A stretch of DNA of 64,000 nt from Planctomycetaceae bacterium (GTDB taxonomy: Bacteria; Planctomycetota; Phycisphaerae; Sedimentisphaerales; Anaerohalosphaeraceae). The first letter of the stretch is position 1; every line of letters starts with the position of its first letter. Shown here one piece after another: positions 1-64,000 of this stretch. The notes under the pieces are model-generated. The model was not told where the DNA came from, searched no databases, and saw only the letters and a program-made list of their open reading frames with translations. The DNA lies in assembly GCA_021372945.1 (NCBI GenBank), contig JAJFTK010000139.1, positions 53,970-117,969 on the forward strand. Reading direction: 5' to 3'. The translations under genes and the position numbers were made by a program.

Positions 1-1028
1 AGGCCGCCGGATTGAGCCTGCGTGCCGACGCGGATACGCCCGCGCTGGTAATTTCCGCGCTCGATCTTTTCGGCAATGCTGTGAGCTGCATTGACCAGCA
101 GGTTGAGCAGGACCCGATTCATTTCATCGATCGAACAGGTGATCTCGGGCAGGCTCGGGTCGAGCTGTGTTTCCACATCGCAAATGTACTTCAGTTCGTT
201 GTGCAGCAGCGTCAGCGCGCTGGTTACGGCGCGATTGATGTCGGCCGGCGCCTGCCGCCGGTCCTCCAGATGGGAAAAGTCACGCATGGCCCAGACCAGC
301 TTGGTAAGCCGTTCGATTCCCTCCAGGCTCTGACGAACGGCTTTTGGAAATTCATCTTCGAGAAAGCCCGACTTCAATTTCTCTCGAATTGCCGCCGCAT
401 CGTGCAGGAAGCTCTCAACCTGCGCCGGTCCGGGCTGGCGCTGCAATTGCTCGAGCCCTTCTGAAAATGCGTTCAATTGCTTGCTCAGGCTCTGCCAGGC
501 ATCCGAGAGGAACTGGAGGTTGTCGCCGATGAATTGCAGCGGCGTGTTGATCTCATGGGCGATGCCGGCCATCAAGCTGCCGAGATTTTGCAGCAGTTGG
601 GTCCGCTGCATCTCCTCGCGCGCGTTTTTGATGCTGCTGATATCCTGGGCACAGCCGCACACGCCGGTCGTTTCAAATCCGTGTGTATCCTGGACCGCGT
701 GAAGCGTATCGACTACGTAAACGATCTCTTTGGAAGGACAATAGAGGCGGTATTCCGCTTTTTCGGAGCAGCCGGTCAGAAGGACCTTGAGATAAAGCTG
801 CTGCATTCGGACGCGGTCCTCCGGATGAAAACAGGTTATCCAATGTTTCTGCTGCGCCTGCAGTTCCTGGATCGATGTCCCGCACCAGCGGCACCAGGCG
901 GCATTGGCGAACTCGCATGCGGGCTGCTCGCCGCGCAGCGATAAAATATATAATCCGATCTCGGCGTTCTGCGCCAATTGGTCGATGAGGCGCCAAGAGT
1001 CCTGCACAGGCATCGTTGTGACTGACAT
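1..1028 (-). CDS. PAS-domain sensor histidine kinase, partial (C-terminal end lies left of the window)
   Basis: Absent from the ORF track because no stop lies in the window. Hand translation of the minus strand from ATG 1028-1026 reads MSVTTMPVQDSWRLIDQL..., then H-box LGSLMAGIAHEINTPLQF and N-box EMNRVLLNLLVNAAHSI, open down to base 1. The + strand ORFs 12-464 and 477-944 are its antisense shadows. Confidence 0.8.
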   Translation of the reverse strand, partial: MSVTTMPVQDSWRLIDQLAQNAEIGLYILSLRGEQPACEFANAAWCRWCGTSIQELQAQQKHWITCFHPEDRVRMQQLYLKVLLTGCSEKAEYRLYCPSKEIVYVVDTLHAVQDTHGFETTGVCGCAQDISSIKNAREEMQRTQLLQNLGSLMAGIAHEINTPLQFIGDNLQFLSDAWQSLSKQLNAFSEGLEQLQRQPGPAQVESFLHDAAAIREKLKSGFLEDEFPKAVRQSLEGIERLTKLVWAMRDFSHLEDRRQAPADINRAVTSALTLLHNELKYICDVETQLDPSLPEITCSIDEMNRVLLNLLVNAAHSIAEKIERGNYQRGRIRVGTQAQSGG

Positions 1029-1262
1029 ATGGATTCCGTTTTGAGTATGAGTTTGTATTTAATATCGTCCGTAAAAATGGACAAAATCAGCACGTTTCGG
1101 CACTGAAATGGAATTGATCAAAAAGGCCGCCGTGCCCGCGCATGGTCCTGTAATCGCCCACAGGCCGGCTCGAAAAAGCTGCTTTCTTCCGGATTAGGTT
1201 TGTGTTTTGATCGCGCCCGGCGGAGCTGCGCTTTTAACGTCCGATAACTGCACTGAATAGCT

Positions 1263-1294
1263 AAAAAAAGAACCGCCTGATTGCGCGGCGGCTT
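1263..1294 (-). terminator. putative intrinsic terminator downstream of fliS copy 1
   Basis: Minus strand reads GCCGCC-gcgcaatca-GGCGG followed by TTCTTTTTTT, about 30 nt after the fliS stop. The stem is short (5-6 bp). Confidence 0.4.
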
Positions 1295-1324
1295 GGCTTT
1301 AACCGTCTGGAAGTTGGCTTGCGC

Positions 1325-1681
1325 TTATGCGATGGCCCGCCAGCTTTGGTGAAGTTCCTCCAGCAACGTAATGACATCACGAATCATTTGCGGGTCGCGC
1401 TTGGTGTTGGCTTCGGCCAAATGGTGCTGCATGAAATTGTACAAGGACCGCAGATTCTGGGCGATCTGGCCGCCATTTTCCATATCCAAGACTGTATTGA
1501 GTTCGATAATAATATCGAGTGCTTTGCGGATGTGAATGCCCTTGGCCGCGTAGTCCTTGCGCTGCAGTTCCTCCAAAGCCTGTTTGAGAAAGCGAATCGC
1601 ACCTTCGTAAAGCATGACGATCAAGCGACCGCGGTTCTGTGTCAATACGGCTGTTTCCTGGTAAGCGCCGAATCCGTTCAT
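1325..1681 (-). CDS. fliS: flagellar export chaperone FliS (copy 1)
   Basis: 118 aa. YQETAVLTQNRGRLIVMLYEGAIRFL and LRSLYNFMQHHL match the FliS four-helix chaperone family. Lies directly downstream of a flagellin gene. Confidence 0.93.
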   Translation of the reverse strand: MNGFGAYQETAVLTQNRGRLIVMLYEGAIRFLKQALEELQRKDYAAKGIHIRKALDIIIELNTVLDMENGGQIAQNLRSLYNFMQHHLAEANTKRDPQMIRDVITLLEELHQSWRAIA

Positions 1682-1800
1682 AAGCTGATTCCTGGGACTG
1701 AACGTCTGATGAACAAGGGTGATTTCAGAAAGGCAGTTGCGCCGCTAGAGAGGCGCAACTGCCGGAACTATCAGTTATTTCAAGAACAACACCGATCCGC

Positions 1801-2616
1801 TTACCGCAACAGGCTTAACGCCATTTGCGGCATCGTGTTGGCTTGCGCCAGCATGCTCACGCCGGCCTGTGCCAATACCTGGTTACGGGTCAGAGCGGCC
1901 ATTTCGGTCGCCACGTCAACGTCAGACACGCGGCTTTCGGACGCCATCATATTCTCCGACTGGATATTGAGCACTTGGTTGGTGCTCTCCAGGCGGTTCA
2001 TCATATAGCCAAGGCTTGCACGGGCACTGTCCTTGCGTTCAATGGCCGCCGAGATCAGGCCAAGAGCGGTCCGGGCACTGGCGGCCGTCGTGATCGAGGC
2101 CGTGCCGCTGTCCACGCCCAACGCCGCGGATCGGACATCGACCGAGTTAACGGCGATAGAGGAACCGACACCAAAGTGAATGGTGTTGGTGCCGGTGGCG
2201 CTGTTCAGCATGTTGATGCTGTTGAACGTCGTCGTGTCCGCGATACGATCGATTTCCGCGATCATCTGGGCGAACTCGTTATTCATGATATTGCGCTGCT
2301 GCTCAGAATAAGAATCGGTCGATGCCTGCTCGGCCAATTCCTTCATGCGAACCAGGGCCTCATCGATCGTGCCCATGGCACCTTCCATCGTCTGCAGCAT
2401 ACTGATCGCGTCCATGGCGTTGCGGGAGCCCTGTTTGAGCACCGCAATGTCGGCCCGCATCAACTCGCGAACCGCCAATCCTGCCGCATCATCCTTGGCA
2501 CTGTTGATGCGGAGACCGCTCGACAACCGTTCGATGGACTTGGCTAATGAATCATAGCTGTCCCCCAGGTGACGGGCGGCGTTCTCGGCCATAATGTTGT
2601 TCTTGATTACTAACAT
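1801..2616 (-). CDS. fliC: flagellin (copy 1), short form without a large variable domain
   Basis: 271 aa. N-terminal LSSGLRINSAKDDAAGLAVRE and C-terminal TRNQVLAQAGVSMLAQANTMPQMALSLLR are flagellin D0/D1 signatures. AAGGAG RBS upstream. Confidence 0.95.
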   Translation of the reverse strand: MLVIKNNIMAENAARHLGDSYDSLAKSIERLSSGLRINSAKDDAAGLAVRELMRADIAVLKQGSRNAMDAISMLQTMEGAMGTIDEALVRMKELAEQASTDSYSEQQRNIMNNEFAQMIAEIDRIADTTTFNSINMLNSATGTNTIHFGVGSSIAVNSVDVRSAALGVDSGTASITTAASARTALGLISAAIERKDSARASLGYMMNRLESTNQVLNIQSENMMASESRVSDVDVATEMAALTRNQVLAQAGVSMLAQANTMPQMALSLLR

Positions 2617-2721
2617 GTTCGTGACTCCTTAAAAAAGTTTTGGATGTTCCTATCAGGTTTTCTTAGGTTCCAGTCCGTTCCATACGCACTCACCCGATCC
2701 GGCAGGTGATGACAATCTCCA

Positions 2722-2748
2722 TTATCGATGGCTCGACAGAGGTCTTAA
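2722..2748 (-). promoter_or_regulatory. sigma-28 (FliA)-type promoter for flagellin copy 1
   Basis: Minus strand reads TTAA-N15-ATCGATAA (consensus TAAA-N15-GCCGATAA), about 105 nt upstream of the ATG. Same spacing as the site upstream of flagellin copy 2. Confidence 0.55.
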
Positions 2749-2985
2749 GGCTGTTTTTAGACGCAAAATGCGGTTTTGAGATAAGGACCGATAGTCCTTT
2801 ATTGGATGTTAGTGAAAGAGCTCAACAACGCGGAAAAAAAATTTCGACTTTTTACAAGAAGGTGAACCATGCAAAAGTCGGAGCAATTTGGACTGGCGAA
2901 GGGCCTGCGATGGATCATAGAACGTGACGTTTTGCCGCCTGTGCGATTGTCACTGCAAACGGTTCTTTTTTTATCGGGCAATACC

Positions 2986-3007
2986 AAAATACCGCCTGCA
3001 CCAGGCG
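2986..3007 (-). terminator. weak putative terminator after fliS copy 2
   Basis: Minus strand reads CGCCTG-gtg-CAGGCG followed by GTATTTTGGTATT. The 3-nt loop and interrupted U-tract make it weak. Confidence 0.3.
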
Positions 3008-3093
3008 CGGATGCACGGGTCCAGAGCGGTTTCAGGCCGATTGCCAGAATAAGCATTGCGGAAAAAACAGAAGCATGAAGAAATGAAGAAACG

Positions 3094-3453
3094 CTAAGAG
3101 GCGATCTTTCGCCAGGCCTGGCCCAACTCGGAAAGCATATTGATGACTTTTTGAAGGATCTGCGGATCGTTTTTGATGTTGGCGTCCGCCAGGTATCGCC
3201 AGATAAAATTGTAGAGGGTGCGCAGGTTGTTGGCCACGGGCCCTCCCTCGTCCATGTTCAGGGACATATTCAATTCATGAATAATGTCCCTGCTTTTTGA
3301 GATGGCCTGGTTCTTTCCGGCCAGATCGGCCTGCCGGATGCACTGCTGCGCTTTGTGCAAATACGAGATTGCCCCATCGTATAACATCACGACAAGGCGT
3401 CCTTTGGTTTGGGTCGTGACGCTGGTTTCCTGGTACACTTCGGCAGCGTTCAT
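3094..3453 (-). CDS. fliS: flagellar export chaperone FliS (copy 2, diverged paralog)
   Basis: 119 aa. YQETSVTTQTKGRLVVMLYDGAISYL and LRTLYNFIWRYL. By-eye alignment to copy 1 gives about 62 identical of 118 positions. Confidence 0.93.
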   Translation of the reverse strand: MNAAEVYQETSVTTQTKGRLVVMLYDGAISYLHKAQQCIRQADLAGKNQAISKSRDIIHELNMSLNMDEGGPVANNLRTLYNFIWRYLADANIKNDPQILQKVINMLSELGQAWRKIAS

Positions 3454-3582
3454 GTAAAACTCTCCCTTGAGTTGTTCGATACCACGGGATAAAAAGAGCC
3501 CCTTTTACAACCAGCCAAAATGCAGGGGTGCCCGGCGAACATAGTGCCGGGCCCCTGTATTATGGTAAGAAGACTCTTTAGA

Positions 3583-4401
3583 TTATCCGCGAAGCAGAGT
3601 CAATGCCATTTGCGGCATGGTGTTGGCCTGGGCCAGCATCGCGATGCCCGCCTGAGCCAGCACCTGGTTGCGGGTCAGCGCCGCCATCTCGGTGGCGACG
3701 TCCACGTCCGAGATGCGCGATTCCGACGCCATCAGGTTTTCGGCCTGGATATTCAGCACTTCATTGGTGCTTTCCAGCCGGTTCATCATGTAGCCGAAGC
3801 TGGCTCGAGCACTGTCCTTGAGGTTAATGGCCCGGTCCAGCAGCCCCAGCGCGCTGCGGGCGGCGGTGGCGGTGGCAATCGACGCCATACCGCTGCTAAT
3901 GCCCAATGCCGCCGTGCCCACGTCCACGGAATGCACCTGGATGAGCGAATCCGTGCCGAAGTGGATCGTATTGGTGCCGGTGGCGCTGTCGAGCATGCTG
4001 ATGCTGTTAAAGGTCGTGGTTGACGCGATTCGGTCGATCTCCGCGATCATCTGCGTGAATTCGTTGTTCATGATATTGCGCTGCTGCTCGGAATAAGAGT
4101 CCGTCGCCGCCTGCTCGGCCAGTTCTTTCATGCGGACCAGCAGGGAGTCGATCGATCCCAGTGCCCCTTCCATCGTCTGCAGCATACTGATCGCGTCCTG
4201 TGCGTTTCGCGAACCCTGTTTGATGACCGCAACGTCGGCACGCATCAGTTCGCGAACCGCAAGGCCGGCCGCGTCGTCCTTGGCGCTATTGATTCGCAGG
4301 CCCGAGGATAACCGTTCCACCGATCGGGCCAGCGCATCGTAACTTCTTCCCAGGTGGCGGGCAGCGCTTTCGGCCATGATGTTGTTCTTGATTGCTAACA
4401 T
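3583..4401 (-). CDS. fliC: flagellin (copy 2)
   Basis: 272 aa. Same N- and C-terminal flagellin signatures as copy 1, roughly 80-85 percent identical to it by eye. AAGGAG RBS. Confidence 0.95.
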   Translation of the reverse strand: MLAIKNNIMAESAARHLGRSYDALARSVERLSSGLRINSAKDDAAGLAVRELMRADVAVIKQGSRNAQDAISMLQTMEGALGSIDSLLVRMKELAEQAATDSYSEQQRNIMNNEFTQMIAEIDRIASTTTFNSISMLDSATGTNTIHFGTDSLIQVHSVDVGTAALGISSGMASIATATAARSALGLLDRAINLKDSARASFGYMMNRLESTNEVLNIQAENLMASESRISDVDVATEMAALTRNQVLAQAGIAMLAQANTMPQMALTLLRG

Positions 4402-4498
4402 GACTGTATTCTCCTTACCAAGGCTTACTTTAAACCACCGAATGCTTTACTTTTTTGAATCCGATAAAAACGCATCCACTCGCGTAATACAAAATTCA

Positions 4499-4525
4499 TT
4501 ATCGGATGAGTTGAACGTTTCTTTA
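4499..4525 (-). promoter_or_regulatory. sigma-28 (FliA)-type promoter for flagellin copy 2
   Basis: Minus strand reads TAAA-gaaacgttcaactca-TCCGATAA, which is TAAA-N15 plus 7 of 8 matches to GCCGATAA. About 98 nt upstream of the ATG. Confidence 0.7.
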
Positions 4526-4846
4526 GGCGTTTATTCGGACTTTTTAAAAAAACCTATAAAAAGGGCTTGCCTGCCGCACCGCACCGGGTTTTTATCGGAA
4601 CGTCCCAGAATCAACGAGGATAACGCTCTATGAAAACATGGGGATAAGAGGATCCTGCGGCAATGCCGTCGCTGGCCTTTTTATCAGACACACCGGCCAC
4701 CCGAATAAAAAAATCTCAACCAGCGGGTTTATCGCGGAACGGTCTCTAATGGATGCGTGGCGCCAGGGCCCAGGGCAATTCGCCACTGCGTTCCGCAGGA
4801 CATTTTGTGACCTGGGCCGAGGAATCGACGGCAGCGATATCGAGAT

Positions 4847-5530
4847 TTAGCCGTTTTCTTTGATCCGTTTCAGATGCGAGCAGATGACGGTGGCCAGTTC
4901 GGGCTTGACGGTCGCGATCTCGGCCAGCAGTTTGCCGGCGCTGCGGTCGCTCATGTAGTAGAGGATCTTGACACTGTCCTGAAGCTGATTGGAGGCGGCC
5001 ATCGTGACCATGATGCGGCCGGCCTGCGTCACTTCCATCTTTTCATAGGTGCTCGCCAGGCGCTGAAAATTGCTCCTTTCCAAAGCATCGATCTCCAGCA
5101 CGCTCTGGCGGAGCGCCTTTTCCTGTTCCTGGACCTGTGACAGCGTTAGATTGAGTTTTTCGCGCAAGCCGCTTAACTGTTCAATATCCTGCTGCAGGGC
5201 CTGGCGCGCCATTTCGATACGGCCCGATTCGGCCTGGAGCTGCTTGTCACGGTCATGATATTCGAGCAGCTTCTGACGAATGTCATGGATCAGATTCTGA
5301 AGCTGACGCTCCGACATGCCGAATTCTTCGCTGTCGGGGGATTGGCCAAAAGGCATCGATTCAATCGCGCCGCTTGCGGCAGCCAGAGCAGCCTTTTCCG
5401 CTTGCGCGGCCTGCGCCTGCCTGGCGAATGCCTGTGCCTTTTTTTGTTTCATGTACCAGTTGCCCGCAAAAGCGCCCGCAAAGCTGCTGATACCGGCGGC
5501 GATCAGCAAGAGGATTTGAATCTTTTTCAT
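4847..5530 (-). CDS. MotE/YlxF-like flagellar protein (signal-anchor, coiled coil, MgtE_N-like C-terminus)
   Basis: 227 aa. N-terminal hydrophobic segment, long Q/E/L-rich coiled coil, then C-terminal AGRIMVTMAASNQLQDSVKILYYMSDRSAGKLLAEI resembling the MgtE N-terminal-like domain. Occupies the post-fliJ position held by ylxF in Bacillus-type operons. Confidence 0.6.
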   Translation of the reverse strand: MKKIQILLLIAAGISSFAGAFAGNWYMKQKKAQAFARQAQAAQAEKAALAAASGAIESMPFGQSPDSEEFGMSERQLQNLIHDIRQKLLEYHDRDKQLQAESGRIEMARQALQQDIEQLSGLREKLNLTLSQVQEQEKALRQSVLEIDALERSNFQRLASTYEKMEVTQAGRIMVTMAASNQLQDSVKILYYMSDRSAGKLLAEIATVKPELATVICSHLKRIKENG

Positions 5531-5578
5531 TGGTAACTCCTTGGACGCGATCAGTCTTCAGATCGATCGCCATTTTTA

Positions 5579-6031
5579 TCATATTTCGGCCGCCATTCGG
5601 CGAGCCGCCGCAAGACAACTGTTTTCGTCCGATTGGTTTTGCTCCAGGCGATTGAGCTGCCGGCCATAGACTTCCCATGCCCGCTGCCGCAGACGTTCGA
5701 GCCCTTTGCGAAACTTCCGCAGAACCAGGAGCTGCTGCATTTTCTTCTGGCGCTGCTGCTCGGCCTGCTCAAGCTGCTGCGCCAGCTTCGTGATCTGGTC
5801 ATCCTTGACGTGGACATACAGCATAAACTGGGGCTGCCTTCCCATCCGCTCATTCTTCTCTAGAGCCGCAAGCTCATCGAGCAGGTTCCGCAGCAGGATC
5901 TTCTCCATCAGCATTCGGCTGCGCAGGGACGCGCATTGTTCGGTGAGCGTCATCAGCTCAGAGCGCATCGCGTTTTCCTGCTTTCCTTTCACATCCAGCA
6001 GACGCTGCAGCGGCCAGATAAATTTCTTCAC
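5579..6031 (-). CDS. fliJ: flagellar export protein FliJ
   Basis: 150 aa all-helical protein starting MKKFIWPLQRLLDVKGKQEN, with C-terminal KFRKGLERLRQRAWEVY. Lies immediately after fliI. Confidence 0.85.
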   Translation of the reverse strand: MKKFIWPLQRLLDVKGKQENAMRSELMTLTEQCASLRSRMLMEKILLRNLLDELAALEKNERMGRQPQFMLYVHVKDDQITKLAQQLEQAEQQRQKKMQQLLVLRKFRKGLERLRQRAWEVYGRQLNRLEQNQSDENSCLAAARRMAAEI

Positions 6032-6055
6032 GTTCTTACTCGGCGAAAATAGTGT

Positions 6056-7459
6056 TTAAGCTTTTGAAAGAGCCTTCTGTGCCGGGGCCGCCGCGCCAGG
6101 CGGCTGGGTTCCCAGCAATTGTTCCCATGACTGCGCGATCGCCGCAAGCTGGCTGACCGTCTGATCGAAGGAACTCTTTTGCCGAACGGGCTGTATGAGA
6201 AACCGCCGAACCTGCTCGATCAGCGCGATCGAGCCATCGATCCGCTTGTTGCTGCCGGGAGCAAAGGCCCCGATATTGATCAGGTCCTCCGCATCCGTAT
6301 AGGTGGCATACAGCTCGCGCAGGACCTGGGCGGCCTTTCGGTGAACCGGCGTGCTGACGCGCGTCATCAGCCTGCTGACGCTCTGGAGGATATCGACGGC
6401 CGGGTAATGGCCGCGGTCGGCGAGCCTGCGGCTCAGGACGATGTGGCCGTCGAGCAGCGAACGGGCGCTGTCGGCGACCGGATCGTTCATGTCATCGCCT
6501 TCGGCCAGCACGGTCAGGATCCCCGTAATGCTTCCTTTGGCGGCGCAGCCGAGCCGCTCAACCAATTTGGGCAGCATGGCGAAGACGCTGGGGCAATACC
6601 CTTTGGTCGCGGGCGGCTCGCCGGCGGCAAGGCCGACTTCACGCTGGGCCTGGGCAAAGCGCGTGAGCGAATCCATCATAAACAGCACGTCACGCCCCTG
6701 GTCCCTGAAATACTCGGCAATCGTGGCGGCGACAAAACCCGCCTTGACGCGCTGGATGGGCGCACTGTCCGAGGTGGCCACGACGATCACGCTGCGGGCC
6801 AGCCCCTCGGGGCCGAGGTCCTTTTCGAGGAACTCACGGACCTCGCGGCCGCGTTCGCCGACCAGCGCCACCACATTGACCTGGGCGTCGCTGCCGTTGG
6901 CAATGTCGCCCAGCAGGACGCTTTTGCCTACGCCGCTGCCCGAAAAGACGCCGATACGCTGCCCTTTGCCGCAGGTGAGGATGCCGTCGATCGAGCGAAT
7001 GCCCAAAGGCAGCGGCTGATGAATCATTTCGCGGCTCAGCGGAGCCGGGCTAACGTTATCGATGGGCCTGTACTCCGCCGCCTGAAGCGGGCCCTTGTCA
7101 TCCACGGGCCGGCCCAGTCCGTCAATGACCCGACCGACAATGCTGGGATGAACGGGGATCAAGCGCGGCTTGTCCAACGGGCTGACCGTATCGCCCGGGC
7201 GAATCCCCTCGATCGAATCCAGCGGAAGCAGGATCAGGCCGTTTTTGCGAAAGCCGATGACTTCGGCCTCGACGAACCGCTGGTCCTGCAGACGGATCCG
7301 GCAAAGCTGATGCAGGCCGATCTTAAGGCCGGTGCTTTCAACCGTCAACCCGGATACGTGCGTAATAATGCCCTTGACCGCGGCCAAAGATACTTGGCGC
7401 AGCGCCGTATGAAACGGTTCGAAATCGACTCTTAACGAATTGTCTTGCGCGGTCGTCAT
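6056..7459 (-). CDS. fliI: flagellum-specific ATPase FliI
   Basis: Walker A GVFSGSGVGKSVLL, Walker B VLFMMDSLTRFAQAQRE. Start moved to MTTAQDN at 7459, which forms an ATGA overlap with the fliH stop. The ORF-track start at 7651 adds an R-rich extension inside fliH. Confidence 0.93.
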   Translation of the reverse strand: MTTAQDNSLRVDFEPFHTALRQVSLAAVKGIITHVSGLTVESTGLKIGLHQLCRIRLQDQRFVEAEVIGFRKNGLILLPLDSIEGIRPGDTVSPLDKPRLIPVHPSIVGRVIDGLGRPVDDKGPLQAAEYRPIDNVSPAPLSREMIHQPLPLGIRSIDGILTCGKGQRIGVFSGSGVGKSVLLGDIANGSDAQVNVVALVGERGREVREFLEKDLGPEGLARSVIVVATSDSAPIQRVKAGFVAATIAEYFRDQGRDVLFMMDSLTRFAQAQREVGLAAGEPPATKGYCPSVFAMLPKLVERLGCAAKGSITGILTVLAEGDDMNDPVADSARSLLDGHIVLSRRLADRGHYPAVDILQSVSRLMTRVSTPVHRKAAQVLRELYATYTDAEDLINIGAFAPGSNKRIDGSIALIEQVRRFLIQPVRQKSSFDQTVSQLAAIAQSWEQLLGTQPPGAAAPAQKALSKA

Positions 7460-8022
7460 CGTGCGGATTCCACGGGCGTCTCGGCGGCCGCGAGCGCCGC
7501 CGCAACGAGTTTGAGCTGTTCCTGAATGAGGTATTCGACGACGCCCTGATCCGTCTCGATAATGCACTCGGCACTGCCGACGGACCAATCGCCGATACAC
7601 AGGATATTTTCCGGTTCGCCCAGACCTTCGTGCGAGGCGGCCTGCTGCCACGCCGTCAAGTCATCGGGATTAAGGCGGATCGTGATCTTCTGCGCAGTTG
7701 GCGCCCCCTGAAGCGCCTGCAGAATAATGGCTTCGATATCATAACTTCGCTGCTGGACGTCTTTGGCCAGGATCCGGGCGGCGATCTCGACGCTCAGGCG
7801 AACGATCTGCTCGCGATGCGATACAAAAATATCGCGCCCCATCTGCTCGAGCTGCCTGGCGGCTTGCTGCAGGGCCGCAACGAGGGAACTTATTTTTTCG
7901 GTCTGCTGTTTTAGAGCCTTGGCCCGCTCGGCAGCCTGAGCGGATCGGTCCAGTTCCTTGCGATCCAAAAGCTTGACCGAACCAATCGGAGAACCCAATT
8001 GCAGTCTGAGGGGCTGAGCCAT
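7456..8022 (-). CDS. fliH: flagellar assembly protein FliH
   Basis: 188 aa between fliG and fliI. Central helical region and C-terminal ECIIETDQGVVEYLIQEQL, typical of FliH/YscL. TAATG overlap with the fliG stop. Confidence 0.8.
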   Translation of the reverse strand: MAQPLRLQLGSPIGSVKLLDRKELDRSAQAAERAKALKQQTEKISSLVAALQQAARQLEQMGRDIFVSHREQIVRLSVEIAARILAKDVQQRSYDIEAIILQALQGAPTAQKITIRLNPDDLTAWQQAASHEGLGEPENILCIGDWSVGSAECIIETDQGVVEYLIQEQLKLVAAALAAAETPVESAR

Positions 8023-9044
8023 TAGCTGAAGACCTCTGATTCCTCTTCAATGAAGGCCAGGCTGGCCGATTCGTTCGCCTCGCGCAGAGGCTTGACCACA
8101 TCCTCCCGCGCGGCAAGGATTTCTTTACGGCGCGGTTCGCCCATGAGCTGGGCCTCTTCCTGCACCATCTGGGACATGCGTTCCGAGATGTTAGAGCGAA
8201 TTTTTTCGTTGATCGTCGGGTCGGCTCCGTGCAGCGCCTTGGCCAGGATCGAGGCATCGACATTGCGCAGCACCTGCTGAAGCGACTTGTTCTCGATCTT
8301 GGTGATATCTTCCCAGGTCACCATCAGCGCCCGAACGGTCGCGGCTGTGGAATCGTCGCGCTTTTTGATCGTCTCCAGGTAGCTGTCGCGTTTATCTTTG
8401 TCCAGCCCGCTGAGGACCTGCGCAACCTTGCGGAGGGTCTCCTTGGGGGCCGCCGTTGAGACGGTGATCCCTTCGTCGGAGGACATTTCCATCAGACGTT
8501 TGCAGACCATTTCGCCGATGCGGCGAACGGTCTTGCCGGACAGTTCCTTGCCTTGCGTCATACGCCAGACCGTCAACTGGGCCTTTTCCTCGCTGAGGCG
8601 GGCCAGCACCTCCGTACCGAGCTTGGGCGAAACGGCCGAAAGCACAACCCCGATGGCCTGCGGGGGTTCGTTTTCAAGAACCGCGGCCAACTGCTGCGGC
8701 GAGGCCTCCGAGATCATGATGAACGGGTCCCGTTCGAGCATGGTCTGTTTCATTTTGAATTGCAGTTCAGCGGCCTTTTCCTTGCCGGCCGAGCCCTGAA
8801 GAAGCGTTCCTACAAAGCTGCGGACGTGCATGCCGCCGCGGGCCTTGAGCAGGTCGGTGGCGAATTCACGCGTGATCTGCGCGACCTGGTCGAGGTTCTT
8901 GTCCTTGCGGGCATCCCACTGCGACAGGGCCAGCGCGATCTGGTGTATGATTTCCTGGGGCTGCCCTTTGAGCAGTTCCATCGCCGTGGACGAATCCAGT
9001 GTGGTCAGCAGCAAAGCGGCTTTTTGAACACCAGACATCGCCAT
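8022..9044 (-). CDS. fliG: flagellar motor switch protein FliG
   Basis: 340 aa starting SGVQKAALLLTTLDSSTAMELL, with a C-terminal LRNVDASILAKALHGADPTINEKIRSNISERM torque-helix region. Confidence 0.93.
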   Translation of the reverse strand: MAMSGVQKAALLLTTLDSSTAMELLKGQPQEIIHQIALALSQWDARKDKNLDQVAQITREFATDLLKARGGMHVRSFVGTLLQGSAGKEKAAELQFKMKQTMLERDPFIMISEASPQQLAAVLENEPPQAIGVVLSAVSPKLGTEVLARLSEEKAQLTVWRMTQGKELSGKTVRRIGEMVCKRLMEMSSDEGITVSTAAPKETLRKVAQVLSGLDKDKRDSYLETIKKRDDSTAATVRALMVTWEDITKIENKSLQQVLRNVDASILAKALHGADPTINEKIRSNISERMSQMVQEEAQLMGEPRRKEILAAREDVVKPLREANESASLAFIEEESEVFS

Positions 9045-9047
9045 GGA

Positions 9048-10619
9048 TCACTTCCCCTCCGCCAGCCACATGGAGAAGAGCTGCTTGACCTGTTCGGGAT
9101 TGTCGCGAAGCTGCAGGGTGATCTGGTCGCGAATGAGGTTGACGGACTCCTCGCTGTTGCCGGCGGGCAGGAGTGCCGCCGCCCCGGCCCCCAGGGCATG
9201 CGCCCCGACTGCGGCGGCTTTATCCGCGGCGGCCTTCTTACCGGCGCCGGTAAAGATCTTAAGCACAAGGAGCGCACAAATAGCCAGGATGCCCATCGAA
9301 GACTGGCGGATGATCTCCAGGATCGGCGAGAGCTTTTCCAGCGTTGAGGGCTCTTGCAGCGTTACGGCTGCGGCGGGCCGATAAAAGGCGATATTTTTGA
9401 CGGACAGGTCCGAGTCCTTAAGCAGGTCGGAGCCGATGGCGGTGCGAACGATTTCCTTGACGTCCTCGATGCTCATGATCTCGGCGGGGGCGGCGGGCGC
9501 TTGCGCTTGCGGCTGCTCGCCCTGGGCCGCGTTTTCTGCGGCAGCGGCAGGCCGGGACAGGTCAGCGATCACGGAAACCGACCAGCCGAGGATCTTGCCG
9601 GGCACCGTCGATGTCGTGGTGGTCGTCTCGGGGATCTTGTTGGTGCTCTTGGTCGTACTGGTCTTTTCGGTATTGCTCCCGCCGGCCGTTTGGGGCTGGT
9701 CGGGGTTCTCTGAGGAAGATGGCGCAGCAGCCGTCGTGTTTGACGTCTCCTCCACCGTTTCCTCCATCGGGATTCCTTTTTCGTAGGTCGTCTTGGTAAC
9801 CGTCTCCTGCGTCATGTCCAGTTTGGCATTGGCAATTACGGTGGCCCGCCCGGGTCCCAGGACCATTTCCAGCGAATTCTGCAGGCGCTGGATCATATCC
9901 TGTTCGACCGCGGCCTTGTAATCTTTATAGCTGTTGGCGCCGGACACGAGCGGATTGCCCCCTGTTTGGCTGCTGAGCATGCGGCCGTTGCTGTCGGCGA
10001 CGGTCACATCCTGGGGCCTCAGGCCTTCGACCGAACCGGCGATCAGGTTGGCGATGGCCGTGACGGTCACGGGGCTCATTTGGAAGCCCGGCTGAAGCCG
10101 AAGCATCACGGAGGCGGACGCCTTTTTATCGTCGTTGGCGAACATCGTCTGATCCGGACGCACCAGGTGAACACGGGCAAACTCGACGCCTTCAAAGACC
10201 TGGATCGTGCGGGCCAGTTCGCCCTGCAAGGCGCGGTTATAATTCAGCTTCTGCACCAGCGGGCTGACCCCGAGCTTTTCGTTGTCAAATATCTCATAGC
10301 CCGGCTCGCCTTCTTTGGGCATGAGGCCTTCTTTGGCCAGGCCGGCTCGCAAGGTATAGACCTTTTCGGCGGGGACATAAATGCTCTTGCCGCCGTTGCG
10401 TAATTCGAACGGCACGCCCAATTCACTGACCTTGTCGCTGATGGCGCCGCTTTCCTCTTCGCCGAGGTTGCCGTAAAGAAGCCGCATATCCGGCAGCGAC
10501 GCCCACCGCGTCAGCATGACCCCCGTGATCGCACAGGCCATCACGATGGCGGCCAGCAGCGCCTTTTGCACCAGGCCGATCTTGCTCCACACCGTATTGA
10601 TTTGCTGAAAAAGTCCCAT
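9048..10619 (-). CDS. fliF: flagellar M-ring protein FliF
   Basis: 523 aa. N-terminal TM, LLYGNLGEEESGAISDKVSELGVPFEL, RVHLVRPDQTMF, C-terminal TM and a FliG-binding tail. Confidence 0.93.
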   Translation of the reverse strand: MGLFQQINTVWSKIGLVQKALLAAIVMACAITGVMLTRWASLPDMRLLYGNLGEEESGAISDKVSELGVPFELRNGGKSIYVPAEKVYTLRAGLAKEGLMPKEGEPGYEIFDNEKLGVSPLVQKLNYNRALQGELARTIQVFEGVEFARVHLVRPDQTMFANDDKKASASVMLRLQPGFQMSPVTVTAIANLIAGSVEGLRPQDVTVADSNGRMLSSQTGGNPLVSGANSYKDYKAAVEQDMIQRLQNSLEMVLGPGRATVIANAKLDMTQETVTKTTYEKGIPMEETVEETSNTTAAAPSSSENPDQPQTAGGSNTEKTSTTKSTNKIPETTTTTSTVPGKILGWSVSVIADLSRPAAAAENAAQGEQPQAQAPAAPAEIMSIEDVKEIVRTAIGSDLLKDSDLSVKNIAFYRPAAAVTLQEPSTLEKLSPILEIIRQSSMGILAICALLVLKIFTGAGKKAAADKAAAVGAHALGAGAAALLPAGNSEESVNLIRDQITLQLRDNPEQVKQLFSMWLAEGK

Positions 10620-10675
10620 ACTGTAAGATCCGAATTCCTAAATCCTACATCCTAAACGAAACTGGAATTTATAGA

Positions 10676-10984
10676 TTAAATTTGCATCCTCATGGTTTCC
10701 TTGTAGGCCTCAACCAGCTTGTTCCGCACGCCCACCAGCAGCTTGAAACTCATATCGGCCTTTGCCATTTCGGCCACGACCGAATTGACGTCCTGCTGTT
10801 TGCCGTTGAGCAGATCGACCACGGTCAGGTTGGCCTGGTTCTGCTGGTCATTGACCTTGTCAAACGACTGCTCGACGAGTTTGCCAAAATCGCCGGAGCC
10901 GCCGCTGGCGCCCGCCGGACGCAACGCATCGCTTTGTACCGAAGGCACGACATTGGGGGTGGATGGATTAAATTGGATGTTCAT
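10676..10984 (-). CDS. fliE: flagellar hook-basal body complex protein FliE
   Basis: 102 aa with C-terminal MAKADMSFKLLVGVRNKLVEAYKETMRMQI. Lies between flgC and fliF. Confidence 0.88.
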   Translation of the reverse strand: MNIQFNPSTPNVVPSVQSDALRPAGASGGSGDFGKLVEQSFDKVNDQQNQANLTVVDLLNGKQQDVNSVVAEMAKADMSFKLLVGVRNKLVEAYKETMRMQI

Positions 10985-10993
10985 GGGTCGGTC

Positions 10994-11401
10994 CTATTTT
11001 AATAGTTCGAGACTCGATTCGATCATGGTTTGATAACGCTTCAGGATGGCCGCGTTCGCCTGGTAGGCGCGGCTGGCGGCATTGAGCGTGATCATTTCCG
11101 TCGGCCAATCGACGTTCGGCATGGCCACATAACCGTTTGCGTCGGCGTCGGGGTGGCCGGGTTTGAGGATCCGCTGAAAGTCGCTGTTATCCTTGACGAT
11201 GTCCTTGATCTCGACGCCGCCGCCGCCTTCGTCAACCGCTTCAAACCGCGCGATCAGCCGACGGTAAGGCCGGCCGTCGCCGTTATCCGTGGTCTGCACA
11301 TTGGCCATGTTGGAGCCGACGACCTGCATCTGCCGGTTGTAGGCTTTCAGGCCGGATACCGCAATATCGATTGTGCCGAACATATTTGTGTCAATGTTCA
11401 T
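10994..11401 (-). CDS. flgC: flagellar basal-body rod protein FlgC
   Basis: 135 aa with IAVSGLKAYNRQMQVVGSNMANVQT and C-terminal MITLNAASRAYQANAAILK. Confidence 0.92.
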   Translation of the reverse strand: MNIDTNMFGTIDIAVSGLKAYNRQMQVVGSNMANVQTTDNGDGRPYRRLIARFEAVDEGGGGVEIKDIVKDNSDFQRILKPGHPDADANGYVAMPNVDWPTEMITLNAASRAYQANAAILKRYQTMIESSLELLK

Positions 11402-11411
11402 GGTTTAGTCC

Positions 11412-11771
11412 TTAGGGCGTTCTCATCGCGTCATCCATCTGCGTGTATTTTTTCTTGAGGACCAGCATGTACGTGCGGTGGCGAATCGAATTCTTGACCA
11501 GCTCGCCGACTTCGCTGTCCAGATTGACATCGCTGCCGTACTCGTTAATGCTCGTATTCAGTGGTTGAAAGGTCTCCACCTCCACCTTTTCAAGATCGAA
11601 GCTGCCATCCTGGCCCATGGCCTTCTGAAGGGCCTGTTCAAACTTGATGTCGGAGCGGCGAAAACCCTCGGTATTGATGTTGGCTACGTTATTGGCGATC
11701 GTCTGCTGACGAAGGCCCTCGGCCCGCAACCCTGCTTCGAGCAAATTGATGACCGTCGAATCCTGAATCAT
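11412..11771 (-). CDS. flgB: flagellar basal-body rod protein FlgB
   Basis: RQQTIANNVANINTEGFRR rod motif. Start placed at MIQDSTV (11771), preceded by GGAGA at 6-nt spacing. The ORF-track start at 11846 lies upstream of the sigma-54 promoter at 11823-11838. Confidence 0.88.
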   Translation of the reverse strand: MIQDSTVINLLEAGLRAEGLRQQTIANNVANINTEGFRRSDIKFEQALQKAMGQDGSFDLEKVEVETFQPLNTSINEYGSDVNLDSEVGELVKNSIRHRTYMLVLKKKYTQMDDAMRTP

Positions 11772-11822
11772 CCATGTTCTCCAAACGTCCGGCGTACGCA
11801 AAATGTCACACAGCCTAAAAAG

Positions 11823-11838
11823 AGCAACTCTTGTGCCA
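11823..11838 (-). promoter_or_regulatory. sigma-54 (-24/-12) promoter of the flgB operon
   Basis: Minus strand reads TGGCAC-aagag-TTGCT, an exact match to TGGCAC-N5-TTGCW. About 50 nt upstream of the flgB ATG. Confidence 0.75.
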
Positions 11839-12119
11839 GCCGTCAAAAATGCGGTTTACGCGTCGTTTTGACGGGTTTTGGCCATAGTGGGACCTTTGCG
11901 GACGACCAAACGTCTGGTTTTTAGACACAGGGTCAAAACCCGGATCATCGCCGCCTGGGCCGCGCTGCCGCGCCTGCAAAAAGGACTTTTTTTCCGGGTT
12001 CAAACGGTAATCCGTGCCTTCATTTTGCCGCGAAAACTTAGTGGAAGAATCCATAAAAGAACGTAAGGTATGAACACTAAACGCTTTATGGTCATTAACT
12101 TAATTCGGGACACGCTGCT

Positions 12120-12135
12120 TGGTATGTTTTTTGCA
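12120..12135 (+). promoter_or_regulatory. sigma-54-like promoter facing the fliK-like gene
   Basis: Plus strand reads TGGTAT-gtttt-TTGCA, with GG and GC at canonical spacing. Divergent from the flgB promoter, 282 nt away. Confidence 0.5.
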
Positions 12136-12184
12136 CACATTGAACGGATAAACTATGCAAGCGGTTCAATACGGGAGCAGAGCA

Positions 12185-13684
12185 ATGACCTGCAATATTC
12201 AATTAGGGATGTTGATCCCAAGACAGGCCCATCCGCAGGCCCAGGGACGTGAGAGAACTCAGAACGGCTGGGAAGGCGAAACTGAAGCCATAAACACGCC
12301 CGGCCAGGAGCCATTTTCAAAAGATGGCGCCCCCTTGGACACAAAGAAGAACACGTTTGACAAGGTGCTCAGCGAAAAACTCGAAAAGCCGATTGCCGCG
12401 GCAGCTGAACAGGTCGGGCAAGAAATGCCGCATGCTGTCATCGATCCGTTGATGTTTGCCCAAAACGCTCAAGCCGCTGCGGCTTGCGAGTTTTCGAATG
12501 CAGCGTTTGAAACCGGTCCGATGCTTTTGCAGGATCATGTGCCCGACGGCATGCAGATGGGTACCGCCGCAATGATCCCGGCCGCAGCAGAGCCGGTCTT
12601 GCCCACGAGAATTGCCGAGAAGGCGGCGGCTGACGTAATTCCCGAACAAGCAAAAGACACCGGTTTTTCGGCAGTGCTGAAGCAAAGGCCCGAGGCGGCC
12701 GACGGTCTGGAACCCGCTGCGGAGCAAGAGTCTGCGCCTTCGAACCTAAAGCTGGAGGTGCTGGCGGCAACCGAACCAAAGCCCGCGAAGACGGGCAGGC
12801 CGGAGCAGCTTGAACCCTCCACCCGGCAGGCCAAGCCGCCGCTGGAAAATATGCCTGCCCTGCCGGAAAAGGCGATTGCTAATACCGCCGATAAGCCTGC
12901 GGCGACTAATGCGCCGGTGTTTATCGCGCAGACCCAACCGGTATCGCAGAAAGTTCCTCAGATCGAACCGGCGGCCGCTGCGAATCCGTCGCTCAAAAAG
13001 ACGCTACAAAACAAGATGACGGCATCAACGGCCGGCAAGGATACATCCAAAACAGCCGCCGCTTTTGAATCGGCCGGCGGGCATACTGCCGCATTTGCAG
13101 TGCAGCACAAGCCGGAACTGAATATCACCGAAGCAAAGCTCACGGGCATTGAGAATGCTCAAGCCGTGCGGCCGCGGGCCGCCGATGCGATCGCCGCTTC
13201 AAGGCCCGCCGAGCAAATCGCCCAAAGCCTGCCGCCCGGGCCGGTGCAGGCCGGTCAGCAGATCCGGCTGACGTTGACGCCGCCGGAACTGGGAACCGTG
13301 CGGATCACGTTCCGCGAGCAGGACAGCGAGATCGTCGGTCTCGTAGAGGTGCAAAAATCGCAGACGCGGCAGGAGCTTGAGGAATCATTGCCGCAGCTTG
13401 TCTCGGCGATGCAAAATCAGGGCGTTGAGGTTCGCCGGATCGAGGTCGTGCAGTGGAACACGCCCCAACAGAACACGCGCGAGAATCTGTCCGAAAATTA
13501 CAGTCCCTCGGCGGAGCGCGAATTCATGCAGCAGGACAATGGTAATAGCAGCGAACGTTCTTCCAGGAACAGCGAATCGGGCCAGTCGGACGGATCGGGT
13601 GAGAATACCGGCAGCCAATTTGCAGCGAGCACGCCGCAGCAAAAGGAATGGTTCTCGGACAAGAGCCTGAATCTCTACATTTGA
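12185..13684 (+). CDS. fliK: flagellar hook-length control protein FliK-like
   Basis: P/A/Q-rich central region and a C-terminal Flg_hook-type domain (GQQIRLTLTPPELGTVRITFREQDSEIVGLVEVQKSQTRQELEESLPQLVSAM). Start uncertain: ATG 12185 has GGGAG at 7-nt spacing and lies downstream of the putative sigma-54 start site; the ORF track uses 12155. Confidence 0.75.
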   Translation: MTCNIQLGMLIPRQAHPQAQGRERTQNGWEGETEAINTPGQEPFSKDGAPLDTKKNTFDKVLSEKLEKPIAAAAEQVGQEMPHAVIDPLMFAQNAQAAAACEFSNAAFETGPMLLQDHVPDGMQMGTAAMIPAAAEPVLPTRIAEKAAADVIPEQAKDTGFSAVLKQRPEAADGLEPAAEQESAPSNLKLEVLAATEPKPAKTGRPEQLEPSTRQAKPPLENMPALPEKAIANTADKPAATNAPVFIAQTQPVSQKVPQIEPAAAANPSLKKTLQNKMTASTAGKDTSKTAAAFESAGGHTAAFAVQHKPELNITEAKLTGIENAQAVRPRAADAIAASRPAEQIAQSLPPGPVQAGQQIRLTLTPPELGTVRITFREQDSEIVGLVEVQKSQTRQELEESLPQLVSAMQNQGVEVRRIEVVQWNTPQQNTRENLSENYSPSAEREFMQQDNGNSSERSSRNSESGQSDGSGENTGSQFAASTPQQKEWFSDKSLNLYI

Positions 13685-13790
13685 ACTTTGAATGAACAGG
13701 GATTTTATCGGGCAAAAAACGGTTATCGTCCGAGAACTAGAGAAGCTTTAGAGAATCTTTGAAAAATTCCGGTTTTTGAAGGCCTTGCGC

Positions 13791-13817
13791 TTAAGTCACT
13801 GGCGATTCATTCGACAA
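13791..13817 (+). promoter_or_regulatory. weak sigma-28-like promoter upstream of the FlgM-like gene
   Basis: TTAA-N15-TTCGACAA, with the same spacing as the two flagellin promoters but only 5 of 8 matches in the -10 element. Confidence 0.3.
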
Positions 13818-13851
13818 TGAGTTTAACCAGGTATTGGAACCAGGAACAAGG

Positions 13852-14118
13852 ATGCAGGTCGAAGCATCAAATAACGTTTTGAATACTTCGTGGGTTAAGC
13901 CCGCCGCCGATGCGGCAGAGCACAAAACGCCCGCCTCCGAGGCGGTCATCACCGAGCTTGGCCGCACGTTTGCGCAAGCGCTGGAAGAGGCGCTCAAATC
14001 GCATGAAGCCGATCCCCAGCTTGTGCAGCAGGCACAATCCGACATGAGCAAAGGCGCGCTGGAAACACCGCAGGCCTTTGACAAGGCAGCCGAGAACATC
14101 CTCCTCTTCGGAATCTAA
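13852..14118 (+). CDS. small acidic protein, possible anti-sigma-28 factor FlgM
   Basis: 88 aa from ATG 13852 (AGGA RBS); the track's 13834 start is TTG. The C-terminal VQQAQSDMSKGALETPQAFDKAAENIL loosely matches the FlgM C-terminal helix pattern. Lies next to fliK. Confidence 0.4.
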   Translation: MQVEASNNVLNTSWVKPAADAAEHKTPASEAVITELGRTFAQALEEALKSHEADPQLVQQAQSDMSKGALETPQAFDKAAENILLFGI

Positions 14119-14137
14119 ATAAAGCCCTCGCCGCAGT

Positions 14138-15115
14138 TTAGCCGATTTCAAGCCCAAGGTCCGTGACCATCCGTACGTCCTCCTCAACCGCCCTTCCGGC
14201 GGTCGTCAGATAATTGCCGCTCAGGATGCTCGTGCAGCCCGCGTAAAAGATCCAGCTTTGCACGTCGCGCAGGTTCAGCACACGTCCGCCGGCCACCTTC
14301 AGATGCGTCCGCGGCAGAATGAACCGGTACAGCGCCACGATCCGCAGAATCTCGCGAGGCTTCAGCGTCTGCATTGTCCCCAGCGGCGTGCCGGCGATCG
14401 GATGCAGGAAATTCATCGGCACCGTGTCAACCTCAAGTCCCCTCAGCTCCAGCGCCATATCGATGCGGTCGGCCTCGGTCTCGCCAATGCCGAAGATCCC
14501 GCCGGCGCAAAGCCCCAGCCCCGCCTTCATCGCAGTCCGGATCGTTTTGACCCGTTCGCCATAAGTATGGGTGCTGACGATTTGGCTAAAATACCGCTCG
14601 CTCGTCTCAAGGTTATGATTGAATCGCTCCACTCCCGCCGCCGCCAGGCGCCCGATCGCCTCTTCGCTGACGATACCAAGCCCCATGCACACCCCGATGC
14701 CGCATTCCGAGCGGATGCGTTTCGTTAGCCCCGTCAGCCGTTCGATCTCGTCCGCGCTGACGCTGCGCCCGCTATAGACGATGCCATAATGCGGCACACC
14801 CTTCTTGGCGGCTTCCCTCGCCCCGGCCATGATCTCTTCATCGCTAAGCACCCGCGGCGTCTTATCGACCCCCGTGTCATAACGCACCGACTGCGCGCAG
14901 AACCCGCAATCCTGGCTGCACCCACCCAGACGTCCCGGCACGATCGAGCACATCTTGATTCGATTGCCGAAGTACTTCTTGCGGATCTCGTTGGCCCAAT
15001 ACAGCACATCATCCAAAAAGTCAGTCGATAGTCCGCTCAGCGTCTCGATATCGCTGCGCTCCAAAAGCTTGTTTGTAAGAACCTGCTCCGCAAAATGTCT
15101 TATCTGTTCATTCAC
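14138..15115 (-). CDS. bioB: biotin synthase BioB (radical SAM)
   Basis: CSQDCGFCAQ radical-SAM cluster motif, NHNLETSERYF, GLCAGGIFGIGETEADRIDM. GTG start overlapping the upstream stop (GTGAATGA). Confidence 0.92.
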   Translation of the reverse strand: MNEQIRHFAEQVLTNKLLERSDIETLSGLSTDFLDDVLYWANEIRKKYFGNRIKMCSIVPGRLGGCSQDCGFCAQSVRYDTGVDKTPRVLSDEEIMAGAREAAKKGVPHYGIVYSGRSVSADEIERLTGLTKRIRSECGIGVCMGLGIVSEEAIGRLAAAGVERFNHNLETSERYFSQIVSTHTYGERVKTIRTAMKAGLGLCAGGIFGIGETEADRIDMALELRGLEVDTVPMNFLHPIAGTPLGTMQTLKPREILRIVALYRFILPRTHLKVAGGRVLNLRDVQSWIFYAGCTSILSGNYLTTAGRAVEEDVRMVTDLGLEIG

Positions 15116-15668
15116 TTTTTATCTCTGAGCACTCTGTGGCCTCTGCGGCAAAAATCAAACCCACAGGTTTAGCGTAGTTTCGAAAATGCTCCGCTGCCAG
15201 TGTAACCGTCTGCCACTTGGGGCTGCGGCACTTCATCAGTTCCCGGTATCGCTGCAATTCGATAAAAAACATCACGTAGCGCCGGCCCTCATAATCATGG
15301 ATCGGCACCCCATCGTTTTCCACGTCCGGCAGCTCCAGCCGGAACACAAACACGAACACCGCCCGCGCCGCTGCTCTGGTCCGTGCGAAAACGGAAAGCC
15401 AATGCGACAGGGCCTCGACATCCTCGAACGTCACCCAACTATCCAACCCCCGGAGCCCAGCCAGGCTGCGGCCGTGAAAGGTCCGCCCCTTCAGTTCCAC
15501 AAGCACCGGCTCACTCGAATCGGGTCTCAGCACGAAATCGAAATTCTTGATGCTGTCGCCGCCGGAAGCCACGCGCTCGGTCTGCACCACCGACTCGTAA
15601 GCGATCTTCTGCTCGCGCAGCCAGCAGGCAAACGCCTGCTCGTAAATATTGACGCTCTCGGAAATCAT
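15108..15668 (-). CDS. HYExAFE-family-like protein with a PD-(D/E)XK-like core
   Basis: 186 aa. N-terminal IYEQAFACWL resembles the HYExAFE family signature. NFDFVL...VLVELKGR fits a D...ExK nuclease-fold motif. Confidence 0.6.
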   Translation of the reverse strand: MISESVNIYEQAFACWLREQKIAYESVVQTERVASGGDSIKNFDFVLRPDSSEPVLVELKGRTFHGRSLAGLRGLDSWVTFEDVEALSHWLSVFARTRAAARAVFVFVFRLELPDVENDGVPIHDYEGRRYVMFFIELQRYRELMKCRSPKWQTVTLAAEHFRNYAKPVGLIFAAEATECSEIKSE

Positions 15669-15733
15669 GTTGAATGCGCTTAATGAAACCTGCTCGTATT
15701 TTCAGGTGATCTGATTATACAGGCGGGAAGGCA

Positions 15734-16189
15734 TTAGATATAGAATTTTCCGGTGCTTTCCGGCTGGTAGAGGATATCGATAATTTGCATGCTTTCCAGG
15801 AACCGTTCGCCCACCCGCTTGCCGATCAACTCCAGCCCCAGCCCCGACAGCACCGAGTACTTGCGCTCCTTGCGATCGGCGTCGCGGGGATAAACCAGCG
15901 TAATGGTGAACTCGCTGCCCCGTTCGGACTGAACCCGCAGAACCGAATTCATCGTCACCAGGTCCCCGGGGACCTCTTTGCACGGGCAGACGCGGGCCCG
16001 CAAGAGCAATTGCCGCAGTTTGACCATCCGCTTGAGGCGTTTCTGGTAAGCCAGTTCCTGCTGGTGGGTCAAGATCGTCTGCAAGCGGTAATAATCGATC
16101 TTGGAAAGAATCCGCGGCGCATCTGCCGTCTTCTTAAGAAACCGCTGCCGAAACGCTTGCATTGGAAGCATGCTGAACAATCCGTCCAT
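15734..16189 (-). CDS. GreA/GreB-family regulator (Rnk-like)
   Basis: 151 aa. The C-terminal half (VTMNSVLRVQSERGSEFTITLVYPRDAD...YSVLSGLGLELIGKRVGE) matches the GreA/B C-terminal FKBP-like domain as found in Rnk. Confidence 0.7.
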   Translation of the reverse strand: MDGLFSMLPMQAFRQRFLKKTADAPRILSKIDYYRLQTILTHQQELAYQKRLKRMVKLRQLLLRARVCPCKEVPGDLVTMNSVLRVQSERGSEFTITLVYPRDADRKERKYSVLSGLGLELIGKRVGERFLESMQIIDILYQPESTGKFYI

Positions 16190-16317
16190 GGTCCCACCTC
16201 ACCATTTCCAAAAAAAGTCGAAAACGCGTCCTATCGGATCTAAACGTTTCACTTATAGTAGCGCAAACCCCGCGCCCCGTCAAGAAGCAGAACCGAAAAA
16301 TCAGCCGATTTTTGGAA

Positions 16318-17601
16318 TTATTTGAGCAGTTGGGCCGCCGGGATCGACTCCTGCGTCCCGCTGGACATGTCCCGCACCACCAGTTTGCCCTCGGCAGTCA
16401 GTTCCTGCCCCGCAATAATGCACTTGGCCGCCCCCAGAGCATCCGCCTGCTTGAGCTGCTTGCCCAAGGCGGCCGGCTTATAGCTGAAATCGCACGAAAA
16501 CCCTTTTTCCCGCAGGGCCGCCGTCACCTGCACCGCACGATCGAACAATCCCGCGTCCGCGTACGCCACAAAATAATCCAGCCGCTGGATGGGCAATGTA
16601 TCGTCCTTGAGCAAGCCCTTTTCGCGAAGCAGGATCTCCAGCACGCAGTCTCCCATCCCCATTCCCGTGGCGGTCATGTGCGGGCCGCCGAAATCGCTTA
16701 AGAGATTGTCATAGCGTCCGCCGCCGCAAATCGCGCGAAGTTCGCCCACGGCGTCATGCACCTCGAACACGATCCCGGTGTAATAGGCAAGCCCTCTGAC
16801 GATGCCCATATCAAAGCGGCAATACTCCCCCACCCCCATCAGGGTCAGCAGCGCAAACAACCGCGAAACCTCCTGCATGGCCTGCCGCGCCGCGTCATTC
16901 AATTCCACGATGCGGCCGATCTCCTCAACGGCATGCACGTTCATCAGCCGAATGATCGTTTGCACGGTCGCCGCGGAATCGATCTCCTTGTTGAGCATCT
17001 CCTCGAACGCCTCGGCGGGGATCTTGGGCTTTTTGTCCAGGATCGGGTAGATCGACGCGAGCCGCTCTTCGGCGATCCCGATATTCATGAGGACCGCCGC
17101 CAGCAGCCGCCGGCTGCTGATCCGGGCCGTGATATCGGCGCTGGTCAATCTCAGCGATCGCAGGTAATCCAGGCAGCAATAGATCACTTCCGCGTCCGCC
17201 AGAACGTCCTCAACCCCGATCACGTCGATGTTCCATTGAAAGAACTCGCGGAGTCTTCCCTTTTGCGGCCGCTCGGCCCGGCACAGCCGCGGCACCGAAA
17301 ACCACTTGATCGGGCGAGGCAGGCTGCTGATCTGCTGGTTCACCATCCGCGCCAGTGTCGGCGTGATCTCCGGCCGGATCGCCAGCCGCCGGCCGCCCCG
17401 GTCCTCGAAATTGAAAAGCTGCTCGACGATCTCGTCGCCGCTCTTGACCTGGTACATCTGCAGGTACTCGAAGATCGGCCCATCGTACTGGACGAACCCG
17501 CAGCGCTTTGACGCCGCCTTCCAGCCGTCAACGATAAAATTCCTCACCGCCATCTGCGGCGGATAAAAATCCCGCGTTCCTTTAACCGCTTGTATCTTCA
17601 T
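16318..17601 (-). CDS. hisS: histidine--tRNA ligase
   Basis: 427 aa. VKGTRDFYP, class II motifs (FRPEITPTLAR-like, RLCRAERPQKGRLREFFQ, GGGRYDNL) and a C-terminal anticodon-binding domain. Confidence 0.95.
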   Translation of the reverse strand: MKIQAVKGTRDFYPPQMAVRNFIVDGWKAASKRCGFVQYDGPIFEYLQMYQVKSGDEIVEQLFNFEDRGGRRLAIRPEITPTLARMVNQQISSLPRPIKWFSVPRLCRAERPQKGRLREFFQWNIDVIGVEDVLADAEVIYCCLDYLRSLRLTSADITARISSRRLLAAVLMNIGIAEERLASIYPILDKKPKIPAEAFEEMLNKEIDSAATVQTIIRLMNVHAVEEIGRIVELNDAARQAMQEVSRLFALLTLMGVGEYCRFDMGIVRGLAYYTGIVFEVHDAVGELRAICGGGRYDNLLSDFGGPHMTATGMGMGDCVLEILLREKGLLKDDTLPIQRLDYFVAYADAGLFDRAVQVTAALREKGFSCDFSYKPAALGKQLKQADALGAAKCIIAGQELTAEGKLVVRDMSSGTQESIPAAQLLK

Positions 17602-17839
17602 TACACCTGCACCTTTTGTGCTGCGACGTTTTTCGACTAGAACTTTTTATCCTGCCCTTTCAGGGCATTTATTCTTCTTTGGAATATCTTTCCCCCAGGG
17701 CGTTGCCCCCTCAATTCTTCGGGGCAGGCTCTGGGCTATATTACATCGACCTTTCAGGCCGTAAATTCGCTTTCTCAATCGCGTTAACGCTTACCATTAA
17801 TTAAATCCTAATCTGTATCATCTGCGTAATTCGTGGTTT

Positions 17840-18271
17840 CTATCTGGCGCGTTTGGCCTTCTTCGCCTCCAGTTTTTCAAACACCTTTTGACCGAATTTG
17901 ATCCGCATGTATTCTTCCATCTGCTTATCATCGGTAAACTGCATCTCGTATTCGTATCCGTCGCCTGTCAAGTCGCATCCATCGGTGTCATACTTGCGGC
18001 AGATATGGGGCCGAAGCTCGTAATTCAGACAATGGTAATCCATCTCGGACAGGTAGCGGCATTTGGTATGCACGTCCAGGTACCATTTGCCGTCTTCGAC
18101 GAAGACAGAGGTATCCTCATGGGATAAATACCATCGAATGTCATCAAATTCGTCCCAGTCGGTCGGCGTATCGATCTGCAAGGCGTAATACCGGCAGCAC
18201 TTTCCATTGCACTTTCGGCAGGCCTGGGTCACAGCCGACTTTTTACTGAGCGTTGCTTTCTTTCTTTTCAA
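17840..18271 (-). CDS. YkgJ-family cysteine-cluster protein
   Basis: 143 aa with CRKCNGKCCRYY (CxxCxxxCC) and further conserved Cys residues (CRYL, CLNY, HICRKY). Confidence 0.75.
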   Translation of the reverse strand: MKRKKATLSKKSAVTQACRKCNGKCCRYYALQIDTPTDWDEFDDIRWYLSHEDTSVFVEDGKWYLDVHTKCRYLSEMDYHCLNYELRPHICRKYDTDGCDLTGDGYEYEMQFTDDKQMEEYMRIKFGQKVFEKLEAKKAKRAR

Positions 18272-18398
18272 AGGACATTCCTTTTCGCTGTCTCATCCGT
18301 GATGTTGGTCCAAATCGTGCATTATAAAGAATCAAACGGCAAGGTCAAGTCCTTACAAATCCCAATCGTGAATATAGCGTTTGGCCGCATTTTACTGG

Positions 18399-18426
18399 TT
18401 GAATGAAATTCCGCGTTTGGTACAAT
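18399..18426 (+). promoter_or_regulatory. sigma-70-type promoter for the SGNH hydrolase gene
   Basis: TTGAAT-16 nt-TACAAT, about 50 nt upstream of ATG 18475. Confidence 0.45.
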
Positions 18427-18474
18427 ACCGCTAAGGGATTTACCAGAAGACGATGTTCAAATGAAAGTTGAATC

Positions 18475-19287
18475 ATGAAGCTGTCCCATATTATAGCAGG
18501 CGCGGTCTTGATGCTGGCCGCAACCTGCTGGCCTGCGATGCGGGCCGGCCTGACCCCCGACCCCAACACCTACCTGGTCGACGTCATCAAGCAGATGCAC
18601 GTCGCATGGCCCCGCAACCGCACCATTACGCTGGTCTTCCACGGCCACAGCGTGCCGGCCGGCTACTTTCGAACACCCGTAGTGAACACCTTCAACGCCT
18701 ACCCCCACCTGCTGCACCGGGTCCTTAAGGAACGCTACCCCAACGCCGTCATCAATGTCATTGTCACAGCGATTGGCGGCGAAAACTCCGAGGCGGGCGC
18801 CAAACGCTTTGAGAAGGACGTTCTCAGTCTGCACCCCGATGTCGTCATGATCGATTACGGCATCAACGACCGCAGGCTGACCGCCAGGGAATCCTCGAAT
18901 GCATGGTCATCCATGATCAACAAAGCAAAGGAGGCCAATGTCCCCGTGATCCTGCTGACCCCTACCGGTGTTGAGGGCGTCGATCCGCGCGATTCGCAGG
19001 ACTCGCTGTTCAAGCAGGCCCAGCAGATCCGCCGACTGGCGTTCATGAACGAAGTGGGCCTTGCCGACAGCTACCAGGCGTTCGCACGCTACATCCGCTC
19101 CGGCGGCAAAATGGAGGATCTGCTCTCGCAGATAAATCACCCCAACCGCAAGGGCCACGAACTGGTCGCCGCCGAATTGGCCAAGTGGTTCGGCCGCGGG
19201 GAGGCGCCGGCGGAACCGGCCCAGGAGGAATCGCAACCGGCAGCGCCGCAGGAATCTGAACAGCCCTCCGCGGATCCAAATCAATAG
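18475..19287 (+). CDS. secreted SGNH/GDSL-type hydrolase
   Basis: Signal peptide MKLSHIIAGAVLMLAATCWP. LVFHGHSVPAG (block I), AIGGENS (block II), MIDYGINDRR (block III), then a P/E/Q-rich tail. Confidence 0.8.
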   Translation: MKLSHIIAGAVLMLAATCWPAMRAGLTPDPNTYLVDVIKQMHVAWPRNRTITLVFHGHSVPAGYFRTPVVNTFNAYPHLLHRVLKERYPNAVINVIVTAIGGENSEAGAKRFEKDVLSLHPDVVMIDYGINDRRLTARESSNAWSSMINKAKEANVPVILLTPTGVEGVDPRDSQDSLFKQAQQIRRLAFMNEVGLADSYQAFARYIRSGGKMEDLLSQINHPNRKGHELVAAELAKWFGRGEAPAEPAQEESQPAAPQESEQPSADPNQ

Positions 19288-19772
19288 TGCGCGCCTACCT
19301 GGACATCGAGACGACGGGCTTCAGCTCCGAATACTGCGACATCTCCGTGATCGGCATCGCCGTTGAAAACGCAGGCGCTGTCACGCTCCGCCAGTTGATC
19401 GGCCCCGGCATCACCGACCTCGCCCTCATGGAGGCCCTTTCCGGCATCAGCCGGCTCTACACCTACAACGGCACCTGCTTCGACCTGCCCTTTATCCGCA
19501 AAAAGCTCAAGCTGGATCTCAAGAAATCCATCCCGCACACCGACCTGATGCATGCCTGCCACAAGCAGAATCTCAAGGGCGGCCTCAAGGCCGTTGAGCA
19601 TAAACTTGGCATCAGCCGCCTATCTGCCGGCGTCGATGGCTTCATGGCTGTCCGCCTCTGGTGGGACTATGTCAACAACGCCAACGCCGACTCGCTCAAC
19701 CTGCTGCTTACCTACAACGCCGAAGACGTCACCAACCTAAAAACCCTCCGCGAAAAACTCGGCATCGAATAA
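19287..19772 (+). CDS. RNase H-like (DEDD, YprB-type) exonuclease domain protein
   Basis: 161 aa. YLDIETTG Exo I motif, YNGTCFDLPF, YNAEDV. GTG start overlapping the SGNH stop (TAGTG). Confidence 0.7.
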   Translation: MRAYLDIETTGFSSEYCDISVIGIAVENAGAVTLRQLIGPGITDLALMEALSGISRLYTYNGTCFDLPFIRKKLKLDLKKSIPHTDLMHACHKQNLKGGLKAVEHKLGISRLSAGVDGFMAVRLWWDYVNNANADSLNLLLTYNAEDVTNLKTLREKLGIE

Positions 19773-19954
19773 CCCCATAATACAAATGTGGAGCCGACCT
19801 GTCCGGCAATTTATCCTATAACGATGAGCTTTTCTTTGGAAAATCTATAGAAAACCGGCAAAGAAGTACAAGTTGCGCCTTTGTATAATAGATATGAGGT
19901 TTGAGACTGCCCCTATAAGGAGACAGATTAAGTCGCAATTCAATCACAGGACCC

Positions 19955-20491
19955 ATGGATAGACAGAATCAGGACAATCCAAATGCAAAATTCGTGGAAC
20001 TGTTGACACCTAATTACTACAAGATCCACAGCTTCATTCTTGCGCTGGTCCCCAACAAGACCGACGCAGAGGATATCCTGCAGTCATCGATCAGCTACAT
20101 GTGGGAACATATCGCCGATTTCAAGCAGGGAACCAATTTCCTTTCCTGGGCCTTCACCATCTCGAAGTACCAGGTTTTATCCTATCGCAAAAAGCAGCAG
20201 CGCTCGATCGTGTTCTTTAGTGAAGAAGCTACCCAACTGATCGCCTCTGAGAATCAGGCACTTTCCCGGGAGATCGACGGCCGGCTTGAGGCCCTGGACG
20301 AGTGCATGCAGAAACTTGAGCATCGGGACCTGGCATTCCTGAAGAAGCGTTTCGAGATGAGAACCTCGGCGGCCGATCTGGCGGTTGAATTCAAAACGTC
20401 CGTAAACGTGGTTTATAAACGCCTTGCCCAGATCAAGAATATGTTGTTAAGCTGCATTCACAAAGCGATGGCTGCTGGAGAGGCATCATGA
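19955..20491 (+). CDS. ECF-type RNA polymerase sigma factor
   Basis: 178 aa. Region 2 (DAEDILQSSISYMWEH...FLSWAFTISKYQVLSYRK) and region 4 HTH (SAADLAVEFKTSVNVVYKRLAQIK). ATGA overlap with the next gene. Confidence 0.9.
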   Translation: MDRQNQDNPNAKFVELLTPNYYKIHSFILALVPNKTDAEDILQSSISYMWEHIADFKQGTNFLSWAFTISKYQVLSYRKKQQRSIVFFSEEATQLIASENQALSREIDGRLEALDECMQKLEHRDLAFLKKRFEMRTSAADLAVEFKTSVNVVYKRLAQIKNMLLSCIHKAMAAGEAS

Positions 20492-22140
20492 ATTCATCGG
20501 CAAGAGATTTCAGGCGAGTCAATGAATTGATCGAGTTCTCGCTTGAGGGCTCGATCGCTCCGGAGCAATACCAGCAATTGAACGACTGGATCGTCAGCGA
20601 TCCGGCCATTCGGCGCCACTACTGCGAATATATCCAGTTGACCGTGGGCATCGAACGGCTCAGCGCCAACATCTCGGCGGCGGATCTGCCGCAGTATGAC
20701 TCCATCTGTGACCTCGAATTATGGGATCAGCTTGCCCATCAGGAGAAAACAGCGCCGGAACTGGCGTCTCCGCCGCAACCGCACGAGCTGATCCGAAAGG
20801 TCGTCTATCCCCCGCGAGAGAAACGCAAGATCAGTAAATTCAATGTTTTCATCCTTTTGAATGCGGCGGCCGTTCTCATGATTGTTCTGTTTGCCCGGTT
20901 CGTGACGCCGCAAGCGGGCTTGCCGGTGGCCACCCTGACCGAAAGCGTCAATGCCAAATGGGCCGACGCCGAACACATGGTCAAGGGGCAGCGTTTCGTC
21001 ACCGGCAGTACAAATCTCCTGCTGCGCGAAGGCTGTGCCGAACTGCTGTTTGACAACAACGCCCGGGTCACCATCGAAGCTCCCGCCGAATTTCAGATCC
21101 TTACAGACGATCAGATCAAATTGAATTATGGCCGCGTTTATGCCGTCGTACCCGATCAGGCTTACGGTTTCACGATTTCCACGTCCAACGGCAAGATCAT
21201 TGACCTGGGCACGGAATTCGGGGTGCAGCGCAATCCCTACGGAGACACGGAACTGCATGTCCTCAAGGGCCGCACAAATCTCATCGCCAATACGCAAGGA
21301 CGCAAAATCAATATTTCGGTGACCGAAGGCGCTGCTCGAAAGTTGGTGGGCTCAACCGGCGAAGTGAGAAGCATCGTTTTGCAGAATGACCTTTTTGTGC
21401 GCAAGATCGATTCTGAAAGCAGCCTGATGTGGCAGGGCCAGATGTACTTCAGCCTGGCCGACGCGGTTGGCGGCGGCAGCGGCTTTGGGAGCGGCGGCTC
21501 GGCGCGGATGATCGATCCGGCTTCCGGCAGGAGCACCAAAGAGGACGCCGGAACACGTGCGTCCACCAATGACTATCGCCCGATCGCCTCCAATCTGTGC
21601 ATTGACGGCGTCTTTGTCCCCAATGGCAGCACATCGCAGATCGTGAGCTCGCAAGGACATCTGTTCGAGCAATGCCCTGTGACCAACGGGTTATGCTGCG
21701 AAGAAATTAAAGCGGTGACCACGATGGATTTCGATGTGGTTCCCGACCCCAATATCGCGAACGTGCAGATGCGATGTTTGTTCCTGCACGCGAATATGGG
21801 CATCACGTTTGACCTGGACGCCGTGCGCAAAGTGCTGCCGGACGTAAGCCCTGTGCGGTTCCAGTCCAAGTGCGGGATTCGAAAGTGGGCGCTGCGGCCG
21901 ACGGCGAGCAACGCGGATTTCTGGGTTCTGGTCGATGGCAAAGTGCGCTTTAAACGAGAACACGTCAAGATCGGCCAGATTCATTCAATCGACATCGAAC
22001 TATCGCAGAACGATCGTTTTCTGACGCTTGTGGAAACCGACGGCGGCGACCCGCAAAGCCGAACGTTGAATGGCGTGGTGCTATCCGCCAATGACAGCGA
22101 CTGGGGCTATTTCGCCGATCCGCTCCTGGTGTTGAAATGA
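20488..22140 (+). CDS. FecR-family anti-sigma factor with a C-terminal NPCBM/NEW2-like module
   Basis: 550 aa: cytoplasmic anti-sigma N-domain, one TM (FNVFILLNAAAVLMIVLFARFV), and a FecR domain (...IIDLGTEFGVQRNPYGDTELHVLKGR). The C-terminal ~170 aa (FLHANMGITFDLDAV...FWVLVDGKV...RFLTLVETDGGD...DWGYFADP) fits the NPCBM pattern as I recall it. Confidence 0.8.
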   Translation: MNSSARDFRRVNELIEFSLEGSIAPEQYQQLNDWIVSDPAIRRHYCEYIQLTVGIERLSANISAADLPQYDSICDLELWDQLAHQEKTAPELASPPQPHELIRKVVYPPREKRKISKFNVFILLNAAAVLMIVLFARFVTPQAGLPVATLTESVNAKWADAEHMVKGQRFVTGSTNLLLREGCAELLFDNNARVTIEAPAEFQILTDDQIKLNYGRVYAVVPDQAYGFTISTSNGKIIDLGTEFGVQRNPYGDTELHVLKGRTNLIANTQGRKINISVTEGAARKLVGSTGEVRSIVLQNDLFVRKIDSESSLMWQGQMYFSLADAVGGGSGFGSGGSARMIDPASGRSTKEDAGTRASTNDYRPIASNLCIDGVFVPNGSTSQIVSSQGHLFEQCPVTNGLCCEEIKAVTTMDFDVVPDPNIANVQMRCLFLHANMGITFDLDAVRKVLPDVSPVRFQSKCGIRKWALRPTASNADFWVLVDGKVRFKREHVKIGQIHSIDIELSQNDRFLTLVETDGGDPQSRTLNGVVLSANDSDWGYFADPLLVLK

Positions 22141-22204
22141 TCGCAGTTTGTTACAGATCAGGAGGCGTAATCCTGATACTAAATTTTATTCTAAAGGAGA
22201 TAAG

Positions 22205-24277
22205 ATGATGAGAACTGTAATGTATTTATTATGTGTGGCATCGGTAGCGGCCATGTCCTCGGCGGCCGTTACGTACGTGGACGCCGTTTTCGCAACCGGC
22301 CACGGCGGCACGCCTAACACCTTTCTTGCAGACGGCGGCGCTGCGGTACCCACCAGCACGGGAGACACGGTGGATGGCCTGTGGCGCTATCGCACAGGAT
22401 TTGGCATTGCTCCGGGTACTGCCATCCAGCCGACCGGCACTATAACGCTGACCTCGTCCTGCACAGTCTATGAAGGCACCGGCAACAGCAGTCCGTCGGA
22501 CAATGTTCCGCGGGTCGTGACTACCGCAAGCGTGCCGTCGGGCGCCTATGATGTTTATGTCTATTTCTGGATCGACCAGAGCGGCAGCCCCTGGCGGATT
22601 CGGGCAGGCCTGGTCAACACCGTCGAGCCGCTGGAGTTGTTCACCGGCAGCAACACGTTTACGGCTGACAGTGAGCCTATCGCCTGGGTGGCTTCAGACA
22701 GCGGCGGCCCCCGAAGACTCATGCGGGCCTACCTCGGCCAAGCGAGCGGCACGTCGATCAGCGTTTATGTGGAAGATGCTCCGGCAACAAACGGCAACGA
22801 ACGTACCTGGTATGACGGCATCGGTTATACAAAGGTCTATAATGTGCCGAATTCGCCGTCCGTTACGCCGGTCAATATCGACGGAAGCGTCGGTACGCTG
22901 CTCAACGATACCGAGGCCGAAGTTACATTGCAGTTCAATGCAGGCGCCGACCCCAACAATGCCGTGAACCCCAAAATCAAGAAGCATTATGTTTATCTGT
23001 CGGCCGCAAATGACGCTAATTTGCCGGCCGCACCGACATTTACGATCGACCAGATCGGGACCGACCCGGCCATTTCGATCGGGCCGCTGACATTAAGCGC
23101 AAGCGCCACCTACTACTGGCAGGTTGAAGAAGGCATTACTGATCCAAACGGCGGAGTTTATCCAGCCGGCACTGCCGACAATTATTGGGGACTCGTCTGG
23201 TCCTTCAAAACCGCCAGCCCCGCCTGTACGATCAGTGCGGTCAATCCGCCGCTTGCCGCGGTTCCACAGGGAAGCGCCGCGGTTCTAACAGTCGCAGGTA
23301 CCAACATCACGAATTACCAATGGTACAAGATAGGCTCCCCGGATGTTATGCTGGCCAACGATGGCAAGTACTCCGGCGCAGCCACAGGCGCGCTTACGAT
23401 TACGGACGTTCAGCAATCGGATGAGGGGCTGTATTACTGCGTCGCGAGTAATAGCACAAGCCAGGCTTCCAACCGCGATACCGGGCCGGGTCATGTCATG
23501 ATCGCGCGTCTGGTGAACCACTACCCAATGGAAGTGATCAACAGCGGTGTGACGCCGGATGTTGTCGGCGGCGCCGATATGGTTCTGCATACCAATGGCA
23601 GAGCAATGCCGGCTTTGGCAGCGGGTGTGGTGGGAACCAGCGCTCTGAGCCTGGATACTGCGGCGGAACCACTGGGACAATATGGTCAACTTCCGGCCGG
23701 CGTGTGCGATTACCAGGACCTTACGATCAGCGCATGGGTTTACTGGAAAGGCGGCCTTGCCTTCCAGCGTCTTTTTGCCTTTGGCAATGATGATACGCAC
23801 TTTATAGCCTTTAGTCCGAATATTTTCGGTTCATCGGCCACGTTCACCATCATTAATACGAGCGAACAGAACGTGCAAACCTATAGTCAGTTATTGCCGA
23901 GTAATCAGTGGGTCCATGTGGCGGTCTCGCTCAACGGTGACGCGGGACGTTTGTATATCAATGGCGTCAGGGCGGCGGTAAACACCGGCATGACGCACGA
24001 CCCGATTGATTTCAGGCCTTCGCTCAACTATATCGGCAGGAGCCTGGTTGCCGAGCAAGCGTATTTCGACGGCATGATCGACGAACTGAAGATTTACAAC
24101 TATGCCATGACTAACACACAGGTGGCACAAGAATATATCGCCGTCAGGGGCGGATATGTATGCGATGCCGATGGCACCGATTCGTTGACCTACGATTTCA
24201 ACCGCGACTGCCGGGTTGATCTGGCCGACTTTGCTCGGATCGCGACGGATTGGCTCAACGACAACCGTATCTACTAA
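22205..24277 (+). CDS. secreted LamG (concanavalin-like) / Ig-domain protein with a dockerin-like C-terminal tag
   Basis: Start at MMRTVMYLL (AGGAG RBS), with a signal peptide. Ig I-set-like ITNYQWYK...SDEGLYYCVASN. LamG module (ISAWVYWKGG...FDGMIDELKIYNYAMT). C-terminal YDFNRDCRVDLADFARIATDWL. Confidence 0.85.
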   Translation: MMRTVMYLLCVASVAAMSSAAVTYVDAVFATGHGGTPNTFLADGGAAVPTSTGDTVDGLWRYRTGFGIAPGTAIQPTGTITLTSSCTVYEGTGNSSPSDNVPRVVTTASVPSGAYDVYVYFWIDQSGSPWRIRAGLVNTVEPLELFTGSNTFTADSEPIAWVASDSGGPRRLMRAYLGQASGTSISVYVEDAPATNGNERTWYDGIGYTKVYNVPNSPSVTPVNIDGSVGTLLNDTEAEVTLQFNAGADPNNAVNPKIKKHYVYLSAANDANLPAAPTFTIDQIGTDPAISIGPLTLSASATYYWQVEEGITDPNGGVYPAGTADNYWGLVWSFKTASPACTISAVNPPLAAVPQGSAAVLTVAGTNITNYQWYKIGSPDVMLANDGKYSGAATGALTITDVQQSDEGLYYCVASNSTSQASNRDTGPGHVMIARLVNHYPMEVINSGVTPDVVGGADMVLHTNGRAMPALAAGVVGTSALSLDTAAEPLGQYGQLPAGVCDYQDLTISAWVYWKGGLAFQRLFAFGNDDTHFIAFSPNIFGSSATFTIINTSEQNVQTYSQLLPSNQWVHVAVSLNGDAGRLYINGVRAAVNTGMTHDPIDFRPSLNYIGRSLVAEQAYFDGMIDELKIYNYAMTNTQVAQEYIAVRGGYVCDADGTDSLTYDFNRDCRVDLADFARIATDWLNDNRIY

Positions 24278-24333
24278 TGTGACGTTTCAATGCCCTGGTT
24301 TCCGGCGGCTTGCTGCCGGGATTGAGTACAAAA

Positions 24334-24366
24334 AGCGAGGGAGCACGCCTCCCTCGCTTTTGATCT
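24334..24366 (+). terminator. intrinsic terminator between the LamG gene and the glycosidase gene
   Basis: AGCGAGGGAG-cacgc-CTCCCTCGCT (10-bp GC-rich stem) followed by TTTGATCTCTTTTT. An A-run upstream makes it potentially bidirectional. Confidence 0.75.
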
Positions 24367-24385
24367 CTTTTTGGGGAAAGCAGTA

Positions 24386-27300
24386 ATGAGCAAACTCGCT
24401 TGTCTATTCGCTGTAACTCTGCTGGTCGTCATGTCGCCTGGCGCGGCACATTCGCTGAACGTTGATTTTAACGGCAACAGCTATGGTTCCGTGATCGAGC
24501 AAACTCAATCGGGCTTTCAGGTATACAACGCCCGCAACGAAGTGCCCGGCGACTTTGTCGCAAGGCAGTATAGCGCATTTGGCACAACCGTTACGATTAC
24601 TCCATCTTGGGCCGCCGGAGCGACAGCCGCCGCGATGCAGTCGTGGAGTCGCGGCAATAGCTACGGCTATTCAACCGCGCCTGGGGACATGCTCGATCTC
24701 GTGATCGACTGGATCGGAACCGACCAGCGCGAAGTCGGCGACCCCATGACGCTAACCATCAGCGGCCTGCCCGCCGGCGTCTATGAATGGCGCTCCTATC
24801 ACCACGATACCCAAAACCAGACCGGCCATTTCAGTGTAACCGTCAATGACGCCGCCGGTTCGGTCACAATGACCGGCCTGCAGGTTTCCAGCTCGCAATC
24901 ACTGTCGGACGTTACATTGGCGGATGTGACAAAATTTGATACCACGATTACCTCCGACGGCGTCAACCCTGTCACGTTAGTTTTTGAAGCCACCGATGCG
25001 CCCAACTACAACACCATGTTCGTGATGAATGGTTTTGAGATCGCCAATGGCATTTCATATGCGTGGCGATCCGGCGCGGCCTTGCGGCGTCCCGTCTGTG
25101 CCGCACAGCCCATGTGGCTGATTCATATCGATACCTGGAACTACGCCGACCCGCAAAAGATCATCGCACTGATCCCGCCGGACATTCGCCCCTATGTCGT
25201 GATGAATATTGGGCTCTCGATCAGTCATGATGAGACGACAAGCCGGTTCCAGGTTGCCGAGTATGGCAGCGAGATCGCCAAATCGTGGCTCAGGGCCTGC
25301 GCCGAGAACCGCATGTGGGCCATTGTCCAGCCCTCCAGCGGCGGATTCAGTCAATTCTCGGATTTCGATCTGTCCATTTATGAAGAGTTTTACCGCGACT
25401 ATCCCAACATGATCGGCTTTAATTACTGTGAGCAATTCTGGGGGTACGACAGCACCACGGATCCGCTTTCGGCCAAATGGGCGGACCGTATCGCTCATTT
25501 CGCCAACCTGTTGAAACTCAGTGATCGTTACGGCGGATATCTCGTGGTCTCCTGGTGCGGAAATCAGTGGTCCCCCAACATCAACCCGATTGCCATGCTC
25601 AAACGCAATCCCGCGTTTGCGGCTGCGTGCCGGCAATATACCGATAACTATATCCTCTGCGAGAAATACACCCAGCAGTCCTATATTTCTGACATGGAGA
25701 GTCTCTGCCTCGGCACCTGGCTGTCGGGCTATAGCGGCCAATACGGTATCCGCTACGATGATACCGGGTGGACGGATGCTAGCGGGGAACATGCCAACTT
25801 TACGATGGCAACCTACGGCGCGCCGTTTCTTGAACATGTCATGCTGACCGGAATGACCGTGATCGACGCCCCTGAATTGATTTGGACGCAGTGTTTCAGA
25901 GAAATCAGCGCCGGCTCGACATCCAATGGCTATACCATGCGCAGGTGGGAAACGTTCCCGCAGTTTGACAACGTCAGCGTCGATCTTTTCCGCAAGATCC
26001 TCGATGGCACGGTCCGCATCCCAACCCGCAGGGAGGTCATCGACCGCACAAAGATCGCCATCATCAACAACATCAATTCAGGCAGTATTGACGACATCTA
26101 CAGTTCGCCTGAGACGCTATTTGAGGGTCTCTATCGCATGGACGGCGACGGCAATCTGAGATACAATAAAACGTTCTTCAAAAAAACGGGCCGCTATCCG
26201 ACGATACCGACCGTCTATCAATTGGACGATGCCGATGCTCAATCGTTCCAGGTGCAGGTGAACAAATCCGCCTACTCGACCCGTTGGCCGAGCACATCTG
26301 CTAAAGTGACTGAACTGAATAATTTGTTCCCGGAAGAATACACCGGCGACATTTACGCGAGCCGCCACGAGAACGCCTGGGTCACCTACAACCCGTACAA
26401 GACCGGCCAGACGGCAAGCGGTTCTATTCCATTCAAATACAATACCTGTGACCGCATGGAGCTGACGTATTCGCAATATACCGCCGGAGTGATCAAAGAA
26501 TATGCCGACCGCGTGACATTCTATCTGAGCAATTACGACAACGTTATCGATACCAGCCTCAAGACCGACACGATCATCATTCACGGCTGTACCTCTGAGC
26601 CGACGTACTCTTATGCAGACAGAGCAAGCCATCAGGCCAGCATTGTGACCGGCAATTGGGATGGCGGCGTTTTTACATTGACCGTTCGGCACAACGGCCC
26701 GCTCGATATCACCGTCAATTGTGGTGGAACGGCGACGGGACGCTTGACCGATTATACCACGGCCGTCCTTGCCGCCCCTGCCGCACCTTTGACCTATACG
26801 GGTCCGCTTCAGTACGAAGCCGAGTGCTTCGATTACAGAAACATCGCAGGTATCGTCAAAGGCGGGTACCCTGAACCCGTCCGCAATTACACCGGCCAGG
26901 GCTATCTGCAATTTGGAACCAATTCAGCCGCCGCGGTCCGAGATACCGTTACGGTTCCCAAGACCGGCACCTATCGTCTCGAAACCAGGTACGCCGTCAT
27001 CGGCACAGATATTACAGCCATCGACCTGTACGTAAACGGAACGCGCGTTTGCGCGCCTGTCTTTTCACAGACCCCGACGCTTAGCGACTGGGCCGTCAAC
27101 CAGGAAAACATAATATTGACCGCGGGCGCCAATACCATTGAATTCAGAGCAATCGCCGCGGCGCCAAGTTCTATCTATTTTGACAATATCGTTGCAGTTC
27201 CCTCAGTGCATGGCGAAGGCATGATCATTCAGGAAGGCCAAAATGGCTTTGCCGGCCTGGATGGCACGATAGAAAATACGTATGCCGGCTATACGGGAAG

Positions 27301-27775
27301 CGGCTACGCCAATCCGGACGAATCCGTTGGCTCCGGCGTAAACTGGCGCGCCGATCTTGACTCTTCGGCAGTTAAAGCGTTCACTTTCAGATACGCCTGT
27401 GCCGACAACAGGACCGCGGACCTGATTGTCAATGGCGAAATTGTCGCAGCTCAAATCCAATTCCCCTCAACCGGTTCCTGGTCGGCCTGGGATTTCGTCA
27501 CGGTGTACGCGAGTACAGACTCCGGCGTTTCCGGCGTGCGGCTCCAATCAAGCTTGGAGGCGGGTCTGCCCAATATTGATTACATCGAGCTGACCGGCGT
27601 CCTTCTTTACGGTGACATGAATCGCAACGGTATCGTAAACAGCGATGACCTGCCCGAATTCGCCGCCTCGTGGCTGGAAGAAAATGGCGAGCTGGACTTG
27701 AACGCGGACGGCCTGATTAACATGCACGAATTCACGCAGTTCGCGGCCAACTGGCTGGCTGCTTCAACGCACTGA
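24386..27775 (+). CDS. large secreted glycoside hydrolase-like protein (TIM-barrel core, possibly GH98-like) with two CBM6/35-like modules and a two-repeat dockerin
   Basis: Signal peptide MSKLACLFAVTLLVVMSPGAAHS. Core WLIHIDTWNYADP...MIGFNYCEQFWGYD. Two CBM-like modules (YEAECFDY...GQGYLQFG...NTIEF and GYTGSGYANP...IDYIELTG). Dockerin GDMNRNGIVNSDD...DLNADGLINMHEF. The GH family assignment is tentative. Confidence 0.75.
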   Translation: MSKLACLFAVTLLVVMSPGAAHSLNVDFNGNSYGSVIEQTQSGFQVYNARNEVPGDFVARQYSAFGTTVTITPSWAAGATAAAMQSWSRGNSYGYSTAPGDMLDLVIDWIGTDQREVGDPMTLTISGLPAGVYEWRSYHHDTQNQTGHFSVTVNDAAGSVTMTGLQVSSSQSLSDVTLADVTKFDTTITSDGVNPVTLVFEATDAPNYNTMFVMNGFEIANGISYAWRSGAALRRPVCAAQPMWLIHIDTWNYADPQKIIALIPPDIRPYVVMNIGLSISHDETTSRFQVAEYGSEIAKSWLRACAENRMWAIVQPSSGGFSQFSDFDLSIYEEFYRDYPNMIGFNYCEQFWGYDSTTDPLSAKWADRIAHFANLLKLSDRYGGYLVVSWCGNQWSPNINPIAMLKRNPAFAAACRQYTDNYILCEKYTQQSYISDMESLCLGTWLSGYSGQYGIRYDDTGWTDASGEHANFTMATYGAPFLEHVMLTGMTVIDAPELIWTQCFREISAGSTSNGYTMRRWETFPQFDNVSVDLFRKILDGTVRIPTRREVIDRTKIAIINNINSGSIDDIYSSPETLFEGLYRMDGDGNLRYNKTFFKKTGRYPTIPTVYQLDDADAQSFQVQVNKSAYSTRWPSTSAKVTELNNLFPEEYTGDIYASRHENAWVTYNPYKTGQTASGSIPFKYNTCDRMELTYSQYTAGVIKEYADRVTFYLSNYDNVIDTSLKTDTIIIHGCTSEPTYSYADRASHQASIVTGNWDGGVFTLTVRHNGPLDITVNCGGTATGRLTDYTTAVLAAPAAPLTYTGPLQYEAECFDYRNIAGIVKGGYPEPVRNYTGQGYLQFGTNSAAAVRDTVTVPKTGTYRLETRYAVIGTDITAIDLYVNGTRVCAPVFSQTPTLSDWAVNQENIILTAGANTIEFRAIAAAPSSIYFDNIVAVPSVHGEGMIIQEGQNGFAGLDGTIENTYAGYTGSGYANPDESVGSGVNWRADLDSSAVKAFTFRYACADNRTADLIVNGEIVAAQIQFPSTGSWSAWDFVTVYASTDSGVSGVRLQSSLEAGLPNIDYIELTGVLLYGDMNRNGIVNSDDLPEFAASWLEENGELDLNADGLINMHEFTQFAANWLAASTH

Positions 27776-27794
27776 TCTCTGCGTCCTGGTTGAG

Positions 27795-29228
27795 TTAATC
27801 AGAGATCCAGCGAACGCGGATCGCATCGGCACAGGCGGTGGATCCATCGCCGGCGGTATCGATCTCGACATAGCCGGGCTGTCCGCCTGTCATGGGATAC
27901 GTTCCCAACACGTTCCATTGCCCGCCGTCCGCCTGTTGGTTGATGCTCAGATTTGCCGTGCCGGCGCCGTGCCTCACCTGCACAGGGATGGAAGTGCCGC
28001 GTGATGAATACTGGGTCCACCAGAGGGACACCTCGTAGCGGCCGGTTTGCGCCGGGGTGAATGTCCAGCGATAGGATGCCGCCGCGCGGGCCCAGAGGGA
28101 ATTGCTGCCGTAAGAGCCGGAGCCGCCGGAAATGCCCCATGTGCCGGTGTAGGAGGTTCCGCTGCCGCCGTTATCCATGACACTTTCCGGTTTGGTGCTG
28201 TCAACTTTGACAAATCGAACCGCGTCAGCGCAACTGCTGGTCGGATAGGAACCCAAGGCGGTCAGTTTCACCGTCCCGCTTGCACTAAAATAATAGGTTC
28301 CGAGCAAATTCCACTTGCCGCCGTTGGTTTGCTGGTTGATCGTCAGCGATGCTGTTCCGGCGGCATTGCTGATCGTCACCGGTACCGCCGTGCCGCGCGA
28401 CGAATACGCGGTCCACCACATGTACACTTGATAGGTTCCGGCCGACGGCGGAGTGAAGCGCCAGCTATAAGTTGCGCCATTACGGGCCCAGAGGCTATTT
28501 GAACCATAGCAGCCGGAGCCGCTGGAAACACCCCAGGTGCCGGTCGAAGAAGTCCCGGACGCGCCGTTGTCGATGGTTGTTTGCGTCGGAGAGGTGTCTG
28601 TGCCTGTGCCTGTGCCTGTGTCTGTGCCTGTATCGGTTCCGGTGTCAGTCCCTGTGTCTGTGCTGCCGGCTGTCCAGTTATCGCGGCGATAAAAACGGCA
28701 TCCCCAGTCAACCATATCCTGTTTGCGGCGCGTGCGTTCGACGACGCCGATGGAAGCCGACAGCGCTTCACGTGTGACGATCGAAGAGCTGGTGAGTTCT
28801 TTAACCAGGCCGGTATGCCCGGTGCTCGGTCCGCCGTACTCAGCCCGCCATACCCAAATGTCCCACGGCTGCAGGTTTTGGACATTGTTGATCCGCACAA
28901 GATGCGGCACACCAGCGTAAAGTTTGGAAGTCGAGTAAGGGTAAGCTGCCGACTTATTTTCCGCCACGTAGCTGGGCAGCGCCAGACAGCGGCATACATA
29001 AGACGCGCAGTCCACCCCCTCGATACTCGAACTGTCCCAAGAATTATTATCGATCCACCCCTTATTGCCGCCATACACATACCGTTCGTTCAATCCATGG
29101 TACGAGTAGGTACTGCAATTGCTGCGTGTCCAACCGGCATCATAGGCCGCGCCGGCGGATGCGGCAAAACATAACGAGACGAGAATCAGATATTTTGCAC
29201 TCTTTTGCTTAGATGAAAAACACGTCAT
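27795..29228 (-). CDS. secreted NlpC/P60-type cysteine peptidase with a TD/TG linker and two golvesin-C-like modules
   Basis: GVDCASYVCRCL (Cys nucleophile context) and STGHTGLV (His). (TD/TG)n linker. Two repeats of GTWG.SSGSG.YGSNSLWAR....Y.W.FTP...G.Y.V..WWT.YSSRGT..PV. Confidence 0.75.
   Translation of the reverse strand: MTCFSSKQKSAKYLILVSLCFAASAGAAYDAGWTRSNCSTYSYHGLNERYVYGGNKGWIDNNSWDSSSIEGVDCASYVCRCLALPSYVAENKSAAYPYSTSKLYAGVPHLVRINNVQNLQPWDIWVWRAEYGGPSTGHTGLVKELTSSSIVTREALSASIGVVERTRRKQDMVDWGCRFYRRDNWTAGSTDTGTDTGTDTGTDTGTGTGTDTSPTQTTIDNGASGTSSTGTWGVSSGSGCYGSNSLWARNGATYSWRFTPPSAGTYQVYMWWTAYSSRGTAVPVTISNAAGTASLTINQQTNGGKWNLLGTYYFSASGTVKLTALGSYPTSSCADAVRFVKVDSTKPESVMDNGGSGTSYTGTWGISGGSGSYGSNSLWARAAASYRWTFTPAQTGRYEVSLWWTQYSSRGTSIPVQVRHGAGTANLSINQQADGGQWNVLGTYPMTGGQPGYVEIDTAGDGSTACADAIRVRWISD
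28593..28662. repeat. imperfect hexanucleotide microsatellite (GTGCCT/GTGTCT) encoding the TD/TG linker
   Basis: The sequence ggtgtctgtgcctgtgcctgtgcctgtgtctgtgcctgtatcggttccggtgtcagtccctgtgtctgtgct is read on the minus strand as STDTGTDTGTDTGTDTGTGTGTDT. Confidence 0.85.
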
Positions 29229-30427
29229 TGAACATCTCCTGCATAATCAAAAGTAACAATGCGTCCGTGGGATGTGTCACCGGTCATGAGCGCCACACCG
29301 GCAGGCGTTGCCGTCATGCGGCGCGTCGCGTCAAAGGAAAACCAGACGTTGATTTGCGTCGTTTCGGCTCGTGCGTTAAGGGTATCAATGCGTGCCAGGC
29401 GGCGGATACGGTAATCCCCCTCAAGGGTATATAGCACCCAAACAATGCCGTTTTCATCCGTGACTGTCTCGTCGATATAGCCGACCGGCTGATCGAACGG
29501 GAGGACCAAAACATTCGAACTGTTTTCTGTTTTCAGGATCAGATCGTTTCCCTGCACTTCGGCCGTCACCTGCTGATCCTTGGGCTGCTCGACCAACTCG
29601 GACGCGGGCGTCTGATTTGCGGCGGCCAGCTTTTCCGGGTGGTTTTGATTGGGCGCGTATAATTTTTTGGAATCGCGGTCATAGCTGAATTTCGCCGGGT
29701 ATTCGAAGTTTTTCCTCAGAGCGGCGGAACGCGCTTCATGCAATCGACCGTTTTGAAACTTGTGGATCTTGTCTTCTAATTGTGACACGACGATCACGGA
29801 GTTATCCGCCGGATCGATGATCAGATCGCTGGCATGGGATGTTGGCACTTCGATCGTTGTGCTGAGGCTGCCGTCGGCAGTAAAACCCAGAACCCTGTGC
29901 TTGACACTGTCGAGGACATAGAGGATGCCATTGGCGCCGGCGATCGCGGCCGGTCCAAGCGGCGGGCCGTCTGCCGGAGTGAGCAGCCCGAATGCCGCAT
30001 CATCGCTGTTCCATTCTTTCTCGACTACAACGGTCTGCTGAAGCGCCAGCGGCTGCGGCTTGAGAACGGTGTATTGCGGGCAGATGAACAATGTGACGTC
30101 CGGGCTTGTGATAAGCGATTGATCGTCTTTCCCAACGGCCACCCTATAGGTCAATTCTGTCCCTTGCACGGATTGTGCGGGGATCGTGCCCGTCCAGCGA
30201 TTGGCGCCAGCGGTTGTCATGGCCGCCTGGTACTCATCGCTGCCGCAGGTCCAGCTTAAAGTGACATCCTTCGCTGCATCATCGACAATGGCTCCAATCG
30301 CGATGTCATGGCCGGCTTCGGCAAAACGCGGCGCCTTAAAAAGAGAAACCTGGGCAAACACTTGCGAACTGCCCAGCAGCGTTAAACAAATGAGAAAACG
30401 CCTGCATAGCGCATTGATCATGAACAT
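29225..30427 (-). CDS. secreted hypothetical protein (N-terminal Ig-like region plus beta-propeller-like repeats)
   Basis: Start moved to MFMINALCRRFLICLTLLGSSQVFAQ (signal peptide, AGGAAAGG upstream). ILYVLDSVKHRVLGFTADG and SDLIIDPADNSVIVV resemble NHL/propeller blades. ATGA overlap with the NlpC/P60 gene. Confidence 0.6.
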   Translation of the reverse strand: MFMINALCRRFLICLTLLGSSQVFAQVSLFKAPRFAEAGHDIAIGAIVDDAAKDVTLSWTCGSDEYQAAMTTAGANRWTGTIPAQSVQGTELTYRVAVGKDDQSLITSPDVTLFICPQYTVLKPQPLALQQTVVVEKEWNSDDAAFGLLTPADGPPLGPAAIAGANGILYVLDSVKHRVLGFTADGSLSTTIEVPTSHASDLIIDPADNSVIVVSQLEDKIHKFQNGRLHEARSAALRKNFEYPAKFSYDRDSKKLYAPNQNHPEKLAAANQTPASELVEQPKDQQVTAEVQGNDLILKTENSSNVLVLPFDQPVGYIDETVTDENGIVWVLYTLEGDYRIRRLARIDTLNARAETTQINVWFSFDATRRMTATPAGVALMTGDTSHGRIVTFDYAGDVQ

Positions 30428-30838
30428 GCCTTTCCTAATGAATTGCAGTTGTGATTCACCCGTCCCAATAGTTTCAGCGCATACTGAAATCTTAAATTCA
30501 ACCGCTTTGACGGATATACCGCATCGCACTGGAAAAAAATGCGATGAAATCAGAGGATGCTCACCAAAACATCGAAAAACATTCCCCAAGAGATTATTAC
30601 TGTTACGCGATTTTACGCCTGGGTTTTTTTCATTGTTCGGAAAATTCTCTTTTTCCGATAGAAAATGCTTTTACCCCGATGAATATGGATATGGAATCTT
30701 CATCAATACGGCGTATCAGAGCAACACACGGATGAAGGTGATTTTAAGAATCGATATGAGAGGACAACCAATGCATGCACTCAAAGGCTCACGCCGGCAG
30801 GACACATCGCGGAATCCTGGATAAATACTGCGGTTGTG

Positions 30839-30862
30839 TTTCTAAATCTTTCTATCCAACTT
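30839..30862. repeat. left direct repeat (orphan copy of the comM 3' end)
   Basis: TTTCTAAATCTTTCTATCCAACTT. Its reverse complement would encode KLDRKI-stop but is not attached to a gene. Confidence 0.85.
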
Positions 30863-30879
30863 ACCACCAATGAACCATT

Positions 30880-31434
30880 CTAGCCTTTTAGTGCATCGTT
30901 CACTTCTTTGATGTCAAACGCCTCAGGATCAAATTCGCCGCCGAGCCATTCAAGCCTGTCCTCATGCTCCTCATGATCAGGATCATCGAGGATTTCCAGT
31001 AATTCCTCGTATCCCAAGGCGCCGCCGCAATCTTCCGGCGGACAGGCTCGTCGGCCATCCAGACATACAGGGTATTTCACGCCCTTCTGCGGCTCCTTAA
31101 TCTCCACCAGTTCCACCACATGCTCCCAGTTGTCACCATAATCATACGTATAGATAAATCGTTCCCGCGGCCGGCGCACCAGGTCGGACAGCCTGCCCTT
31201 GCGCTCATCCATTGTGTCGTCCATATCGTCATCCGGATCGAGCACGCTGTACTCATCGTCGCCGGCAATGAACGAATGCAGATGCGTATTCGTCCAGCCC
31301 ATTACATCCTGAATCACATCATGCAGTTTATCCAGCCGGATCGCGGCATCCACTTCGAACTTCCGCCAAACCCGCGGCTCAACATCCGCCAGCCAGATTT
31401 CCAATTGATAAATCGTTCCTGCGTTCTTAGCCAT
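30880..31434 (-). CDS. pRiA4b ORF-3 / MM3350-like domain protein
   Basis: 184 aa. IYQLEIWLADVEPRVWRKFEV, HLHSF, YTYDYGDNWEHVVEL and CPPEDCGG are the hallmark motifs of the PRiA4_ORF3 family. Confidence 0.88.
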   Translation of the reverse strand: MAKNAGTIYQLEIWLADVEPRVWRKFEVDAAIRLDKLHDVIQDVMGWTNTHLHSFIAGDDEYSVLDPDDDMDDTMDERKGRLSDLVRRPRERFIYTYDYGDNWEHVVELVEIKEPQKGVKYPVCLDGRRACPPEDCGGALGYEELLEILDDPDHEEHEDRLEWLGGEFDPEAFDIKEVNDALKG

Positions 31435-31619
31435 ATCGTCTCCTGATTCAAACTATTCAGCAGCACGGGCATCCTACCCGTATGTTCTGTGCAACGATGC
31501 CGCAATTGGGGCAACAGAAAGGCGATTCCCTTCAGGTTTTCTACCGCAACGGAATCTCATTTGCACCTTTCTACAAAGCACTCGTCATCCCTCTTGCGAT
31601 CTGTTTCTTTGTCGATTTT

Positions 31620-33416
31620 TCACAGGGCATCAAAGTATGTTCGGATTCTCTGTGCCATCAAGAAACGACGTTGTTCCAGAAAGTCCTCATACTCTGGAAC
31701 CTCACCGTCAAGCAGCGATTCAGGCAGACAGTTCATAGTGAGGTTCTTTCGCATTTCGAGTTCGTCTGTAATGCCGCCGTACTTTTTTTTGCTGCCGCTG
31801 CATTGATTCATGAGTTCCTTAAAATAAACATCTGGCGCCCTGTCGCCTATAGCAATGTTGATCTCACTCTGTGCGATGACAAAGTTGGCGATCTGATTGT
31901 ATCGACCCTTGTTAAGTCCCTGGTTCTTGAGATAGTTTTTCGGGAAAACATGATGGACATCACATCGATTTAATATCAGATCACGGACTGCTATATCACG
32001 GGAAAGAAAACCTCTATCATTCAGTTTGACCTGTGCCGCCTTATATACCATGAAATAAGGGCTATTGCTTGACGAGGTATCCATCTGCTGAGGTAAAAGG
32101 GCAGTCCAGAAACTATCAGATAAACGGGCACTAATTACCGCGCTCGTATAGTCTGCAAGGCCCTGTGCATCAATTTGTCGAATATCCAAATCAAAGCTCG
32201 TTTCGGGATTTCCGGAATATTGTCCCGTCAGCAGTGACATGACGTACCAGCGGCGAACCAAATGTTCAATTTCGTTGGGCTTCATATCTTCCGCCCGACC
32301 CAGCAGATATAAAATATAAGCAAAATTAACTGCGTTTTGCCCTCCAATAAGATCACTGTTAACAAACCCTGCGGATCTCATTATCATTACAAAACGTTCG
32401 AAGTGTGTTTTGTTCATAAAGTTGAGGATGCCTTTTTTCAGCAGGTTAAAAGAGCTTTCGGCAATGACATCCTCATATTGTTTGGTTTCAAAATTCCTGC
32501 CAGAAAGCAAGGCCACAAGGTCCTGGAGCTTACCTCGGCGGAATTCTGCGGTGAAGGCAACGCGAAGCATGTCAGTGTACGAGGGATCATAAATATCGTC
32601 ATTTACGTCCTTAATCCACGCCATTTTGGAGAAGAACTCGGATGCTGCAAATGCGCGGTCACCCTCTTTAATTTTACCATAAAACTCCGGTGCCACAGCC
32701 AAATGGCAGAAGTAGTCAATAGCTTTCCGCAGAACGTTTCCCCCGTAGCTTTCATTTGCGGCTATTTTAGACATCGCAAAATCTGCTTGCGAGAGTTCAG
32801 CGCCTGCTGAATTGACGCGAATGAATATCTCGGTAACAGTTTCTATATCAAGATCTTCCGCAAGGTCAATAATGCCTACGTGGTTGTTAATGATCTTACG
32901 CAGCTTTTCCAGCACCTTCGATATTGCACGCTTATTTGCTTCAGGATTGTTTTCTAAATAGCTCTCCGTTAAATCCGTTAAACTTGAATCGGGAGCGAAC
33001 ACGTCCGCGACATCGTAAATCCACGCGGGATTTTTTCTTATGGCAGGGTTTGCAACTTCGAACCTTTCTTCCAATGGATGAAAGGCAATTCTGATGCGGA
33101 CTGTTTCATAATCCTTAGTCAAAACCTCACGGCCAAGGATTGCTGCCATCAATGCTGTGACGCGCTGTTGACCATCAATTAGGATGCGTTTCCCTGCCGA
33201 AAGTGATCCGTCTTTTAGCCGCACTGTCGGATTTCGCCATGCAATCAGGTACCCGACGGGAAACCCCTGGTATAACGAATCAAGCAAATTACGTACCTTC
33301 TTTGCTTCCCACACAAAGGGCCGTTGTATTTCGGGAATTGCAATCTCGCCTGATTTTACCCATGTTAGAAGTGTTTCAATCGGATGCGGTGTTACAGAAT
33401 ACCTTTGAGTGCTCAT
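31620..33416 (-). CDS. GmrSD-type (DUF262 + DUF1524) putative type IV modification-dependent restriction endonuclease
   Basis: N-terminal [11 protein letters not shown] and [11 protein letters not shown] (DUF262/ParB-like). C-terminal [12 protein letters not shown]...[19 protein letters not shown] (DUF1524 His-Me finger). Start at MSTQRYS with AGGAG RBS; the track start at 33461 is less likely. Confidence 0.88.
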
Positions 33417-33497
33417 GCTTCTCCTTTCAGAATGGGCCAGAAGCTTTTTTCGAGAATCCATTCTTCTGTTCGCATTTCTGCCCTTTACTTATTGACT

Positions 33498-33521
33498 TTT
33501 CTAAATCTTTCTATCCAGCTT
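33498..33521. repeat. right direct repeat (overlaps the comM stop codon)
   Basis: TTTCTAAATCTTTCTATCCAGCTT. Its reverse complement is the real ...KLDRKI-stop end of comM. Confidence 0.85.
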
Positions 33522-35027
33522 GCGGTAGCTGACGGCTTCGGCGATGTGTTCTGCGCCGATGCGCTCAAGGCCTTCGAGGTCCGCGATGGTTCGCGCGACC
33601 TTGCAGATCTTGTCGTGCGCCCGCGCCGACAGGTGAAACTCTGTGATCGCCTGCTTGAGCATCCCCTCGGCCTGTTCGTCGAGGCCGCAGAATTTTTCCA
33701 CCTGCTTATGCGTCATCGTCGCGTTGGTTTTCGTGCTGTCGCCGAAGCGTTTGGTCTGCGTGCGCCTGGCCTGCTGCACCAGCCCGCGCAGTTCCCTGGA
33801 GCCCGTTCCGCTGGTGGTGCTGCGGAGCTTTCGAAACTCCACCGGCGGCACCTCGATATGAATATCCATACGGTCCAAAAGCGGCCCCGAGACCTTCGAC
33901 AGGTAGCGCTCCACCTGCACCGGCGTGCACCGGCACCGCTTGGCGTGCGTACCGAAATATCCGCACGGGCACGGGTTCATCGCCGCCAGCATCACGAACC
34001 GCGCTGGGAATTGCAGCGTCCCCCTGGCTCGTGCGATCGTCACCGTGCCCTCCTCCAGCGGCTGGCGGATCATCTCCAGCACGTGCCGCGGAAACTCCGC
34101 GAACTCATCGAGAAACAATATCCCATGATGTGACAAGCTCAGTTCGCCCGGCCGTGGATGCGTCCCGCCGCCCACCAGCGCCGCGCCGGTGGCGGTATGA
34201 TGGGGCGCCCGCACTGGCCGCGTCCCGATCAGCGCCGTGCCCTTGGGCAGCAGCCCCACCGACGAATACACCCGCGTCGTCTCCAGTGACTCCGGCAACG
34301 TCATATCGGGCAGGATCGTGGCCATCCGCTGCGCCAGCATCGTCTTGCCCGCCCCCGGCGGCCCGATCATCATCACGTTGTGCCCGCCCGCCGCGGCGAT
34401 CGTCAGCGCGCGCTTCACGCTCTCCTGGCCCTTCACGTCCGCAAAATCCACATCGTAGGCGCACGCCCGCTCGAACAGCCGATCCATATCCACCGCCGTC
34501 GCCTCCAGCGGCAGCAGGTCCGACAAAAACCCCACCGCCTGCGCCAGCGAGCCAATCGCAAATACCTCCAGGCCCTGCACCACCGCCGCCTCCGCCGCGT
34601 TTTCCAGCGGCACCAATATCGCCTTGTACCCGTGGTTGGCCGCCGTCAGGGCCATACTCAACACGCCATTGACCGGCCGCACCCGCCCATCCAGGGCAAG
34701 CTCGCCCACGACTACGGTCTGCCGCAGCCGTTCGCTCGTCAGCGCCCCCATGCACGCCAGCACCCCCAGCGCAATCGGCAGATCGAACGCCGGGCCTTCT
34801 TTCTTCACATCCGCCGGAGCAAGGTTCACAAGATAGGGCATCTCCGGGTACTTGAATCCGGAATTAAGAATTGAGCTGCGGACCCGCTCGATGCTCTCCT
34901 TGACCGCCGTATCCGGCAGCCCAACGATCGTCGGCTTCTGCATCGCCGAGCGCGAAATATCCACCTCCACCTCGCACAAGATCCCCTCGATCCCTTCCAA
35001 CGTCAGCGAAAACACCCGTGCCAGCAT
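33501..35027 (-). CDS. comM: YifB/ComM-family Mg-chelatase-like AAA+ ATPase
   Basis: 508 aa. N-terminal Lon-protease-like domain, Walker A MIGPPGAGKTMLAQR, GILFLDEFAEF, the Cys cluster CPCGYFG...CRC, and a C-terminal ChlI-like domain. Confidence 0.93.
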   Translation of the reverse strand: MLARVFSLTLEGIEGILCEVEVDISRSAMQKPTIVGLPDTAVKESIERVRSSILNSGFKYPEMPYLVNLAPADVKKEGPAFDLPIALGVLACMGALTSERLRQTVVVGELALDGRVRPVNGVLSMALTAANHGYKAILVPLENAAEAAVVQGLEVFAIGSLAQAVGFLSDLLPLEATAVDMDRLFERACAYDVDFADVKGQESVKRALTIAAAGGHNVMMIGPPGAGKTMLAQRMATILPDMTLPESLETTRVYSSVGLLPKGTALIGTRPVRAPHHTATGAALVGGGTHPRPGELSLSHHGILFLDEFAEFPRHVLEMIRQPLEEGTVTIARARGTLQFPARFVMLAAMNPCPCGYFGTHAKRCRCTPVQVERYLSKVSGPLLDRMDIHIEVPPVEFRKLRSTTSGTGSRELRGLVQQARRTQTKRFGDSTKTNATMTHKQVEKFCGLDEQAEGMLKQAITEFHLSARAHDKICKVARTIADLEGLERIGAEHIAEAVSYRKLDRKI

Positions 35028-35115
35028 ACCCTTGTCCTTTCTGCATTGGGAACACGACCATATCGGTCGCCTTGGTTTGTCCCGAAAAGCAGCCCAGACG
35101 CCGCGTTCCCAGAGG

Positions 35116-35144
35116 ATTTTAGAATCCGTCCCTTAAACTGGCAA
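35116..35144 (-). promoter_or_regulatory. sigma-70-type promoter for comM
   Basis: Minus strand reads TTGCCA-17 nt-TAAAAT, about 90 nt upstream of the comM ATG. Confidence 0.45.
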
Positions 35145-35267
35145 GTTTTTTCCGCATTTCAGGAGGAAAAATACGTCTCAAATGGCTCTCGGAAACTATA
35201 AAAAATCTGCTTTTACAGCTTTTTAGCCCTTTTTTCAGGATTTTCTATTTTTTCTCAAGATTTCCCC

Positions 35268-35295
35268 TTGCACGAACCGATTCCTGAGGTATAAT
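35268..35295 (+). promoter_or_regulatory. strong sigma-70-type promoter with no downstream CDS
   Basis: TTGCAC-16 nt-TATAAT, preceded by a T/A-rich UP-like tract (35221-35262). Confidence 0.6.
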
Positions 35296-35301
35296 AACGG
35301 T

Positions 35302-35436
35302 TGAAATTATTGCTCTTTTTCTTCTTATACTCTATGTGTTTCTTCGGAACGCTGGGACGCTACTTTATTACGGTTGATCTATTAAAATTGAATCGTCCTG
35401 GCAAGGCTGGTGCTTCTCTCACCAGCCTTTTTTATT
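35302..35436 (+). ncRNA. candidate small RNA (about 135 nt) defined by a promoter plus terminator; family unknown
   Basis: Lies between the TATAAT box and a perfect intrinsic terminator. It sits between two minus-strand genes with no + strand CDS downstream. The only ORF is 36 codons, lacks an RBS and runs through the terminator stem. Confidence 0.4.
35403..35436 (+). terminator. intrinsic terminator
   Basis: AAGGCTGGTG-cttctct-CACCAGCCTT (10-bp perfect stem) followed by TTTTTTATT. Confidence 0.8.
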
Positions 35437-35444
35437 GCGCTTAG

Positions 35445-35514
35445 CGGCAAGCGTAAGCGCCCCGATTTTTTTCTCTTTCCGGCAAGCTAAACGCCCCGAT
35501 CCTTTTGCTCTTTC
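35445..35514. repeat. two tandem 35-nt imperfect direct repeats
   Basis: CGGCAAGCGTAAGCGCCCCGATTTTTTTCTCTTTC followed by CGGCAAGCTAAACGCCCCGATCCTTTTGCTCTTTC, between the candidate sRNA terminator and the hypB stop. Confidence 0.8.
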
Positions 35515-35527
35515 CTGCCGGAATCAT

Positions 35528-36178
35528 CTATTCCGCACCTGCGTTCTTTGTCAGCCAATCGTACCATGCCTGCATTCCTTCGCCGGTAGAGGCAGAGATT
35601 TGAAGGATGACCGCATCAGGATTGACGGCGCGGATATCGGCCAGAACACGCTCGAGGTTGAAGTCGAGGTAATCCATCAGATCGATCTTATTGATCAGCA
35701 CAACATCGGCCTCGGCAAATGTGCCGGGGTACTTGACCGGCTTATCGTCGCCTTCGGGCACCGAAAGCACAACGACCCGCCTGTGCTCGCCAAGATCAAA
35801 CGCGGAAGGACAAACCAGGTTGCCGACGTTTTCAATGATGATCACTTTGGCGTCGGCGCTATTCAGCAGCGTGAGCGCATTTGCAACCTGTTCGGCCGAG
35901 AGATGGCAGGCGCCATGGGTTTCGATCTGCACGGCCTCTGCGCCGGCGGCCCGGATCTTTTGTGCGTCGGTATCGGTCTTGATGTCGCCTTCGATGACGG
36001 CGATATTGAGCTTGCCTTTCAGGGCACCGATGGTCCTGGCGATGACCGTGGTCTTGCCGGAGCCGGGCGATGAGATAAAGTTCAGACACAGGATCCCGCG
36101 CCGGCGAAAATACGCCTTGTTCTTTGCGGCAAAGTCGTCATTGCGGCTCAGGATCTTTTGATTCAGCGATACCTTCAT
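35528..36178 (-). CDS. hypB: hydrogenase nickel-incorporation GTPase HypB
   Basis: SSPGSGKTTVI P-loop, ACHLSAEQV, FIENVGNLVCP-like IIIENVGNLVCPSAFDLGE, LINKIDL. Start at MKVSLNQKIL (GAGGA RBS). Overlaps the hypA 3' end by 41 nt. Confidence 0.9.
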   Translation of the reverse strand: MKVSLNQKILSRNDDFAAKNKAYFRRRGILCLNFISSPGSGKTTVIARTIGALKGKLNIAVIEGDIKTDTDAQKIRAAGAEAVQIETHGACHLSAEQVANALTLLNSADAKVIIIENVGNLVCPSAFDLGEHRRVVVLSVPEGDDKPVKYPGTFAEADVVLINKIDLMDYLDFNLERVLADIRAVNPDAVILQISASTGEGMQAWYDWLTKNAGAE

Positions 36179-36521
36179 TGGGGTCCTCGAATTCAATGTC
36201 TTCCAGCAACAGCGGCGCATCCGGCTCAAACTCAAACTCCATGCTCTTGCAGGATGGGCACACGGGATCGTAAATGTCAAATTCAAAACTGATCCGGCAG
36301 GCCTTGCACGCGGCCCTCAGCGGGATATGCCGGATCTGCAGGTCCATGCCTTGTGCAACAGTCGATTCGGCGGCGGCCTCGAACGCGAACCGCATGACTT
36401 CATCATTCAATGCGTTGAACTGGCCGCACGAAACCACCGCCCTCACCGGGCGCGCATTCATTTTGGCGGCATAGTCGCAAATGGTCTGGAGGATGCTTTC
36501 CGCTACGGCCGTCTCATGCAT
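36138..36521 (-). CDS. hypA: hydrogenase maturation nickel metallochaperone HypA (with an acidic C-terminal extension)
   Basis: MHETAVAESIL N-terminus, Zn site CKAC...CPSC. ATG shares one base with the hypE stop (TGATG). Confidence 0.9.
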   Translation of the reverse strand: MHETAVAESILQTICDYAAKMNARPVRAVVSCGQFNALNDEVMRFAFEAAAESTVAQGMDLQIRHIPLRAACKACRISFEFDIYDPVCPSCKSMEFEFEPDAPLLLEDIEFEDPNEGIAESKDPEPQ

Positions 36522-37537
36522 CAGCAAATCCTCGGCAGCTCGCGGCCATAAGGCATCTGAACAATTCGCCGGCCTCCGATCTTCGTGACCAGCTCCACAA
36601 GCGGGTGGTCCGATCCCTTAAGGACTCGACCGATAACAGCGGCCCGCCGTCCCAGCGGGTGCGATCGCCACAATTCAATCGCCCTTGCCGCGGCATCGGG
36701 CGCGACAATCGCCACCACCTTGCCTTCGTTGGCGATATTCAGCAGGTCAAAGCCGAGCATGTCCGCGGCCGCCTGCACGGTCTTGTCCATGGGCAAGGCA
36801 GGCTCATCGATCTCAATGCCGACTCCTGCGGCGACAGCGATCTCGTTGAGCACCGCCGCCACGCCGCCGCGGGTCGGGTCACGCATGAACTTGACCGCGT
36901 TGCCCAGTGCATTGTACAGCCGGGAAGTCAACTCATGGAGGCAGGCGCAATCGCTTTTGAGCGGCGATTCAAATTTGAGACCTTCGCGCTGGGACATGAT
37001 CGTCATGCCGTGATCGCCAAGCGTGCCATTGATCAGGATCGCATCCCCTTCGGTAATGCGTTCAAAGCCCGGTACCGCCCCAGTGATTCGTGCGCCAATA
37101 CCCGCGGTATTGATGAACAGCCCATCGGCAAAGCCCTTTTCGACCACCTTGGTGTCGCCGGTGACAATACGCACATTGGCCCGCGAGGCGGTTTGGCCGA
37201 TGTTCTCCAATATCTTTTCGAGTTGGGCGATCTCGAAACCTTCTTCCAGGATCAGCGACAGGCTAAGCGCCAGCGGCTGCGCCCCCGAGACCGCCAGGTC
37301 ATTGACAGTGCCGCAGACGGACAGCTTGCCGATGTCGCCGCCGTTGAAGAATAAGGGCTTGACCACAAAGCTGTCAGTTGTGAAACACAGTTTGCCGGCG
37401 GGCACATCGATCGTTGCCGCATCGGTCAACTGCACGGACCGGCCGCCGCACTTCGGTACAATGGTACGGCTGATGAGGTCTGCCATCAGTCTTCCGCCGC
37501 CGCCATGCGCCAGCATGATTGTCTTATTCTCATCCAT
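36521..37537 (-). CDS. hypE: hydrogenase expression/formation protein HypE
   Basis: 338 aa. LAHGGGGRLM, a PurM-like fold and the C-terminal PRIC motif. Confidence 0.93.
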   Translation of the reverse strand: MDENKTIMLAHGGGGRLMADLISRTIVPKCGGRSVQLTDAATIDVPAGKLCFTTDSFVVKPLFFNGGDIGKLSVCGTVNDLAVSGAQPLALSLSLILEEGFEIAQLEKILENIGQTASRANVRIVTGDTKVVEKGFADGLFINTAGIGARITGAVPGFERITEGDAILINGTLGDHGMTIMSQREGLKFESPLKSDCACLHELTSRLYNALGNAVKFMRDPTRGGVAAVLNEIAVAAGVGIEIDEPALPMDKTVQAAADMLGFDLLNIANEGKVVAIVAPDAAARAIELWRSHPLGRRAAVIGRVLKGSDHPLVELVTKIGGRRIVQMPYGRELPRIC

Positions 37538-37561
37538 GTTTAGTTTTTTAGAATTCAGGAT

Positions 37562-38632
37562 TTAGTGCTTTCCGTATTTGTACCATGCCGAGCAGGCGCC
37601 TTCCGTGCTGACCATGCACGGGCCGATGGGCGAATCCGGCGTGCATTTTCGAGCAAAAAGCGGGCACTGCGGCGGATCGATCAGCCCGCACAATACACGG
37701 CCGCATTGACAGCCGCCCAGTTCTTCGGCCGGGATTTCGGAAATGCCGAATCGGTGCAGGGCGTCAAACCGCTGATACCGCGGCCTGAGCCTGAGTGACC
37801 CGCCGGGGATGAAGCCCAACCCGCGCCACGGTCCATCGTAGGGTTCGAACATGTTATCGATGATGGCCTGCGCGGTCCTGTTGCCCTGCGGCGTAACCGC
37901 TGCGCCGTAAACGGATTCAACCTCGCCGCGGCCCTCGGCCATCTGTTTGCAGATCGCTGCGATGCCTTCCATGATCTGCACGGCCTCAAAACCGGCCACG
38001 ACACAAGGTTTATGAAATCTCTCGGCAACCGGTTTGTAGGCGTCCGAGCCCAATATCACGCTGACATGGCCGGGGCACATGAACGCATCGATCTTATCGT
38101 TCTTGGCGCCCAAGAGGGCCTGCATCGCCGGAACCACGAGCTTGTGGCCGCTTAAAATGCAGAAATTGTGAAGATTCGAGCTTGCGGCATCTGCGACGGC
38201 GACCGCCGATGCCGGCGTGGTCGTTTCGAAACCGACCGCGGCGAAAACGACAGTTTTATCCGGGTGCTTTTGCGCAAGCGCCAGCGCATCATCGGTACTG
38301 AGGACGACTTTAATCTCCGGCTTGTGCAAGCGCTCCAGTGTGCCCGCCCGTCCCGGCACGCGCATCATATCCCCATAGGTCGCCAGGATCACGTCGTCGC
38401 GTCCGGCCAGTTCCAGCACGATATCAATGTAGCCCTGATCCGTCACGCAAACGGGACAGCCGGGACCGGAGAGCAGTTTGATCTGCGGGGGCAAGAGGCT
38501 TCGAATGCCGTGGCGGAAGATCGCAACCGTATGCGTGCCGCACACCTCCATGATCTGAATGGGCCGATCCATCCTGGTGCAGGCCTGTTGAATGGTTTGT
38601 TTGGCTTGTTCGACTCGTTCCAGCATGTTCAT
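37562..38632 (-). CDS. hypD: hydrogenase formation protein HypD
   Basis: 356 aa. MEVCGTHT, GPGCPVCVT, FETT, and C-terminal Cys motifs (CQCG, CPLF). Confidence 0.93.
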   Translation of the reverse strand: MNMLERVEQAKQTIQQACTRMDRPIQIMEVCGTHTVAIFRHGIRSLLPPQIKLLSGPGCPVCVTDQGYIDIVLELAGRDDVILATYGDMMRVPGRAGTLERLHKPEIKVVLSTDDALALAQKHPDKTVVFAAVGFETTTPASAVAVADAASSNLHNFCILSGHKLVVPAMQALLGAKNDKIDAFMCPGHVSVILGSDAYKPVAERFHKPCVVAGFEAVQIMEGIAAICKQMAEGRGEVESVYGAAVTPQGNRTAQAIIDNMFEPYDGPWRGLGFIPGGSLRLRPRYQRFDALHRFGISEIPAEELGGCQCGRVLCGLIDPPQCPLFARKCTPDSPIGPCMVSTEGACSAWYKYGKH

Positions 38633-38886
38633 TCCTCCTTATCCGCCTGCTCGGCCGCGATCCGCTTTTCCTCGAATTGCGCGATCTCCTCGAACAGTTC
38701 CCACGTCCTGCGGGCCTCCTCTTCATCCACTTTAGCGATGGCGTACCCGGCATGGACCAATACCACGTCGCCGACCTCGATCTCGGGCGTGAGCGTGATG
38801 CGTATATTCCAGCGATTGCCCATCGCGTCGGCAACGGCTCTATCGCCTTCCTTTTCTACAATTCGTGCAGGTACGGCTAAACACAT
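38629..38886 (-). CDS. hypC: hydrogenase assembly chaperone HypC/HupF
   Basis: Starts MCLAVPARIV (the canonical HypC N-terminal Cys2). The ORF-track start at 38913 adds 9 residues and is rejected. Confidence 0.9.
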   Translation of the reverse strand: MCLAVPARIVEKEGDRAVADAMGNRWNIRITLTPEIEVGDVVLVHAGYAIAKVDEEEARRTWELFEEIAQFEEKRIAAEQADKEE

Positions 38887-38887
38887 A

Positions 38888-41194
38888 TCAATCCTCACGT
38901 AAACTCTTTTCACACAGGGCGGCCGCTATGGCCGCCTGGCCCAGACTGATTCCGCCGTCATTGACGGGCACCGCTTTTTTCCATAATACCGCAAAGCCCT
39001 CATCCTGCAACAATCTTATCATACGCTCGGCCAGGTATCGGTTGCAGAAGACCCCGCCGGACAGGGCCGCTTCGTTGATGCCCCCGCGCTGGCGGGCGGC
39101 CTTTGCCAGTTCCAGCAGGCCGGACGCCACCGAATTGTGAAACTTCGCCGCCATTACGGGCGCGGCCGTCTTCTTTTGAAGGTCATCCAGCAGGCCCATG
39201 AGAATCGGCCGAAAACACCATTGTAGTGCGCCCTCCGATTCGACCAGTTCGACCGGATGAGCCTCGTTGACTCCTTTGGCGGCAATTGATTCCAGGGCGA
39301 TCGGCAGCTCGGCCTCAAAGCGATTACTGGCGCCTACCCCGATCAATGCCGCAGCGGCATCGAATAACCGTCCCAGGCTTGAGGTTTGGACGGTATTCAG
39401 TCCTTTTTCGATCTGCGTACAAATCAGGTCGAGTTTATTAGCATCCGGCTCGATCGCTGTCAGAATACCCGTAGAACGGTCGATATCTTCAGGACTTAGA
39501 AGCCCTAAAAGCGGACGGATCGCCTCTTTTGAAGCCTTGTCGCCGCCGGCGAGCGGATAATACTGCAAGTGTCCGACACGCTCGAATTCGGTCAGCGATG
39601 CGATCAGGCACTCGCACCCCCAGATGGCCCCGTCCGTTCCGTAACCCGTGCCATCGGCGATCAGGGCAATGATCGGGCCGTCTTTTCCGGCGTCAGCCAG
39701 CACCGAAGCGGCGTGGGCCCAATGATGCTGGATAGGAACGAGCCTGACATCCTTCATCTGCGCGGCAAAGTACGTCGAAAGATAGCCTGGATGCAAATCG
39801 CAGGCGACGATTTGCGGCCTGACCTGGAAAAGCTCCGCCAAATGCGCCACCGAGCGTACGTAGTGCTGGTAAACACGGCTGTCCGCGAGGTCGCCGATGT
39901 GCTCGCTGACAATGAACTGGTCGTCTTTGACAAAGCAGAATGTGTTTTTCAGATCGGGTCCTGCCGCGAAGATCTCTCGTTTCGCGGGCCGAGCACGATA
40001 GATCGGGCTGGGAACATATCCGCGCGCACGGCGCAGGAACGAAGGGCGGCCGCTCACCACGTGCATGACCGAGTCATCCAGTTGACGATAGATTTGCCGG
40101 TTGTGCATCAGAAAGACGTCGGCGACAATATCCAGTTCTTCCAGGGCCTGTTCGTTATCGCAAATGAGCGGTTCGTCGGCAAGATTGGCACTGGTCATGA
40201 CCAGAACATCGATGCCCGGCTCCGAAAACAGCAAGTGGTGCAGCGGCGCATAAGGCAGCATGAAACCGAACCGGTTGGTGCCAAACGCAACCAGGGGCGC
40301 AATCGCGTTTGTTTCTTTCTTATCCAGAAGGACGATCGGACTTGCGGCGCTGGTCAGCAGCCGTTCTTCTTCGGCGCCGACGACACTGTGTTTGCGTATC
40401 TCCTCCAGCGTTGCCGCCATCATCGCGAACGGTTTGGCGTCGCGGTGTTTCCTCTGGCGCAGCCGCCGAACCGCCGCATCGTCTGTCGCATCGACCGCCA
40501 GGTGAAAACCGCCGATCCCTTTGATTGCCGCGATCTTGCCGTCTCGCAGCAGCTTTGCGCAAACCGCCAGGACACGGTCGGTTTCGGTTTCCAGAACGCG
40601 GCCGGCCGCATCCAGCAAAGTGATTTGCGGCCCGCACGCCGGACAGGCCACCGGCTGGGCGTGAAAGCGCCGGTCCTCTACGTCGCGGTATTGGCCCTGG
40701 CATTTGACGCACATCGCAAAGTCAGCCATGGTGGTGTTGGGACGGTCATACGGGATGGATTTGATAATCGAATAGCGCGGCCCGCAGCGGGTGCAATTGA
40801 TGAATGGATAGTGATAGCGAAAATCCGCCGGCTCGAACAATTCGCGCAGGCAATCGCCGCAGGTCGCAGCATCGGCCGTCACTTGCGAAACCGGGTCGCC
40901 GGCCGCATCGCTGGAGGCGATCATAAACGCCGATTCACCCGGCTTGACAGGCTTTTTCTCGGACGCAAGCTCAACGATATCGAGCAGCGCCGGATAGCCG
41001 TCGAGCGAACGATCCCGCAGTTCGTCAACGAAGGCGGCCACAGCGGCGCTTGGGCCTTGGATTTCGATCAGCACGCCCCGGACATCGTTACGAACCTGGC
41101 CGGTCAGCCGGTGGGTGTGTGCCAAGCGGTAAATGAACGGACGGCATCCGACCCCCTGGACACGCCCGCGTAATGTCAGTTGAACACGTTTCAA
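38888..41194 (-). CDS. hypF: carbamoyltransferase HypF
   Basis: 768 aa. Acylphosphatase domain (GRVQGVGCRPFIYRLA), two zinc-finger CxxC pairs (CGDC...CTRCGPRY, CVKC...CPACGP), YrdC-like and Kae1-like domains. TTG start. Confidence 0.93.
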   Translation of the reverse strand: MKRVQLTLRGRVQGVGCRPFIYRLAHTHRLTGQVRNDVRGVLIEIQGPSAAVAAFVDELRDRSLDGYPALLDIVELASEKKPVKPGESAFMIASSDAAGDPVSQVTADAATCGDCLRELFEPADFRYHYPFINCTRCGPRYSIIKSIPYDRPNTTMADFAMCVKCQGQYRDVEDRRFHAQPVACPACGPQITLLDAAGRVLETETDRVLAVCAKLLRDGKIAAIKGIGGFHLAVDATDDAAVRRLRQRKHRDAKPFAMMAATLEEIRKHSVVGAEEERLLTSAASPIVLLDKKETNAIAPLVAFGTNRFGFMLPYAPLHHLLFSEPGIDVLVMTSANLADEPLICDNEQALEELDIVADVFLMHNRQIYRQLDDSVMHVVSGRPSFLRRARGYVPSPIYRARPAKREIFAAGPDLKNTFCFVKDDQFIVSEHIGDLADSRVYQHYVRSVAHLAELFQVRPQIVACDLHPGYLSTYFAAQMKDVRLVPIQHHWAHAASVLADAGKDGPIIALIADGTGYGTDGAIWGCECLIASLTEFERVGHLQYYPLAGGDKASKEAIRPLLGLLSPEDIDRSTGILTAIEPDANKLDLICTQIEKGLNTVQTSSLGRLFDAAAALIGVGASNRFEAELPIALESIAAKGVNEAHPVELVESEGALQWCFRPILMGLLDDLQKKTAAPVMAAKFHNSVASGLLELAKAARQRGGINEAALSGGVFCNRYLAERMIRLLQDEGFAVLWKKAVPVNDGGISLGQAAIAAALCEKSLRED

Positions 41195-41308
41195 ATAGTC
41201 GCTCTGCTCGATCGATTTGGAGCGGTCACTATAACAGAAATGCCCGGCACAAGATAGTCAGAAAATCTCCGACGCGGATTTGAAATTGAGGGACAGGCAA
41301 GCGGCGGA

Positions 41309-43273
41309 TCAGTCAAATAAATGAGCTTGCGCAGCTTGGGCCTGCTCGGCCAACGTGGATTTCTTGACCCGTACGGGGACACCCTGCCTGGACGCGATGC
41401 GAATCGGAACCGCTTCAGAGCTGCCCTTTTCCCCTGCGTGGGCTTTACGCACATTGAAGACCTTTCGAATCGCGGAAAGGATAACCTCGGGCGGTTCGCA
41501 TTTGGCCGTGTAGGCCGATGCGCCCGCATGCAGCATGGCGGCCGCCCGCTCGGCTTCGTCGAACATGGACAATCCGATAATGCGAATCTGCGGCAGTTCG
41601 TTATGAATGATCCGCGTGGCATCCAGCCCGTTCATACGCGGCATGCTGAAATCCATCAGGATCACATCGGGCAAAAGATGCCGCGATTTCTCGATCGCCT
41701 CGGCGCCATTTTCGGCTTCGCCCACGATCTCGATGTCCGTCTCCTGGCGCAGCATCGAAGCAAGTCCCCGCCGCATGACGTTATGATCATCTACCAGCAG
41801 CAGCCGTATTTTTCGCTCCGCGGCGGCAGAGGCGTCCTGATCCGCATCAGCCTGATCCCGTTTCTCCATCCGCATTCCCCTCAGCGCGGCCCTGGGGATC
41901 GTCAGCCTGAACGTTGAGCCGCCGCCAGGTTTGCTGTCGATCGTGAAATTTCCGCCGAGCATGCTGAGCCGTTCCCGGATACTGAACAGGCCAAATCCCC
42001 CGGAGCATCCCGCGGTCCTTGACCAAACACGCTCAGGGTCGAAGCCGCGTCCCTTATCGCTGACCGTCAGCAAAAGATCCTGCTCGGGGTTATAGTGCAT
42101 CGAGATCGAGGCCGACTTCACGCCTGAATGCTTGACGCTATTGAATAACAGTTCGCGGACGGATTGAAAGCATAGGATGCTCACATCATCGCGTTTAAGC
42201 TCAACCTCAGGCGAAATGTCCATTTTCACTTCGAAGCCATATTTGTTCTGCATTCGCCGACCGAGCCACTGCAATCCGGCTGGAAGCCCCGCCTCGTGCA
42301 GGATTGGCGGCGATAGTTCCACGGTAAGATTCCGCGATTCGCGAATGGATTCTTCGATAAGACCGGATACATCGGCGATGATGGTCTGAAGCTCGTTTTC
42401 CTCGACCTTGCGCGCCAGTACGCTCAGTTCCAGCTTGGCGGCCACGAGGATTTGCTGCAAATGATCATGCAGGACATGCGCCAGGCGATGACGCTCCTGT
42501 TCTTCAGCAAGGGTGATCTCGCAGGCCAAACGCGACAACTGGTCAGCGCGGTTGTGCAATTCCAGGTTCTGGGCGTCCAGCTCGGCGGTTCGCCGTCGGA
42601 CACGGTCTTCCATTTGGTTGTATGAGATCTGCAGCTTTTCTTCCACCTGCTTGCGCTCGATCAAATCGGCCGCCATGCGGGCCAGCACGTCTAGGAATCG
42701 CTTTTCGTGTTCGGTCGGATAATGCGGAGCGGAGAAATGATTGTTCAGCATGCCCAACACGCGGCCTTCACGGCTGATCAGGGGCGAGCACTGGACCGCA
42801 CGGATGCCTTCTTCCAGGATCACCCCAAGTTCGGGGTTCTCGGAAATCGGGAACTTGCTGATGTCTTCAAGAACGACACGCGATTTGGTGAGTTTGGCCT
42901 CTTCACAAGAGCCGGCAAATCCCTTCTCTGCAAAGTATTCGATAAACTTCGGGCTAAGGCCCTGGTGAATTACAATGCGCAAGTGGTTTGTGCTCGGATC
43001 GAGGAACTGAATACTGCCTTTGTCGGTTTTGGAGATCTCCGCCGCGGCGGCCAGGATCTCTTTGAGAAGCGCATGAAGATTACCGGCCTGGATGAGGCGC
43101 GTGCTCAACTCACCAAGCCGGGTGACCGCAGCCAAAGTGGCTTCATGGTATCCATCCTGGCAGAGGCACACTGACTCACTTGCCTGTTCCATTTCATCCC
43201 AATGTAATAACGGCTCAATGATTGCAACACTACTTGAAGAGCCGATATTAGAGCGCGCAAGAGATTGCGACAA
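41309..43273 (-). CDS. hybrid sensor histidine kinase (GAF, HisKA_3, HATPase, C-terminal receiver)
   Basis: GAF-like N-half, H-box RLAHVLHDHLQQIL (NarX/HisKA_3 type), ATPase motifs (LFNSVKHSG, DKGRGFD, GGFGLFSIRERL), receiver IRLLLVDDHNVMR...ILMDFSMPRMNG. The start (TTG 43273 or ATG 43192) is uncertain. Confidence 0.85.
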   Translation of the reverse strand: MSQSLARSNIGSSSSVAIIEPLLHWDEMEQASESVCLCQDGYHEATLAAVTRLGELSTRLIQAGNLHALLKEILAAAAEISKTDKGSIQFLDPSTNHLRIVIHQGLSPKFIEYFAEKGFAGSCEEAKLTKSRVVLEDISKFPISENPELGVILEEGIRAVQCSPLISREGRVLGMLNNHFSAPHYPTEHEKRFLDVLARMAADLIERKQVEEKLQISYNQMEDRVRRRTAELDAQNLELHNRADQLSRLACEITLAEEQERHRLAHVLHDHLQQILVAAKLELSVLARKVEENELQTIIADVSGLIEESIRESRNLTVELSPPILHEAGLPAGLQWLGRRMQNKYGFEVKMDISPEVELKRDDVSILCFQSVRELLFNSVKHSGVKSASISMHYNPEQDLLLTVSDKGRGFDPERVWSRTAGCSGGFGLFSIRERLSMLGGNFTIDSKPGGGSTFRLTIPRAALRGMRMEKRDQADADQDASAAAERKIRLLLVDDHNVMRRGLASMLRQETDIEIVGEAENGAEAIEKSRHLLPDVILMDFSMPRMNGLDATRIIHNELPQIRIIGLSMFDEAERAAAMLHAGASAYTAKCEPPEVILSAIRKVFNVRKAHAGEKGSSEAVPIRIASRQGVPVRVKKSTLAEQAQAAQAHLFD

Positions 43274-43334
43274 TAAGGAATTTACCTATTTTTCCAGACA
43301 TTTCGTCCTAAATGCGGAGATCGCTAAAAGATAA

Positions 43335-47630
<4,296 letters not shown>

Positions 47631-47732
47631 AATCTCTCCTTTTGAAGACCGGTTGATTATACTATTAAAAGACAGAAAAAAGCAAATTAAAAGCTGTAAT
47701 TGTGCCGACAGATACACCTGCTTCGCCGACAG

Positions 47733-48638
47733 TCAGGAACATTTTAGAGTGATGAGGGAGATCTCGGGGGGGCAGTTGAATCGAGCGGCCACGCCGGAGG
47801 CTCCTGCGCCGCGGCTGGTGTAACCGGTCATGCCCTTGTAGGTCCAAACCCCTTTGATGCAGCGGCGAGGGGCATCGGCCGAATAGACAGGCGCAAAGCC
47901 GTTGGGCAGACAGATCTGTCCGCCATGCGTGTGACCGCAAAGACAAAGCGCCAATCCCTTGCGGGCCGCCGGTTCATTCAACTCCGGCGAATGAGACAGC
48001 AGGATCTTGCAGGCGCCTTCGGGCACGCCTTTGAGTGCCTCATTGAGATCGGCCGCCTTGAAATAATGCGTATCATCCACGCCGATAAACCAGAGTTTTT
48101 CTCCCGCGCGTTCAAACGCAATGTGATCGTTGAGCAGCAGTTTGGCGCCGGCGTTCTCGAGGATCGGCGCAAGCTGCGAATAATCGTGATTGCCGAAAAT
48201 TGCATAGACAGGCGTTTTGGCGGCCAGCGTCGAAGCGGTTTTCCGGGCCGCCCTTGCGGCGTCGTCGGTCATGTAATGATTGAAGCACCAGTCGCCGCCG
48301 AGCACGCAAAGATCGTACTCCAGCGACGCCGCAAGCGCCAATACATGATCGATCAGACCCTCGATGCAGTCAGCGTGCAGGTCGGAAATCCAAAGGATGC
48401 GAAAGCCATCAAAGGCACGCGGAAGATGCGACAGGACGATTTGCGGCCGCTCGATGCGCGTATCGAAGAGGTTCTTCAGGCCGCGCTGATATACGCCAGC
48501 AAGCCTCAGCAGCCAGCCGGCTGATTCCTCCAGCCAGGGCATGTTTTCCCAATGTGCCCACCAGAAAAAGCCCCGCCGAACCTTGTGCTGGTGCCGCTCT
48601 TTCTCGATCCGTTGCCGCTGAACCGGAATCGGTTTCAT
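47733..48638 (-). CDS. metallophosphoesterase (YkuE/YaeI-like)
   Basis: ILWISDLHAD, VLGGDW, IFGNHDY, GHTHGGQ. Confidence 0.88.
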   Translation of the reverse strand: MKPIPVQRQRIEKERHQHKVRRGFFWWAHWENMPWLEESAGWLLRLAGVYQRGLKNLFDTRIERPQIVLSHLPRAFDGFRILWISDLHADCIEGLIDHVLALAASLEYDLCVLGGDWCFNHYMTDDAARAARKTASTLAAKTPVYAIFGNHDYSQLAPILENAGAKLLLNDHIAFERAGEKLWFIGVDDTHYFKAADLNEALKGVPEGACKILLSHSPELNEPAARKGLALCLCGHTHGGQICLPNGFAPVYSADAPRRCIKGVWTYKGMTGYTSRGAGASGVAARFNCPPEISLITLKCS

Positions 48639-48741
48639 CCGTATTTCCTGATGTTGCTCTATGTCTGTGTTTAGGGTTTCGTGCCGCCTGCGTCAAAAAG
48701 CAAGTGCATTTTACGCGAAAGTCATTATACTGATGGGCCTT

Positions 48742-50124
48742 ATGAATTGTAGAAAAATCCATATAAAAAGCTTCGGCTGCCAGATGAACAAGCTGGATTC
48801 TGCACTGGTCAGTTCGGCCCTGGCTCAGCAGGGGTACGAACTGACCGACAAGGCAACCGATGCGGATGTGATCATCATCAATACATGCTCGGTTCGCGAG
48901 CATGCCGAGGACCGCGTATTTTCGAATCTCGGACACATCAAGCATTTGAAAAAGGACCGGCCGCAATTGCTGGTCGCGGTCATCGGCTGCATGGCCCAGC
49001 GGCTTGGCGAAGAGCTGCTGTCGCATGACAGTGTCGATATCGTCGCCGGCCCCACACAGATCGACGAGATCCCGGCCCTGATCACCAGGGCGCTGGCCGA
49101 GCACCAGAAGCAATTGTCCGTCACCGATGAAATCCGCCGACAGCCGCCGGATGAACGCGAATCGGAGTTGGATGATTTCGAAGTCGCGTACGATTCGGAT
49201 AAGCATCATCTCAAGTCACAGGCCTTCATCCGCGTGATGCGCGGCTGCAACAATTTCTGCTCATACTGCATTGTACCGTATGTGCGCGGACCCGAGGTTT
49301 CGCGGCCCCCCGCCGTCATCTTCGAACAGGCCCGTCGCCTGGCAGAACAAGGCATCCGGCAGATCACGCTGCTGGGGCAGACGGTGAATTCATATCGGTA
49401 CAAGGGCGCCCGCATCTATACGCTGGCCGACCTGCTCGAACAGATCAGCGAGATCGAGGGCTTACACTGGATTCGGTTCATCACAAGCCATCCGGGCAAA
49501 TTCGAAGAATCCATCCTCAACGCGATGGCAACCCTTCCAAAGGTCTGCCCATATCTGCATATCCCCGCGCAGAGCGGCTCGAACAAGATTCTCAAGGCGA
49601 TGAACCGCGGCTACACTGCCGAGCAGTATATTGAACTCATGGACAAGGCGCGTGCGATCGTGCCGGATCTCGCGATCGCGGGTGACTTTATCGTAGGCTT
49701 TCCGGGCGAAACAGACGAGGACTTCCAGGCAACGGAGCACATGATCCGGCGGGTTCGCTACAAAAACTGTTTTATCTTCAAGTACTCGCCGCGGCCGGGG
49801 ACGCGGGCTGAGCAGAAGCTGGCCGATGATGTGCCCGCGGAGGTTAAGCAGCAGCGCAACGTTCGCTTGCTGGAGGTCGTCAACCAGATCGCCGAAGCAA
49901 ACAACAGAGTCTTCGAAGGCCGCACCCTCGAGGTGCTGGTCGAGGGACCGAGCAAGAAGGCGCATCTAAACAAGGCGGAACACCTGAATGAGCCACAGTT
50001 GATCGGCCGAACGGCGCATGACTACATCGTTGTATTCAATGGTCCCGAATCACTCACCGGCCAGTTCGTCAACGTGCGGATCGTCAAGACCTCGGCGCTG
50101 ACACTTTTTGGCGAACTTGCGTAA
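48742..50124 (+). CDS. miaB: tRNA (N6-isopentenyl-A37) methylthiotransferase MiaB
   Basis: IHIKSFGCQMN, TCSVRE, radical-SAM CNNFCSYC, and a C-terminal TRAM domain. Start at 48742 (or 48733); the ORF-track start at 48661 is rejected. Confidence 0.92.
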   Translation: MNCRKIHIKSFGCQMNKLDSALVSSALAQQGYELTDKATDADVIIINTCSVREHAEDRVFSNLGHIKHLKKDRPQLLVAVIGCMAQRLGEELLSHDSVDIVAGPTQIDEIPALITRALAEHQKQLSVTDEIRRQPPDERESELDDFEVAYDSDKHHLKSQAFIRVMRGCNNFCSYCIVPYVRGPEVSRPPAVIFEQARRLAEQGIRQITLLGQTVNSYRYKGARIYTLADLLEQISEIEGLHWIRFITSHPGKFEESILNAMATLPKVCPYLHIPAQSGSNKILKAMNRGYTAEQYIELMDKARAIVPDLAIAGDFIVGFPGETDEDFQATEHMIRRVRYKNCFIFKYSPRPGTRAEQKLADDVPAEVKQQRNVRLLEVVNQIAEANNRVFEGRTLEVLVEGPSKKAHLNKAEHLNEPQLIGRTAHDYIVVFNGPESLTGQFVNVRIVKTSALTLFGELA

Positions 50125-50233
50125 GTTTGCCAGGAGTAAAAAGCTCTCCACTGACAACGGCAAGTCCATCGCAAGCGAGAAGGGACAAAAAACTCTCAGG
50201 GGGAGTCCGGCGCAGCCGGGAGGGGGTATCTTC

Positions 50234-60062: not shown

Positions 60063-60124
60063 GATCATATCTCCTTGCGTTCTATACTGACTTATCTTCA
60101 TCATCACGTTCCAAATCGCCCGGC

Positions 60125-62275
60125 TTAAAGGCAATCCGGATAGATCCCGCAGCCGAGCCAATCGGCCGCCATCCCGCTGAGTTCGTAAATATCCACTCTG
60201 CAGTCGGGCGTTCCCGCCGGACCTGTCAGGTCATAGGCCGGGCTTTCCTGGCAGAATACGCCGCCTGTTACGAGCGTGTACTTCTGCGCGATCTCGTCGG
60301 CGGTCAGGGCATAATTGTAAACCTGGATGTCATCCATGAGGCCCTGGTAATATGCATCGGCGGTCCAGTTGCTGCGGCCGATGTAATTGAGCGTGCGGAC
60401 AACCGTATTGGGCAGTGTCACCGTGCCGGTCTGTATGGCCGCGCCGTTCTTGTACATGACGACGTCGCCTTCACGGTCCATCGTGACCGAGAGCATCTGC
60501 CACTCGCCGGATGTGACTGCGTTGACGGCATCGACGCTGGAGGCAACCGTGCCGCTGTAAACGCTCAAATGCAGCGTATCGGCAGTGCCGGCGCGGCTCA
60601 GGTAGATGTTGTCGTCTGGGGCGCCGTTGCCGAAATCGAGGAACCTGGCCCATGAGCCCGCAGCGGTCGGCTTGGCCCAAAGCGTGAAGGTCAGCCCGCC
60701 GCCGAACGAATCCATGCCGTCAGGAAGATCCACATAGGTGTCGGTTCCGTTAAACAGCAATGCATCGGTTCCGACTTTTCTGTCGGTATCGAACACAGCC
60801 GTTCCGCCTGCGGTACCATTATAGAGAGCGTCCGGAGAGGAATCGTTGACATTGCCGTCCAGTGTCCAGTACGCGATCTGTTTTTCGATAAAGAGTGTGG
60901 CGCTGCGCGATTGGATCGTCTTTGCCGTGGCGGTGACGGTCACGACACAGTAATAAGTGCTCCTGTCATCGTCGGCCAAAGCAGTGCGCGCGTATTGGGC
61001 GGAGGTTTGGCCCGCCAGGACACTGCCGTTGCGGTACCATTGGTAGGTCATCCCGGTGCTATCGCCAGTGAGCGGATTTATCGGGGCAACCGTAAAGGCC
61101 GCCTGTTCGCCGACGGCCACCGATGCATCGCGCGGATAGGTCGGATCCAACTGCGCCCTCTTCAGTTCGGTCGCGAAGGACCAGACGGTACCGGTAATAT
61201 TATTGGGATCGGCAGGATTGGCCATGATCTCATCGACCCGCCAGTAATACACGGCATCCGATTCAAGCAGGGCGCCGAGTGTTAAAGACGCGCTGGGGTC
61301 CACATTGCCGTCGGCAGGATCGATATCGGAAGCGATCAGCGCAGGCGCAATATCCAGCAGGTTCGGGTCGCTGGGACGACTCAGATAAAGATAGTGATAC
61401 GTGATGTCGGGGTTGGGAATCGTAGAGCCGGGATTCAGCGGATCATTGATCCCGCCGGCGTCCCAGCTTAAGGTCACCGCCGCATCCGTATCGATGCCGG
61501 CGGCGCCATCGGCCGGGTCCGGGTTAGAAACGCCGGATCGCAGCGGATCGATCTTTATCACAAACACCCTGTCGCCGGCCTGCGCGGTCATCGCATTATT
61601 GCCGATTCCGTTTGCCCCGCTGGAGTAGGCAGCGCCGCCCGAATACGGATTGCCGCCGGCGGCGGCGTCTCGAATGCCAAGCAATTCGAAGAAACCGCCC
61701 GCTGCCCCCACGTCAAAACCATACGCTGTGTTCGGTGCAAGAACGCGGGGATTATCCAGTTGAATATAGAGCCATGTACCCGGACCGTCGGCGCTGTTTC
61801 CGGAGGCGGGGAAATCCGGCTCGAGGCCGGTAAAGGCGTAGGTCTCGTTGTGTAATACAAAGCCTGCGGTTCCGGCCGCCACGGGATTGGTGATACGGAT
61901 CATCAACTGATTGCCGGCCGCGATCCCCCAATACGTGTTGTTCACGGCTTCACCGCCGGGATTGCTGCCGAAATAGCCCGGCAGCCGGACCCAGACGCCT
62001 GCCAACATCTTCGGTACACTTCCCGTGACAAAGGTCTGTCCCTGTGCAGAACGATCCGGCGCGACATAGGTTGCGCCATCGTTGCCGGGACCATCCGTCG
62101 TACCGTCTCCTGCCACATTGTCACGGTCCTGGGCCGCGCCCAAAACATTGGCAATGCTATCAAAGTCATTGACGTCAGACGGTGTACCCACGGAAAAGCT
62201 GACGGTTGCAGACCACGCAGCCGAAGTTCCTAGGGATAGAATCATAAGAATGAACCACAATCTGTCTTTTCGCAT
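60125..62275 (-). CDS. secreted protein, paralog of 57987-60062 (unknown N-domain, Ig-like, LamG, dockerin-like tail)
   Basis: Start MRKDRLWFILMILSLGTSAAWS (AGGAG RBS). YQWYRNGSVLAG...STYYCVVT. LamG (LTFTLWAKPTAAGSWARFLDFGNG...GLMDDIQVYNYALT). Tail TPDCRVDIYELSGMAADWLGCGIYPDCL. Confidence 0.85.
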   Translation of the reverse strand: MRKDRLWFILMILSLGTSAAWSATVSFSVGTPSDVNDFDSIANVLGAAQDRDNVAGDGTTDGPGNDGATYVAPDRSAQGQTFVTGSVPKMLAGVWVRLPGYFGSNPGGEAVNNTYWGIAAGNQLMIRITNPVAAGTAGFVLHNETYAFTGLEPDFPASGNSADGPGTWLYIQLDNPRVLAPNTAYGFDVGAAGGFFELLGIRDAAAGGNPYSGGAAYSSGANGIGNNAMTAQAGDRVFVIKIDPLRSGVSNPDPADGAAGIDTDAAVTLSWDAGGINDPLNPGSTIPNPDITYHYLYLSRPSDPNLLDIAPALIASDIDPADGNVDPSASLTLGALLESDAVYYWRVDEIMANPADPNNITGTVWSFATELKRAQLDPTYPRDASVAVGEQAAFTVAPINPLTGDSTGMTYQWYRNGSVLAGQTSAQYARTALADDDRSTYYCVVTVTATAKTIQSRSATLFIEKQIAYWTLDGNVNDSSPDALYNGTAGGTAVFDTDRKVGTDALLFNGTDTYVDLPDGMDSFGGGLTFTLWAKPTAAGSWARFLDFGNGAPDDNIYLSRAGTADTLHLSVYSGTVASSVDAVNAVTSGEWQMLSVTMDREGDVVMYKNGAAIQTGTVTLPNTVVRTLNYIGRSNWTADAYYQGLMDDIQVYNYALTADEIAQKYTLVTGGVFCQESPAYDLTGPAGTPDCRVDIYELSGMAADWLGCGIYPDCL

Positions 62276-62422
62276 GATCAATTCTCCTTGCCAGAATATT
62301 TTGCCGATAATTACGAATCTTATAAAAGCTCGGGATGCCATACAGTTTTGAACTCCTCCGGTTTGTGCCTTCTCATTCGCTCACCGCTGGTGCGGCGTCA
62401 GATTCTCTAGGGGATGTCTTAT

Positions 62423-62448
62423 GTGGGCCGCCCTTTCGGGCGACCCAC
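62423..62448 (-). other. 11-bp GC-rich intergenic stem-loop with a tetraloop and no U-tract
   Basis: Minus strand reads GTGGGTCGCCC-gaaa-GGGCGGCCCAC, about 55 nt after the PEP-CTERM gene stop. Confidence 0.6.
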
Positions 62449-62500
62449 AGATTTGCATCTTTATCTATGCACAGTGCTTCTTGTCTTTGAAGCAAAGCCT

Positions 62501-63199
62501 CTAACCGCGGCGTTTGAGCAGAAGTCCGCCCAGTGCAAGCAGCAGCATCGAGGCCGGTTCCGGAACGATTGTGACATTGTCCAAAATGGGCCATGATTCC
62601 GTTGTGCCTGCGTTATAGCCATTGAAGCGCAGGAAGAGTTCCTGCGAGCCGGCTCCGGAAATATCGAGCGAGGCTGCCGCATTGACGATCAGACCGTCAA
62701 CGCCGGTCGAGGTCATTGTAAACGATACTGAGTCGAGCAGGATAACGCCGGCGGCGCCGCGCACGTCGATGCCATCGGCTGCGGTAAATCCACCCAGGCC
62801 GTCATAGGCATAGATGCCAACGGTCAAACCGAGTTGGCGTCCGCCGGGATCGTCGTTGGGGGCTCCCCAGTCGAAACCAATCTGAACCGGGGTCAAACCA
62901 TCCGCCGTTCCGATGCTCTGGTAAAGATAGCCACCATCATCAGAATTAGTAGAAGGCATCCCGAAATCATCCGATTGAAACGAAGAAAATACCACGACAT
63001 TGGTCCCGTTTGGAGTAATCCAACCAGCATTGGTCTGCCATGAGCTTTCCCAGAAATTACCCGGGTTGTAGTCAAACCAGCCGGTTACGTTGTCCAGATT
63101 CGATCCGCCGCCTGTCTCAAAATCACCATTGGTAATAGACACCCCCTGCGCCATCGATACCATACTTGCACACACTAAAACCATCACTACTTTTCTCAT
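62501..63199 (-). CDS. PEP-CTERM-anchored protein with a CBM-like jelly-roll N-domain
   Basis: Start MRKVVMVLVCASMVSMAQG (GGAGGA RBS). ITNGDFETGG...W... resembles CBM4/9-type openings. C-terminal VPEPASMLLLALGGLLLKRRG is a canonical PEP-CTERM sorting signal. Confidence 0.88.
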   Translation of the reverse strand: MRKVVMVLVCASMVSMAQGVSITNGDFETGGGSNLDNVTGWFDYNPGNFWESSWQTNAGWITPNGTNVVVFSSFQSDDFGMPSTNSDDGGYLYQSIGTADGLTPVQIGFDWGAPNDDPGGRQLGLTVGIYAYDGLGGFTAADGIDVRGAAGVILLDSVSFTMTSTGVDGLIVNAAASLDISGAGSQELFLRFNGYNAGTTESWPILDNVTIVPEPASMLLLALGGLLLKRRG

Positions 63200-63262
63200 C
63201 TTTCGATCCTCCACATAAAATAAAGGTTATTAAAAAATACTGCTGCATCAACAGCTTTTCAC

Positions 63263-64000
63263 TCACTTGAGTTCTAGCGTCGGCTCGGCAAAAATGCACC
63301 AGTCGCACGAAATGGAGCGCCGGTAGAAACCTTCCTCCGGGTAATCGGCGTCTCCGCCGTCGGTCGTCACCAGCGACAGAAAACGGGCAGTATCCTTAAT
63401 CTCAACCGACACGTCGTTCAGCACGCCTTTTTCCTTGTATTGCTTGAGCGAATAACAGACTTTGCCGTCGAGCAGCACATAGAAGTCGGCATTCGCCGGA
63501 CAGTTTTCGTTGAAATCGGCAATTCCAATTTGGCATGTAAACCGGTCAATGCCGCGATGATAGTTCGTACGAATGGCATCAAGATCGAACGTGAGCCCGC
63601 GATTGGCGTGCATGACGATACACGCGTTACCGCTTTCCTCGGTATAGTCCCGTCCGTCGAATCGAATTGTCCCTTGGCGATACTCGGTCTTCAGGATCTC
63701 GGCCTTCGGATTGGCGAACAGATCCACGTCAAACAAGCCGCTGGTATCCGGGCACTCCCGGAAGAGATCGCCCCGACTGCTGACAATCTGAGGTTTGTCG
63801 CCATCCGGCACAAAAATGCCGTCGATAAACGGGTGCTCCGCAATGGACAAGTACTGCCTCGGACCGGCCGCTACGCCGTTGTGCCAATCGGTCGTGAATC
63901 CCTTGACCGGGTCCAATCGTACGCTGGAATTGCCGGTTCCCAGCCCGTTACCGTTTCTGACCATATCGGCCAGATCCAGCGAGGGTTGCTCTCTCCATAC
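63263..64000 (-). CDS. FecR-family anti-sigma factor with an NPCBM-like C-terminus, partial (N-terminus lies right of the window)
   Basis: The frame stays open to base 64000 (VWREQPSLDLADMVRNG..., aligning with LMWQGQMYFSLADAVGGG of the 20488 protein). The C-terminus (VMHANRGLTFDLDAI...FYVLLDGKV...RFLSLVTTDGGD...DWCIFAEP) is paralogous to 20488-22140. Confidence 0.8.
   Translation of the reverse strand, partial: VWREQPSLDLADMVRNGNGLGTGNSSVRLDPVKGFTTDWHNGVAAGPRQYLSIAEHPFIDGIFVPDGDKPQIVSSRGDLFRECPDTSGLFDVDLFANPKAEILKTEYRQGTIRFDGRDYTEESGNACIVMHANRGLTFDLDAIRTNYHRGIDRFTCQIGIADFNENCPANADFYVLLDGKVCYSLKQYKEKGVLNDVSVEIKDTARFLSLVTTDGGDADYPEEGFYRRSISCDWCIFAEPTLELK

What the first reader, a model, noticed from the sequence alone, without database searches (positions are those of the whole stretch)
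20488..22140. FecR-type anti-sigma factor carrying an NPCBM/NEW2-like carbohydrate-binding module as its extracytoplasmic end, with a paralog at the right window edge
The architecture is an anti-sigma N-domain, one TM, a FecR domain and a ~170-aa C-terminal module. The module motifs are HAN.GITFDLDA, F.VLVDGKV, RFLTLVETDGGD and DW.YFADP, which fit the NPCBM pattern known from glycosidases. A second copy of the same C-terminal module ends the partial anti-sigma at 63263-64000 (HANRGLTFDLDAI, FYVLLDGKV, RFLSLVTTDGGD, DWCIFAEP). Classical FecR proteins receive their signal from a TonB-dependent transducer, and none is present here. A lectin-like module on the anti-sigma itself suggests direct glycan sensing that drives the adjacent exoprotein and glycosidase genes.
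Basis: partly seen in the sequence, partly recalled or inferred. Interest (0 to 1): 0.65.

Follow-up and report, generated by a model that had tools for sequence, protein, structure and literature searches.

The report
Anti-sigma factor tipped with a lectin-like module
This gene encodes a membrane-spanning switch (a FecR-type anti-sigma factor) whose outer end is a sugar-binding-type fold instead of the usual receptor-docking domain. It belongs to a very large, unstudied family that heads sugar-degrading gene clusters in one group of anaerobic planctomycetes.

Summary
ORF 20488..22140 (550 aa) overlaps an ECF sigma gene by 4 nt. It has a helical N-terminal domain, one N-in/C-out membrane helix, a FecR domain and a C-terminal CBM51/NPCBM-like beta-sandwich. 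The Pfam NPCBM score is 23.8 bits here (cut-off 23.9) and 36.2 bits in the window-edge paralog, and the 13 best Foldseek matches are all CBM51.

The partial ORF 63263..64000 is a true paralog (36% identity over about 240 aa). Its 71% ortholog is a full-length anti-sigma factor with a sigma gene upstream.

The protein is not a one-off. The C-terminal module finds about 1,500 clusters at 50% identity, nearly all with this architecture. At least 585 genomic copies exist, almost all in Sedimentisphaerales/Anaerohalosphaeraceae, with several per genome. In 79 of 80 loci a sigma gene lies directly upstream. Downstream lie LamG/Ig, PEP-CTERM and pseudopilin-like proteins and varied glycosidases. No TonB-dependent transducer was seen.

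The Gly-Thr self-cleavage dipeptide of E. coli FecR aligns with invariant G241-T242.

Direct glycan sensing in the periplasm is the best reading but is untested. It resembles the CBM-bearing RsgI anti-sigma factors of clostridia. I class it as a new variant of a known kind, of moderate interest.

The parts
19850..19889 (+). Candidate sigma-specific (autoregulated) promoter block upstream of the sigma gene: GAAAACCGGCAAAGAAGTACAAGTTGCGCCTTTGTATAAT
   Evidence: The block is conserved upstream of the orthologous sigma genes in L001, L002, L081, L082 and L084. The core TTGCGCC occurs upstream of only 2 of 78 paralogous sigma genes. Its function is inferred.
19955..20491 (+). ECF sigma factor, 178 aa
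   Evidence: Pfam Sigma70_r2 E 1.2e-9. NCBIfam TIGR02989 (Rhodopirellula/Verrucomicrobium ECF family) 121.8 bits against a cut-off of 124.55, and TIGR02937 sigma70-ECF 53.8 bits.
20488..22140 (+). FecR-type anti-sigma factor with a CBM51-like C-terminal module, 550 aa
20512..20751 (+). Cytoplasmic helical anti-sigma domain, residues 9-88
   Evidence: AlphaFold2 predicts helices 9-20, 25-37, 39-59 and 76-88 with pLDDT about 90. There are weak matches to the LIMLP_03685 anti-sigma family (E 2e-4) and to the RsiW anti-sigma domain (E 0.36). This is the most divergent region between paralogs of one genome, at 20-23% identity.
20836..20904 (+). Single transmembrane helix, residues 117-139, N-in/C-out
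   Evidence: Kyte-Doolittle maximum 2.49 at residues 118-136. K/R count is 6 on the N side and 0 on the C side. AlphaFold2 predicts a helix at 117-138.
20923..21387 (+). Periplasmic FecR beta-domain, residues 146-300
   Evidence: Pfam FecR. Foldseek matches to the 4m0n anti-sigma factor (rmsd 2.9 over 133 columns) and to the PupR domain 6ovk (rmsd 2.7 over 131 columns). BLASTP to E. coli FecR gives E 3e-5.
21208..21213 (+). Gly241-Thr242, equivalent of the FecR/FoxR self-cleavage site
   Evidence: The motif LGTEF aligns residue for residue with E. coli FecR L180-G181-T182-E183-F184. It is invariant in 113 homologs and present in at least 90% of 81 paralogs. FecR cleavage at G181/T182 is reported in PMC12036975. 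Cleavage of this protein was not tested.
21388..21597 (+). Family-specific glycine-rich connector, residues 301-370 (W315, LAD, GGxGxGxG)
   Evidence: It is conserved in the family. It has no Pfam hit and is not covered by the CBM51 structural matches, whose query-normalised TM-score is only about 0.40.
21598..22137 (+). CBM51/NPCBM-like beta-sandwich, residues 371-550
   Evidence: Pfam NPCBM 23.8 bits. The family profile hits the ZmpB CBM51 structure 7js4 at E 3.3e-4. The 13 best Foldseek PDB matches are all CBM51, with probability 1.00, target-normalised TM-score 0.62-0.67 for the single-module CBM51 entries, and rmsd 2.5-4.1 A over 129-152 columns for the compact alignments.
22148..24277 (+). 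Secreted LamG/Ig-domain protein, 709 aa, 8 nt downstream of the anti-sigma gene
   Evidence: Pfam Laminin_G_3 E 7.4e-26 and Ig_3. A LamG protein lies downstream on the same strand in 62 of 80 related loci.
24371..27775 (+). GH98 glycosidase with CBM35/CBM6 and a dockerin-like tail, 1134 aa
   Evidence: Pfam Glyco_hydro_98M 232.7 bits, Glyco_hydro_98C, CBM_35 and CBM_6.
63263..64000 (-). C-terminal 245 codons of a paralogous anti-sigma factor, cut by the window edge
   Evidence: Pfam NPCBM 36.2 bits. It is 36% identical to residues 314-550 of the first copy. It is 71% identical to the full-length 560-aa anti-sigma factor of L002, which has a sigma gene upstream.
62501..63214 (-). PEP-CTERM surface protein, first gene after the edge anti-sigma gene
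   Evidence: Pfam PEP-CTERM. PEP-CTERM proteins are first-downstream in 12 of 70 related loci.
57987..62341 (-). Two LamG/Ig exoprotein genes (60125..62341 and 57987..60161)
   Evidence: Pfam Laminin_G_3 E 1e-25 and 1.2e-20.
54133..58023 (-). GH127 beta-L-arabinofuranosidase fused to LamG, 1296 aa
   Evidence: Pfam GH127 catalytic domain 339.5 bits. A 71% ortholog lies downstream of the orthologous anti-sigma gene in L002.

Best explanation
Genes 19955..22140 encode an ECF sigma factor and its membrane-bound FecR-type anti-sigma factor.

Proposed domain roles:
- The cytoplasmic helical domain holds the sigma factor.
- The FecR beta-domain in the periplasm is the conserved transducer. By analogy with E. 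coli FecR it probably self-cleaves at G241-T242, leaving the C-terminal fragment non-covalently attached.
- The usual C-terminal subdomain, which docks onto a TonB-dependent transducer, is replaced by a glycine-rich connector and a CBM51-like beta-sandwich.

Proposed mechanism, all inferred:
1. An oligo- or polysaccharide reaches the periplasm and binds the CBM51-like module.
2. Binding destabilises or releases the C-terminal fragment.
3. The membrane stub becomes open to site-1 and then site-2 proteolysis.
4. The freed sigma factor transcribes its own operon: sigma, anti-sigma, the LamG/Ig exoprotein and GH98.

The paralog at the window edge would do the same for the PEP-CTERM, LamG/Ig and GH127 operon. 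The family would then be the TonB-independent, locus-specific glycan sensor of Sedimentisphaerales.

What is shown: domain identities, topology, operon layout, family size and gene neighbourhood. What is inferred: ligand binding, self-cleavage and the proteolytic cascade.
For: - Architecture: FecR and NPCBM profiles, a confident AlphaFold2 model with pLDDT 86, and Foldseek matches to FecR-type periplasmic domains and CBM51 modules.
- Topology: N-in/C-out.
- Coupling to the sigma gene: a 4-nt ATGA overlap, and a sigma gene directly upstream in 79 of 80 related loci.
- Regulon content in relatives: LamG/Ig, PEP-CTERM and pseudopilin-like proteins plus GH43, GH127, GH95, GH97, GH5, GH3, GH2, GH66, GH106 and RG-lyase. 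No TonB receptor family is in the lists.
- The 60% ortholog heads an operon of LamG/Ig, GH43+SASA, an MFS sugar transporter, GH43 and an esterase. I read this as a hemicellulose theme that would fit GH98+CBM35/6; that link rests on my own knowledge of these families, not on a test here.
- Divergence between paralogs of one genome: anti-sigma domain 20-23% identity, CBM-like module 33-40%, FecR domain 39-53%. This fits variable output and input modules around a conserved transducer. Conserved scaffold motifs alternate with highly variable loops at 351-360, 404-429, 462-474, 491-500 and 521-535.
- The E. coli FecR self-cleavage dipeptide G181-T182 (PMC12036975) aligns with invariant G241-T242.
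- Precedent for the logic: the CBM-bearing, autoproteolytic RsgI anti-sigma factors that sense polysaccharide (PMC10328401, PMC10556640).
Against: - No ligand-binding or calcium-site residues of CBM51 could be mapped. I had no residue-level superposition, and the primary CBM51 paper was not retrievable.
- The NPCBM profile score of this copy is just under Pfam's cut-off.
- The N-terminal half of the canonical NPCBM profile (positions 1-43) is not matched, and the corresponding region 404-429 is the least confident part of the model.
- The module is periplasmic in a diderm cell, so it can only see glycans that cross the outer membrane.
- Enzyme content differs between close orthologs: GH98 here, GH43/esterase at 60% identity, and no GH98 catalytic domain in any of the 80 related loci. 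A fixed sensor-substrate pairing is therefore not demonstrated.
- LamG/Ig or PEP-CTERM proteins are almost always co-encoded and could be the real partners.
- There are no expression or biochemical data.
Confidence: 0.55

Rival explanations
1. The CBM51-like module is a protein-docking domain. It binds a co-encoded envelope or surface protein (LamG/Ig exoprotein, PEP-CTERM protein or pseudopilin-like protein). That partner is the true sensor and plays the role that the TonB-dependent transducer plays for classical FecR.
For: - LamG proteins lie downstream on the same strand in 62 of 80 loci.
- As first downstream gene, Laminin_G_3 is found in 33 of 70 loci, PEP-CTERM in 12 of 70 and N_methyl in 11 of 70.
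- Classical FecR C-termini bind a protein domain (the PupR-PupB complex 6ovk is among the structural hits).
- Many residues of the connector and module are nearly invariant across paralogs that head different enzyme sets: W315, G330, G332, D373, G374, P378, P397, N436, T440, R447, D483, G484 and D538. A shared partner surface would explain this.
Against: - No single partner family is universal. By tblastn, 13 loci with a full 8 kb of downstream sequence have no LamG protein.
- In my judgement the invariant residues coincide with the general NPCBM scaffold motifs (HA.G, VDG, TDGGD, DW), so they need no special partner.
- The fold's known function is glycan binding: the CBM51 structural matches include complexes with methyl-galactose and GlcNAc.
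Confidence: 0.25
2. The module binds the cell's own envelope glycan (peptidoglycan or a surface polysaccharide). The system then reports envelope state, or simply anchors the anti-sigma factor, rather than sensing a nutrient glycan.
For: - Bacillus subtilis RsgI senses the state of the cell wall rather than a nutrient (PMC9732909, listed).
- PEP-CTERM proteins in the operons point to an exopolysaccharide-linked surface.
Against: - There are several paralogs per genome, at least 5-6 among the top 80 loci alone. Each heads a different set of secreted glycosidases. That fits substrate-specific induction, not a single envelope signal.
- The module diverges between paralogs to 33-40% identity.
Confidence: 0.12
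3. The NPCBM resemblance is a generic beta-sandwich coincidence and the C-terminal region has no lectin-like character.
For: The Pfam score for this copy is 0.1 bit below the cut-off and covers only profile positions 44-124. Sequence identity to CBM51 structures is 13-23%.
Against: - The paralog scores 36.2 bits, and many homologs carry a precomputed PF08305 hit.
- The family profile hits a CBM51-containing PDB chain at E 3.3e-4.
- The 13 best Foldseek hits of the isolated module are all CBM51. Other CBM families rank only below them.
Confidence: 0.03

Closest known systems
[quoted passage not shown]
   Same: - An ECF sigma gene sits directly upstream and is translationally coupled.
- There is a cytoplasmic anti-sigma domain, one membrane helix and a periplasmic FecR beta-domain (Pfam PF04773; Foldseek hits to PupR 6ovk and to 4m0n).
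- The LGTEF motif holding the Gly-Thr self-cleavage site aligns exactly with E. coli FecR G181-T182.
   Different: - The C-terminal subdomain that docks onto the signalling domain of a TonB-dependent transducer is missing. The alignment to FecR stops at about residue 311. It is replaced by a glycine-rich connector plus a CBM51-like module.
- No TonB-dependent transducer gene is nearby.
- The sigma factor best matches TIGR02989, the Rhodopirellula/Verrucomicrobium ECF family; no FecI model was among the 25 NCBIfam matches listed.
- There is no twin-arginine motif before the membrane helix (KRK here; E. coli FecR uses R79-R80 per PMC12036975).
- The regulated genes are glycosidases and exoproteins, not iron uptake genes.
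RsgI anti-sigma-I factors of Clostridium (Acetivibrio) thermocellum
   Same: The logic is the same. A single-pass anti-sigma factor carries a carbohydrate-binding module at its extracytoplasmic end. Multiple paralogs per genome are each tied to a set of polysaccharide-degrading enzymes. Signalling involves autoproteolysis followed by RseP cleavage (PMC10328401, PMC10556640, PMC12203970).
   Different: - The proteins are unrelated: SigI/RsgI with a SEAL autoproteolytic domain, against an ECF sigma with a FecR domain.
- RsgI acts in a monoderm cell where the CBM is truly extracellular. Here the cell is diderm and the module is periplasmic.
- RsgI modules are CBM3, CBM42, PA14 or GH-like, not CBM51.
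CBM51 / NPCBM modules of glycosidases and O-glycopeptidases (C. perfringens GH95 and GH98, S. pneumoniae Sp3GH98, ZmpB)
   Same: The beta-sandwich fold is the same. Target-normalised TM-score is 0.62-0.67 and rmsd 2.5-4.1 A over 129-152 columns. The family motifs HA.G..(F/Y)DL, VDG, DGGD and DW are shared.
   Different: - Known CBM51 modules are appended to secreted enzymes and bind galactose, GlcNAc or blood-group glycans.
- Here the module ends a membrane regulator and carries an extra conserved connector of about 70 aa.
- It is poorly matched over the first third of the Pfam profile.
- Its ligand is unknown.
Bacteroides ECF-sigma/anti-sigma pairs of polysaccharide utilisation loci (original group ECF10, now ECF239/240)
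   Same: [quoted passage not shown] FecR-like regulation of ECF239/240 and the carbohydrate-binding neighbourhood of ECF10 are noted in PMC7826278.
   Different: From established knowledge, in Bacteroides the signal is relayed by a SusC-like TonB-dependent transducer. Here no such gene is present and a lectin-like fold sits on the anti-sigma factor itself.

Membership tests
FecR-type (cell-surface-signalling) anti-sigma factor | FecR periplasmic domain (Pfam PF04773) with a fold like PupR/FecR | tested here: met
   PF04773 scores 32 bits against a cut-off of 24. Foldseek to 6ovk_R gives rmsd 2.7 over 131 columns and to 4m0n rmsd 2.9 over 133. BLASTP to E. coli FecR gives E 3e-5.
FecR-type (cell-surface-signalling) anti-sigma factor | Single membrane helix with a cytoplasmic N-terminal anti-sigma domain | tested here: met
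   There is one hydrophobic helix at 117-139 with N-in charge bias and a helical bundle at residues 9-88. Profile support for the anti-sigma domain is only weak (E 2e-4, E 0.36).
FecR-type (cell-surface-signalling) anti-sigma factor | Co-transcribed with a cognate ECF sigma factor | tested here: met
   The genes overlap by 4 nt. A sigma gene is adjacent upstream in 79 of 80 related loci.
FecR-type (cell-surface-signalling) anti-sigma factor | Gly-Thr self-cleavage site in the FecR domain | tested here: inconclusive
   The sequence feature is present and invariant, and it aligns with FecR G181-T182. Cleavage itself cannot be tested with these tools.
FecR-type (cell-surface-signalling) anti-sigma factor | C-terminal subdomain that binds the signalling domain of a partner TonB-dependent transducer encoded nearby | tested here: not met
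   The alignment to FecR ends at about residue 311, and only about 131 of 213 PupR residues superpose. There is no TonB-dependent receptor in the window. None appears among the top families of 191 downstream genes of relatives.
CBM51 / NPCBM (Pfam PF08305) | Profile match at or above Pfam's gathering score | tested here: inconclusive
   This copy scores 23.8 bits against 23.9, so it narrowly misses. The edge paralog scores 36.2 bits and passes. Many full-length homologs carry a precomputed PF08305 hit.
CBM51 / NPCBM (Pfam PF08305) | CBM51 beta-sandwich fold | tested here: met
   The 13 best Foldseek PDB hits are all CBM51, with probability 1.00 and target-normalised TM-score up to 0.67. This rests on a predicted model with pLDDT 89.7.
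CBM51 / NPCBM (Pfam PF08305) | Conserved ligand-contact and metal-site residues of characterised CBM51 modules | not tested
   No residue-level structural alignment or model coordinates were available, and the primary CBM51 paper could not be retrieved.
CBM51 / NPCBM (Pfam PF08305) | Demonstrated carbohydrate binding | not testable with these tools
   This needs glycan arrays, ITC or affinity gels with the purified module.
RsgI-type polysaccharide-sensing anti-sigma factors | RsgI N-terminal domain pairing with SigI, and a SEAL autoproteolytic domain | tested here: not met
   No Pfam or NCBIfam match to an RsgI family was returned for the anti-sigma protein, and the upstream sigma factor matches ECF families such as TIGR02989. 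The likeness is functional only.

The most novel reading that the evidence does not exclude
This is a large family: more than 1,000 clusters at 50% identity, with several copies per genome. It would be the main way Sedimentisphaerales and Anaerohalosphaeraceae sense polysaccharides. In this reading, a TonB-independent ECF pathway has a self-cleaved FecR C-terminal fragment carrying its own CBM51-like lectin. A periplasmic glycan displaces that fragment, which starts regulated proteolysis and switches on one enzyme and exoprotein operon per sensor. It would be a diderm, ECF-based convergent counterpart of the clostridial RsgI/SigI system, and a regulator-based way to find polysaccharide utilisation loci in planctomycetes.
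Probability: 0.4. Interest if true: 0.7.

Novelty: new variant of a known kind. Interest (0 to 1): 0.55.

Why it matters
Phycisphaerae of the order Sedimentisphaerales are glycan degraders of anoxic sediments and digesters. They lack the SusC/SusD and TonB-transducer logic used to recognise and regulate polysaccharide loci in Bacteroidota.

If the sigma/anti-sigma pairs with a lectin-like tip are the substrate sensors, three things follow:
- They mark the glycan-degrading operons of these genomes.
- They give a set of natural glycan-specific binding modules and orthogonal sigma/promoter pairs.
- They show that the FecR transducer can be rewired from a TonB-driven protein partner to a direct ligand-binding domain.

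The conserved Gly-Thr site makes the new FecR 'cleavage cascade' model testable in a system without TonB.

Tried and rejected
- Literature. Ten full-text searches found no paper describing a FecR+NPCBM anti-sigma factor or the sigma/anti-sigma systems of Sedimentisphaerales. The library is incomplete, so this is absence of evidence only.
- CBM51 ligand-site residues. The primary paper could not be fetched by DOI or by a guessed PMC id. Two other papers gave no residue lists. No model coordinates were available in the scripting sandbox, so binding-site conservation was dropped.
- A second promoter copy. The conserved block upstream of the sigma gene does not recur in front of other genes in the window. 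A 12-mer search with up to 2 mismatches gave 7 hits against 6.65 expected. It therefore supports a single operon promoter at best.
- GH98 as a fixed partner of this sensor. None of the 80 related loci has a GH98 catalytic domain. The earlier 'GH98' tblastn hits came from the CBM/dockerin parts. The idea that the CBM51-like sensor is tied to GH98 because Pfam links NPCBM to GH98 is rejected.
- Most 'GH127' tblastn hits were due to the LamG domain. Only L002, L020, L062 and L078 hold close catalytic-domain orthologs at about 70% identity, and L029 holds a more distant one at 33%.
- The A1 profile against PDB sequences found no FecR-family chain at E up to 1. The FecR relationship to solved structures is visible only by fold and by direct BLASTP/hhalign to E. 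coli FecR (the hhalign probability is only 46%).
Full report

Yes. ORF 20488..22140 (+) encodes 550 aa. Its ATG overlaps the TGA of the preceding 178-aa gene 19955..20491 as ATGA.

That upstream gene is an ECF sigma factor. It matches Sigma70_r2 and TIGR02989, the 'Rhodopirellula/Verrucomicrobium' ECF family, at 121.8 bits against a cut-off of 124.55.

Pfam finds two domains in the 550-aa protein:
- FecR at residues 184-262: E 1.7e-7, 32 bits, cut-off 24.
- NPCBM/NEW2 at residues 433-523: E 4.7e-5, 23.8 bits, cut-off 23.9.

The open frame 63263..64000 (-) at the window edge carries the paralogous motifs. It scores 36.2 bits on NPCBM. It aligns with residues 314-550 of the first protein at 36% identity, E 3e-42.

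Its closest relative among the fetched loci is the full-length 560-aa anti-sigma factor of L002, at 71% identity. L002 has a sigma gene upstream and a 71%-identical GH127-LamG gene downstream. The edge ORF is therefore indeed the 3' part of a second anti-sigma gene.

The one correction concerns size. The unit shared by the paralogs is about 240 aa, not 170. A conserved glycine-rich connector (about 301-370: W315, LAD, GGxGxGxG) precedes the CBM51-like core (about 371-550).

**2. Anatomy**

A single hydrophobic helix at about residues 117-139 has six K/R on its N-terminal side and none on its C-terminal side. Residues 140-550 therefore face the periplasm.

AlphaFold2 with 113 homologs gives a confident model: mean pLDDT 86, with only residues 98-116 disordered. 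Its parts are:
- a helical bundle at 9-88;
- the membrane helix;
- a beta-domain at 146-300;
- a second beta-module at 306-550.

Foldseek of the full model against the PDB returns two classes of hit with probability 1.00. One class is CBM51 modules (ZmpB 7js4/7jrm, GH95 2vmg, GH98 2vng, Sp3GH98 2ygm). The other is FecR-type periplasmic domains (Parabacteroides anti-sigma 4m0n, rmsd 2.9 A over 133 columns; PupR 6ovk, rmsd 2.7 A over 131 columns).

A separate model of residues 300-550 has pLDDT 89.7 and pTM 0.89. Its 13 best PDB matches are all CBM51. Target-normalised TM-score is 0.62-0.67 for the single-module entries, and the compact alignments have rmsd 2.5-4.1 A over 129-152 columns. Other CBM families rank only below them. 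The query-normalised TM-score is about 0.40, which shows that the connector is not part of the known fold.

The family profile also hits a CBM51-containing PDB chain by sequence (7js4, E 3.3e-4).

**3. Relation to classical FecR**

BLASTP and hhalign against E. coli K-12 FecR (fetched) align residues 152-312 with FecR 105-240/246.

In that alignment 'IIDLGTEFGV' pairs with FecR 'LTALGTEFTV'. G241-T242 therefore corresponds exactly to G181-T182. That bond is where FecR self-cleaves, as does Pseudomonas FoxR by N-O acyl rearrangement (PMC12036975).

G241 and T242 are invariant in 113 homologs and present in at least 90% of 81 paralogs.

After about residue 311 there is no similarity to FecR. The C-terminal subdomain that contacts the TonB-dependent transducer is missing.

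No ORF of 600 aa or more in the window is a TonB-dependent receptor. They are LamG/Ig proteins, GH98, GH127, GmrSD, HypF, a histidine kinase, a DNA ligase and a C1 peptidase.

**4. The family**

- The whole protein finds at least 798 relatives in the 90%-clustered database, and this is a capped count. The 120 best listed are mostly full-length, about 550 aa, at 39-75% identity.
- The few that carry names are called 'FecR domain-containing protein' or 'NPCBM/NEW2 domain-containing protein'. They come from Anaerohalosphaeraceae, Sedimentisphaerales or Phycisphaerales MAGs, and many carry both Pfam domains.
- The C-terminal module alone, scored against 1.84 billion representatives, finds 1,499 clusters at E up to 1e-3 and 1,102 at E up to 1e-10. 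In almost all of the best 150 the module occupies residues about 300-560 of a 550-600-aa protein. The module is thus essentially confined to this architecture.
Several lie in each genome; for example, five of the top 80 are in chromosome OY775912.1.
- The window is therefore almost certainly from a member of Sedimentisphaerales (Phycisphaerae, Planctomycetota).

**5. Neighbourhood**

In 79 of 80 fetched loci an ECF sigma gene lies directly upstream on the same strand. In 62 of 80 a LamG protein follows on the same strand.

Pfam scans were run on 70 first, 58 second and 63 further downstream genes:

| Gene position | Laminin_G_3 | PEP-CTERM | N_methyl (pseudopilin-like) |
|---|---|---|---|
| First downstream (70) | 33 | 12 | 11 |
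| Second downstream (58) | 26 | 10 | 2 |
| Further downstream (63) | 16 | 10 | 5 |

The same scans show a wide range of carbohydrate-active enzymes: GH43, GH127, GH95, GH97, GH5, GH3, GH2, GH51-type, GH66, GH106, rhamnogalacturonan lyase, CBM6 and CBM35. No TonB-receptor family appears in the lists.

In the window the two copies head two operons:
- Cluster 1: sigma, anti-sigma, LamG/Ig (22148..24277), GH98+CBM35/6 (24371..27775).
- Cluster 2 (minus strand): anti-sigma, PEP-CTERM (62501..63214), two LamG/Ig genes, GH127-LamG (54133..58023).

The 60% ortholog of the first copy heads LamG/Ig, GH43+SASA, an MFS sugar transporter, GH43 and an esterase. The 75% ortholog is followed by a PEP-CTERM protein. 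No related locus contains a GH98 catalytic domain. The Pfam-level link between NPCBM and GH98 therefore does not explain the pairing seen here.

**6. How it most likely works**

*Shown:* this is a sigma/anti-sigma pair. The anti-sigma factor has a periplasmic FecR domain ending in a CBM51-like fold. It is repeated many times per genome at the head of operons for secreted glycosidases and exoproteins.

*Pattern between paralogs of one genome:*

| Region | Identity |
|---|---|
| Cytoplasmic anti-sigma domain | 20-23% |
| CBM-like module | 33-40% |
| FecR domain | 39-53% |

This is what one expects if output specificity (which sigma is held) and input specificity diverge around a conserved transducer. 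Within the module, conserved scaffold motifs alternate with very variable, indel-rich loops.

*Inferred:* a glycan that has entered the periplasm binds the module. This loosens the self-cleaved C-terminal fragment from the membrane stub, as ferric-citrate/TonB force does for FecR (PMC12036975). Site-1 and site-2 proteolysis then free the sigma factor, which transcribes its own operon.

*Possible promoter:* a conserved block at 19850-19889 (...GAAAAC-N18-TGCGCCTTTGTATAAT) lies upstream of the sigma gene. It is shared with the orthologous loci but absent from 76 of the 78 paralogous loci examined. It is a candidate sigma-specific promoter.

*Analogy:* the logic parallels the clostridial RsgI anti-sigma factors. 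These carry CBMs, autoproteolyse and are cut by RseP (PMC10328401, PMC10556640, PMC12203970). The proteins themselves are unrelated.

**7. Rivals**

- *Partner-protein docking (about 0.25).* The module could dock a co-encoded protein (LamG/Ig, PEP-CTERM or pseudopilin-like) that is the true sensor. The near-universal co-occurrence and the many invariant module residues fit this. However, no single partner family is universal, and in my judgement the invariant residues are the generic NPCBM scaffold motifs.
- *Own envelope glycan (about 0.12).* The module could bind the cell's own envelope glycan. This fits poorly with several divergent paralogs that each head a different enzyme set.
- *Generic beta-sandwich coincidence (about 0.03).* The resemblance to CBM51 could be a coincidence. 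The paralog's above-threshold profile score and the exclusively CBM51 top structural hits argue against this.

**8. Comparison with the known, and novelty**

The protein meets the FecR-family features that could be tested: domain, topology, sigma coupling and the Gly-Thr motif. It fails one, the transducer-binding C-terminus and a TonB-dependent partner.

It has the CBM51 fold. Its ligand site and actual binding are untested.

The ECF reclassification paper lists FecR-like anti-sigma factors only for the FecI-like clade and for ECF267, and does not mention a lectin-tipped form (PMC7826278). None of ten full-text searches found a description of this family.

Public annotation already labels members by their two domains, so the architecture is not hidden. 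As a system it is an undescribed variant of a known kind: a FecR-type anti-sigma factor rewired from a TonB-transducer partner to its own lectin-like module, greatly expanded in one order of planctomycetes.

Interest is moderate at 0.55. This is a coherent, testable candidate for how these glycan degraders sense substrates, but the key functional step is unproven.

Noticed in passing
window 30000-34000 (ORFs 30880..31434 - and 31620..33461 -): A low-GC stretch (0.49 against about 0.56 elsewhere) holds a PRiA4_ORF3-like protein and a GmrSD-type restriction endonuclease. It is probably an acquired defence islet.
   Followed up: no
window 54133..62341 (-): The two LamG/Ig exoproteins of the second cluster and the N-terminus of the GH127 protein share an N-terminal region, seen by eye over roughly the first 60-100 residues after the signal peptide ('ATV(S/T)F...NDATTY.A.DR.AQGQTF'). 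The first ~300 residues of these proteins have no Pfam hit. The LamG/Ig exoproteins end in a dockerin-like 'DLTG..C(R)VD...' tail, which the GH127 protein lacks.
   Followed up: partly
window 24371..27775 (+): The GH98 enzyme has no NPCBM/CBM51 of its own, although Pfam describes that module as typical of GH98 N-termini. It carries CBM35/CBM6 instead. Its first 235 residues have no family match.
   Followed up: partly
window 19850..19889 (+); L001, L002, L081, L082, L084 upstream of their sigma genes: A conserved block, GAAAA(A/C)-N-GC(A/G)AA(A/G)AA(G/A)T-N-AA(G/A)(T/C)TGCGCCTT(T/A)G, lies about 70-100 nt upstream of the sigma start. It is shared by sigma genes that are at least 65% identical and is absent from other paralogs. 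L002 is the ortholog of the window's second cluster, so the two window systems may share promoter specificity.
   Followed up: partly
window 6056..13684: Flagellar genes are present: the FliI ATPase, FliG, FliF and a FliK-like hook-length protein.
   Followed up: no
window 36521..41194 (-): Hydrogenase maturation genes are present: a HypE-like AIR-synthase-type protein, HypD and HypF.
   Followed up: no
window 27795..29228 (-) and 45381..47717 (-): A protein with two Golvesin_C domains converges on the GH98 gene. Elsewhere there is a secreted papain-family (C1) peptidase fused to a right-handed beta-helix with Chlamydia-PMP-type repeats.
   Followed up: no
Genome-contig loci L001, L010, L012, L015 and others: Several public MAGs that carry this family are labelled 'Pirellulales' or 'Balneolaceae'. 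Their loci are close relatives of Anaerohalosphaeraceae/Sedimentisphaerales loci, so these labels are probably taxonomic or binning errors.
   Followed up: no

Follow-up and report, generated by a model that had tools for sequence, protein, structure and literature searches.

A duplicated comM tail beside a lone BrxU/GmrSD-like gene and a resident PRiA4_ORF3 gene: possible separate histories at a recurrent junction in Phycisphaerae

In natural transformation of Acinetobacter and Streptococcus pneumoniae, homology-facilitated illegitimate recombination joins DNA through one conserved anchor and a non-homologous second joint. Recipient DNA is usually deleted in this process, not duplicated, and we know of no strong preference for one gene end. 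The comM gene of Acinetobacter is the target of Tn7-like AbaR/Tn6022 islands, which insert inside the gene, produce 5-bp duplications and carry tnsABCD-type genes. The IS1096 'TnpR' belongs to the PRiA4_ORF3 family.

Integrase-less remnants flanked by att sites, the CIMEs, lie at the 3' end of conserved genes and accrete in tandem (PMC5704250). PRiA4_ORF3 genes are found as passengers of ISAzba1-group Mutator-like transposons (PMC3942029). GmrSD-like genes have already been described inside type I R-M and Hma systems, and BrxU-type enzymes are known to work alone (10.1101/2024.01.29.577857); HEC-05 is the same as BrxU (Picton 2021, cited by Payne et al., bioRxiv 10.1101/2024.01.29.577857).

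The locus described here lies in a window of 64,000 nucleotides, the whole stretch of DNA that was analyzed, from a Planctomycetaceae bacterium (GCA_021372945.1, JAJFTK010000139.1:53970-117969; Table 1). It is marked by a 24-mer, TTTCTAAATCTTTCTATCCA[A/G]CTT, present in two copies on the same strand that are identical at 23 of 24 positions. The window holds no third match with up to 3 mismatches allowed, and the number expected is 0.00 (100 shuffles). Read on the minus strand, both copies give K-L-D-R-K-I-stop, and they differ only in one Leu codon, silently (CTG/TTG). The genuine comM/yifB end is the right copy, which closes a 508-aa ORF that TIGR00368 identifies as YifB/ComM (E 1.5e-175; 584.6 bits, cut-off 362.4) and in which the Pfam domains PF13541 (ChlI), PF01078 (Mg_chelatase) and PF13335 (Mg_chelatase_C) are all matched. 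The left copy encodes the same tail but is orphaned. Only two genes lie between the copies, both on the minus strand, one with PF03235 and one with PF07929, and neither has a recombinase domain. A sequence-only reading of this DNA had described the repeat, the true and the orphaned comM tail and the two intervening genes, all of which are confirmed, and its statement that no integrase lies between the repeats is supported.

Table 1. Features of the locus, in window coordinates (dot, no strand assigned).
Feature	Position	Strand	Remarks
CxxCxxCC protein	17840-18271	-	L104 synteny anchor
GDSL lipase-like	18475-19287	+	L104 synteny anchor
RNase_H_2-like	19287-19772	+	L104 synteny anchor
L104 synteny anchors	17840..19772	.	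Same order and same relative orientation in both genomes
11-kb block	19773..30838	.	Absent from syntenic L104; comM-proximal end abuts orphan tail
Inverted 21-nt copy (18/21) of comM codons AEHIAEA	30797..30817	+	21 nt outside orphan tail
Left orphan comM-tail copy	30839..30862	-	23/24, silent CTG>TTG; 17 nt after PRiA4 stop codon; at PRiA4/11-kb-block junction
PRiA4_ORF3/MM3350-like protein, 184 aa	30880..31434	-	Host-like composition; syntenic with comM in L104
Spacer, DUF262 to PRiA4, 185 nt	31435..31619	-	No degenerate comM-tail copy
Lone BrxU/GmrSD-like putative type IV restriction enzyme (PADLOC HEC-05 family), 598 aa	31620..33416	-	GC 0.45, GC3 0.46
Spacer, comM stop/repeat to DUF262 start, 81 nt	33417..33497	-	
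Right repeat copy	33498..33521	-	comM last six codons, stop codon and 3 further nt (KLDRKI*)
comM/yifB, Mg-chelatase-like AAA+ ATPase, 508 aa	33501..35027	-	GC 0.64, GC3 0.83
comM segment AEHIAEA	33534..33554	-	Partner of inverted fragment 30797-30817

The larger of the two genes, here called the DUF262 gene, most likely starts at 33416 and not at 33461, which gives a protein of 598 aa, the length of all its homologues. Its DUF262 domain matches PF03235 at E 2.2e-29 over model positions 3-197 of 199 (Pfam), and DGQQR occupies residues 81-85, with D81, G82, Q83 and R85 invariant and Q84 at least 90% conserved in 40 homologues. Toward the C-terminus there is a DVHHVFP...N motif (residues 486-492), and D486, H488, H489, P492, N507 and N511 are invariant across the 40 homologues. 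The protein is collinear with the PADLOC HEC-05 model over its full length (E 6.9e-34); its C-terminal half alone matches HEC-05 positions 346-593 of 600 at E 4.6e-6, and the last 164 aa do so at E 0.0047. The best PDB match is BrxU 7p9k (E 6.9e-9 as a single sequence, 3.1e-12 as a profile). No Pfam match to DUF1524 (PF07510) was found, only HNH_4 at E 0.14, and an AlphaFold2 model of too low quality to confirm the fold (mean pLDDT 60, disordered N-terminal domain) gave no Foldseek match to the PDB at E <= 0.001. The HEC-05 and BrxU matches support the GmrSD/BrxU-type assignment proposed earlier. The architecture proposed with it, DUF262 plus DUF1524, holds for the DUF262 domain and its DGQQR motif, while DUF1524 goes undetected by Pfam. 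We infer that the protein combines a predicted NTP-dependent DUF262 domain with a C-terminal His-Me/HNH-like nuclease that would cut modified phage DNA.

At 0.46, the GC3 of the DUF262 gene falls below the 0.60-0.83 of its neighbors. With a GC of 0.45 as well, its composition is foreign, and the gene is thus horizontally acquired. The family of 598-aa proteins to which it belongs comprises more than 120 clusters, 76-86% identical, in Planctomycetota, Bacteroidales, Alphaproteobacteria and Gemmatimonadaceae. Elsewhere these genes sit between hsdM and hsdS/hsdR in type I R-M loci or after BrxL in BREX loci, and in the three closest relatives with flanks the gene follows an Mrr_N protein. DNA homology with other DUF262 genes starts just 11-15 nt upstream of the ATG. 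The window has neither R-M nor BREX genes, and the DUF262 gene stands alone downstream of comM. On the minus strand, the 81-nt spacer between the two genes has no predicted promoter-like or terminator-like site, so it is plausible that the DUF262 gene is transcribed by read-through from comM.

The smaller gene encodes a PRiA4_ORF3 protein that matches PF07929 at E 2.5e-67, covering positions 2-173 of 173, and PDB entry 2I1S at E 5.7e-43 over residues 3-179; the motifs CPPEDCGG and YDYGDNWEH are conserved. The view that the whole insert is foreign by low GC, which holds for the DUF262 gene, fails for PRiA4: its GC of 0.535 and GC3 of 0.605 are host-like beside those of its neighbors (GC 0.55-0.60, GC3 0.63-0.73) and of the whole window (GC 0.563). 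Its nearest homologues, at 60-76% identity, are all from Phycisphaerae or Planctomycetota. In the closest relative found (L104, with a ComM 90% identical at the amino acid level), the order is comM, a 49-bp spacer and PRiA4 (76% aa), and there is neither a DUF262 gene nor a tail repeat. Relatives that lack the repeats but have the two genes at the same place had been named as refuting the earlier reading; repeat-less L104 has one of the two, PRiA4, after comM, and counts against it. PRiA4 and comM have diverged about equally between the two genomes (78.6% and 79.6% nucleotide identity, respectively). A mosaic comparison of comM with L104 and with a second genome, L001, placed the 3' third somewhat nearer L104 and was not decisive. 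PRiA4 is best explained as a resident gene that was already the downstream neighbor of comM in this lineage.

Beyond the orphan tail, the window and L104 share the synteny anchors of Table 1, and the 11-kb block in between carries genes for an ECF sigma factor, a FecR-like protein, a 709-aa protein, a 1134-aa secreted protein, a Golvesin_C protein and a 400-aa signal-peptide protein. No repeat was found at the far end of the block, and the small ORFs in the 30186-30824 flank have no Pfam match. The left copy had been taken for the far end of a 2.6-kb insert; L104 synteny places it instead at the junction of PRiA4 with the 11-kb block. Alternatively, L104 could have lost the block. The genes on the 30838 side are next to comM neither in L104 (the best ComM identity, 90%) nor in any of 80 GTDB comM loci, none of which exceeds 83% identity or shares synteny on the downstream side. 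Looking up the exact proteins for ComM and for the 454-aa and 400-aa ORFs downstream returned nothing.

The joint itself carries a further trace of comM, the inverted copy of codons AEHIAEA, whose 18/21 match was reached by 0 of 400 shuffles. The presence of this inverted fragment next to the orphan tail suggests that the joint was untidy and not site-specific. Nothing beyond the fragment was found in a search for terminal inverted repeats of the islet, nor were analogous inverted comM fragments found at the three other loci described below. We also sought a third, degenerate copy of the comM tail in the spacer between DUF262 and PRiA4 and after PRiA4 in L104 and found none. The orphan tail lies in non-coding DNA, and with 23 of 24 positions still matching, the scar must be far younger than the split between the window and L104.

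Orphan copies of the local comM end also occur in three other Phycisphaerae comM loci, where they measure 37, 58 and at least 66 nt and enclose unrelated cargo that lacks an integrase. The 58-nt repeat surrounds DUF4160 and DUF2442 genes (L005), the 37-nt repeat two M16 peptidase genes (L027), and the repeat of at least 66 nt PilT-like and ECF-sigma genes on the opposite strand (L023). A search for older orphan tails by peptide pattern returned only L005 and L027. The outer end of these repeats is always at the stop codon (+0-3 nt), and the inner boundary is variable. The repeat copies of the window, L005 and L027 show six mismatches in total, every one of them silent (P about 1e-4), as is expected if the two tails derive from two functional comM alleles. 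Among 22 short direct-repeat pairs in 1.3 Mb, 4 involve the comM 3' end and none the 3' end of another long ORF. The comM end is thus a junction that recurs in Phycisphaerae and at which DNA is repeatedly gained.

Several candidate agents were considered. A crude regular-expression scan, which could miss divergent or distant recombinases, found no tyrosine-recombinase motif within 10 kb on either side of 78 comM loci, nor near comM in the window. IMG/VR contained no ComM relatives; its one exact hit for the tail 21-mer falls by chance within a phage ParB-like gene. PRiA4 was rejected as the insertion enzyme because the other three comM-tail inserts lack it, and a dif/Xer site because the 24-mer is not palindromic. 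A Tn7-like, IS or integron mechanism was likewise set aside, since there is no transposase, no terminal inverted repeat and no attC-like hairpin, and the duplication has the wrong length.

We put at about 0.5 the probability that the arrangement combines three separate histories, namely a resident PRiA4 gene, an acquired lone BrxU/GmrSD-like gene and a 24-nt comM tail left as a recombination scar at a hotspot, and is not a self-mobile two-gene element. The DUF262 gene would have landed between comM and PRiA4 without the type I R-M, BREX or Mrr_N genes that usually adjoin it. The scar would be the joint of a 'comM-(DUF262)-PRiA4' version of the locus with a version having the 11-kb block of ECF, FecR and secreted-protein genes after comM. 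As to direction and mechanism, the joining event may have been a recombination that used the conserved comM gene as its anchor and made its second joint without homology, within the recipient's last comM codons, or may have passed through a circular intermediate by a single crossover inside the 24-nt tail. Either route would keep comM intact and leave the recipient's old tail behind.

Some observations count against the scar reading. Neither an empty site nor a version with the 11-kb block directly after comM was seen, the closest relative being at 90% ComM identity. The comM end is strongly preferred (4 of about 80 comM genes have the repeats, and 0 other long-ORF 3' ends in the same loci), which is what a site-specific recombinase acting in trans would produce; homology-anchored illegitimate recombination predicts it less obviously. 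The orphan tail begins, in three cases, just 3-17 nt past the last cargo stop codon, which looks tidier than random illegitimate joints.

The idea with which the locus was first read, that DUF262 and PRiA4_ORF3 form a two-gene defence system moving as one foreign islet, with PRiA4 as sensor, regulator or antitoxin, draws on the fact that the genes are adjacent, co-oriented and bracketed by the repeats. Some PRiA4 homologues also lie near methyltransferase, PLD or NucS-like genes (L108, L109), and PRiA4_ORF3 genes travel in ISAzba1-group transposons as passengers (PMC3942029). The families were nevertheless never found together, an outcome named with that first reading as one that would refute it: PRiA4 is present in 0 of 53 DUF262-family loci and DUF262 in 0 of 15 PRiA4 loci. 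The partners of the closest DUF262 relatives are Mrr_N or type I R-M, BrxU-type enzymes are known to work on their own, no PADLOC model matches PRiA4, and PRiA4 is host-like by GC3 and phylogeny and follows comM without DUF262 in L104. The two genes are best explained as not being a functional pair, and the co-occurrence and synteny tests largely refute the two-gene defence reading, which we now hold to be very improbable. Still harder to credit is that the repeat is meaningless, a chance match or an assembly artefact. The window does come from a MAG and the repeat is short. Over 4351 bp spanning the comM end, DUF262, PRiA4 and the next gene, a Logan assembly (L081) matches the window at 100% identity, so the arrangement is not peculiar to one assembly, with the reservation that both may be built from the same reads. 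Two assemblers nonetheless gave identical junctions, no chance match is expected, and the copies differ by one base (by 1-4 in the other genomes), always silently, as distinct sequences and not a collapsed k-mer. The same pattern is present in three other independent genomes, one of them single-cell.

A more substantial competitor, if on balance an unlikely one, is CIME-like accretion. Integrase-less modules, each with a comM-tail att site, would be inserted serially at the comM end by a tyrosine recombinase in trans, and the window would hold (DUF262+)PRiA4 and the 11-kb block in tandem with an att repeat between them. The geometry is that of attL and attR derived from a target-gene 3' end, four genomes show it at the end of comM, with no instance at another gene's end in 1.3 Mb, and the repeat always has its outer limit at the stop codon. 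Silent differences between copies are expected of an element-borne site that completes comM, integrase-less elements that keep att sites and accrete in tandem are known (PMC5704250), and part of the cargo, the defence gene and the DUF4160/DUF2442 pair, is typical of mobile elements. However, none of the 4 inserts carries a recombinase, the motif scan around the 78 comM loci was negative, no full-size integrase-bearing element was seen at the comM end, and IMG/VR yielded no attP-bearing contig, although the search for a cognate integrase-bearing element is a weak test. The repeats vary in length (24, 37, 58 and at least 66 nt) and their inner ends are sharp and variable, the L027 cargo is two housekeeping-like M16 peptidases, and the L023 cargo is on the opposite strand. 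In L104, PRiA4 is syntenic with comM, there is no distal repeat and the two genes have diverged to a similar degree, and at the joint in the window there is the inverted comM fragment. A wider version of this thought, which we hold a little more tentatively, is that Phycisphaerae have a dedicated insertion of small integrase-less modules exactly at the comM stop codon, each with a silent tail copy, giving tandem arrays of a defence gene, a toxin-antitoxin-like pair, peptidases or regulators. Its agent could be an unrecognized recombinase acting in trans on ...YRKLDRK-stop, or a transformation-linked process tied to comM.

These results remove a false lead, in that DUF262 plus PRiA4_ORF3 is not a new defence system. 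They add a member to an extremely mobile yet conserved BrxU-like restriction family (76-86% across phyla), here outside its usual R-M and BREX hosts. They also point to the end of comM as a place where DNA has landed repeatedly in a bacterial class that has been little studied. There, duplicated tails that differ from each other only silently could serve to trace the fixation of recombinase-less DNA beside a conserved gene.

Compared with BrxU and GmrSD type IV enzymes, the DUF262 protein is similarly a single polypeptide of about 600 aa with an N-terminal DUF262 domain containing DGQQR. RNLLDS stands where BrxU has RLFDS, the middle region is long and helical, and at the C-terminus HHVFP...N takes the place of BrxU's DHIYP. 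In contrast, significant alignment with BrxU covers only the N-terminal ~60 residues and one short stretch, the first motif residue is His and not Asp/Glu, and Pfam does not detect DUF1524. Relatives of the gene lie inside type I R-M and BREX loci, as is known for the BrxU/GmrSD family, whereas here it stands by itself after comM with no such genes in the window. PRiA4 is a regular member of the PRiA4_ORF3/MM3350 family in its full-length matches to PF07929 and 2I1S and its retained motifs, but unlike the ISAzba1-group passengers it is accompanied by no transposase or inverted repeats and is syntenic with comM in two genomes.

As with the AbaR/Tn6022 islands, comM is a landing site for foreign DNA, but here nothing is inserted inside comM and there is neither a 5-bp duplication nor any tnsABCD-type gene. 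The locus resembles CIMEs in having direct repeats from a target-gene 3' end, an intact target gene, few cargo genes, no recombination genes and possible tandem modules. It differs from them in that a search of about 80 related genomes turned up no parental ICE, IME or integrase at comM, the repeat length is variable, the PRiA4 'cargo' is a syntenic resident in L104, and an inverted target-gene fragment lies at the joint. Homology-facilitated illegitimate recombination differs from what is seen here in two respects, the strong preference for a single gene end and the duplication of recipient DNA. The likenesses are that no element-encoded enzyme is needed, that a conserved anchor gene adjoins a variable region with a sharp but variable inner boundary, and that the cargo is the donor's neighbor of the anchor, as PRiA4 is in L104.

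The sequence TTTCTAAATCTTTCTATCCA[A/G]CTT occurs at two sites in the window and at no others when up to three mismatches are allowed. Both copies translate on the minus strand as KLDRKI-stop, and their sole difference is CTG versus TTG, which encodes Leu either way. The right copy is the terminus of an ORF that scores 584.6 bits against the ComM/YifB model TIGR00368 (cut-off 362.4) and carries the ChlI, Mg_chelatase and Mg_chelatase_C domains of Pfam, which bears out the sequence-only reading that the 3' end of comM is duplicated here. Between the copies lie two genes, both on the minus strand, encoding a DUF262 protein and a PRiA4_ORF3 protein; there is no recombinase among them, and the absence of an integrase from the insert was thus rightly noted. 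The repeat is real and is of more interest than the gene pair it encloses.

Coordinates of the features discussed (window positions unless a compared locus, L, is named)
Feature	Location	Strand	Details
comM/yifB	33501-35027	-	508 aa; TIGR00368
Right repeat copy	33498-33521	-	comM end, KLDRKI-stop
Left orphan repeat copy	30839-30862	-	KLDRKI-stop; 23/24 versus right copy
Inverted AEHIAEA fragment	30797-30817; partner in comM 33534-33554		18/21
DUF262 gene	ORF 31620-33461, likely start 33416	-	598 aa from 33416
PRiA4_ORF3 gene	30880-31434	-	184 aa; PF07929 E 2.5e-67; PDB 2I1S E 5.7e-43
RNase_H_2	19287-19772		75% aa versus L104
GDSL lipase	18475-19287		58% versus L104
CxxCxxCC protein	17840-18271		82% versus L104
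Mrr_N-domain protein preceding DUF262	L094:259-843; L110:3-560; L084:7304-7891		about 190 aa; closest relatives
comM-end duplication, Anaerohalosphaeraceae MAG	L005:11472-12147		58 nt, 1 difference (TAA/TGA); DUF4160 + DUF2442, 81 and 86 aa
comM-end duplication, Anaerohalosphaeraceae	L027:11493-14474		37-39 nt, 4 differences, all silent; two M16 peptidases (Peptidase_M16)
comM-end duplication, single-cell genome	L023:5607-7786		at least 66 nt, 89% identical, repeat cut by contig end; PilT-like ATPase + ECF sigma factor, opposite strand

We treat the closest relative found, L104 (Logan SRR26038653), as the decisive locus. There comM (protein 90% identical) is followed after 49 bp by the PRiA4_ORF3 gene (76% identical) in the same orientation; DUF262 is absent, and the comM tail does not recur past PRiA4_ORF3. 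The DNA identities to the window, 78.6% for PRiA4_ORF3 and 79.6% for comM, indicate equal divergence. Past PRiA4_ORF3 the two loci are collinear, with gene order and relative orientation kept through the RNase_H_2, GDSL lipase and CxxCxxCC genes. Two segments of the window have no equivalent in L104: the DUF262 gene (2 kb), which separates comM from PRiA4_ORF3, and an 11-kb block (19773-30838), which separates PRiA4_ORF3 from RNase_H_2. This block has host-like GC and encodes an ECF sigma factor, a FecR-like protein, large LamG-like/secreted proteins, a Golvesin_C protein and a 400-aa signal-peptide protein; its absence maps to L104:2330-2400. A 12-nt tandem repeat (GTGTCTGTGCCT-like) at 28594-28675 encodes the linker of TDTG repeats in the Golvesin_C protein. 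L104 in turn carries a gene for an AI-2E transporter, missing from the window. In addition, comM has a GC3 of 0.83-0.84 (window 33501-35027; L104:184-1710), far above the 0.60-0.73 of its neighbors in both genomes, and long, diverged direct repeats arise from paralogous gene pairs at 1805-4402 and 54155-62291 (300 and 255 nt, spaced 1785 nt apart, with several more in the 54-62 kb region).

The orphan comM tail starts 17 nt past the PRiA4_ORF3 stop codon, exactly at the junction with the 11-kb block. A further 21 nt beyond it lies an inverted 21-nt copy of the comM codons for AEHIAEA, which in comM itself precede the duplicated tail by 12 nt (four codons); none of 400 shuffles attains the 18/21 match. 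This fragment may represent a hairpin native to the ancestral site, or it may have been left behind by an untidy joining event. No repeat was found at the far end of the block. Because the copies match at 23 of 24 positions in non-coding DNA, while comM has only 80% DNA identity between the two genomes, the scar cannot date back to the split between the window and L104. It is thus recent, and the adjacency of comM and PRiA4_ORF3 is old.

The DUF262 gene is compositionally foreign, with a GC of 0.45 and a GC3 of 0.46 against 0.60-0.83 for its neighbors. Starting at 33416 gives the length common to all homologues. The sequence-only reading had described a DUF262+DUF1524 protein; the first domain stands (GmrSD_N, the only Pfam domain, N-terminal, E 2.2e-29), but Pfam detects no DUF1524, and for the C-terminal half its sole hit is HNH_4, at E 0.14. 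PADLOC assigns the protein to HEC-05 (PDLC04151, E 6.9e-34), which is BrxU (Payne et al., bioRxiv 10.1101/2024.01.29.577857), and its top PDB match is BrxU, 7p9k. Since the C-terminal 314 residues alone match positions 346-593 of the 600-position HEC-05 model (E 4.6e-6), the protein is collinear with this family over its full length. Residues D81, G82, Q83 and R85 of the DGQQR motif, as well as D486, H488, H489, P492, N507 and N511, are invariant in 40 homologues. The AlphaFold model (pLDDT 60) is too poor to confirm a nuclease fold, and Foldseek returned no match with it.

Both the mobility and the conservation of this family are striking. More than 120 clusters fall at 76-86% identity, and their sources are Planctomycetota, Bacteroidales, Hansschlegelia, Chelatococcus, Paracoccaceae and Gemmatimonadaceae, Alphaproteobacteria among them. 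For the 598-aa family (P0001-P0120), such identity is unusually high for a gene spread across phyla. Elsewhere the gene is flanked by hsdM and hsdS/hsdR in type I R-M systems (L082, L095-L103, L111, L112, L114), after BrxL in BREX-type contexts (L089, L122, L127) or near an Eco57I-type methylase (L084). Hansschlegelia-like contigs (L098-L103, L111, L114; e.g., L098:5866-15967) carry a type I R-M operon with several embedded genes, in the order hsdM, DUF262, PRTase-CE, NADAR fused to an HsdS-like region, and hsdR; that of L098 adjoins a serine recombinase and a DUF2924 gene. In the closest relatives with readable flanks (L110, 86% aa identity; L094, 97% over the first 105 residues; L084), an Mrr_N-domain protein directly precedes DUF262, a possible two-gene module that is absent from the window. 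The window has no hsdM, hsdS or hsdR, and its DNA homology to relatives starts 11-15 nt before the ATG and stops within 13 nt of the stop codon; being confined to the gene, it indicates that DUF262 arrived without R-M, BrxL, methylase or Mrr_N partners. The gene adds a new, solitary member to a restriction family that is already known and very mobile. It and PRiA4_ORF3 share the orientation of comM, and read-through from comM into DUF262 is plausible because the 81-nt spacer after comM has no promoter-like or terminator-like match on the minus strand.

For each of 77 related comM genes we looked for its final 24 nt within 10 kb downstream on the same strand, and an unbiased scan then covered every short direct repeat across 1.3 Mb of sequence from these loci; three further comM-end duplications emerged (L005, L027, L023). 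The comM 3' end accounts for 4 of the 22 repeat pairs in the scan, and the 3' ends of other long ORFs for none. In the window, L005 and L027 the outer end of the repeat is the stop codon (plus 0-3 nt), the inner end varies, and the copies differ at six positions in total, each time silently (P about 1e-4); in L023, where the duplicate lies 2.1 kb downstream of comM, some differences are not silent. None of the four inserts contains a recombinase, and a motif scan for tyrosine recombinases found none within 10 kb on each side of 78 comM loci. In many Phycisphaerae a STAS-domain (anti-sigma antagonist-like) gene follows comM by about 180 bp (L025, L034, L037, L041, L050, L076 and others), but elsewhere the gap is 1-8 kb, so the region downstream of comM is a variable hotspot. 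In L027, a GH130 gene and a STAS gene come next after the duplication. The scar in the window belongs to a comM-end hotspot that recurs in Phycisphaerae. Separately, the comM stop codons of L001 (1810-1850) and L002 are followed by a palindromic, GC-rich element (CTGGGAACGCGGGCGTC(C/T)CGCCCGC...) that resembles a dispersed, REP-like repeat; L002 has a second, exact copy of 28 nt from that region 4.5 kb upstream (7038-7065 and 11530-11557).

How, then, did the repeat arise? It is scarcely credible that it is an artefact or a chance match: shuffles give an expectation of 0.00 matches to the 24-mer, and a Logan contig (L081) agrees with the window over 4351 bp at 100% identity, spanning all junctions. 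The proposal of a two-gene mobile defence system is very improbable as well. Its low-GC argument for a foreign insert applies to DUF262, but PRiA4_ORF3 (GC 0.535, GC3 0.605) resembles the adjoining host genes. Its suggested neighbor test went against it, with PRiA4_ORF3 in 0 of 53 DUF262-family loci (metagenomes, genomes, IMG/VR) and DUF262 in 0 of 15 PRiA4_ORF3 loci. PADLOC has no model matching the PRiA4_ORF3 protein, whose nearest homologues, at 60-76% identity, belong without exception to Phycisphaerae, Sedimentisphaerales or Planctomycetota. Homologues elsewhere have varied settings, among flagellar genes (L105), beside NucS_C and a methyltransferase (L108), or beside a large methyltransferase and a PLD-like protein (L109). 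Given the lack of co-occurrence, the host-like composition and the comM-PRiA4_ORF3 pair without DUF262 in L104, PRiA4_ORF3 is a resident gene, and the two are neighbors by accident of history rather than a system.

We favor a model, with a probability of about 0.5 when taken together with these gene-level conclusions, in which two alternative versions of the locus downstream of comM recombined to give the window. Donor DNA comprising the 3' part of comM, DUF262 and PRiA4_ORF3 would have been anchored by homology in comM, and its other joint would have formed non-homologously within the last comM codons of the recipient. Alternatively, a donor circle may have entered by crossover within the 24-nt tail. 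Either route would strand the recipient tail before its own downstream block. Such recombination would explain why a ‘cargo’ gene, PRiA4_ORF3, is the resident neighbor of comM in L104, why the differences are silent (two functional comM alleles), and why the inner boundary varies, a recombinase is absent and an inverted fragment lies at the joint. A trans-acting recombinase placing att-bearing modules at the comM end, in a CIME-like accretion, would better account for the strong comM-end preference and the tidy cargo ends, but no recombinase or full-size element was observed, and we consider this explanation rather unlikely.

Members of the PRiA4_ORF3 family ride as passenger ORFs in transposons of the ISAzba1 group (PMC3942029). 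Accretion of att-bearing modules, the likeness proposed for the recombinase-driven alternative, is known from CIMEs (PMC5704250). For the DUF262 protein the likeness is to BrxU, and by this analogy its predicted role is that of an NTP-dependent nuclease that targets modified DNA specifically and works alone.
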